From positions 186,001 through 250,000 of the forward strand of contig NW_026948115.1 in NCBI RefSeq assembly GCF_963921235.1: a stretch of 64,000 nt of DNA. The letters are read 5' to 3'. Under the pieces are notes generated by a model, which did not search any database, was not told the origin of the DNA, and saw only the letters and a list, made by a program, of their open reading frames with translations. This DNA comes from Mobula hypostoma. Lineage: Eukaryota. The position numbers and the translations under genes were made by a program. Shown here one piece after another: positions 1 through 64,000 of the stretch (positions are counted from its first letter, which is position 1; each line of letters opens with the position of its first letter).

Positions 1-21998: not shown

Positions 21999-23039
21999 TG
22001 GAACTGGAATCTGAAACAGACAGCCCTGGTGAGGTAGCATCACTGCAGAGAGTGAGGGAGAGTCAAACTTCATGACCCAGAACATGGGGTGAAAGAGTCT
22101 CGACGAAGCTCAGTGTGAGGGTGAAGACAGGAGAGACGGCTGAAACTGGAACCTGGACTGAAAAACCATCACTGGAACAACACGGTGGGTCAGGCAGCAT
22201 CTGTCTCAGTTATTGTCTCAGGTGGGGACACTGCGTCAGGGACCATACAGTGTCTTGTCCCAAAGCGTCCACATACATCTTTTGGATCCGTAGAGACTGA
22301 CTGACCACTGAGGTTTCCAGCGTTCCGATCATAAAATAAAGTTTGATCTTATCTTGCTACAGTTTAACAACACTGAGACCACTTCACTCTAAAATTAACT
22401 TTTTTTGTTTTTTCCTGTAAAAGTTGGATGTAGTTCATGTTTATGATCTTCTTGTGAATGTTGCTTACCTGATACTTTGTGCCTGTACAAGTAAGCTTGT
22501 TTTTTTACCTGTGTTTACACATACTTGTGCAGGTAAACCTGACCATGACCTTGTTTTTTGTGTCATAGGTCACAGGTTTGCAGGGTTAAAGTGCAGAGGT
22601 ATTGGCCTCATAGACTGAGTCTCCTTACCTCAGAAAGGATGTACTGGACACGGAAGGAGTTCAGCAGAGTTTCAGGAGGCTGCTTGCAGAGACAGTGGGT
22701 TTGCAGAGTGAGGAGAGATCGAGTTGACTCAGGCTGTATTCTCCGGACCATGAGTGGAGATCCCCCGCAGAAAGTTCCAGCAGGGTTCGACTGGCTGGAT
22801 GCAGGGAGGAGATTCCCATGGCTGAGTGGTCTAGATCGGGCGGCAGTCACAATAAGAATTGGGATGGGCTGGGCTACAGGAGAGAAACTTCCATACTGAG
22901 AAGGTGATGGATGTTTGGAATCTCTCCAGCAGAGATCAGCTGAGGCTCTGCCAGCGAGTTTATCTGAATGTCTGTGATGTACTTATCTCATCGCCATAGC
23001 ACCGAGAGGGGCTGGGGATGGAGTGTGGATGTTTAGAAG

Positions 23040-25260
23040 GAGGTGACGGGAAGAGATTTAGAAACCATAGAAACCCACAGCACAGAAACAGGCCTTTTGG
23101 CCCTTCATGGCCGTGCCGAACCATTTTCTGCCTAGTCCCACCGACCTGCACATGGACCATATCCCTCCATACACCTCCCATCAATGTATCTGTCCAATTT
23201 ATTCTTAAATGTTAAAAAAGAACCCGCATTTACCACCTCGTCTGGCAGCTCATTCCATACTCCCACCACTCTCTGTGTGAAGAAGCCCCCCCTAATAGTC
23301 ATAGTCATACTTTATTGACCCTGGGGGAAATTGGTTTTCATTACAGTTGCACCATAAATAATAAATAGTAATAGAACAACATGGCCTAACCAATGCCTTA
23401 TACAACCTCATCACAACATTCCAGCTCTTATACTCAATACTTTGATTAATAAAGGCCAATGTACCAAAAGCTCTCTTTACGACCCTATCTACTTGTGACG
23501 CCACTTTTAGGGAATTTTGTATCTGTATTCCCAGATCCCTCTGTTCTACTGCACTCCTCAGTGCTTTACCATTAACCCTGTATGTTCTACATTGGTTTGT
23601 CCTTCCAACGTGCAATACCTCACACTTGTCTGTATTAAACTCCATCTGCCATTTTTCAGCCCATTTTTCCAGCTGGTCCAAGTCCCTCTGCAGGCTTTGA
23701 AAACCTTCCTCACTGTCTACTACACCTCCAATCTTTGTATCATCAGCAAATTTGCTGATCCAATTTACCACATTATCATCCAGATCATTGATATAGATGA
23801 CAAGTAACAATGGACCCAGCACTAATCCCTGTGGCACACCACTAGTCACAGGCTTCCACTCAGAGAAGCAATTCTCCACTACCACTCTCTGGCTTCTTCC
23901 ATTGAGCCAATGTCTAATCCAATTTACCACCTCTCCATGTATACTGTTACGTAACCGGCAACAATGAATATTAATCGAGACAGGTTTTATAAAAACAACC
24001 AAACATTTATTAAACACGTATAAGCGATAGGGGGAAAAAAAACAAAGGAAAACTTTAACCGGAGGTTAAACAGGGACGCAGCCGTTCATCAACTCCACTA
24101 GGCTCCGGTTCTTAAAGCGTTAAATGCGGAAACAGTTCTTAAAGCGATAAGTTCGAAAGTCCAACAGTTTTACACGTTCAATTGGGAGAGACTTCTGTGG
24201 AGAAGGATTTCTTCACCGACGCACCTTTACTGCCGGTTCTGTCCACGGGATTCACTATACCGAAAATAAACAGTTTAAATCAACTGACCTTAAATTCCTT
24301 TTAGAGAGAGAGCCTTTGTGCATGAACTCATTGCGCTATTGCAAGAGTTATCTCAATGCAGGTTCTCTTCAACGAAGACTCAATAAGGTCGATTCTTTAT
24401 TAAACTGCCAAACGATGCCGACTTCTCTCGATCCTTCACTTCGATGAATTCTTCATTCTCTCTTCAAAACTGTCAGAATTGAGTAAATTGGCGCTTCCAG
24501 CCACAAATTCCCAGTTCGAATACAATATCTTGTAAGAGAACGCACCTTCCGTTTTAAAAATGAAACTGCGTCACAAAAACAAACACAACAGAAACGGAAG
24601 CACAACATGTTCTACCTGGAAATCTACAAACTCAAAAACCCACTGCGTCACCTGAGTCGACCCTTACNNNNNNNNNNNNNNNNNNNNNNNNNNNNNNNNN
24701 NNNNNNNNNNNNNNNNNNNNNNNNNNNNNNNNNNNNNNNNNNNNNNNNNNNNNNNNNNNNNNNNNNNNNNNNNNNNNNNNNNNNNNNNNNNNNNNNNNNN
24801 NNNNNNNNNNNNNNNNNNNNNNNNNNNNNNNNNNNNNNNNNNNNNNNNNNNNNNNNNNNNNNNNNNNNNNNNNNTCAGCGGGAAAATCACATCAGGTGAC
24901 CTCCAAAAGACCACTACATCATTCTCACAAAAAAACACATCTCCTTGAGCATGTAACAATACTTAGCGACTGATATCCGCTTTCCTCGTAACCTCCTCGA
25001 AAAACTCCAATAGATTGGTCAAACATGACCTACCACGCACAAAGCCATGTTGACTCTCCCTGATAAGTCCCTGTCTATCCAAATGTTTGTAGATTCTGTC
25101 TCTTAGTACTCCCTCCAATAACTTACCCACTACCAATGTTAAATTTACCGGCCTATAACTTCCTGGATTACTTTTCGATCCTTTTTTAAACAACGGAACA
25201 ACATGAGCCACTCTCCAATCCTCCGGTACCTCACCCATAGACACCGACATTTTAAATATA
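23040..25260 (-). mobile_element. CR1 LINE, internally deleted, interrupted by an LTR
   Basis: Reverse complement of parts of 31500-32980 (KFADDTKIGG in ORF 23292..24017; MGEVPEDWRVAHVVPLFKKG in ORF 24963..25562). Confidence 0.9.
23945..24958. mobile_element. LTR insertion (solo LTR or gap-collapsed element)
   Basis: TGTTACG...TGTAACA termini, ATAC TSD (23941-23944 and 24959-24962); internal N gap at 24668-24874. Confidence 0.8.
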
Positions 25261-25865
25261 TCTGCCAGGATTTCGGACAGTAACGGGGAGAAGGGGGACT
25301 GAGGCAATGGATGGGCAGAGAGAGGGTGGGGATGGTGACAGGGAAGGGAGGAAGGAGATGTTAATGGTGTGGGAGAGGGGAAGAGTTGGGGACTATAATG
25401 CAGGGGAGAGGGGTTAGATGTGATTGGGAAGTGGAGATTGGAGATGGGAAGGGAGAGGGTGGGACAATGCTGGGGGGAGAGGTTTGGGACGGGAGGATGG
25501 GATGTGTTGAGATGACTGAAATACCTCTCAATGTCTAATGAATGGTCTGAGACCTGAAACATTAGCTCTTGTCTCCCTCCCTTTACCGATGCTGCCTGAC
25601 CTGCTGAGTCTGTCTCAGTTTATTTCAGGAATACAGCAACTTTCATTTTTTTTGGTTTTGACTCACACTTCAGTGCATCACCTCTGCCAACCTCCCAGTA
25701 GTAAGAACATTTCACTATCCTGCCCCTCAACCCCCCAGCACCCCTTAGCTTTTCCCCTGTAACAGAACCCACTCAGGGGTCACAGACGGAGTAGTGTGAA
25801 CCCGTTACCGTGGAGATGGGAACGGCAACAGACCGCTGAGTGAAGATGGCAGCACTCTGACTCCC

Positions 25866-25876
25866 GGGAAATCCCC
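25866..25876 (+). promoter_or_regulatory. Consensus NF-kB site about 1.8 kb upstream of the class I SXY modules
   Basis: GGGAAATCCCC (reverse complement GGGGATTTCCC). Confidence 0.35.
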
Positions 25877-27691
25877 GGTCACCGTCCACAGTCCAACCTG
25901 CTCTGTGGCCCTGGCTGCTCTCCAGCCTCTTCCCAGGAGCCGCTTCTCCCAAACACATGTGGGCACAGATCCCACTCCAGTCTCACAGCCTCTGGCTGGT
26001 TCCAAAACTTTCTCCTGCAGACAGTTTGCCCAATCCACTTTGTATCTCAAATGCTAGGGATCAGGATAAAACAGGATTACCAGGGAACAGTGACATTAAC
26101 TATGTAGATGTATATAACATACAGTATATAACCATATAATGTATATAGAAATGAAACAATGATTCTCTGGACCAGGGTGTAAAGCACAGAAGTACACATA
26201 ACACATGTAACACCTGATAACTTATGAAGGTAAGGATAAATTCTACAGATGAATCATGTATAAATAACAAACTAAACTGCATAAAGTGAATATTGGAAGG
26301 TACGGAACAGATTAACCACGGACACTTCGAATGCAATGCGGGACCACTCTAGGATTCAAATAGTCAGTTGAAGTAAGATTGACCCAGGTAAACTAGAAAG
26401 AAAGCCAAGCTAAGAAATTTGTTTGTGCATAATGAGAGGCTTTGCAGTGGAGATGTTTCACCTACAGTCTGGGTACATCCCTTTAGAGGGAAGGGAAACT
26501 AATGCCAAAGGAGAAAGTCCATGCACCCCAGATCCCTCCATTCATTCACTATGTCCCTTCACATTCATGTCATACCTTTTGAGATGTAACATGACTCTTT
26601 TCCCAGGAATAAATTTCATCCACATCCTCTCCATCCATTCCCCCGCCCTCTTAACAACTTCTTCACAATTCACATCCTCCAGTTCTGTACAGACTGCAGA
26701 TTGGACCCCAGTGACCGTGGACCACCTGTTAGATCTGGCCCAGTCCCTGATCTGTACCCCCATGCTTGTACCCATGGGGTTTGTCCCACAGGTAGAGCAC
26801 CACAGTCTATTCCCTCAGCATCTCTGCCCCCAATGTCTCTGCCCACAGGCCACCATCAGGGTCCTTATCCCAGGGTAGGTGCCCTCATGGTCAGTACCTC
26901 CCTCTATCAGTGCTACATCAGCTTCCATATCCAGCATATCATCTTCGTCATTCCATCAGCTCCAGTGGAATACCACCTCGTCACACCTTCACTATTCAGG
27001 AGGTTTACAAAGACAGGTGTGTAAAAAGGGCCCGAAGAACTCCTCCACTGCTTTCAGTACCCCAGCCTGATTTACATCAGCGAGATCAAGGAGCAGCCAT
27101 TTAGCAGAGTCTTGTGTCCTGTCCCCGCCAATGACCTGACCTTTCACCTTATACAACCCATTGGTCTGTACACCCAACTCTCAGATATCTGGTAATTAGC
27201 ACCCTTTGTGTTCTGTCTAGTTTACTCACCACCCCTTTATCCAGTTTGCTTCCCTCCCCAACACTCACTCTGACCCCACCTGCCCATTTGATAATAAATA
27301 GGTTTAAATACACCGATTTCCCCGAGGTTCTCCTCCCATCTCCCCTGCCATCTGGATCCATCTGCCAATCAACCCTCTGGTTCTACCTATTACCCACAGA
27401 GTCTGTCTCTGAACTCCCTCCCTCGGCCCTCACCTGGTCCTACCCATCACCTACCATCCCTGACCTCACCCCTCACCTACACCTCTCTGATCTAGTTCAC
27501 AGCCCCCTACACTCTCAATCCCTCGGCACTGACCATCACTCTAATTCTACAAATGATTCTCGCCGTGCTGAATTTCTTTAGCAGGTTGTGGTTCTCCTTC
27601 TGTGTAATTTTCCCCGGGGTTTGGCCCCGAGGGTCTGTGACATCAGGACCCTGCCTCTCCCTCCCGTTCCCATACTTTCAATTTGTGATTC

Positions 27692-27757
27692 CAAACTCCG
27701 CTCACTCCACCCTTCCCGGCAACCGATGACTCACACATCAGCTCTTTTTCTGATTGG
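27692..27757 (+). promoter_or_regulatory. Distal S-X1-X2-Y module of the class I gene
   Basis: CAAACT, 17 nt, CCCGGCAACCGA, TGACTCA, 19 nt, ATTGG (within CTGATTGG). Confidence 0.75.
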
Positions 27758-27795
27758 ACGGATGCGGATGTTTGTAATTTTATTTCCAAGCGACT

Positions 27796-27888
27796 CAAAC
27801 TTCTGGGACCACTTCTGCCCAGAGACCAATGACGCTAAACAGAGACAGATTATGATTGGGCTGCGCTATCCCGCGGACCAATCAGCGT
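27796..27888 (+). promoter_or_regulatory. Proximal S-X1-X2-Y module plus downstream CCAAT box
   Basis: CAAACT, 16 nt, CCCAGAGACCAA, TGACGCT, 18 nt, ATTGG, then CCAATCAGCGT at 27878-27888, about 140 bp before the ATG. Confidence 0.8.
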
Positions 27889-28026
27889 GCAGTTCGGGGA
27901 TGAACCTGACGGACATCGCCCGGAGTCCGCAGACTTTGGGGAGCGGTGATCCGAGTGGTTCTGGTATTGTGCTGAGCAGTGGCGGAGCACTTGGAAACTC
28001 GAAACAGTTCTGATAGAGAGGGAATA

Positions 28027-28078
28027 ATGATGCTGCGTCTACTACTGCTGGCCCTCCTCTGTGGAGGGGTCTCCGCAG
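28027..28078 (+). CDS. UAA: MHC class I heavy chain exon 1 (signal peptide)
   Basis: MMLRLLLLALLCGGVSA followed by phase-1 donor G|GTGAGT; lies directly after the SXY promoter. Gene symbol follows cartilaginous-fish classical-lineage nomenclature and is tentative. Confidence 0.85.
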
Positions 28079-30698
28079 GTGAGTGAAGAGTCAATGGTCA
28101 GCGGGACATTCAGTGAGTGAGAGGATGGACACAGGGTCCCGACCCCAGTCGAGGTGTGAGGGTCCCACGCCCCGCAGTCTGAGGACAGGGGCGATCGGTT
28201 TGAGAGTGTTGTGTGTTCTGAGCCCCTGCAGAAACTGCACACGGGAGGCGAGATGGGGAGGGGAGTGCGGACGGATGGGTTAACACCTTCACTGACCTGG
28301 GCAGGAACCGGACAAGTGGACAGTGGGACACCAGGTGGCTGGTTACACTGGGGTTTAGAGGATGGCGAGGGAAGAGCCAATTCAGTCCTGGAGATCCGTG
28401 CTGGAGCACTGCTTCCTCCCGACACGTTAATGTGACGTAAGGGTGTGCAGGGGCATTTACACAGGACAGAGAGGGGTTCGGACTGGGTGGTGGGAAGCAG
28501 GGGTTAAATGTGTTACAGTAGGGTAATGAGGTGAGGCATCTTCGTGTTGTGAAGGAGAGGTTATTAATCTGTTAACCAGGTCTATGTACCGGCCAGCGCT
28601 GACCACCCTATCAGAGACAGAGTTTTGTCCAATCCCTCCCTCCTCCCACCCACTCATTTCCTCACTTTCCCAGTTCTGGACCTGAAACATTAACTGTGGC
28701 GCTGCCTGGGCTGTTCGGAGTTTCCAGTTTAATGGTGCAGCCCATTTTGTGTCTTCCTTCCTCTCCCAGGGATGAAACCTTTGGAGTTTCCGTAGCTCTG
28801 TGTTTTTACACGATCGGGTTGCTAGCCTCGTGCCCAACCCTCCTCTTTTCCCAGCCGGTCCCGGAACCGTCCGTGGCTGAGGTTTTTCCGATTGAAGTGT
28901 CCAAATGTCTCTTTAATGTAGTGTTAGAATGTGATTGCACCATATCCCCGGCAGTGAGTTCCAGATATCAGACACCCTCCGTGTAAAAACACCAGATCTC
29001 CTGTGAAACTCCTTCCTCTCGCCTTAACCTATGACCCCGAGTTTTAATACCCTTATGACGGGAGAAGGATTTTGACCGTCCATCCTATCTGTACCTCTCA
29101 TATATGGGGTCACCTCCTTGGCCTCCCATAGCGTGCTGAGCAGAAATGCTCACAGTTCTCAGTGCAGACTCACCGCCGTTTTATGCAGTTCCATTATTGG
29201 GAGAATGAGATCTTCTTTACCTTCTCTGTCAAGGATAATCTGAAAATCATCTGTATGTCAAGAGCAAAGGGGTAATTGGGGAGAGCAGAGATCCCTGAAG
29301 GATCAGTGTGGCTGTATATAAGTGGAGACTGAGGTCTCAAATAAATACTTCTCATATCCACTTAACTGGGGAGGTCAGGTCCATGCTGGGGAACTCAGGA
29401 AAGACTACAGAGACATCCTGAAACGTTTCAATATTACAAATGAGATGTTGGTGTTCTTGAGGTGGATAAAAATAGATAAATCCATGGATTTGATTGAGAG
29501 TATCCTAAGATATTATGGGAATGAAGGCAGAAATTGGTGGGGCCCTGGGAGATCTGTTGCTTCAGTAGATAAGGGTATGGTACCAGAAGATTGGAAGATA
29601 CCTGATGTTGTCCTTTTATGTAAGAAAGATTGCATGGGCAAGCTAGGGAACTACAGGCTGTTGAGCCTAATGTTAGTGCTGGAAAATGTACCAGATGGGA
29701 TTCTGAGAAACTGGATCTACCTGTATTTGGAAAGGCAAGGGCTGTGAAACTGTTTCTCATGAATGTGATCAAAGTCTTTGGAGAGGAGACCAAGAGGATT
29801 GACAAGGGATGGGCAGTAGATGTTGCCAACAACGGCTCTGGAAAGGCTTTTGATAACATCCTACATGGTGGACAGGTCCAGAAAGTGAGATCACATTGGA
29901 TCCAGGGTAAGCTAGCCAAATCGATACATACTTGACCCAGTGGTAGAAGTTAGGGTGTGATAGTGGACAGTAGATTTTTCAGATTGGAATCCAGTGACTG
30001 GTGGTGTATTGTGGGCATCGGTTCTGGGACTCCTGTTGCTTGTTATTTGTGTAAATGATTTGGATGAGAATGTGGGTGGTGTGTTGGGGAGTTTGCAGAT
30101 GACAACAACACTGGTGGTGTAGTGGACAGTCAATAATTTCTCTGAAGGTTAAAGAAAAACAAACTGCTGGAGGAACTTGGTAAGTGTAGAGGGAAATGGC
30201 AGTCAAAAGTTTGGCCCAGAGCCTCCATCTGGAATGATCTAAGGTTGGAACAGCAAATGTATTTTAACTTGGAGGTAGGTCATTTTGGGACTTTAAACCA
30301 GGGAGAGATTTGCACTACATATGTAATTTACTGAGGACTGTGTAGCAGCAGTACAAATGCATTGTTCCCAGTTAGACATACAATTGTAACAAGGGTGGTT
30401 TCCAGGTTGGGTTTGAACTGGGGTTGTTACGGTGAAGTTCCATACCTTTAACCAGTGGACCTCCAGGAGAGGCTCGGATCAAATGGAAGGAGTTAAAGAA
30501 TGGAGTTGAACAAAGAATTGTCACTTGAGGTTTGGTTGGTAGAGAACCCAGTCTAGGACTTGAGAATTACTGCACACAGGGTAGGTAGACTCAAGACGGA
30601 GCAATGACAAACAAAACTTAACTAAACAAACAGAACAAGGCATGGTGCACTGGTAAACTAAAATAAGATAAATGCGAAAATAATCAGCCAGGGATCAG

Positions 30699-32980
30699 AA
30701 GTCTGTGTAGGGGAGCACTTTGGTTCCAGTGATCATAACACCATTAGTTTCAATTTGATCATGGACAAGGATAGATCTGGTCCTAGGGTTGAGGTTCTGA
30801 ACTGGAAGAAGGCCAAATTTGAAGAAATGAGAAAGGATCTAAAAAGCGTGGATTGGGACAGGTTGTTCTCTGGCAAAGATGTGATCGGTAGGTGGGAAGC
30901 CTTCAAAGGGGAAATTTTGAGAGTGCAGAGTTTGTATGTTCCTGTCAGGATTAAAGGCAAATTGAATAGGAATAAGGAACCTTGGTTCCCAAGGGATATT
31001 GCAACTCTGATAAAGAAGAAGAGGGAGTTGTATGAAATGTATAGGAAATAGGGGGTAAATCAGGTGCTTGAGGAGTATAAGAAGTGCAAGAAAATACTTA
31101 AGAAAGAAATCAGGAGGGCTAAAAGAAGACATGAGGTTGCCTTGGCAATCAAAGTGAAGGATAATCCAAAGAGCTTTTACAAGTATGTTAAGAGCAAAAG
31201 GATTGTAAGGGATAAAATTGGTCCTCTTGAAGATCAGAGTGGTTGGCTTTGTGCGGAACCAAAGGAAATGGGGAAGATCTTAAATAGGTTTTTTGCATCT
31301 GTATTTACTAAGGAAGCTGGCATGAAATCTATGGAATTGAGGGAATCAAGTAGTGAGACCATGGAAACTGTACAGATTGAAAAGGAGGAGGTCCTTGCTG
31401 TCTTGAGGAAAATTAAAGTGGATAAATCCCTGGGACCTGACAGAGTGTTCCCTCGGACCTTGAAGGAGACTAGTGTTGAAATTGCGGGGGCCCTGGCAGA
31501 AATCGCTGTCTATGGGTGAAGTGCTGGAGGATTGGAGAGTGGCTCATGTTGTTCCGTTGTTTAAAAAAGGATCGAAAAGTAATCCGGGAAATTATAGGCC
31601 GGTGAGTTTAACGTCGGTAGTAGGTAAGTTATTGGAGGGAGTACTAAGAGACAGAATCTACAAGCATTTGGATAGACAGGGACTTATTAGGGAGAGTCAA
31701 CATGGCTTTGTGCGGGATAGGTCATGTTTGACCAATCTATTGAAGTTTTTCGAGGAGGTTACCAGGAAAGTGGATGAAGGGAAGGCAGTGGATATTGTCT
31801 ACATGGACTTCAGTAAGGCATTTGACAAGGTCCCGCATGGGAGGTTAGTTAGGAAATTTCAGTCACTAGGTATACATGGAGAGGTGGTAAATTGGATTAG
31901 ACATTGGCTCAATGGAAGAAGCCAAAGAGTGGTAGTAGAGAATTGCTTCTCCGAGTGGAGGCCTGTGACTAGTGGTGTGCCACAGGGATCAGTGCTGGGT
32001 CCATTGTTATTTGTCATCTATATCAATGATCTGGATGATAATGTGGTAAATTGGATTAGCAAGTTTGCTGATGATACAAAGATTGGAGGTGTAGTAGACA
32101 GTGAGGAAGGTTTTCAGAGCCTGCAGAGGGACTTGGACCAGCTGGAAAAATGGGCTGAAAAATGGCAGATGGAGTTTAATACAGACAAGTGTGAGGTATT
32201 GCACGTTGGAAGGACAAACCAAGGTAGAACATACAGGGTTAATGGTAAGGCACTGAGGAGTGCAGTGGAACAGAGGGATCTGGGAATACAGATACAAAAT
32301 TCCCTGAAAGTGTCGTCACAGGTAGATAGGGTCGTAAAGAGAGCTTTTGGTACATTGGCCTTTATTAATCAAAGTATTGAGTATAAGAGCTGGAATGTTA
32401 TGATGAGGTTGTATAAGGCATTGGTGAGGCCGAATCTGGAGTATTGTGTTCAGTTTTGGTCACCAAATTACAGGAAGGATATAAATAAGGTTGAAAGAGT
32501 GCAGAGAAGGTTTACAAGGATGTTGCCGGGACTTGAGAAACTCAGTTACAGAGAAAGGTTTGAATAGGTTAGGACTTTATTCCCTGGAGTGTAGAAGAAT
32601 GAGGGGAGATTTGATAGAGGTATATAAAATTATGATGGGTATAGATAGAGTGAATGCAAGCAGGCTTTTTCCACTGAGGCAAGGGGAGAAAAAAACCAGA
32701 GGACATGCGTTAAGGGTGAGAGGGGAAAAGTTTAAAGGGAACATTAGGGGGGGCTTCTTCACACAGAGAGTGGTGGGAGTATGGAATGAGCTGCCAGACG
32801 AGGTGGTAAATGCGGGTTCTTTTTTAACATTTAAGAATAAATTGGACAGATACATGGATGGGAGGTGTATGGAGGGATATGGTCCGTGTGCAGGTCAGTG
32901 GGACTAGGCAGAAAATGGTTCGGCACAGCCAAGAAGGCCGAAGGGCCTGTTTCTGTGCTGTAGTTTCTATGGTTTCTATG
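30699..32980 (+). mobile_element. CR1 LINE, 5'-truncated (end of endonuclease plus RT), with stops and frameshifts
   Basis: SDHNTISF endonuclease end, RT with GVPQGSVLGP and FADD in ORF 31473..32567, (TTTCTATGG)n tail. Confidence 0.95.
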
Positions 32981-33989
32981 GGAGGAGCAGCATCAGAGCT
33001 TGGAGGATTCTGGTGCCCCCTGGTGCTCTGATTGAAGCATGACAAGTAGTGAATAAAGAGATTGGCGTGTTTACCATCTTCGGTCATGTTACTGAGTACA
33101 AGACTTGAGATGTCATGTTGCAGTCGTACAAACCATTGATGAGAATGCACTTGTAAATATTCTGTGCAGTTTTGGTCACACAGCTATAGGAAGGCTGCAA
33201 TTCTTTTAGAAATGATGCAGAAATGCAGTTACCGGAACAAGAAGGCTTGAGTTATAAGGAGGGATTGGAGAGGCTGTGACTGTTTTCTGTGCAGCGAAGG
33301 AGACTGAGGGGTGACTTTATTGTACATTGCAAATAAGAGATGTCATGACACTGACCTGTGGTACATCACTAGTCACAGACTTCCAATCAGAAAAGCATCC
33401 TCCTGTCTTCACCTTCTGCCTGCCATCACCCAGCAAGTTTGGACTCGTGTAGCCAGTTTCCTGGATCTCATGTGCCATGTTGTTCTGGTCCAGACCACCA
33501 TGGAGTCCTTGGAAAATGCCGTATTCAGGCTATATAGTCAACATCTCTCACCCTGCCTTCCTAGTCTTCTAGAAAAAACCATCTGAAAAATATTGAAGTT
33601 ATTGATGCAGGACTTCCTCCATACAGAGCCATGTTGATTATTCCTGATCAGCCTCTGACTTTATAAATTTGCATAATTCCTGTCCTTTATTTTTGTCAGG
33701 AGCTTCCCTGCTGTTGATGTGAGACTGACTGCTTGTAGTTACCTGGACACTCCCTATTTTCCTTCTTGAACAAAGGATAAGTAATTATCCTTTATATTAT
33801 TATATGTAATTTGCAAAGATACAAAACCTTCGTCTCGACCCCATCAATCTTATCTCTTGCCTCTCTTAATAACCCAGGTATATCCCAACAGGCCCCATGG
33901 ACTCATCCACTGTCATGCTCTTGAAGAGACCTAACACAGCCTCGTTCTTCAAATCCCCAGCATTGTGACATGTTGCACACTGATCTACT

Positions 33990-34250
33990 GGTGCTGGGCA
34001 CTGTGATTGTGCAGCGGTTAGTGTGATATTAATTACAGCTCAGGGTATCAGAGTTTGGAGTTCAATTCTAGCGTCCTCTGCAAGGAGTTTATTCACCCTC
34101 CCCATGGAATGCCTGGGTTTTCTCCGGATGCTCCGGTTTCCTCCCACAGTTCAAAGACGTGCTGGTTAGTGGGTCAATTGGTCACTGTATTGTCCAGTGA
34201 TTAGGTTTAGGCCAGTGTTAAAATCACGTGTTGCTGGTGGTGGCTCGAAG
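33990..34250 (+). mobile_element. V-SINE-like tRNA-derived SINE
   Basis: Central V-domain TGGGTTTTCTCCGGATGCTCCGGTTTCCTCCCACAGTTCAAAGAC. Confidence 0.7.
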
Positions 34251-34269
34251 GGCTAATTACACAGTATCT

Positions 34270-35590
34270 CTAAATAATTAGATAAATAGTGAAGAGGATT
34301 ATCAAAAGTTACAGAGGGATCTTGATCAGCAGGGTAAATGGTTCATGGAATGTAAATTAGTTCAGTTAAGTATGAGGTTCTGCAATTTAGGAAATCAAAT
34401 CCAGGTCCGACTTTCAAGGTGAATGGTTGGGAGTATTGGAGAAAAGGTACCAAGGTCTTCAACTACGTAGTTCCCTGAAAGGTGCATCACAGGTAGATAG
34501 TCATAGTCATAGTCATAGTCATACTTTATTGATTCCGGGGGAAATTGGTTAGGGCGGTAAAGAAGGGTTTTGGCAAGTTCAGCTTCATCACTCAAGGCAC
34601 TGAGTATGGAAGTTGATTTGTTATTTCTGGGACATTAGTGCAGTTTCATTTGGAGTGCTGTGATCTGTTTTGGTCAGTCTGCTTCAGGAAAGAAGCCATT
34701 AAGTTGTAATGGACGAGGAGTGAGTTATGAGCATGTTCCTTGGGCGGGAAGGACTGTTATGGAGAGTGGCTGAGTGGCTTGGGACTTTCGTCATTGGAGG
34801 TTAGGAGAATCAGGGATGATCTTGTCAAAGTGTGTAATGAACAGGATAGAGAATTGGTGTATGCTGTGTACATGGATTTTCAGAAAACATTTGACAAGGT
34901 GCCTCACATGAGGCTGTTTAACAAGAGCCCATGGTATTACAGGCAAGATATCGCATGGATTGAGCATTGGCGGATCGGCAGGAGGATAGGAGTGGGAATA
35001 AAGGGAGCCTTTTCTTATTGGCCACCGGTGCCTAGTGTTGTTCTGTAGGGCTTGGTGTTTGGACCACTTCTTGTTACATTGCATGTCAGTGATTTTGGTA
35101 ATGGAATTGATGGCTTTGTGGTCAAGTTTGCAGATGATAGGAAGATAGGTGGAGGGGCTGGTCATGTTGAGGAAGAAGGGAGGCTGCAGAAGGACTTAGA
35201 TAAGGAGAATGGACAAAGAAGTGACAGATGGAATACAGAGTCGGGAAGTGTACGGTCATACTCTTTGGTAGAAGGAATAAAAGCATTGACTATTTTCTAA
35301 ATGGAGAGAAAATTCAAAAATCTGAGATGGAAAGAGACTTGGGAGTCCTTGTGCAGGATTCCCTAAAGGTTAATTTGCAGGTTGAGTCACTGGTGAGGAA
35401 GGCAACTGCAAAGTCAGCGTTCATTTCAAGAGAACTAGAACATAACAGCAAGGATGTAATGCTGAGCCTTTATGAAGCACAGGTGAGGCCTTATTTAGAG
35501 TGCTGTGAGCAGTTTTACACCCCTTGTTTAAGAAGGGATGTATTGACATTGGAGAGGGTTCAGAGGAGGTTCACAAGAGTGATGAAATGG
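34270..35590 (+). mobile_element. Degenerate CR1 fragments
   Basis: YMDFQKTFDKVPHMRL, KFADDRKIGG and LERVQRRFTR segments with many lesions. Confidence 0.75.
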
Positions 35591-37339
35591 CGGAGCAGAC
35601 TTGGGCCGAGTTCTGCTCCTGTGTCTTATGGTGACATCTTGAGGGTTAATGCCCACAGTCTCTTTCCTGGGGTTGGGTAATCACAATCTGAGGGCAAACG
35701 TTTAAGGTGGGAGTGAAGAGAAGATGCCAAAGGGCAGCAACATCCCCCAGTAGGTGGTTCATCTTTACTGAAGGTGGTCCCAGGTGAAGTGCCTGAGGCA
35801 GGTACATTAACAACATTTAAAAGGCACTTTGATAGATACATGGATTGGAAAAGTTCAACGTGAAAGAAGTAGTTTTGTGAACCATTTGGAGGATGTCGCT
35901 CTTGGTTGAGTTGTTCACTTGCATCATCTTCTTTCGAGGGAGACGGAAAACACTGATGAATGGGACACTTGGACAGGAATTTATTTGGGCTGAAGGGCCT
36001 GTTTCTGAGATGTGTGACTCTCTGACTCCTCGGCCACACATATTCTGATTTCTACCCTCACTGGCACAGAGTAATTCACTACAACTGTAGATCCTGCTTT
36101 TTGTCTTCTGCCAGACCCCCATAAATACTCTCTGCAGGACCACACCTCTCTGCCTATTTCTTTGGTACCAACACCTATCATGACCTCTGACTTTTCAACC
36201 TCCCCCTTCAGAACCTCTGTACCACTCTGACCCTTCCCTGACCCTGGCACCAGGGAGGCATCACACCTTCCTGGGCTCAGCTTGAGAAGCACGTGTCTTT
36301 ACCCCTCTGTAACGATTCCTCCACCACCAACACTCACCATGACTTTTAGCTCCCCTGCTGTGGGTCAGAGCCAGCAGTGGTACCACAATCTCAGCAGTTG
36401 TTACTGTTTCTCTATGAGACATCATTCCCCAGCAGTGTCTGATATGGTATACGTGTTTGAGATTATTCCCCAGCAGTGTCCGATATGGTATACCTATTTG
36501 AGAGGGCAGTGACCACTGCATGTCCCAGACACGACCTGCCTGTCTTCCCTGGTGTCACCCATCTCCTCCTCCTCGACCTGGACCTCGGTCCAGATCACTA
36601 AGTGGACCTTTTACTGGATTTTCTGCATCTAAACTGCCCCAGAGTCCAGCAGCTCTGTGTGTTCTGCCATGAGCTGTGGCTGGACACATGTCCTGTAGTG
36701 TTAGTGGTGAGTGGAAATGTCTCTACTCCCACGTCCTGCAGGAAGGACAGACCAATGTCCTCACCTCCCCAGTCTCCTCTTGTGGAGAGAAAATAGTCAC
36801 CTGAAAGAATAGGGCATTGTTTGCTCCAGTTGTCACATTATAGTCCATCGAAACATCTGTGAAATGTGTCATTTGCCTCAATGATCAACACAATCTGAGG
36901 ATGTTTCGGGGGAAGCCTGCAAGTGTTACTTTGCTTCTGGTCAGTGTCCCCTCTGATTTGTAATGACCAGTGAGCTCAAAAACCTTGTGCTGGGCATGTT
37001 TTTGCCCTGTGACAATGACACTGAATTTTTCAGTGGAAGTAAACCTGAAGCAGTTCTGAGGATAATAAACTACCAAGTTTTGTTTTTTGTTTAAAGGAAA
37101 TAAAATAATACACATCATTGAGTTTTATTTCTCATATATGATAGCCAGTTCTGAAATCTGCGGGCAAATCGACACCAGGTTGTCAACACTGTTCACATCA
37201 GAAACTGGAAAAGGAAAAGTGATTGTGTATGATTGTGAAATATACTTAACATGGCAACGAGGTCGAGGGTGACAATTCCTATCTTTTAAATTCCTTTGTG
37301 CGCAAGTAACAAAATCAGACCTTAGAGGGAACATTGCTT

Positions 37340-37530
37340 CAGGTGCCAACATGACATGCCCAAAACATTTAACCCGTACGTCTGTGTCATGTGGGAGGAA
37401 GCTGGAGCTGCTGGAGAAAATCCACACATTCATGGGGAGAATGTACAAACTCCTTATAGAATTTAGCAGAATGGAACCCAGATCATTCCCACTATAAAGT
37501 GTTATGCTAACCACTACATTGCTGTGCATT
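37340..37530 (-). mobile_element. V-SINE-like SINE
   Basis: Reverse-complement V-domain (tgtgggaggaagctggagctgctggagaaaatccaca). Confidence 0.6.
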
Positions 37531-37898
37531 CTCTTTACTAAAGATCAAATGTGATTTTCCTCACAGAATGGCCACACCTTCTTTTCCTACCCTTCCCATT
37601 GCTTTCCTCCACCAGTGATCCCACAAATTCCTCCTGTCCCACTGTTGCCTCTGGTGTCGACTGAGCGACATCCTGTCCATCAATGGAGAATGTGTCGGAC
37701 AGTTAGATCCTGTCTCTGCTTTGAATGTGGCTCTTGGGGTGAGGGGTGAGACCTGATTCTCCGGTTCTGGGACCCTGATTGTCTCAGGGGTTTGGGGCTA
37801 GGACCCCAGGGTCTTGGGTCTCAGGGTGCTGGTTTTGGGCATGGGTCCTTCCCGAAATTTGGATTCCCAGCCTTTCTAACTCTCTGCTCCGGTTCCAG

Positions 37899-38159
37899 GC
37901 TCTCACTCTCTCCGTTATTTCCATACGGCGGTGACCCCGGGGTCGGGGGTCCCTGAGTTCATTACGGTCGGGTACGTGGACGAGGAGCCGATCGTTTACT
38001 ACGACAGTGAGTTGGGGAAGAAGGTGCCCCGTCAGCAGTGGATGGCCGAGAGTCAGGGAGCCGACTACTGGAAACGGGAGACACAGATCTCTCAGGGCAA
38101 CGAGCCAGTGTACAAGACCAACATCCAGACCCTCATGAGCCGGACCAACCAGACAGGGG
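37899..38159 (+). CDS. UAA: MHC class I heavy chain exon 2 (alpha1 domain)
   Basis: 261 bp, phase 1-1, ccAG acceptor and GTGAGT donor; GSHSLRYFHTAV...ADYWKRET...MSRTNQTGG with Y7, Y59, R84 and the N86 sequon. Confidence 0.97.
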
Positions 38160-38189
38160 GTGAGTGGTGAACAACGTGGAGGGAGAGGG

Positions 38190-38525
38190 GGTGACAGGAG
38201 GGACCGGGCATGGGGGGTGTAATGGGGAGCAATGGTAGGGATTGTGGGGGGGGGAGGGAGAACATTGTGACTGTGGGGATTGTGGGGGGAACGGGGTGAC
38301 TGGGGACTGTGGGGGATGGAGTGACTGGGGATTGTGTGGGAATGGGGGTAACAGGATTGTGGGGGATGGGGATAACTGGGAATTGTGGGGTTGATGGGGT
38401 AATTGGGGATTGTTGGGGATAGGTATAACCGTGGGGATCATGGGGTGATGAGGTAAATGTGTGGATTGTGGGGGGGATGGGGTAACTGTGGGAATTGTTG
38501 GGGGCTCTGGGTGACTGGGGAGTGT
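38190..38525 (+). repeat. Degenerate G-rich tandem repeat directly after the alpha1 exon
   Basis: Recurring GGGGATTGTGGGGG-ATGGGGT(G/A)ACT units. Confidence 0.7.
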
Positions 38526-39260
38526 TGATTATTGTGGAAATTTGACCTTAGTAGGCTGAAAAGAATAATCGAATCTAGTGTCTCGTTTCCGGACATTTAA
38601 TTTACTTTGGACCAAGGAGAGAGAGAGAGCTGGTCTCCACCAGCACCCGACTCTACTCTCCTGTTACAATAGTGTCCTTTTGTACAGTTCAGCATAGTAA
38701 CAGTAGACTCATTATAATATATCCAATTATTGTATAGAAATATTATCACTATAACAATATGTTACTGTTCACTACAAAACAAAACAAAGTGAAGGGAGCA
38801 GTTACAAGTTAAACTATCTTGCAGAGCTGAGCACATTAGTTCCTGTTTCTCTGGTCGCAGCAGATTAGACTCATACCTGATCTGGCGAGAGTTAGCACGG
38901 AACGTTCTCTATTTGCACACAATGCTTTTTGCTTTTTCTCCACAAATCCCTCCTTGTTGATCTTCTAGATCAACACTCACATCGTTTACCCTATTCACAT
39001 TCATATTCTGTCATTGAGTCTCTCACTCTGCTCGGCAGCTGAACGGGTGCTGTTCACTCCAGTCTGTTGTTCCTCTCCTTTCTCGTCACCGAGTGGCCTG
39101 TATCCAGTCCGGTTTCCTCCTACCTTCACTGCGTTCCGAGTGACCAACCTCTCCCGTATTTTTGGCACAGCACTCCGGTAGTGAATCCCCGCTTCTCGTT
39201 AATGGACAGCAGGAAAGGCTTCTCGTAGTCAGGTAGGCCCAGGGCTGGCATCTTTTAGGG

Positions 39261-40656
39261 TAGTGGTCACCAACCTTTTTAAGCCCAAGATCCCCTACCT
39301 CGGCCTCAGTGAAAGGCAAGATTGACCTACGAAATGGTTTAGAGAAAAAACAGCTCAGATTGTACTTCCAACTTGAGGCCCTTTATTTGGGCTAATTGTG
39401 TTTTAATTACATAAAATGTTTTTGTCAAACTTTCAAATTAATTCAACCAAGAAAACACTGTAACTAGCATATCAAACAGGCCATAGCAGCATCGAGCTCA
39501 TCCAAAAACGCCTTGAATAAGCGGTGCTGAAGTAGTTTTGCTCGAATCGTTTATCAGTTTGACCACCAGTGTCATTACATGAGAAAAGTCCACGACCTTC
39601 CCAGCCAAGGCCTGCTGATGAATCACACAGTGATAATCCAGGAAGTCGGGAGAATTGGGGTCATTACGGCACAGTGCTATAAAACCAACGCACACACTGC
39701 GCATTGCTGGGGCCCCATCAGTAGTAATTGCCACAGTTTATGAATGGGGATGCCATTTTCATGGACATTTTTTAAAAACTCATTGTAAATATCCTCACCT
39801 CTCGTTCTCTCCTTTAAGTGCAAAAGGAAGTCCTACTTTGTTGTAAAATCCTGGAAAGCCATTCTGACAAATACAACAAGCTGAGCTGTTTGCTTTACAT
39901 CCAGGGATTCATCGAACTGTCGTGAAAAATATTCACAGAGTGACAAGTCCTTTAACACTTGTCGATCCACGTCCTCTGAGCAGCATGTTTGCTGGGCCTT
40001 CAAACCCGATTTCAGCTCCTCAACCTTCCTGGTATTGGTAAACTTACTGAGACACTGGTATAAGTTTCAGGGGTACGCAGGCTAATGACACCACAGTTTT
40101 TGTTTCCCATTTCTTTTACATTTGGAGAATGTTGGAATTTAAAGGGGGAGAAGTGTTGTAATGTGAGCATTATAAAGATAAGTTAATACCAGTTAGGATC
40201 ATGGTAATATAGCAATACTCCCGCTACGGAAAGCTGTTTGTAAATTGGGATTGTTTCTGTTATGATATACTTGTACATGCACTCGTGAGCAGACGATTAA
40301 AGTTGTTAAAGGCATTAAAGGTGATTAAAGGCACGCGCCTTTGTTTTTATCTGAAATATCTGTCTCGAAACAGTTTCCGGGGTTGCAGGGATTCCCTTCC
40401 GGTCTTCTCTGCCGGGTGCGCATTCGTGAAAACCTTTGTATGCGAATATCGTTTTACCGTCCTAGATAAAGTTGTTCCTTTTGGGCATGAAGTTGTCGAG
40501 TGGTCCTTTTTCAAAGTAGAAATTACTACATATTTGCATCAAAAGATTTATCAGGCATAATGTATTTGTGCATTTATTTTTCTTTTTTTTCGGGATCTAC
40601 TGGGAAAGTTTCGAAGATTGACCGGTCGATTGCGATCGACTGGTTGGCGACCACTA
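39261..40656 (-). mobile_element. Non-autonomous hAT DNA transposon with transposase remnant
   Basis: TIRs TAGTGGTC(A/G)CCAACC, 8-bp TSD TTTTAGGG (39253-39260 and 40657-40664), and TTDGAPAM...HCVIHQQAL in ORF 39498..39734 (Charlie/Buster-type). Confidence 0.92.
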
Positions 40657-41281
40657 TTTTAGGGCTATAAATGCCCAATCCCTCTGGTCAGTCCACCACA
40701 CAGTTACTGGCTGGTCCTGCAGTGTGGCTGCCCGGAGTACAGCATCCATTTCCCTCTACTCCGGTATCCACTGTCAACAGTCCCCAGCCATTCCCAGGTA
40801 GGAAAGAATTCCCTTCTCTGTCTTTGGTATCGGGATGTGCTGGACAGCCAATTTACAGTCTTTTCCGAGCCCTCTCGTTCCCTCGGTCAGCTCGAACCCG
40901 AGACACTGCACGGTGTCCTGGCAACACTGCAACTTTTCCAGGGAAACCCGGTGTCCCCTGTCAGCCAGATGCTGTAACAGCTTAATTGTACCAGCTCGGC
41001 AGCGAGGGCCCGTGTCCGAAGCTGTCAGGGTATCGTCAGCATGTTGGATAAGGGTGGAGTGATCGGACAAGGGGCTCTCATCCAGCTCATGCTTTACGGC
41101 CGCCGCACGCACTGCTGGGCTTTCTGTGTACCCTTGAGCAATCGGGAACAAGTATACGGCTGGTTCTTGTAGGTGACAGCCAGTAGATACCGGCTGTCAG
41201 CAGGTGGAGGTGTAGAGAAAACCCCGAACATTAGTCTGTGACGGTGAAGGTACTGGCGGAGGCGATTATAGAGGTGAGGAT

Positions 41282-43160
41282 ATAGAGGTGAGGAAGCTAG
41301 CAAATAATATCAAAGAGGATACTAAAAGCTTTTTCAAGTATATAAAGAGTAAAAGACAGGTGAGAGTAGATATACGACCGATAGAAAACGATGCTGGAGA
41401 AATTGTAATGGGAGATGAGGAGATGGCAGAGGAACTGAACAAGTATTTTGCATCAGTCTTCACTGAGGAAGACAGCAGGATACCGGACACTCAAGGGTGG
41501 CAGGGAAGAGAAGTATGCGCAGTCACAATTACGACAGAGAAAGTACTCAGGAAGCTGAATAGTCTAAAGGTAGATAAATCTCCCGGACCAGATGGAATGC
41601 ACCCGCGTGTTCTGAAGGAAGTAGCTGTGGAGATTGTGGAGGCACTAGCGATGATCTTTCAAAAGTCGATAGATTCTGGCATAGTTCCGGTGGACTGGAA
41701 GATTGCAAATGTCACTCCGCTATTTGAGAAAGGGCAAGGAAGCAAAAAGGAAATTATAGACCTGTTAGCTTGACATCAGTGGTTGGGAAGTTGTTGGAGT
41801 CAATTGTCAAGGATGAGGTTACAGAGTACCTGGGGGCATATGACAAGACAGGCAGAACTCAGCATGGATTCCTTAAAGGAAAATCCTGCCTGACAAACCT
41901 ATTACAATTTTTTGAGGAAATTACCAGTAGGCTAGACAAGGGAGATGCAGTGGATGTTGTATATCTGGATTTTCAGAAGGCCTTTGACAAGGTGCCACAC
42001 ATGAGGCTACTTAACAAGATAAGAGCCCATGGAATTACAGGAAAGTTACATACGTGGATAGAGCGTTGGCTGATTGGCAGGAAACAGAGAGTGGGAATAA
42101 AGGGATCCTATTCTGGTTGGCTGCTGGTTACCAGTGGTGTTCCACAGGGGTCCGTGTTGGGGCCGCTTCTTTTTACATTGTACATCAACGATTTGGATTA
42201 TGGAATAGATGGCTTTGTGGCTAAGTTTGCTGACGATACGAAGATAGGTGGAGGGGCCGGTAGTGCTGAGGAAACGGAGAGTCTGCAGAGAGACTTGGAT
42301 AGATTTGAAGAATGGGCAGAGAAGTGGCAAATGAAGTACAATGTTGGAAAGTGTATGGTTATGCACTTCGGCAGAAAAAATAAACGGGCAGACTATTATT
42401 TAAATGGAGAAAGAATTCAAAGTTCTGAGATGCAACGGGACTTGGGAGTCCTCATACAGGATACCTTTAAAGCTAACCTCCAGGTTGAGTCGGTAGTGAA
42501 GAAGGCGAATGCAATGTTGGCAGTCATTTCTAGAGGAATAGAGTATAGGAGCAGGGATGTGATGTTGAGGCTCTATAAGGCGCTGGTGAGACCTCACTTG
42601 GAGTACTGTGGGCAGTTTTGGTCTCCTTATTTAAGAAAGGATGTGCTGATGTTGGAGAGGGTACAGAGAAGATTCACTAGAATGATTCCCGGAATGAGAG
42701 GGTTAACATATGAGGAACGTTTGTCCGCTCTTCGACTGTATTCCTTGGAGTTTAGAAGAATGAGGGGAGACCTCATAGAAACATTTCGAATGTTAAAAGG
42801 CATGGACAGAGTGGATGTGGCAAAGTTGTTTCCCATGATGGGGGAGTCTAGTACGAGAGGGCATGACTTCAGGATTGAAGGGTGCCCTTCAGAACAGAAA
42901 TGCGAAGAAATTTTTTTAGTCAGAGGGTGGTGAATCTATGGAATTTGTTGCCATGGGCAGCAGTGGAGGCCAAGTCATTGGGTGTATTTAAGGCAGAGAT
43001 TGATAGGTATCTGAGTAGCCAGGGCATCAAAGGTTATGGTGAGAAGGCAGGGGAGTGGGACTAAATAGGAGAAAATGGATCAGCTCATGATAAAATGGCG
43101 GAGCAGACTCGATGGGCCGAATGGCCTACTTCTGCTCCTTTGTCTTATGGTCTTATGGTC
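41282..43160 (+). mobile_element. CR1 LINE, 5'-truncated, inserted in ERV segment A
   Basis: RT ORF 41770..42933 with GVPQGSVLGP and FADD; (TCTTATGG)n tail; ERV sequence resumes as in the uninterrupted copy near 52770. Confidence 0.95.
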
Positions 43161-45605
43161 TTGGTATCGGGGACCAGTGGGGCAATGGGAATAACGATCT
43201 TATTTACCGCTCTTTTGGGTCCTGCAGGAATCGCCATTCGTTCTTCTTCCTGGTTTTGGAATCAGAAGGATGGGGGTGATGCAGCCCCCCTGTTACAGGA
43301 GGGACTGTGTTACAGTGCGATGCCTTCCTCTGCCTGAGCTGTCAGGCGATATTGTTTCACGCAGGGCAGGAGGGATCCCTTCTCGAGGGTCACCCGTTGT
43401 TCTGGTGTCGTGCGCACCATACCGACACGGTTCTTGTGTTGGGCCCACAGTCCCATGTTAACACCGGTGAGAGCTTTCGGGTAGAGCAGGGGCCCTGTCT
43501 GGGGCGGGCACTGTTGCTGGAATAATGCCCTTAACATCATAGGTTTTACGGTAATCCTTCCTGTCTGCCTGTCAAAGATCTCGGTGATGAGCACAGCTGC
43601 ACCAGGGATTAGAACAGAGATTGTCTGGGCTGGGTGTGAAATTTGTGACGGACGGTGCACCATAGGTCCAATGCGCTTTGGTTTAACGGGGGGTGTCGGG
43701 GTCTTATGGTAACTGTGAGGTTGTTTAGTACTACTGCTATTCCCAGCTCTTCGGGACCGAAGAACAGAAGGGTCCCGGTCCCGGTTCTCAAGGTCTCCGT
43801 GTCTCCAACACAGGGGGCTGCCTGCTGATCGTAGGTGGGATCTGCGCCCTGCCCGTACAAAGCAGTGCAGTGAAACATCTTGCTTTCCCAGCCGGTTTCC
43901 AGGAGCTATTGCAAATACTGTCCTTGCAAGTCAGAGGAATCCCCCAGGGCTGTGCATGGTTGTTGTACGAGGGGGGAATAAGGGTTGCAATCCAGTTGCC
44001 AGCAGTACGATACCGGAGTATCACAACAATCATTCACTCCTCCAGTGAGCTTTAACGTCTGCGGGAGATCCACATAAATGCCATTAGGTCGACGTACAGA
44101 TTCGCACCTAACTTACAGAGAGTCTGTCTGTCTAACAAGGGGAGGGGCTTGTCTTTAGAAATTATACAGGTATCAGTAACATCCACGTTATCTATTGTCA
44201 GCGAGGGAGGGGGTCGAAAGGGTTTCTGTCATCGGGCACAGAAGACAGAGTAGCTCCATATCAGTCAGACAAGACCCCTCACTATCTCCTGTTTTTACAC
44301 CCATCATGGGCTCTTCTCTCATCCTTCTGGATAGTCTGATGGCTGCTGCCTGCACCACCGGTTCTCCGTGGCACCCCTATTGCTGAGGCGAGGGATGAGT
44401 TAAAGGGAAAGTGGGCGACTGTCGGTCCTCTGAAGCCCGGGGAGGGGGCGGAAAGGTGGGGGGGGGGTGACAGTTCCGGGCCCACTGGCCCTTTTTCCGC
44501 AATTTCGGTATGTAGTTTGGCAATCTCGGGCCCAGTGCCACTTCTCACCACAACTACAGCATTGGTCGCTTGGGGAATCAGGGAGATTTCTTCGGAACCC
44601 GGAATTCCCTCCCCTTCCCCACCTCGTCCCTGAGGTGGGCACCCTTTGCTTTGGGAGTACTGGCCTACTGGCATTTTCCCTCTCTCGTTTGTTTTCTGAG
44701 AAAAGAGTCCCTCCCGATCCACATTGTACAAAGCCGTCATTGTCTACACCCACGTTTGATTTTACCAGTTCAGATTCTGTAATTTATATCCTTGGGTTCG
44801 CAGCGGCCACATGCAGTTCAACAAAGTTTGGATGGCCAAGGGCCCATTCCCCTCTAAGGGTGTCCCAACACTCTCTCCCCACTTCTGCTTAAACCTTGCT
44901 ACAAAATCTGGAATCATTTCACCCTTCCTCTGCGAGCACTGTGTCACCTCCCCTTTACCGCTATGTCTCCGTTCCCCCCACCCCCCCATTATAGCAGTTT
45001 TTCTCCATTCTCCAACCAGAGTGTCATTGTCTCATTACCGGGCACCGTGTCATCCTGTCCCCAGTCCCCAGGGGCGAGTATTTAGCATCTGGATCAACCA
45101 GATGTGGAAGGCGTTTGGTTTCTTTAAGGGGTCAGGCGTCTCCGTGACCATGACACGTACTTCGGTTGGGGTCCGGGGTTTTCATACAGGGACGTCACCT
45201 ATCCTGATATTTGGGGCTTGAATTGTGGGGTTTGTCCCCTCCTTTTCTTCTCTCTCTCTTTGTCCCCGTGTTCGCTGTCGAGTCCCGCGGCCTCCCGCAT
45301 CACCTGTGGTGCTGCTCACTCTGGTCTCATCTCCGGCAGCCCTCGCGCCTCCTGGAGTCGTCACGGTCCTGTCCTCGCAGAGAGGGGGCTGATGCTGTGG
45401 CCGGGGGCCTGGCTGTCTCTGCCTCTGGCCTCGCCCATAGGGGGTGGCCATCTGTGTCAATTCCTCTGTGTCCCCCTCCGGGGGATCACTCGGGGTCGAC
45501 CTGAGATACTGTCCCAGCGGCGGTTGGGAGGCTGGGGGATTATTCTTATGCGGTCCTTTATCTTTCTAAGGGGGCTCAGGGGGCCAGAGTCTCTTGGCCT
45601 CCTCC

Positions 45606-46642
45606 TCCCTACCTCGGCCTTAGTGAAAGGCAAGATCGACCTACTAAATCGTTTAGTCACACGCATGCGCACTGGGCAGAAAAGACCGAAGTGAAACCCC
45701 GCAACCTGGAAACAAGATCTCTTTACAAACAACTTTCCGTAGCGGGAGTATTGCTATATTGCCATTATCTTAATTAGTATTACTTTTTTTTTAATGCTCA
45801 CATTACAACTCCTTTAATTCAAAGTTTCATTATTTAATTTTATTTCAACGTGAAAAATAAATGAATAAAAACTGACTGTTGCACTCAGTGTGATGACTGG
45901 GGCTGAATACTTTCTGCTAGTTCCCTGAAATGTGGCTGATAACTACAGACAGCCAGTCTGAGACAGTCTGTGAGGTGTCTGTCAGTGAGACAGCTCCTGT
46001 ACTTAGATTTCATAATTTTCATCTGTGGCAGCACAGCGCCCTCGCAAACCTCCTGACAGACTGAATATTTGACTGGAGAGTTTCCTTTGTTAGACTGAAT
46101 GTTGAATCTGCCACGTGTTTCAGGTGTTTTGTGTTGGTAAACTGTTACTGAGACACTAGTGTAAGTTTCAGGATAATGACAGCACTGTTTTTTGTTTCCC
46201 AGTTATTTACATTTGGGGAGTGTTGGAATTTGAAGGGGGAGAAGTGTTGTAATGTGAACATTATAAAGATAAGTTAATACAAATTAGGATAATGGTAATA
46301 TAGCAATACTCCTGCCACGTGGCTACGGAAAGCCATTTGTAAAGAGAGGTTGCTTCCGGTTGCGGGGTTTATTTCCGGTCTTTTCTACCGCGGTGCATGG
46401 CGGGGGAGCTATACACATGCGCACTGGGCAGAAAGAACGGAACTAAAACCCCGCAACCCGGAAACAATCTCTCCTTACAAACAGCTTTCAGTAGCTCGAG
46501 TATTGCTAAATTACCACTAATCAGTATTACTTATGTTTATAATGTTCACATTACAACAGCATTTGTGCATTTATTTATTTTTCTTTTTTTTTGGGATCTA
46601 CTGGGAAGGACTCAAAGATCGACCGGTCGATGGCGACCACTA
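45606..46642. mobile_element. hAT MITE of the same family, left TIR missing
   Basis: Begins at CCCTACCTCGGCC (about 30 nt inside the left end of 39261-40656) and ends with the right TIR GGCGACCACTA. Confidence 0.8.
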
Positions 46643-47301
46643 CCCTAAACAATGCAGTGTAACAACTATTTACATGGCATTTCATTGTATTAGGTATTAT
46701 AAGTAATCTAGAGATGATTTAAAATACACGGGAGGATGTGTGTAGCCTATCATGGATCGGGATTGAACAAAAACCGTTAAGTTCTCTTACTAAGTAATTT
46801 GGAACAGGTGCATCTGGTATTTAGTGTTAATTAGTCAAACGTTTGTCTTGGTATATATTTGACCTTTCTATGCTTATAAAACACTGAAGAAACGTATCTA
46901 TTTCAATAATTAAACCACTGCGTTGCTTGGTAATAATTGTAGCTTTCATTGGGGCAGGGCCTTTCTCACTTTATACTTTAAAATTGTTCCGATCGTTGAT
47001 CGACTGTAGACGCTTTCCCAATAACCGATGGCGTTTCACCTTTTCCGATCGCTTTTTTATTTCACCTTCATTTTCAATCGTGATTATTTTCGTGAACAGG
47101 ATCACTGCGGATTCAGAGCTCCGCTGGGTCCTAACGTCCACCGCATTTAGCCAGGTTAAATAAGGTTCGGGGCTCCGCTGGGTCCTAATGTCAACCGTAC
47201 TGATTCAGGTTAAATAAGGGCCTTGGGCATCTGTGTTTTTTTGTATCCGTGGCGGGGGCGGGTCCCGGAACGAATCCCCCGCGGATAAGGAGGGCCGACT
47301 G
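46643..47301. mobile_element. Tigger-like (TcMar) MITE, one end preserved
   Basis: Terminus GGAACGAATCCCCCGCGGATAAGGAGGGCCGACTG followed by TA; 46643-46745 closely resembles the MER2 consensus as recalled. Confidence 0.7.
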
Positions 47302-47303
47302 TA

Positions 47304-50300
47304 GTTCTTGTTTGTAGGGCCACAGCAGATTAGACTCGTACCTTTTCTCAGAAGAGTTAGCACATATGGTTCCCTATTTGCACACGAGGGTCTTTGCTTT
47401 GTCTTCACAAGTCCATTGTTGATCATCTTCATCAACACTCATATCATTCACCCTATTCACATTCATATTCTCTCATTAAATCTATCTGTAGGAAGGGGCT
47501 TCATAACCCTCAGGAAAGAGGCACAATTTCAGACATACCTCCTCGTCATGGCTATCACTACTATCTATAAGGTGTTGTGTGGCAGAGTGGGGAGGGGGGA
47601 GGTAGTACTGTAGTGGCCGGTCTAAATATTTTTTTCTCCATGAACTTACTCCATTCTGCCTTTTATAGTCCATTCTCCGTACACCAACAGGTGTCTCCTC
47701 TCTGTCTCTATACCACCATTGGGGGGGGGGTGAGTGTGAAATGTCAGGGTAACATGGAATCCATTTAGCAGACTGGCTGGTCCCCTCAGCCCCATTCCCC
47801 GTTCCCCTGTGCCATCGCTGCCTCGCCGACAAGGTGTCCATCCTCCAGAGCTGCTGTCGGTGGTACCGCTGAGGGTAAAATTGTATCCCCACAACACAGG
47901 GCCTGCTCCTCCATCCAGTTCCTGTAAGACCTCCCCTCTATTTTTGGCGAAGGGTACAGTCACTCAGGGCATCGTCCCAGCTCCTCCAGTGTGTGTTGGT
48001 ATCACCACACAGACACAACAGCTTGTATGGGTCGTACTATTCACAGAATCATATGCCAACCGGAGGAAGGTATTCTTGCATTCAGCTCCGATTCCTCTGA
48101 TTACAATGGTTAATGGCCCAGTGATTAACAGTGAGTGGGACCCCCTGGTGGTGTGGCTCTGTTCACTCGACTCGGCAGCTGAACGGGTGCAGTTCACTCC
48201 AGTCTGTTGTTCCTCTCCTTTCTCGTCGTGCCATTTGCACCGAGTGGCCTGTATCCAGTCGGGTTTCCCCCTACCTTCACTGCGGTCCGAGTGACCCACC
48301 GGACTTGATAGGGGCCTCTCCACCTGGGAGAGAAAGATTCTCTTATCACAGCTCGAACGTGTACCCAATCCCCTGGTTTGAAGAGGTGCACATTTCCTTC
48401 GGTCAGGGGAATCTGTGTCCCTCACTTGGCCGTGTAGCTTTTCCACCTCGTGACACAGTGCTTGCGCATATTTGAGGGTTTTTCCATCGTTCCAGATCAG
48501 AGCCACTGTCTCCGGTGTCATCGGGCGACTTCGGCCCCGTTGTCACTGGTCTACCCATGAATATTTCACGTGGGGTGAACCCCGTACTCCTATTCTTCCG
48601 GTTTCGTAAAGCATACATTACCCGAGGCAAAGCCTCTGACCATTTAAGGTCATTCTGCTGACACACCCTGCCTGGTGCATTTTTTATTTCTCCGTTTACC
48701 CTTTCCAGCATTCCCGAGGATTGGGGTTGATAGGGGATGTGTAACTTCCACTGAAATCCCAGGGCGACTTTCAGCCCTTGTACTAATCTGTTAGTAAAAT
48801 GAGTTTCCCTGTCACTATTAATACACAATGGAAACCCAAACCTTGGTGATTTCCTTCATTAGGGCATTCACTACTGTGCTAGCGTCATCCTTCCTGGCCG
48901 GGAATGCCTCCATCCACCGAGAGAACATATCTATTCCCAACAATATATATTTGTGGCCTTTCTCCACTGGCAGATGCACAAAGTCTATCTGTACACTTTC
49001 AAACAGCATTTGTGGCTGGGGCCAATGATCATACTTTGCCAGAGTTTTCCCTTTATTGTTCTGTTGACATATCAAGCATGCTGGTGCTACCCTTTCGACT
49101 GTGACAGTCATCCCAGGGGTTTACCATTGCTGACTAATCACACGCTGCATCCCTGCCTTGCCCACGTGAGCCTGGCCATGGGCCAAGCAAGCCAGGGGTG
49201 GAAACAGGCTTCAGGGACAAACAACATCCCGTCAGGGTGGCAGCTTTTGTCCACGCGCACTTTTCTTGTGGGGTGGCAAGATCTTGGGGTTGTCGCGATC
49301 TGTCGGTACTGATGGCGGTGAGGAGCTCTCCCTCCCCTGTTTCCACCCGGGGGTGTGGTGGGGGGCTGTAATATCGGCCGCTGCTGGAACACCCCCTGCT
49401 TCAGTGTTGTGTCAGTGAAATGATTCCCTTTGGAGACCTCGTCTCCTGCCGAGGTCTGTGCCTCACATTTAATTATGGCTCAGGCTGCGGCAACTGGATG
49501 GCCTCTAACAGGTTAATAACTGGTTGAGAATGTTTAATAGGTTTTCCGGAGGAGGTGATGAATCCTCTGTTCTTCCAGAGCTGTCCAAAGTCATGGGTTA
49601 CTCCAAAGGTATAACGGGAATCGGTGTAAACGTTCACAGTCTGGCCTGAGGCCGGAAGGTTCTGCTGCCTGTGCAGACATTCTGTTTGGTGGGGCGTGAG
49701 CCTCTACAATCTCACGGGCAAAATGCTGTGTGGCGGTGGAATTGAGGGGCAGGGTCACGGCACGGGCTACCAACACAGCGCAGGGGTGATCAATGAATGG
49801 AGATGGATTTGTCGATGATCACCGCTGGGGCTGCCACCGCTCGGAGGTAGGAGGGCATTCCCCTCACTACAGCAGGTAGGGAGGCGGAGTAATAGGCCAC
49901 TGGTCGCTTGCCACCCCCGTATTGTTGGCACAGGACTCCAGTAGTGAATCCTCGCTTCTCAATAACGTACAGCAGGAAAGGCTTCTCAGAGTCAGGTAGG
50001 CCCAGGGCTGGCCCCTCACGAAGGGCATCGTTTGGGGCTGTAAATGCCCGATCCCTCTCATCAGTCCACCACACATTTGCGGCCGTCCGGAGTACAGCAT
50101 CCATTTCCCTCTACTCCGGTATCCACTGTCGACAGTGTTACGTTAAGTGTTTAGTCAGTTACGCAAAGCGTCCGACTTTCCCACAATTATAACAGACGAC
50201 CCCAGGAGACTTCTTACCAGACTGCTCCCGGTCTACCTTATCCTTCTCACTAGTCCCCGGCTTACTTTCTGACTTTTCCGGCGGACTCTCCCCTCCGTCC

Positions 50301-53300
50301 TGACTACCCTTCTGGTAGCCTTTACTCGGGGCAATCTTCATCTTATGCGTCAATGCATACTCATCCGCTAACTTAGCAGTTGCGGCTAACGTGGCTGCCT
50401 CTTTCTCATCGAGGTAGGGTCTCATACCCTCAGGGACACAACCTTTAAACTGCTCAATCAGGATCATCTGTAGCAGTCTGTCATAATCCCCCTCTACCCC
50501 TTTCGAGGCGCACCAACGCTCACAATATGTCTGCATCTCACAGGCAAACTCTAAATACGTGCGGTCCCACCGCTTCCTCGCATTCCGGAACCTCTGCCGG
50601 TATGCCTCCGGGACCAACTCATAAATCCTGAGGATGGCCTCCTTCACCACCTCATACTTCTGGGCATCTTCCGCGGATAAAGCTGAGTAAGCTTTTTGGG
50701 CTTTCCCTTTTAGTACACTCTGAAGCAAAACAACCCACTTATCCCTCGGCCAGTCCTGACTTATAGCCACTTTTTCGAAATGGAGGAAGTACCGATCCAT
50801 GTCGGTATCGTCAAATGGGGGGACCAGCCTAACCTTCTGGGTCGCCCGGAACCCTCCACCTTGGTTCGGCACGAGCCCCTGCTCTGTCCTTATCTTTAAC
50901 CTCTCCAGCTCGAATTCCCTTTCCCTCTGTTTCTCTTCTCACTCCAGCTGCCTTTCTCTCTCTCTCTCTCTTGCCTTTCTAACTCTCTCTGCTTCTCTTC
51001 TCTCTCCAACTGTCTGTCCCTCTCTTTCTCTTCCCGGTCCAACTGCCATACCCGGAACTCGTGCTCGAGTCTCAGTTTTTCAAGCTGTACCTGTACCGCG
51101 TCTCCAGCAGGTTTTTCAATAGACACCACCCCCAGCTCAACTTGGGGAAACACACCTTTAGATACATAGTGCTCTACAATAGCTCTGTGTATCTCCTCTC
51201 TCCTCATTGTCGACTTCACCATAGCAAGATTCAACCGTTTGGCCACAGCTGCCAATTCTGATTTCCTGGCATCCTCTAATGCCTCCAAGGTCGGCGCCTT
51301 TAGAAATTCCTCAACCTCCATTTCTGCTGTTTGTCTTTTCTTTCTTTCGGGAATTTTGACCCAATCAATTTACTCCGTCCCAAATTTAGCGTTCAAAATC
51401 GCGGACGAGAACCCCACTTATGTTACGTACCCCGTAACTGGGTTGCCAAACCAGCAGAAATGGATCACTCAGTTGGAGTCTGGATTACTAGAATTAAGAA
51501 AGTTTTTATTAAAGAAACAAGCAACACAGTACTCTAATCAAAAGGATAATGAATGCAACAGTTCCGCAATGATAAACATACATGTACACAGAATTCAGGA
51601 TCAAACAAGCTCTATCGTTGTCTAGGGGCAAATAACCAGTTTCAAAGTGACACAAAGTTCAGTTCAATTAAGTTCAGTTCGCAGTAATCGTTGCCATGGC
51701 GATGGACAGTGGGTGGGGGGAGGAAGGAGAGAGAGAGCGAAACGAATGAATATTCAACACAGCTTCCACACACCGACCTTCGCAGTCAGCTTTCGTGCGA
51801 GCCCTTTTTGTCATCTGAGGTCACTGACCGTGACCCCTCCGTTTCCAGATACGAATCGTTTCTCTGCGCTGAACCTGGTACCCAGGCAAGGGTGGACACA
51901 CACCAGGTTCCCTCCGATCGTGCCTTTCCACCCTGAGCGTCTATGGCTTGATCCCGCGATCAGCCGTCCAAAAGCTTTCCACCGACTTGTGAGAGATGCA
52001 CCGCTTCCAGGGTCTCGTTACCTCGGGTGTCGTGTGTGTCCTGCCTTAGCGAACCTGTCCCTTTTTATCCCCCTGCTGGGGTATCGCCTGTCCATCACTT
52101 CAAAGAGTTCAGGGTTCAAAGGGGGAGCCGCTCTTGACAGCTCTCCTTCCCCTTCATTACACATCTCCATTGCTGCTCCATGTCTTCCTTATCTCTCTCT
52201 CTCCTGAAGACCTGTGGCAGACCAACTGCTGATCACACAGGACAGCTAACATTGATGTGTATTTTTGTCACAACAGTCCCCAGCCATTCCCAGGTAGGAA
52301 AGAATTCCCTTCTCTGTCTTTGGTATCGGGATGTGCTGGACAGCCAATTTACAGTCTTTTCCGAGCCCTCTCGTTCCCTCGGTCGGCTCGAACCCGAGAC
52401 ACTGCACGGTGTCCTGGCAACACTGCAACTTTTCCAGGGAAACCCGGTGTCCCCTGTCAGCCAGATGCTGTAACAGCTTAATTGTACCAACTCGGCAGCG
52501 AGGGCCCGTGTCCGAAGCTGTCAGGGTATCGTCAGCATGTTGGATAAGGGTGGAGTGATCGGATAAGGGGCTCTCATCCAGCTCATGCTTTATGGCCGCC
52601 GCACACACTGCTGGGCTTTCTGTGTATCCTTGAGCAATCGGGAACAAGTGTACGGCTGGTTCTTGTAGGTGACAGCGAGTAGATACCGGCTGTCAGCAGG
52701 TGGAGGTGTAGAGAAAACCCCGAACATTAGTCTGTGATGGTGAAGGTACTGGCGGAGACGATTATAGAGGTGAGGATGATGTTGGTATTGGGGACCAGTG
52801 GGGCAATGGGAATAACGATCTTATTTATCGCTCTTTTGGGTCCTGCACGAATCGCCATTCGTTCTTCCTTCCTGGTTTTGGAATCGGAAGGATGGGGGTG
52901 ATGCAGCCCCCCTGTTACAGGAGGGACTGTGTTACAGTGCGATGCCTTCCTCTGCCTGAGCTGTCAGGCGATATTGTTTCACGCAGGGCAGGAGGGATCC
53001 CTTCTCGAGGGTCACCCGATGTTCTGGTGTCGTGCGCACCATACCGACACGGTTCTTGTGTTGGGCCCACAGTCCCATGTTAACACCGGTGAGAGCTTTC
53101 GGGTAGAGCAGGGGCCCTGGCTGGGGCGGGCACTGTTGCTGGAATAATGCCCTTAACATCATAGGTTTTACGGTAATCCTTCCTGTCTGCCTGTCAAAGA
53201 TCTCGGTGGTGAGCGTAGCTGCACCAGGGATTAGAACAGAGATTGTCTGGGCTGGGAGTGAAATTTGTGACAGACGGTGCACCATAGGTCCAATGCGCTT

Positions 53301-55224
53301 TGGTTTAGCGAGGGGGGTGTCGGGGTCTTATGGTAACTGTGAGGTTGTTTAGTACTACTGCTACTCCCAGCCCTTCGGGGCTGAAGAACAGAAGGGTCCC
53401 GGTTCTCAAGGTCTCCGTGTCTCCAACACAGGGGGCTGCCTGCTCATCGTAGGTGGGATCTGCGCCCTGCCCGTAGAAAGCAGTGCAGTGAAACATCTTG
53501 CTTTCCCGGCCGGTTTCCAGGAGCTATTGCAAATACTGTCCTTGCAAGTCAGAGGAATCCCCCAGGGCTGTGCATGGTTGTTGTACGAGGGGGGAATAAG
53601 GGTTGCAATCCAGTTGCCAGCAGTACGATACCAGAGTATCACAACAAGCATTCACTCCTCCAGTGAGCTTTAACGTCTGCGGGAGATCCACATAAATGCC
53701 ATTAGGTCGACGTACAGATTCGCACCTAACTTACAGAGAGTCTGTCTGTCTAACAAGGGGAGGGGCTTGTCTTTAGAAATTATACAGGTATCAGTAACAT
53801 CCACATTATCTATTGTCAGCGAGGGAGGGGTCGAAAGGGTTTCTGTCATCGGGCACAGAAGACAGAGTAGCTCCATATCAGTCAGACAAGACCCCTCACT
53901 ATCTCCTGTTTTTACAACCATCATGGGCTCTTCTCTCATCCTTCTGGATAGTCTGATAGCTGCTGCCTGCACCACCGGTTCTCCGTGGCACCCCTATTGC
54001 TGAGGCGAGGGATGAGTTAAAGGGAAAGTGGGCGACTGTCGGTCCTCTGAAGCCCGGGGAGGGGGCGGAAAGGTGGGGGCGGGGTGACAGTTCCGGGCCC
54101 ACTGGCCCTTTTTCCGCAATTTCGGTATGTAGTTTGGCAATCTCGGGCCCAGTGCCACTTCTCACCACAACTACAGCATTGGTCGCTTTGGGGAATCAGG
54201 GAGATTTCTTCAGAACCCCGAATTCCCTCCCCTTCCCCACCTCGTCCCTGAGGTGGGCACCCTTTGCTTTGGGAGTACTGGCCTACTGGCATTAAACCCT
54301 CTCTCGTTTGTTTCCTGAGAAAAGAGTCCCTCCCGATCCACATTGTACAAAGCCGTCATTGTCTACACCCACGTTTGATTTTACCAGTTCAGATTCTGTA
54401 ATTTATATCCTTGGGCTCGCAGCGGCCACATGCAGTTCAACAAAGTCTGGATGACCAAGGGCCCATTCCCCTCTAAGGGTGTCCCAACACTCTCTCCCCA
54501 CTTCTGCTTAAACCTTGCTACGAAATCTGGAATCATTTCACCCTTCCTCTGCGAGCACCGTGTCACCTCCCCTTTACCGCTATGTCTCCGTTCCCCCCAC
54601 CCCCCCATTATAGCAGTTTTTCTCCATTCTCCAACCAGAGTGTCATTGTCTCATTACCAGACACCGTGTCATCCTGTCCCCAGTCCCCAGGGGCGAGTAT
54701 TTAGCATCTGGATCAACCAGATGTGGAAGGCGTTTGGTTTCTTTAAGGGGTCAGGCGTCTCCGTGACCATGACACGTACTTCGGTTGGAGTCCGGGGTTT
54801 TCATACAGGGACGTCACCTATCCTGATATTTGGGGCCTGAATTGTGGGGTTTGTCCCCTCCTTTTCATCTCTCTCTCTTTGTCCCCGTGTTCGCTGTCGA
54901 GTCCCGCGGCCTCCCGCATCACCTGTGGTGCTGCTCACTTCGGTCTCATCTCCGGCAGCCCTCGCACCTCCTGGAGTCGTCACGGTCCTGTCCTCGCAGA
55001 GAGGGGGCTGATGCTGTGGCCGGGGGCCTGGCTGTCTCTGCCTCTGGCCTCACCCATAGTGGGTGGCCATCTGTGTTAATTCCTCTGTGTCCCCCTCCGG
55101 GGGATCACTCGGGGTCGATCTGAGATACTGTCCCAGCGGCGGTTGGGAGGCCGGGGGATTATTCTTATGCGGTCCTTTATCTTTCCAAGGGGGCTTAGGG
55201 GGCCAGAGTCTCTTGGCTACATCC
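47304..55224 (-). mobile_element. ERV segment B (defective; partial gag, pro, RT, RNase H, IN, partial env; no LTRs found)
   Basis: Gag MHR-like SQRKGEMIPDFVARF and CCHC knuckle; protease tail LLDRQTLCKLGA; RT QGYTESP and QHADD; RNase H VNVYTDS; IN QIDFVHL, HIPYQPQSSGMLER and WRGPYQV; env-like TSCCVCVVIP. Confidence 0.9.
50136..52272 (-). mobile_element. Second Gmr1-like Gypsy copy (5' LTR, PBS, gag; pol and most of the 3' LTR deleted), inserted in ERV RT
   Basis: LTR 51421-52272 is homologous to 4386-5245; gag ORFs 50896..51321 and 50159..50872; ACAG TSD (50132-50135 and 52273-52276), confirmed by the empty site at about 40815-40825. Confidence 0.92.
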
Positions 55225-55533
55225 TCCCTACCTCGGCCTTAGTGAAAGGCAAGATCGACCTTCTAAATTGTTTAGTCACACGCATGCGCACTGGGCAGAA
55301 AAGACCGGAAGTAAAACCCCGTAACCTGGAAACAACATCTCTTTACAAACAGCTTTCCGTAGCGGGAGTATTGCTATACTACCATTATCCTAATTAGTGT
55401 CACTTATTTTTATAATGCTCACATTACAACACTTTGAATTCTATGTTTCATTATTTAATTTTATTTCAACACGAAAAATAAATGAATAAAAATTGACTGT
55501 TGCACTCAGTGTGATGACTGGGGCCGAATACTT
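55225..55533. mobile_element. hAT left-subterminal piece (same ERV-hAT junction as 45606)
   Basis: Near-identical to 45606-45910. Confidence 0.8.
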
Positions 55534-58500
55534 CAACTTTTCGACCACACTTTGACTCAGACTCGCTATCACAGCCATGTATCCTTTCTTGGAACGTGCC
55601 TCCATCGCCAACTTATTCCAGTTGGCTTTAAGGATTCGTTTCCGAGCCTCTCAATTTGGACCTTCTGAGGATCCCAGGTACTCACATTTTATTGACTCTG
55701 CCTCTCGTCGCTTCTCCCGTCAAGCTCTGAAGGCGATGCTCTCCGCCATGAGGAGGTACTTGGTGTCCCTATCCCAGACCCTTCCACACCTTCGGGACAC
55801 TTTCTTCGCCGTCTGTAATGGTCCTACCCGCTATTTCATCCTCCGTCAGATCCACGCCTGCAATCGCCGTTTTTTTGACTTTGTCATGTTAGGCAAAGAT
55901 CGCAAGATCTTACATCTACGGACTCCAGAGCCTGCCGGCCCCGACGCTAGCAGGCATGAACTTTCAATTGCGGCCCCTGCCATTGATCTCGGCGGCTCCA
56001 ACACCTCAGGACACATTCAAAACCCGGACTCCAGCAACGACCATGGACACCTTCACAGCGATTACGCAACCACCAACTGCGACTCCAGCCTTGAACTCCA
56101 GGCCGGGTCTTTATGTGCTGCTGTTGTGACTCCCGTCTCCCCTTCCCCCACCACCACTCTGCAACTCCGTCTTCCTCAGATCCCACCGTCAACTCCTGGG
56201 CCCTCAGAGGCTCCATCTTCCTCTCACCCCAACCCCCCCCTCCACTGACACCCCCAGCCTCACCCCCCCCCCCGATCCCAGCTCTCAAGATTCCAGCCTT
56301 GAACTCCAGGCCGGATCTTTATGTGCTGCTGTTGTGACTCCCGTCTCCCCTTCCCCCACCAATACTCTGCAATCCCGTCTCCCTCAGATCCCACCGTCAA
56401 CTCCTGGGCCCTCAGAGGCTCCATCTTCCTCTCACCCCAACCCTCCCCTCTCCATTGACACACCCAGCCTCCCCCCTCCCCCCTCTGATCCCAGCTCTCA
56501 TCCGTGCCGGGTCTTTACCATCCCCTCCGATCTTCAACTGTCGGAGGCAGAACGCTCTGTTCTCAGTAAGGGCCTCGCGTTTGTCCCCCTTCGCCCACAC
56601 CTCAGCGAGTTCCGTGTTCGCCATGATGCGGAACTTTTCTTTCTCCGTCTCCGTCTCCGAGCCTACTTCTTCGGCAAGGACTCTTCCACCCCCACCGATG
56701 ACCCCTTCTCCCGTCTTCAACCCTCCTCTTCTTCATGGACACCCCGCTCTGGTCTTCTGCCTGCTCTGGATCTCTTTATTGCCAACTGCCGACGGGACAT
56801 CAACCGTCTCGACTTCACCGCACCTTGTCCCCATTCCAACCTCACTCCTTCGGAACGCTCTGCTCTCCACTCCCTCCGCACGAATCCTAACCTTATAATT
56901 AAACCCGCCGATAAGGGGGGTGCTGTTGTAGTCTGGCGTACTGACCTCTACCTTGCCGAGGCACAGCGACAACTCGCCGATACCTCCTCTTATTTACCCC
57001 TCGATCGTGACCCCACTAAGGAGCACCAGGCCATTGTCTCCCACACCATCACCGACTTTATCCGCTCAGGGGATCTCCCATCCACTGCTACCAACCTTAT
57101 AGTTCCCACACCTCGCACTTCCCGTTTCTACCTCCTACCCAAGATCCACAAACCTGCCTGTCCTGGCCGACCTATTGTCTCAGCTTGCTCCTGCCCCACC
57201 GAACTCGTTTCTGCATACCTCGACACTGTTTTATCACCCCTTGTTCAATCCCTTCCTACCTATGTTCGTGACACTTCTCACGCTGTTAAACTTTTCGATG
57301 ATTTTAAGTTCCCTGGCCCCCACCGCTTTATTTTCACCCTGGATGTCCAGTCCTTATATACTTCCATCCCCCATCAGGAAGGTCTCAAAGCTCTCCACTT
57401 CTTTTTGGATTCCAGACCGAATCAGTTCCCCTCTACCACCACTCTGCTCCGTCTAGCGGAATTAGTCCTTACTCTTAATAATTTCTCCTTTGGCTCCTCC
57501 CATTTCCTCCAAACTAAAGGTGTAGCTATGGGCACCCGTATGGGTCCTAGCTATGCCTGCCTTTTTGTTGGGTTTGTGGAACAATCTATGTTCCGTGCCT
57601 ATTCTGGTATCTGTCCCCCACTTTTCCTTCGCTACATCTACGACTGCATTGGCGCTGCTTCCTGCACGCATGCAGAGCTCGTTGATTATATTAACTTTGC
57701 CTCCAACTTTCACCCTGCCCTCAAGTTTACCTGGTCCATTTCCGACACCTCCCTCCCCTTTCTAGATCTTTCTGTCTCTGTCTCTGGAGACAGCTTATCC
57801 ACTGATGTCTACTATAAGCCTACTGACTCTCACAGCTATCTGGACTATTCCTCTTCTCACCCTGTCTCTTGCAAAAACGCCATCCCCTTCTCGCAATTCC
57901 TCCGTCTCCGCCGCATCTGCTCTCAGGATGAGGCTTTTCATTCTAGGACGAGGGAGATGTCTTCCTTTTTTAAAGAAAGGGGCTTCCCTTCCTCCACTAT
58001 CAACTCTGCTCTCAAACGCATCTCCCCCATTTCACGTACATCTGCTCTCACTCCATCCTCCCGCCACCCAACTAGGAATAGGGTTCCCCGGTCCTCACCT
58101 ACCACCCCACCAGCCTCCGGGTCCAACATATTATTCTCCGTAACTTCCGCCACCTCCAACGGGATCCCACAACTCAGCACATCTTTCCCTCCCCCCCCTC
58201 TGCATTCCGCAGGGATCGCTCCCTACGCAACTCCCTTGTCCATTCGTCCCCCCCATCCCTCCCCACTGATCTCCCTCCTGGCACTTATCCGTGTAAGCGG
58301 AACAAGTGCTACACATGCCCTTACACTTCCTCCCTTACCACCATTCAGGGCCCCAAACAGTCCTTCCAGGTGAGGCATCACTTCACCTGTGAGTCGACTG
58401 GGGTGATATACTGCGTCCGGTGCTCCTGATGTGGCCTTTTATATATTGGCGAGACCTGACGCAGACTGGGAGACCGCTTTGCTGAACATCTACGCTCTGT

Positions 58501-59079
58501 CCGCCAGAGAAAGCAGGATCTCCCAGTGGCCACACATTTTAATTCCACATCCCATTCCCATTCTGACATGTCTATCCACGGCCTCCTCTACTGTAAATAT
58601 GAAGCCACACTCAGGTTGGAGGATCAACACCTTATATTCTGTCTGGGTAGCCTCCAACCTGATGGCATGAACATTGACTTCTCTAACTTCCGCTAAAGCC
58701 CCACCTCCCCCTCGTACCCCATCAGTATTTATTTATATACACACATTCTTTCTCTCTCTCTTTTTCTCCCTCTGACTATACCCTTGCTCATCGTCTGGGT
58801 TTCCCCCCCACCCCTTGTCTTTCTCCCCGGACCTCCTGTCCCATGATCCTCTCGTATCCCCTTTACCAATCACCTGTCCAGCTCTCGGCTCCATCCCTCC
58901 CTCTCCTGTCTTCTCCTATCATTTTGTATCTCCCCCTCCCCCTCCCACTTTCAAATCTCTTACTCACTCTTCCTTCAGTTAGTCCTGACGAAGGGTCTCG
59001 GCCTGAAACGTCGACTGTACCTCTGCCTAGAGATGCTGCCTGGCCTGCTGCGTTCACCAGCAACTTTGATGTGTGTTGC
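55534..59079 (+). mobile_element. Near full-length Penelope-like element (RT plus GIY-YIG), inactivated
   Basis: ORF 56334..58373 with KPADKGG, FYLLPKIHK..GRPIVS, GVAMGTRMGPSYA and RYIYD (catalytic YIDD altered); frameshifted GIY-YIG at 58380-58690; 3' hammerhead motif. Confidence 0.92.
58981..59016 (+). ncRNA. Minimal type I hammerhead ribozyme motif
   Basis: AGTC-CTGACGA-AGGGTCTCGGCCT-GAAAC-GTC-GACT: helix I AGTC/GACT, intact core, palindromic ACGT helix III, predicted cleavage after C59012. Such ribozymes are known from Penelope termini. Confidence 0.75.
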
Positions 59080-59565
59080 TTTATACTATTGGCTAGTCTG
59101 CCCTCATATTTCATCTTTTCCCTTCTTATTGTTATTTTTAGTTGCTTTTTGTTGGATTTTAAAAGCTTCCCAATCACTTTTGCTACCTTATTTGCCCTCT
59201 CCTTGGCTTTATACAGTCCTTAACTTCCTTTGTCAAACACAGTTGCCTATCCCTGCCATTTGAGAACTTCTTCCTCTGTGGGACATATCCATTCTGTGCC
59301 TTGTGAACTATCCCCAGAAACTTCAGCCACCTCTGCTCTGCCATCATCGCCACCCGTATCCTTCTCCAACCCACCCGGGCAAGCTCCTCTCTCATGTCTT
59401 TGTAACTCCTGTTATTCCATTGTGATACTGATACATGTGATTTATGCTTCTCCCTCTCAAATTGCAGTATGAATTCAATCATATTATGATCACTGCCTCC
59501 TAAAGGTTCCTTTACGTTAAGGTCCCTAATAAGATCTGGGTTATTACACAACACACAATCTAAGT
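59080..59565 (-). mobile_element. CR1 fragment (end of endonuclease domain)
   Basis: NPDLIRDLNVKEPLGGSDHNMIEF in ORF 59183..59554. Confidence 0.8.
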
Positions 59566-59573
59566 TACCCTTT

Positions 59574-59888
59574 CCGCAACGCGGCTACGGAAAGCCGTTT
59601 GTAAAGAGAGGTTGCTTCCGGTTGAGGTGTTTTTACTTCCGGCCTTTTCTACCGCGGTGCATAGCGGAGGAGCTACAGACATACGCACTGGGCAGAAAGA
59701 ACGGAACTAAAACCCCACAACCCGGAAACAATCTCTCTTTACAAACAGCTTTCCGTAGCTGGAGTATTGCTAAATTACCATGATGCTGATCAGTGTTACT
59801 TGTGTTTATAATGTTCACATTGCAACAGTATTTGTGCAGTTATTTATGTTTCATTTATTTCGGGATTTACTGGGAAAGTCTGAAAGAT
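59574..59888. mobile_element. hAT right-subterminal piece, TIR lost
   Basis: Homologous to 46310-46620; joins ERV sequence at a shared AGATC. Confidence 0.8.
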
Positions 59889-61210
59889 CTGGGGCTTGTC
59901 GCGATCTGTCGGTACTGATGGCGATGAGGAGCTCTCCCTGCCCTGTTTCCACCCGGGGGTGGTGGGTGGGTGGGGGTCTGTAATATCGGCCGCTGCTGGA
60001 ACCCCCCCCGCTTCGCTGTTGCGTCAGTGAAATGATTCCCTTTGGAGAGCTCGTCTCCTGCCGAACATTTAACTGTGGCTCAGGCTGCGGTGTCTGGGGG
60101 GGCCGGTGACGGGTGAGTAACCGGTTGGGAATGTTTGCTCGGTTTCCGGAGGGGCTGATGAACCCCCTGTCCCTCCGGAGCCGCTCCACGGGTGTAAGCG
60201 TCCTCAGTCTGGCCCGAGGCCGGACGGTTCTGCTGCCGGTGCCGACGCTCCGTTTGGCGGGGCGTCAGCCTCTGCAATCTGACGGGCGAAGTGCCGTGTG
60301 GCGGCGGAACGGAGGGGCAGGGTCACGGCACCGGGTACCGACACCGGGATACCGACACCGGGTACCGACACGGCCCGGGGGTACCGACACCGGGTACGGA
60401 CACGGCCCGGGGGTACCGACACGGCCCGGCGGTACCGACACCGGGTACGGACACGGCCCGGGGGTACCGACACGGCCCGGCGGTACCGACACCGGGTACG
60501 GACACGGCCCGGGGGTACCGACACGGCCCGGCGGTACCGGCACCGGGTACGGACACGGCCCGGCGGTACCGACACCGGGTACGGACACGGCCCGGGGGTA
60601 CCGACACGGCCCGGCGGTGCCGGCACCGGGTACGGACACGGCCCGGGGGTACCGACACCGGGTACCGACACGGCCCGGGGGTACCGACACCGGGTACGGA
60701 CACGGCCCGGCGGTACCGACACCGGGTACGGACACGGCCCGGGGGTACCGACACCGGGTACGGACACGGCCCGGGGGTACCGACACGGCCCGGCGGTACC
60801 GACACCGGGTACGGACACGGCCCGGGGGTACGGACACGGCCCGGGGGTACGGACACGGCCCGGCGGTACCGACACCGGGTACGGACACGGCCCGGGGATA
60901 CCGACACCGGGTACCGACACGGCCCGGGGGTGATCAGTGAACGGGGCTGTCACCGCTCGGAGGGAGGAGGCCATTCCCCTCACTACGGCAGGTAGGGAGG
61001 CCGCTGGTCGGTTGCCAGCCCCGGATTGTCGGCGCAGGACCCCGGGAGTGAATCCTCGCTTCTCGGTAACGTACAGCGGGAAAGGCGCCTCACAGGCAGG
61101 TAGGCCCAAGGCCGCCCGTCACGAAGGGCATCGTTTGGGGCTGTAAATGCCCGATGCCCCTGGTCGGCCCACCGCCCAGTTACCGGCTGGTCCTGCAGGG
61201 TGGCGGCGGA
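59889..61210 (-). mobile_element. ERV segment C (RNase H and RT connection region)
   Basis: Collinear with 49280-50060, with a tandem expansion at 60330-60930 and marked GC enrichment. Confidence 0.85.
60330..60930 (+). repeat. CpG-rich minisatellite of interspersed 13- and 19-bp variants
   Basis: GGGTAC(C/G)GACACC and GGTACCGACACGGCCCGG(G/C) units. Confidence 0.95.
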
Positions 61211-61320
61211 GGTTACAGGGGTGGCGGGGTCACGGTGCGGGTTATCGGGCTGTGATTGTCACTTCAGCCGCATTTGACAGATATGGATCTCCCCCCCCCC
61301 CCCCCGCCCGGTTGTTTCAG

Positions 61321-61593
61321 GGATCCACACTTTCCAGCGGATGTACGGCTGTGAGATCCGTGAGGACGGGACCACCACCGGGTTCATTCAGTACGCCTGG
61401 GACGGGTCAGACTTCATCAGCTTCGACAAGGAGAACATGGTGTGGGTGACCCCTGTGCCCTGGGGTCAGATCACCAAGAACAAGTGGGACCGGGACACGG
61501 CCGAGAAGCAGCAGAGAAAGGGATACCTGGAGCAGATCTGCACCGAATGGCTGACGAAATACGTCAAGGCCGGGAACGGTCACCTGAAACCCA
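61321..61593 (+). CDS. UAA: MHC class I heavy chain exon 3 (alpha2 domain)
   Basis: 273 bp, phase 1-1, tttcAG acceptor and GTGAGT donor; GIHTFQRMYGCEI...DFISF...ITKNKWD...GYLEQICTEWLTKY with C101/C164, F123, T143, K146, W147, Y159 and Y171. Confidence 0.97.
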
Positions 61594-61624
61594 GTGAGTG
61601 GGGGGGATGTGTGTCTGAGAGTGA

Positions 61625-64000
61625 CCCTCCCTCCGTCTCCTCACTCCACCCTCCCCTCCGTCTCCTCACTCCACCCTCCCCTCCGTCTCCTCACTCCACC
61701 CTCCCCTCCGTCTCCTCACTCCACCCTCCCCTCCGTCTCCTCTCCCCACCCTCCCCTCCGTCTCCTCACCCCACCCTCCCCTCCGTCTCCTCACTCCACC
61801 CTCCCCTCCGTCTCCTCTCCCCACCCTCCCCTCCGTCTCCTCACTCCACCCTCCCCTCCGTCTCCTCACTCCACCCTCCCCTCCGTCTCCTCACTCCACC
61901 CTCCCCTCCGTCTCCTCTCCCCCCTCCCCTCCGTCTCCTCACTCCACCCTCCCCTCCGTCTCCTCTCCCCCCTCCCCTCCGTCTCCTCACTCCACCCTCC
62001 CTCCGTCTCCTCACTCCACCCTCCCCTCCGTCTCCTCACTCCACCCTCCCCTCCGTCTCCTCACTCCACCCTCCCCTCCGTCTCCTCTCCCCACCCTCCC
62101 CTCCGTCTCCTCACCCCACCCTCCCCTCCGTCTCCTCACTCCACCCTCCCCTCCGTCTCCTCTCCCCACCCTCCCCTCCGTCTCCTCACTCCACCCTCCC
62201 CTCCGTCTCCTCACTCCACCCTCCCCTCCGTCTCCTCACTCCACCCTCCCCTCCGTCTCCTCTCCCCCCTCCCCTCCGTCTCCTCACTCCACCCTCCCCT
62301 CCGTCTCCTCTCCCCAACCTCCCCTCCGTCTCCTCACTCCACCCTCCCCTCCGTCTCCTCACTCCACCCTCCCTCCGTCTCCTCACTCCACCCTCCCCTC
62401 CGTCTCCTCACTCCACCCTCCCCTCCGTCTCCTCACTCCACCCTCCCCTCCGTCTCCTCACTCCACCCTCCCTCCGTCTCCTCACTCCACCCTCCCCTCC
62501 GTCTCCTCACTCCACCCTCCCTCCGTCTCCTCACTCCACCCTCCCCTCCGTCTCCTCACTCCACCCTCCCCTCCGTCTCCTCACTCCACCCTCCCCTCCG
62601 TCTCCTCACTCCACCCTCCCCTCCGTCTCCTCACTCCACCCCTCCGTCTCCTCACTCCACCCTCCCCTCCGTCTCCTCACTCCACCCTCCCCTCCGTCTC
62701 CTCTCTCCACCCTCCCCTCCGTCTCCTCACTCCACCCTCCCCTCCGTCTCCTCACTCCACCCTCCCTCCGTCTCCTCACTCCACCCTCCCCTCCGTCTCC
62801 TCACTCCACCCTCCCCTCCGTCTCCTCACTCCACCCTCCCCTCCGTCTCCTCACTCCACCCTCCCTCCGTCTCCTCACTCCACCCTCCCCTCCGTCTCCT
62901 CACTCCACCCTCCCTCCGTCTCCTCACTCCACCCTCCCCTCCGTCTCCTCACTCCACCCTCCCCTCCGTCTCCTCACTCCACCCTCCCCTCCGTCTCCTC
63001 TCCCCAACCTCCCCTCCGTCTCCTCACTCCACCCTCCCCTCCGTCTCCTCACTCCACCCTCCCTCCGTCTCCTCACTCCACCCTCCCCTCCGTCTCCTCA
63101 CTCCACCCTCCCCTCCGTCTCCTCACTCCACCCTCCCCTCCGTCTCCTCACTCCACCCTCCCTCCGTCTCCTCACTCCACCCTCCCCTCCGTCTCCTCAC
63201 TCCACCCTCCCTCCGTCTCCTCACTCCACCCTCCCCTCCGTCTCCTCACTCCACCCTCCCCTCCGTCTCCTCACTCCACCCTCCCCTCCGTCTCCTCACT
63301 CCACCCTCCCCTCCGTCTCCTCACTCCACCCCTCCGTCTCCTCACTCCACCCTCCCCTCCGTCTCCTCACTCCACCCTCCCCTCCGTCTCCTCTCTCCAC
63401 CCTCCCCTCCGTCTCCTCACTCCACCCTCCCCTCCGTCTCCTCACTCCACCCTCCCTCCGTCTCCTCACTCCACCCTCCCCTCCGTCTCCTCACTCCACC
63501 CTCCCCTCCGTCTCCTCACTCCACCCTCCCCTCCGTCTCCTCACTCCACCCTCCCTCCGTCTCCTCACTCCACCCTCCCCTCCGTCTCCTCACTCCACCC
63601 TCCCTCCGTCTCCTCACTCCACCCTCCCCTCCGTCTCCTCACTCCACCCTCCCCTCCGTCTCCTCACTCCACCCTCCCCTCCGTCTCCTCACTCCATCCT
63701 CCCCTCCGTCTCCTCACTCCACCCTCCCCTCCGTCTCCTCACTCCACCCTCCCTCCGTCTCCTCACTCCACCCTCCCCTCCGTCTCCTCTCCCCCCTCCC
63801 CTCCGTCTCCTCACTCCACCCCTCCGTCTCCTCACTCCACCCTCCCCTCCGTCTCCTCACTCCACCCTCCCCTCCGTCTCCTCTCTCCACCCTCCCCTCC
63901 GTCTCCTCTCTCCACCCTCCCCTCCGTCTCCTCACTCCACCCTCCCTCCGTCTCCTCACTCCACCCTCCCCTCCGTCTCCTCACTCCACCCTCCCCTCCG
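61625..64000 (+). repeat. C-rich minisatellite, 25-bp unit (with shorter variants), over 2.3 kb, running off the window
   Basis: GTCTCCTCACTCCACCCTCCCCTCC repeated about 95 times, starting about 30 bp after the alpha2 donor. Confidence 0.97.

What the first reader, a model, noticed from the sequence alone, without database searches (positions are those of the whole stretch)
27692..27859. Tandem double SXY promoter on the class I gene
Seen: two full S-X1-X2-Y modules about 104 bp apart, both with S = CAAACT and near-canonical spacing (17/19 and 16/18), but with different X2 boxes (AP-1-type TGACTCA versus CRE-type TGACGCT) and unrelated spacers. The divergent spacers imply an old duplication with both motif sets retained. 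An ISRE-like ACTTTCAATTTG (27674-27685) precedes the distal S box, the position the ISRE holds in HLA promoters. Mammalian class I promoters are described with a single module.
Basis: partly seen in the sequence, partly recalled or inferred. Interest (0 to 1): 0.8.

Follow-up and report, generated by a model that had tools for sequence, protein, structure and literature searches.

The report
Double SXY enhancer on ray class I
The promoter of an expressed MHC class I gene of a devil ray carries two complete S-X-Y enhancer modules in tandem, and both are conserved in sawfish, skate and sharks, whereas gar and mouse have only the one nearest the gene.

Summary
At 27674-27887 lie, in order, an ISRE-like site, a distal S-X1-X2-Y module, a proximal S-X1-X2-Y module 102-104 bp downstream, and a CCAAT box. 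All of them lie upstream of every RNA 5' end seen (27897-27963).

The gene is an MHC class I gene. Its leader exon (28027-28078) is spliced to an alpha1-type exon, and its product equals an NCBI Mobula hypostoma class I protein.

Both modules recur in class I promoters of Pristis, Leucoraja, Heptranchias and Stegostoma. Motif columns are 74% identical across four species, against 48% for spacers. Both modules share one geometry: S at -27/-26 and Y at +32..+34 from the X1 half-site. Mouse H2-K has the same Y offset.

- **Proximal X box (GAGAC/GACAC type):** it corresponds to the single class I X box of gar and mouse. The sawfish sequence matches 19 of 22 bases of a mouse H2-D sequence.
- **Distal X box (GCAAC type):** it carries the RFX-consensus half-site seen in mouse class II H2-Eb.

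The AP-1 versus CRE difference between the two X2 boxes is not conserved across species. An origin by duplication is plausible but not shown.

No description of this arrangement turned up in the searchable literature. No factor binding or activity was tested.

The parts
27668..28086 (+). Conserved promoter, 5'UTR and leader block
   Evidence: The sawfish class I promoter (L037) matches the own genome best here, at 75% identity over 418 nt. The match begins 6 nt before the ISRE and ends at the leader exon.
27674..27685 (+). ISRE-like site ACTTTCAATTTG, with one good GAAAGT half on the reverse strand
   Evidence: The same position holds perfect ISREs in Pristis (ACTTTCGGTTTC) and Leucoraja (ACTTTCGATTTC). 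Four-species identity is 0.78.
27692..27697 (+). Distal S box CAAACT, 27 nt upstream of the distal X1 half-site
   Evidence: CAAACT in Pristis, CAAATC in Heptranchias, CAGACT and CAGTCT in two Mobula paralogues. Not recognisable in Leucoraja.
27716..27733 (+). Distal X1/X2 box CCGGCAACCGATGACTCA (RFX-consensus half-site GCAAC at 27719-27723; X2 TGACTCA)
   Evidence: GCAAC is kept in all elasmobranch copies except Stegostoma P0291 (GCAGC) and Mobula 31.885M, where the box is deleted. It resembles the mouse H2-Eb X box CTAGCAACTGATGA.
27750..27757 (+). Distal Y box CTGATTGG (inverted CCAAT), at +33 from X1
   Evidence: Identity is 1.00 across Mobula, Pristis, Leucoraja and Heptranchias.
27778..27795 (+). 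Conserved block between the modules, TTTTATTTCCAAGCGACT; factor unknown
   Evidence: Alignment A2. Kept in Mobula paralogues, Pristis and Heptranchias; about 20 nt are missing here in Leucoraja.
27796..27801 (+). Proximal S box CAAACT, 26 nt upstream of the proximal X1 half-site
   Evidence: CAAACT in Pristis, Heptranchias and gar at the same distance; CAAACC in Stegostoma P0217; CCAACT in Leucoraja.
27818..27836 (+). Proximal X1/X2 box CCCAGAGACCAATGACGCT (half-site GAGAC at 27822-27826; X2 TGACGCT at 27830-27836), preceded by the conserved CTTCTG
   Evidence: It corresponds to the gar box CCCGGAGTCTGCTGACGG, to mouse H2-K TCCGGACACTGTTGACGCG, and to the H2-D primer sequence. Four-species identity is 0.69.
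27852..27859 (+). Proximal Y box ATGATTGG, at +32 from the proximal X1
   Evidence: Identity 0.90. Mouse H2-K has the same +32 offset.
27875..27887 (+). Forward CCAAT box GGACCAATCAGCG, 24 nt (start to start) after the proximal Y
   Evidence: Kept in Pristis, Leucoraja, both Stegostoma genes, three of four Mobula copies, and in gar as CCAATCC.
27897..27963 (+). Region where RNA-derived contigs begin (likely dispersed, TATA-less start region)
   Evidence: Contigs of three RNA-like runs lie only at 27897-28079. The most upstream one abuts adapter sequence at 27897; others begin at 27932, 27939 and 27963. None lies at 27640-27896, which a DNA-like run does cover.
28027..28078 (+). Coding part of the leader exon (MMLRLLLLALLCGGVSA, then the first base of a Gly codon); donor GT at 28079-28080
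   Evidence: The N-terminus of P0171 is identical. RNA contigs continue behind 28079 into CTCTCACTCTCTCCGTTATTTC, the start of an alpha1 exon.
37899..38159 (+). Alpha1 exon of the class I gene
   Evidence: PF00129 match. The translation is 100% identical to residues 19-104 of P0171. The acceptor and reading phase fit the leader exon.
61321..61583 (+). Alpha2 exon (ends set by eye)
   Evidence: PF00129 match at 61317-61580; sequence read.

Best explanation
This is the promoter of an expressed MHC class I gene of a devil ray. Its order is ISRE, a distal S-X1-X2-Y module, a proximal S-X1-X2-Y module, a CCAAT box, and a TATA-less start region.

Both modules are genuine SXY modules. They share one fixed geometry and are equally conserved across sharks and rays.

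- **Proximal module.** It is the counterpart of the single class I SXY module of bony vertebrates. Its X1 half-site is GA(G/C)AC, as in mouse H2-K and H2-D.
- **Distal module.** It is an extra module with a full RFX-consensus X1 (GCAAC), the type seen in mouse class II.

Inferred mechanism: each module assembles an RFX, CREB/ATF and NF-Y platform. The two platforms sit about ten helical turns apart and together recruit an NLR-type transactivator (an NLRC5 and/or CIITA orthologue). Interferon input comes through the ISRE, and a further NF-Y site lies at the CCAAT box.

Shown here: the sequence anatomy, the conservation, the position upstream of the RNA 5' ends, and expression and splicing of exon 1. 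Inferred only: factor binding, cooperation between the modules, and which transactivator acts.
For: **Anatomy and rarity.**

**Class I gene.** PF00129 exons. Alpha1 is 100% identical to P0171, and the leader is identical.

**RNA.** Contigs lie only at 27897-28079 and are spliced into an alpha1-type exon.

**Paralogues.** Four such promoters exist in the genome.

**Other elasmobranchs.**
- Pristis and Leucoraja carry both modules plus a perfect ISRE.
- Heptranchias carries both.
- Stegostoma P0291 carries both.
- Stegostoma P0217 keeps the proximal module and only the distal X1.

**Footprint.** Motif columns 0.74 against spacers 0.48; no column shuffle out of 10000 reached the observed difference. 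The distal and proximal X boxes (0.70, 0.69) and Y boxes (1.00, 0.90) are equally conserved.

**Geometry.** S at -27/-26 and Y at +32..+34 in both modules in nearly every copy. Mouse H2-K has the same Y offset and a comparable S-region element.

**Outgroups.** Gar has one module of the proximal type directly after its ISRE. The mouse H2-K and H2-D X boxes match the proximal box: 23 of 28 and 19 of 22 bases against sawfish. Gapless scores show that gar and H2-K lean to the proximal series, and H2-Eb to the distal series.

**Factors.** An RFXAP-type domain is encoded in the genome.

**Function in mammals.** RFX5 dependence, critical spacing and the role of the S box are shown in PMC4374748.
Against: - No binding, chromatin or reporter data exist for any elasmobranch promoter.
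- Some copies have lost parts of the distal module: the X box is deleted in Mobula 31.885M, and the Y box is lost in Stegostoma P0217. The distal module is therefore dispensable for at least some class I-like genes.
- The window's own ISRE is imperfect.
- The distance between the modules is not constant: 103-104 in three species, 83 in skate, 95-99 and 72-83 in other copies. Strict helical phasing is therefore doubtful.
- RNA evidence comes from assembled contigs. These cannot prove a start site or exclude rare upstream starts.
- NLRC5, CIITA and RFX5 orthologues were not identified here. PF14621 gave no hit, and that result is uninformative.
Confidence: 0.7

Rival explanations
1. There is one working enhanceosome plus a core promoter. 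Only the distal module, with its strong RFX site, is an SXY enhanceosome. The proximal boxes act as ordinary core-promoter CRE and NF-Y sites together with the CCAAT box.
For: The proximal X1 lacks the RFX half-site consensus (GAGAC instead of GCAAC). Three NF-Y-type boxes crowd the last 130 bp before the start region. In Mobula the proximal X even reads CCAAT.
Against: The CCAAT inside the proximal X is specific to Mobula; Pristis has CCGAT and Leucoraja CCGGT. The proximal box matches the mouse H2-K and H2-D X box, which is a proven RFX5- and NLRC5-dependent site despite its weak RFX consensus. The proximal module keeps the full S(-26)-X-Y(+32) geometry, and in gar it is the only module.
Confidence: 0.12
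2. The distal module is a relic. It is a leftover of an old duplication or insertion with no present function, and its conservation is passive.
For: The distal X box is deleted in Mobula 31.885M, and the distal Y is lost in Stegostoma P0217. The two units align only weakly.
Against: The distal X and Y boxes are as conserved as the proximal ones, while the spacers between them have diverged. The internal spacing is kept to within 1-2 nt in five orders. Distal-to-proximal similarity within a species is no higher than between species, so gene conversion does not explain the retention.
Confidence: 0.06
3. There are two promoters. Each module drives its own transcription start, giving alternative 5' ends.
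For: Each module ends in a Y box that could serve a nearby downstream start.
Against: In three RNA-like runs with very deep coverage of exon 1, no contig lies between 27640 and 27896. All 5' ends lie downstream of the CCAAT box. Contigs drop rare forms, so this is not conclusive.
Confidence: 0.04
4. The second set of boxes is a chance look-alike.
For: The motifs are short. The pattern was defined after seeing the site. The units align weakly.
Against: The pattern occurs twice in the window against none in 100 shuffles. Both sets are conserved box by box in sawfish, skate, sevengill shark and zebra shark.
Confidence: 0.01

Closest known systems
Mammalian MHC class I SXY module (mouse H2-K and H2-D; NLRC5- and RFX5-dependent; Ludigs et al. 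2015, PMC4374748)
   Same: The proximal module shares several features with it. The X box is nearly the same: sawfish CTTCTGCCCAGACACCGATGAC against the H2-D primer CTTCTGCCGGGACACTGATGAC. The Y box lies at +32. A CCAAT box follows. An ISRE lies upstream.
   Different: In rays and sharks a second complete module lies between the ISRE and this one. The S box reads CAAACT rather than the H2-K S sequence. No TATA-like box is present in the ray.
MHC class II SXY module (mouse H2-Eb; CIITA-type; PMC4374748)
   Same: The distal X box has the class II type core GCAAC..GATGA followed by CTGATTGG at the same distance.
   Different: It sits on a class I gene. Its S box lies at -27, whereas CAAACT in H2-Eb lies about 8 nt closer to X (by counting).
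Spotted gar class I promoter (L042, gene of P0312)
   Same: It has the same order ISRE, CAAACT, 16 nt, CCCGGAG-type X box, inverted CCAAT, forward CCAAT.
   Different: It has a single module. Its X-to-Y distance is 8 nt shorter, and it has a TATA-like box.
Extra S/Y-like elements near known SXY genes: the H2-T10/T22 upstream S-like motif that contains a Y sequence (PMC4374748), and distal S'-Y' modules of human class II loci (recalled from memory, not checked)
   Same: More than one enhanceosome-type element serves one MHC gene.
   Different: Those are partial, or lie kilobases away. They are not two complete adjacent modules conserved across a vertebrate class.

Membership tests
SXY enhanceosome module of MHC promoters | X1 box with an RFX half-site, directly followed by or overlapping an X2 box of TGAC type | tested here: met
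   Distal: GCAAC, then TGACTCA. Proximal: GAGAC, then TGACGCT. The proximal half-site is the weak type also found in mouse H2-K and H2-D (GACAC).
SXY enhanceosome module of MHC promoters | Y box (inverted CCAAT) at a fixed distance downstream of X | tested here: met
   (G/C)ATTGG lies at +32..+34 from the first base of the X1 half-site in both modules of most copies (31 and 44 in two copies). Mouse H2-K has it at +32.
SXY enhanceosome module of MHC promoters | S box at a fixed distance upstream of X | tested here: met
   CAAACT lies at -27 (distal) and -26 (proximal). The proximal S is kept in Pristis, Heptranchias and gar, with variants in Stegostoma P0217 and Leucoraja. The distal S is kept in Pristis, with a variant in Heptranchias, and is lost in Leucoraja.
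SXY enhanceosome module of MHC promoters | Position just upstream of the transcription start of an MHC or antigen-presentation gene, in the gene's orientation | tested here: met
   Both modules lie upstream of all RNA contig 5' ends (27897-27963) of a class I gene.
SXY enhanceosome module of MHC promoters | Boxes more conserved than the spacers between species | tested here: met
   0.74 against 0.48 in four species; no column shuffle out of 10000 reached the observed difference.
SXY enhanceosome module of MHC promoters | Occupied by RFX5/RFXAP/RFXANK, CREB/ATF and NF-Y, and dependent on NLRC5 or CIITA | not testable with these tools
   Only an RFXAP-type domain was found in the genome. The RFX5-specific Pfam model gave no hit anywhere, which is uninformative.
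Single-module class I promoter (mouse, gar) | One SXY module between the ISRE and the CCAAT box | tested here: not met
   There are two modules here and in four other elasmobranch species. There is one in gar and in the mouse H2-K construct.
ISRE | Two GAAA repeats in the form GAAANNGAAA(C/G)T | tested here: inconclusive
   The window has CAAATTGAAAGT on the reverse strand, so only one half is good. Pristis and Leucoraja have perfect sites at the same place.

The most novel reading that the evidence does not exclude
The two modules divide the work. The distal, class II-type module (strong RFX site) and the proximal, class I-type module would recruit different NLR transactivators: the CIITA and NLRC5 orthologues. 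Elasmobranch class I genes would then be wired to both. This could preserve a stage close to the common regulatory ancestor of class I and class II promoters, of which bony vertebrates kept only the proximal half.
Probability: 0.15. Interest if true: 0.8.

Novelty: new variant of a known kind. Interest (0 to 1): 0.62.

Why it matters
The SXY module is the defining control element of MHC genes, and it is the docking site that separates NLRC5-driven class I from CIITA-driven class II expression in mammals.

A tandem pair of modules, one with a class I-type and one with a class II-type X box, appears to have been kept since before sharks and rays split. It gives a natural system for asking three questions:
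- How did transactivator specificity evolve?
- Do two enhanceosomes cooperate?
- What did the ancestral MHC promoter look like?

The near identity of the proximal X box between sawfish and mouse shows that this class I element is among the most deeply conserved vertebrate cis-regulatory sequences. The finding also gives annotators a signature for locating class I first exons that lie 5-40 kb upstream of the alpha1 exon in elasmobranch genomes.

Tried and rejected
- **Proximal X as a plain CCAAT box.** This was my first rival reading. I rejected it because the CCAAT is specific to Mobula.
- **Direct proof of tandem duplication.** The gapped alignment of the two units is weak (65 of 2000 shuffles reach it). 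Module-to-module z-scores of 3-5 reflect a shared motif grammar. The origin is left open.
- **Whole-module z-scores for assigning mouse H2-K to one series.** They were indecisive: 5.2 against 5.2. Comparisons anchored on the X window gave a modest lean instead.
- **Genome-wide pattern of a Y box plus CCAATCAG.** It was palindromic and far too common to be useful.
- **The look-up of sequencing runs.** It was busy twice before it answered.
- **The look-up of encoding contigs.**
  - No record for P0008, P0001 and P0198, which are shorter isoforms.
  - No DNA for Mobula birostris and Hemiscyllium, because the files are too large.
  - The Chiloscyllium punctatum locus L041 has a doubtful gene model and a decayed upstream region, so I did not use it.
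- **PF14621 (RFX5).** No hit, and none in the control genomes either, so it is uninformative.
- **The five GCAAC-type modules on C12 at 31.32-31.64 Mb.** I first took them for class II promoters, but no class II exon lies within 1.5 kb, so their genes remain unidentified.
- **The gene served by the module at 15368-15431.** I could not verify this, because its flank is largely masked.
- **Literature.** Eight full-text searches gave no description of a double SXY, or of any elasmobranch class I promoter. Subscription journals are not covered.

Full report
**What is there.** Reading 27400-28400 shows these elements on the + strand:

| Element | Sequence | Coordinates |
|---|---|---|
| ISRE-like site | ACTTTCAATTTG | 27674-27685 |
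| Distal S | CAAACT | 27692-27697 |
| Distal X1/X2 | CCGGCAACCGATGACTCA | 27716-27733 |
| Distal Y | CTGATTGG | 27750-27757 |
| Proximal S | CAAACT | 27796-27801 |
| Proximal X1/X2 | CCCAGAGACCAATGACGCT | 27818-27836 |
| Proximal Y | ATGATTGG | 27852-27859 |
| Forward CCAAT box | GGACCAATCAGCG | 27875-27887 |

The offsets between the two sets are 104, 103 and 102 bp.

The composite pattern CAAACT..ATGAC..GATTGG occurs twice in the window, both here, and never in 100 shuffles. The stricter pattern GCAAC..ATGA..GATTGG occurs once. Outside the boxes the two units are barely alike: 65 of 2000 shuffles reach the observed alignment score.

**The gene.** An ATG at 28027 opens a leader (MMLRLLLLALLCGGVSA) that ends at 28078 before a GT donor. 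A Pfam MHC_I search of the genome finds an alpha1 exon at window 37898-38164 and an alpha2 exon at 61317-61580. The alpha1 acceptor and reading phase fit the leader.

The alpha1 translation is 100% identical to residues 19-104 of P0171, which NCBI names a class I antigen of Mobula hypostoma. The N-terminus of P0171 equals this leader. Intron 1 is about 9.8 kb and holds retroelement ORFs.

**Transcripts.** Contigs of three RNA-like runs lie only at 27897-28079, at very high word depth. They continue behind 28079 into CTCTCACTCTCTCCGTTATTTC, which is the start of an alpha1 exon.
- The most upstream contig abuts adapter sequence at 27897. Others begin at 27932, 27939 and 27963.
- Nothing lies between 27640 and 27896 in these runs, although a DNA-like run covers that stretch.
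- Exon 1 is therefore expressed and spliced as expected, and both modules and the CCAAT box lie upstream of all 5' ends seen.
- Contigs cannot prove a start site or exclude rare upstream starts.
- No TATA box is present.

**Paralogues.** The own genome holds four such promoters: the window and three on contig 12. Aligned, two of the three keep the distal GCAAC X box, and one has a 17-nt deletion that removes it. All keep the proximal X box, and three of four keep the CCAAT box.

**Other species.** Protein searches led to class I genes whose DNA could be fetched.

| Species (locus) | Distal module | Proximal module | Other |
|---|---|---|---|
| Pristis pectinata (L037) | complete | complete | perfect ISRE; CCAATCAGCG |
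| Leucoraja erinacea (L038) | X and Y kept; no S box recognisable | complete | perfect ISRE; CCAATCAGCG |
| Heptranchias perlo (L040) | present | present | a 2-kb tandem array has replaced the CCAAT region |
| Stegostoma tigrinum, P0291 gene (L043) | present | present | CCAAT box kept |
| Stegostoma tigrinum, P0217 gene (L039) | only the X1 box | complete | CCAAT box kept |

In the alignment of eight promoters (A2), box columns are 0.74 identical across Mobula, Pristis, Leucoraja and Heptranchias. Spacer columns are 0.48, and no column shuffle out of 10000 reached the observed difference. The two X boxes (0.70, 0.69) and the two Y boxes (1.00, 0.90) are equally conserved.

The internal geometry is the same in both modules and in nearly all copies: S at -27/-26 and (G/C)ATTGG at +32 to +34 from the first base of the X1 half-site. 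The distance between the modules is 103, 103 and 104 in Mobula, Pristis and Heptranchias. It is 83 in Leucoraja and 72-99 in the other copies.

Distal-to-proximal similarity within a species is no higher than between species. The two series therefore separated before sharks and rays split. By common estimates that split is roughly 250-300 million years old; this figure is general knowledge and was not computed here.

**Outgroups.** The spotted gar class I promoter (L042) has one module. A triple ISRE runs directly into GCAAACT. Sixteen nt later comes CCCGGAGTCTGCTGACGG, then CCATTGG, CCAATCC and a TATA-like box. Its X box and S-to-X spacing are those of the proximal series.

The methods of Ludigs et al. 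2015 (PMC4374748) print the mouse sequences.
- The H2-K X region CTTCTGTCCGGACACTGTTGACGCGCAG matches the sawfish proximal region in 23 of 28 positions.
- The H2-D primer CTTCTGCCGGGACACTGATGAC matches it in 19 of 22.
- The class II H2-Eb X box CTAGCAACTGATGA is of the distal type.

Gapless comparisons anchored on X1 show two leanings. Gar (17.0 against 13.1 of 28) and H2-K (16.7 against 15.2) lean to the proximal series. H2-Eb, and a third SXY-type module in this window at 15368-15431, lean to the distal series.

**Reading.** The proximal module is the counterpart of the class I SXY module of bony vertebrates. The distal module is an additional SXY module with a consensus RFX half-site.

Whether it arose by tandem duplication of an S-to-Y unit of about 100 bp, as the equal geometry and equal S boxes suggest, or came from elsewhere, cannot be settled from these data. 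Nor can it be settled whether bony vertebrates lost it or elasmobranchs gained it, because no chimaera promoter could be fetched.

The stable contrast is GCAAC against GA(G/C)AC in X1.

**Mechanism.** In mammals the module is bound by RFX5/RFXAP/RFXANK, CREB/ATF1 and NF-Y, and it recruits NLRC5 or CIITA. Spacing is critical, and the S box decides which transactivator acts (PMC4374748; PMC7281430).

By analogy, two such platforms stand side by side here, with interferon input through the ISRE and a further NF-Y site at the CCAAT box. An RFXAP-type domain is encoded in the genome. Binding, cooperation and the identity of the transactivator are inferred, not shown.

**Novelty.** Eight full-text searches found no description of a double SXY or of an elasmobranch class I promoter. 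The library lacks most subscription journals, so prior description cannot be excluded.

Two earlier notes of this scan touch the site.
- One says that the class I and TAP1 X boxes look like class II X boxes. That holds for the distal box but not for the proximal one.
- The other led me to the module at 15368-15431. I confirmed its geometry, but not the gene it serves.

Noticed in passing
window 15368-15431 (- strand): A third SXY-type module: CCAACC at -27, CCCAGCAACTGATGACTCG, and CATTGG at +32. It has the same geometry as the two class I modules and stands alone, with no second module after it.
   Followed up: partly
L037 about 3400-3620; L038 about 3400-3660; window 27625-27641: Minisatellites sit directly 5' of the conserved class I promoter block in sawfish (unit of about 43 nt) and skate (12-nt unit GGGGTCTGTGTC). 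The devil ray has single copies of a similar GGGTCTGTG motif at the same place.
   Followed up: no
L040 about 975-2935: In the sevengill shark class I gene, a 2-kb array of a 43-nt unit lies between the proximal Y box and the 5'UTR, and the CCAAT box is gone. The gene may be impaired, or it may use another start.
   Followed up: no
window 27668 (edge) to 28086: Similarity between the devil ray and sawfish promoters starts abruptly 6 nt before the ISRE and runs to the end of the leader exon at 75% identity. This includes the 5'UTR and a conserved GGGGATGAACC block at the first RNA 5' end.
   Followed up: partly
L003 (G000:C12 about 31.962 Mb), seen through window 28018-28079: An RNA contig carrying the 5'UTR of this paralogue has a depth of about 22, against thousands for the window-type exon 1. 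This paralogue has lost the proximal S box, and its proximal Y and CCAAT boxes are mutated (GTTTAG, CTAAT).
   Followed up: no
L023-L027 (G000:C12 31.32-31.64 Mb): Five nearly identical promoter-like X-Y modules (GCAACCGATGACGC .. TGATTGG) have a shared downstream sequence. No coding exon lies within 1.5 kb, so the gene is not identified. Class II alpha exons lie at C12 31.48 and 31.74 Mb.
   Followed up: partly
window 28031: Half of the RNA contig depth reads C instead of T in the second codon (ATG to ACG). This points to an allele or a near-identical paralogue sharing this exon 1.
   Followed up: no
G000:C12 31.865-31.875 Mb: Three successive alpha1/alpha2 exon pairs lie downstream of one promoter (31.885 Mb). 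This is either a local triplication of the peptide-binding exons or three genes without promoters of their own.
   Followed up: no

Follow-up and report, generated by a model that had tools for sequence, protein, structure and literature searches.

The window analysed here, a 64-kb stretch of DNA corresponding to positions 186001-250000 of a 322-kb contig (C15) in a 3.48-Gb genome, carries a plus-strand MHC class I gene whose alpha1 and alpha2 exons lie inside the window and whose alpha3 exon lies beyond its end (Table 1). The alpha1-alpha2 intron (intron 2) measures 23 kb, and intron 3, of about 10.9 kb, is made up nearly entirely of a 25-bp pyrimidine-rich minisatellite. Flanking the class I gene on the same contig are an ABC_membrane exon, ~50 kb upstream, and an ABC_tran exon, ~65 kb downstream, which by our own reading would be exons of TAP. 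Translation of alpha1 and alpha2 reveals equivalents of Y7, Y59, R84, T143, K146, W147, Y159 and Y171, all present, which we take, in both list and numbering, to be the conserved peptide-anchoring residues of class I molecules. Based on the TAP-like linkage, the anchoring residues and a layout like that described for elasmobranch classical class I and antigen-processing genes (PMC10751288), we read the gene as a putative classical class Ia gene. Sequence resemblance suggests that the animal is a cartilaginous fish. Six related alpha2 exons, with 64-75% amino-acid identity, are clustered on contig C12; since the TAP-like exon is single-copy, the C15 locus is probably not a mere duplicate of that cluster. 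Just upstream of the TAP-like first exon lies a purine-rich, partly masked repeat tract (window 7222-14710), and a 790-bp duplication (11172-11961 versus 13925-14710, 98%) is also found upstream of that exon. The intron 3 array has a C-rich 25-bp unit, G-rich on the opposite strand; it is 94% matched near alpha2 and visibly degenerates towards alpha3 over its roughly 10.8 kb.

Intron 2 houses one minus-strand ERV, broken and present three times in tandem as units A (38527-45912), B (47302-55228) and C (59884-61207). Between the LTRs, the Pfam-identified pol domains follow the minus-strand order RT, tether, RNase H and integrase; no Pfam match was found for the gag/pro region in the six frames tried, and the top PDB matches for the unit B integrase are retroviral integrases, foamy-virus structures first, with scores too low to assign a retroviral class. 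Dispersed copies of the ERV carry LTR pairs 9-10 kb apart. The DNA transposon within unit A (~39260-40657) has 15-bp inverted ends and an 8-bp target duplication, and unit B is broken by stops and frameshifts and by a Gypsy-like insert (50137-52270) with a Pfam SCAN match. Unit C is joined on its left to a DNA-transposon fragment through a shared word of 6-7 bases, a junction that we read as a probable 2.7-kb deletion from a B-like unit, and is cut off on the right by a deletion, beyond which the native end of the intron follows. Pieces of the same ERV also occupy the 17-kb intron 2 of a class I paralogue on C12, and the insertion thus most likely predates the split of the window gene and this sister paralogue. 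The latter (C12 31985240-32002727) has an alpha2 interrupted by a stop, matches the window gene over 1.9 kb around alpha1 (84%) and holds its ERV pieces in another arrangement, which makes it a usable outgroup for the window gene.

Table 1. Features of the class I gene and its intron repeats, in window coordinates.
Feature	Position	Strand	Evidence or remarks
MHC class I alpha1 exon	37899..38159	+	Pfam MHC_I E=1.9e-23; splice sites read; presumed RNA contigs join 3' end to alpha2
LTR of ERV unit A	38527..39024	-	44 genome matches, some paired 9-10 kb apart; 370-770 bp downstream of alpha1
ERV unit A, deleted, interrupted by DNA transposon and LINE	39023..45912	-	Self-alignment, sequence
ERV unit B: integrase, RNase H, tether and RT remnants	47302..55228	-	Pfam rve, RNase_H, RT_RNaseH_2, RVT_1
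DNA-transposon fragment	59576..59889	.	Homologous to 46314-46620, 88% identity
ERV unit C, cold left end	59884..60000	-	0/35 A/T columns changed
ERV unit C, RNase H region, GC-drifted	60001..60318	-	32/126 A/T columns privately G/C, 1 reverse
GC-rich minisatellite within unit C (617 bp; 13/19/32/51-bp units)	60315..60931	.	TRF
ERV unit C, tether region, GC-drifted	60932..61207	-	15/85 A/T columns changed, 2 reverse
MHC class I alpha2 exon, polymorphic, spliced	61321..61593	+	Pfam MHC_I E=8.8e-26; allelic contigs, splice junctions, codons
25-bp pyrimidine-rich minisatellite filling intron 3	61624..64000	.	TRF; ~8.4 kb more past window, ~10.8 kb total

Some further traits of the intron stand apart from unit C. 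Units A and B (38837-45912 versus 47302-55533) are 79-90% identical at their left ends and 97-98% identical over the right 3.3 kb, a step which suggests that the tandem units may later have been homogenised or have undergone unequal exchange. Between B and C, a young-looking reverse-transcriptase element (55534-59080), presumably Penelope-like, sits inside a transposon and retains a 747-aa open frame with a weak RVT_1 match. The native intron 2 (38234-38525 and 61210-61260) appears to be a 27-bp G-rich repeat split by the ERV, and its remnant beside alpha2 looks GC-richer than the part beside alpha1 in an unreliable alignment.

An earlier note on this DNA had reported a one-way excess of G/C in unit C relative to unit B next to alpha2. 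With A/T denoted W, G/C denoted S and all ratios given as W-to-S : S-to-W, its central count was reproduced exactly: the ungapped comparison of 49641-49750 with 60209-60318 (110 bp) yields 17 differences, 15 of them W in B and S in C, two G-C swaps and none in reverse, although we find seven rather than eight non-CpG sites among the 15, the other eight being possible CpG decay in B. The bias extends beyond this segment, with B versus C ratios of 46:3 to the left of the internal minisatellite (449 columns) and 26:2 to its right (261 columns); once CpG transitions are set aside, 30:3 and 14:2 remain. In the overlap of all three units it is likewise C that carries the GC-ward change, as previously described (A versus C 13:4 and 11:0, A versus B 3:5), including 12 C-only W-to-S changes among 112 polarisable columns. 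Balanced controls are provided by A versus B (27:31 over 2751 columns), by the transposon fragment adjoining C on the left (13:11, 307 columns) and by a Gypsy-like pair that we count as balanced (57:74 over 2016 columns). The sister ERV copies do serve as neutral controls.

For polarisation we turned to the dispersed copies of the ERV, of which 11, recovered in two genome searches with 32 and 16 matches, were long enough to act as outgroups; left out from the 32 were two in-window copies, one second match of the same copy and 20 distant matches of ~85-150 bases. Columns within two bases of a gap were excluded, and the CpG-filter analysis further omitted one near-duplicate and one distant copy (nine outgroups). 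The nine main dispersed copies are star-like, with 82-87% mutual identity and one near-duplicate pair at 94%, as would be expected for one insertion burst followed by independent decay, so that polarity is clear. Identity to ten of these eleven copies is 0.72-0.79 for unit C and 0.79-0.86 for unit B. In the 552 columns of a first alignment, 26 derived changes are common to B and C, which makes the two units sisters; C alone shows 43 W-to-S, 3 S-to-W, 11 S-to-S and 1 W-to-W changes, and B alone 0, 8, 3 and 0, respectively. A second alignment gives 47 W-to-S changes in 246 A/T columns versus 3 S-to-W in 278 G/C columns on C, and 0 versus 10 on B, eight of the latter at CpG (Fisher p=4e-9, C versus B).

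This asymmetry is robust to filtering. With no CpG in any copy the C-only count is still 29:3 (p=3e-6), corresponding to a GC* of 0.89 versus a background of 0.36; unanimous outgroups give 32:2, or 20:2 when CpG sites are removed as well; omission of the 110 bp counted previously leaves 39:3; and a looser alignment with gap-edge columns retained yields 57:9. The earlier note had itself named two ways in which the pattern might dissolve, namely that C is ancestral and A and B decayed, or that the bias vanishes over the full alignment without CpG sites; both fail, as the dispersed copies side with B and the 29:3 excess persists, which also rules out CpG decay in B as the cause. All four W-to-S types are represented on C (A>G 19, T>C 16, T>G 8, A>C 4), on both strands and as transitions and transversions, a spectrum that rules out strand-specific editing, which would yield either A>G or G>A exclusively. 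They occur regardless of CpG creation (17/81 columns where a CpG is possible versus 30/165 elsewhere), and W-to-W changes are not raised (1/246). In runs of 100 consecutive A/T columns C has 21-36 W-to-S changes, whereas the nine dispersed copies, A and B peak at 7-13, and C's total of 25% (64/258) is six times the 4.2% background accumulated over the whole family age. Shared CpGs are kept at 18/25 sites in C, 12/25 in B and 117/176 observations in the dispersed copies, and the interval 60001-61620 has 68% GC and a CpG o/e of 0.97 (63% and 0.78 without the minisatellite). Unit C is a derived, accelerated copy.

The drifted zone has a sharp left edge near 60000, beyond which, in keeping with the weak effect previously described near 59900, 0/35 A/T columns are changed (59884-60000), and it peaks at 60100-60200 (17/47 columns). 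The further claim of a strengthening towards the exon is not upheld as a gradient. Past 60050 the rate shows no distance trend (Spearman rho -0.11, p=0.12), and 30/104 A/T columns are changed left of the minisatellite versus 15/85 right of it (Fisher p=0.087). Given the cold left end and the flat profile beyond it, the reported gradient is in fact an edge. Between this cold end and unbiased neighbours the drift is confined to 1-2 kb, with a right edge made unreadable by the exon and minisatellite that follow. Near alpha1, the LTR of unit A displays ordinary AT-ward decay (3 W-to-S versus 10 S-to-W A-only changes in 347 columns), so that no drift beside alpha1 is seen either there or in the paralogue's ERV piece near alpha1 (4:12). 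Drift is likewise absent from the LTR of the C12 sister paralogue, 1.5-1.9 kb from its alpha2 (5:4), which lies farther from alpha2 than C does and in a gene that carries a stop; this LTR is GC-richer than that of A (pairwise 23:9, p=0.02), mostly through decay in A once polarised. The exon and intron end show no bias against the sister paralogue in an unpolarised count (25:19). The B/C common branch leans towards GC (18:6), as do A and B overall (GC* 0.58-0.59 versus 0.30-0.56 for the dispersed copies), so that C's peak stands on a raised regional background and the signal is partly regional. On C12 (31.85-31.99 Mb, loci L032-L037) paralogous alpha2 exons also occur in GC-rich flanks (0.55-0.64), and at L034 a GC peak is centred on alpha2 and falls to 0.40-0.47 within 1.5 kb.

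The GC3 of the alpha2 exon (0.83), proposed earlier as a distinguishing measure, is matched by that of other exons (alpha1 0.78, alpha3 0.82, the TAP-like exon 0.79, the six paralogous alpha2 exons 0.77-0.86) and thus does not discriminate. Synonymous third positions of alpha2 lean to G/C against five of the six paralogues (3:0, 6:0, 4:0, 2:0 and 3:0) and to the opposite side against the sixth (1:3), in comparisons that are not independent of each other.

The earlier note had passed over three further features of C: an excess of G-C swaps, deletions private to this unit, and a minisatellite that arose from the unit's own sequence. S-to-S changes number 11/278 on C versus two B-only (p=0.02), or 10/184 without CpG versus a whole-age background of 1.1%, with a strand lean of 9 C>G to 2 G>C (p=0.065). 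This is a departure from pure GC-biased gene conversion (gBGC), which alone does not predict such changes. Four C-only deletions (12, ~32, 28 and 12 bases), not found in the dispersed copies, fall together with the minisatellite within ~750 bp. The repeat unit of the latter matches B 49755-49790 and carries G/C at the drifted sites, indicating that drift began before the expansion. Taken together, these features suggest that break-associated mutagenesis as well as gBGC may have acted on C. C>G changes are a putative mark of break repair, a link for which the literature searched, including PMC13399160, gave no confirmation.

Contigs assembled from 4 of 11 listed runs (four samples, two studies) cover positions 60935-61622. 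The right-hand part of C, 60935-61148, shows no difference from the window in 4/4 runs among the differences listed, at a low intronic depth (5-37) and in contigs that drop variants and would leave haplotypes without C unseen. The earlier statement that the alpha2 exon is polymorphic is borne out at the protein level by differing alpha2 contigs: among the differences listed, two contigs of run X2, of about equal depth, disagree with each other at alpha2 codons 22, 58 and 61, and each departs from the window at further alpha2 codons, while some alpha2 variants in runs X1 and X6 come from paralogues. Loose contig ends show splicing of alpha1 to alpha2 and of alpha2 to alpha3, and the class I gene thus appears both polymorphic and expressed, on the presumption that the runs are RNA, as which none is recorded. 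Several allelic alpha2 states coincide with states of the C12 paralogues, which would fit interlocus conversion and also recurrent selection, and a polymorphic exon beside an invariant flank would fit frequent exchange between them. The spliced alpha1 ends in other samples (loose ends at 61321) differ from the window's; in X2 the first half of this end is like paralogue L069 and the second half like the window, possibly as a mosaic allele.

We consider gBGC at a putative long-lived or recurrent recombination zone the best explanation of C's drift, and a likely one. The hotspot reading of the earlier note is supported in part: C is a derived, accelerated copy with gBGC as its probable cause, recombination at the site and a tie of the zone to the exon rather than to the two adjacent minisatellites are conjectural, and the gradient towards the exon falls. 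In the proposed scenario, the ERV would have inserted into a class I intron 2 before the split from the C12 sister paralogue and then been triplicated in tandem, with deletions that left C abutting alpha2, as is directly visible in the window. Since the B/C split, C alone would have lain in a zone, at least 1.2 kb long, of meiotic breaks repaired repeatedly from the homologue, where heteroduplex mismatch repair in favour of G/C would fix W-to-S mutations and eliminate the reverse ones. Change has reached about one-fifth of the A/T sites in C, which exceeds the genome background by a factor of at least 4-6, and a speed-up of this size would require the zone to be long-lived or recurrent, and strong. 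The drift may in turn have built the CpG-rich 68%-GC island, which perhaps now itself attracts breaks, and the extra G-C swaps, deletions and minisatellite could be by-products of frequent break repair. If only a third to half of the family age, that since the B/C split, is counted, branch counts give an estimated speed-up of ~9-14-fold; the conversion strength B obtained from the ratio (~2.7-3.4; 2.7 by hand arithmetic) predicts only a 3-4-fold W-to-S speed-up, below that observed, a shortfall suggestive of bouts of far more intense drive or of additional mutation. Raised W-to-S together with lowered S-to-W change is the stated signature of gBGC in PMC11161765, which also describes GC* as needing many substitutions and as unsuited to a single locus. 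Four of five testable features of the gBGC footprint are present here, the exception being that GC-conservative (S-to-S) changes are raised. A search for SSXRD, as a sign of PRDM9, gave 0 matches, but also 0 in control genomes.

C's drift and its extra changes could also reflect a local bias of mutation rather than of fixation, in which single-stranded DNA damage or error-prone repair at breaks, stalled forks or the pyrimidine-rich repeat would generate G/C, C>G changes and deletions. The ~5-fold rise in S-to-S changes with its 9:2 strand lean, the cluster of four private deletions and a minisatellite in ~750 bp, the W-to-S speed-up beyond that implied by the ratio and the precedent of gerbil high-GC regions, where all categories are raised (PMC7403616), speak for such a bias; we nevertheless hold it to be unlikely in view of the unraised W-to-W changes (1/246), the S-to-W count below that of B (3 versus 10), the rise of all four W-to-S types on both strands, and the report that break-repair mutations are AT-biased and outweighed by gBGC over time (PMC5698624). 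Selection could alternatively have fashioned a GC- or CpG-rich regulatory element, an intronic enhancer or CpG island, from the ERV fragment beside alpha2, and the 68% GC and 0.97 CpG o/e of 60001-61620, the retention of 18/25 shared CpGs versus 12 in B and the lack of variation at 60935-61148 in four samples would all be in line with it. It seems to us quite improbable, however: changes are no commoner where a CpG could form (17/81 versus 30/165), it is hard to believe that one element received ~47 separate selected substitutions and yet tolerated deletions and the growth of a repeat, and gBGC itself creates CpG islands (PMC4350167).

The exon, the CpG-rich island or the neighbouring minisatellites could each fix where the zone lies. 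As a variant of the best explanation that concerns position only, the hot zone may be real but placed by repeats, C's minisatellite or the 10.8-kb intron 3 array, rather than by the MHC exon or its polymorphism. Drift on both sides of the internal minisatellite, with a peak 115-215 bases away and no rise towards the exon, agrees with this placement, as do the enrichment of poly-purine/pyrimidine tracts at hotspots and a minisatellite-associated hotspot cited in the same work (PMC1543642); the minisatellite unit had, however, already drifted when it expanded, and paralogous alpha2 exons lie in GC-rich flanks, with the L034 peak centred on the exon, which leaves repeat-set positioning a possibility that we would entertain but not favour. 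We attach next to no weight to the idea that C represents an older state or a GC-rich subfamily with A and B decayed, or an assembly artefact. B did lose CpGs, and 9-10 of the B/C differences are B-only S-to-W changes, but at 47 W/S sites the dispersed copies have the state of B, the 26 derived changes common to B and C mark them as sisters, a genome search with C's drifted core returns a single match, C itself, and 60935-61148 is identical in contigs of 4/4 runs from two studies. The polarity, the CpG filters, the C-core search and the other samples together show that the bias is not CpG decay, a subfamily or an assembly error.

The human hotspot MS32 has reportedly been mapped by sperm typing. 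It is cited as minisatellite-associated (PMC1543642) and shares with the present locus a GC-rich minisatellite within a few hundred bases of the inferred hot zone, whereas here the repeat visibly grew from the drifted ERV and the zone is deduced from sequence. Like the gBGC peaks at PRDM9-independent hypomethylated hotspots of dog and other mammals (PMC11161765, PMC4350167), the locus shows a kb-scale excess of W-to-S over S-to-W once CpG is masked, with a GC* close to 0.9 and a CpG island as product; in contrast to these, our case is a single non-mammalian locus, away from a promoter and polarised by paralogous repeats instead of outgroup species. The runaway GC regions of gerbils (PMC7403616) resemble it in their very high W-to-S rate and raised GC-conservative changes, but are megabase-scale with all categories raised, as opposed to ~1.2 kb with only S-to-S raised besides. 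In teleosts, alpha1 and alpha2 of classical class I genes are shuffled by recombination within a long intron 2 (PMC6523485), and the window gene likewise combines a classical-type class I gene with a long, 23-kb alpha1-alpha2 intron and inferred recombination inside it, although the teleost evidence is domain shuffling among alleles and ours is base composition. In birds, shifts of GC3 in exon 3 (alpha2) of MHC class I have been tentatively tied to biased conversion (PMC3685324), a parallel to the high alpha2 GC3 and suggested gene conversion here; that work had neither a neutral flank nor a polarised control, whereas in our case it is the flank, not GC3, that singles out alpha2.

The literature searched, which included few subscription papers and no supplements, contained no study describing gBGC or a recombination hotspot for an MHC intron of a cartilaginous fish, nor any fine-scale recombination work in this lineage. 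The mechanism is textbook knowledge; the instance is new, unusually clean and internally controlled, as same-age controls from the same intron remove the usual doubts on polarity and CpG decay. We tentatively raise the further possibility, which we do not regard as probable, that a very strong meiotic break and conversion site has lain at the edge of alpha2 through much of the time since the ERV arose, being mutagenic (C>G changes, deletions, minisatellite birth), keeping the flank uniform and feeding the exon short tracts from alleles and C12 paralogues. If true, the ERV would serve as a dated recorder of the machinery of MHC diversity in an early-branching jawed vertebrate. The likely recombination or conversion zone is narrowed to ~1 kb beside the peptide-binding exon and offers a precise target for work on how MHC diversity arises, with the warning that GC-ward drive may inflate estimates of substitution and selection in alpha2.
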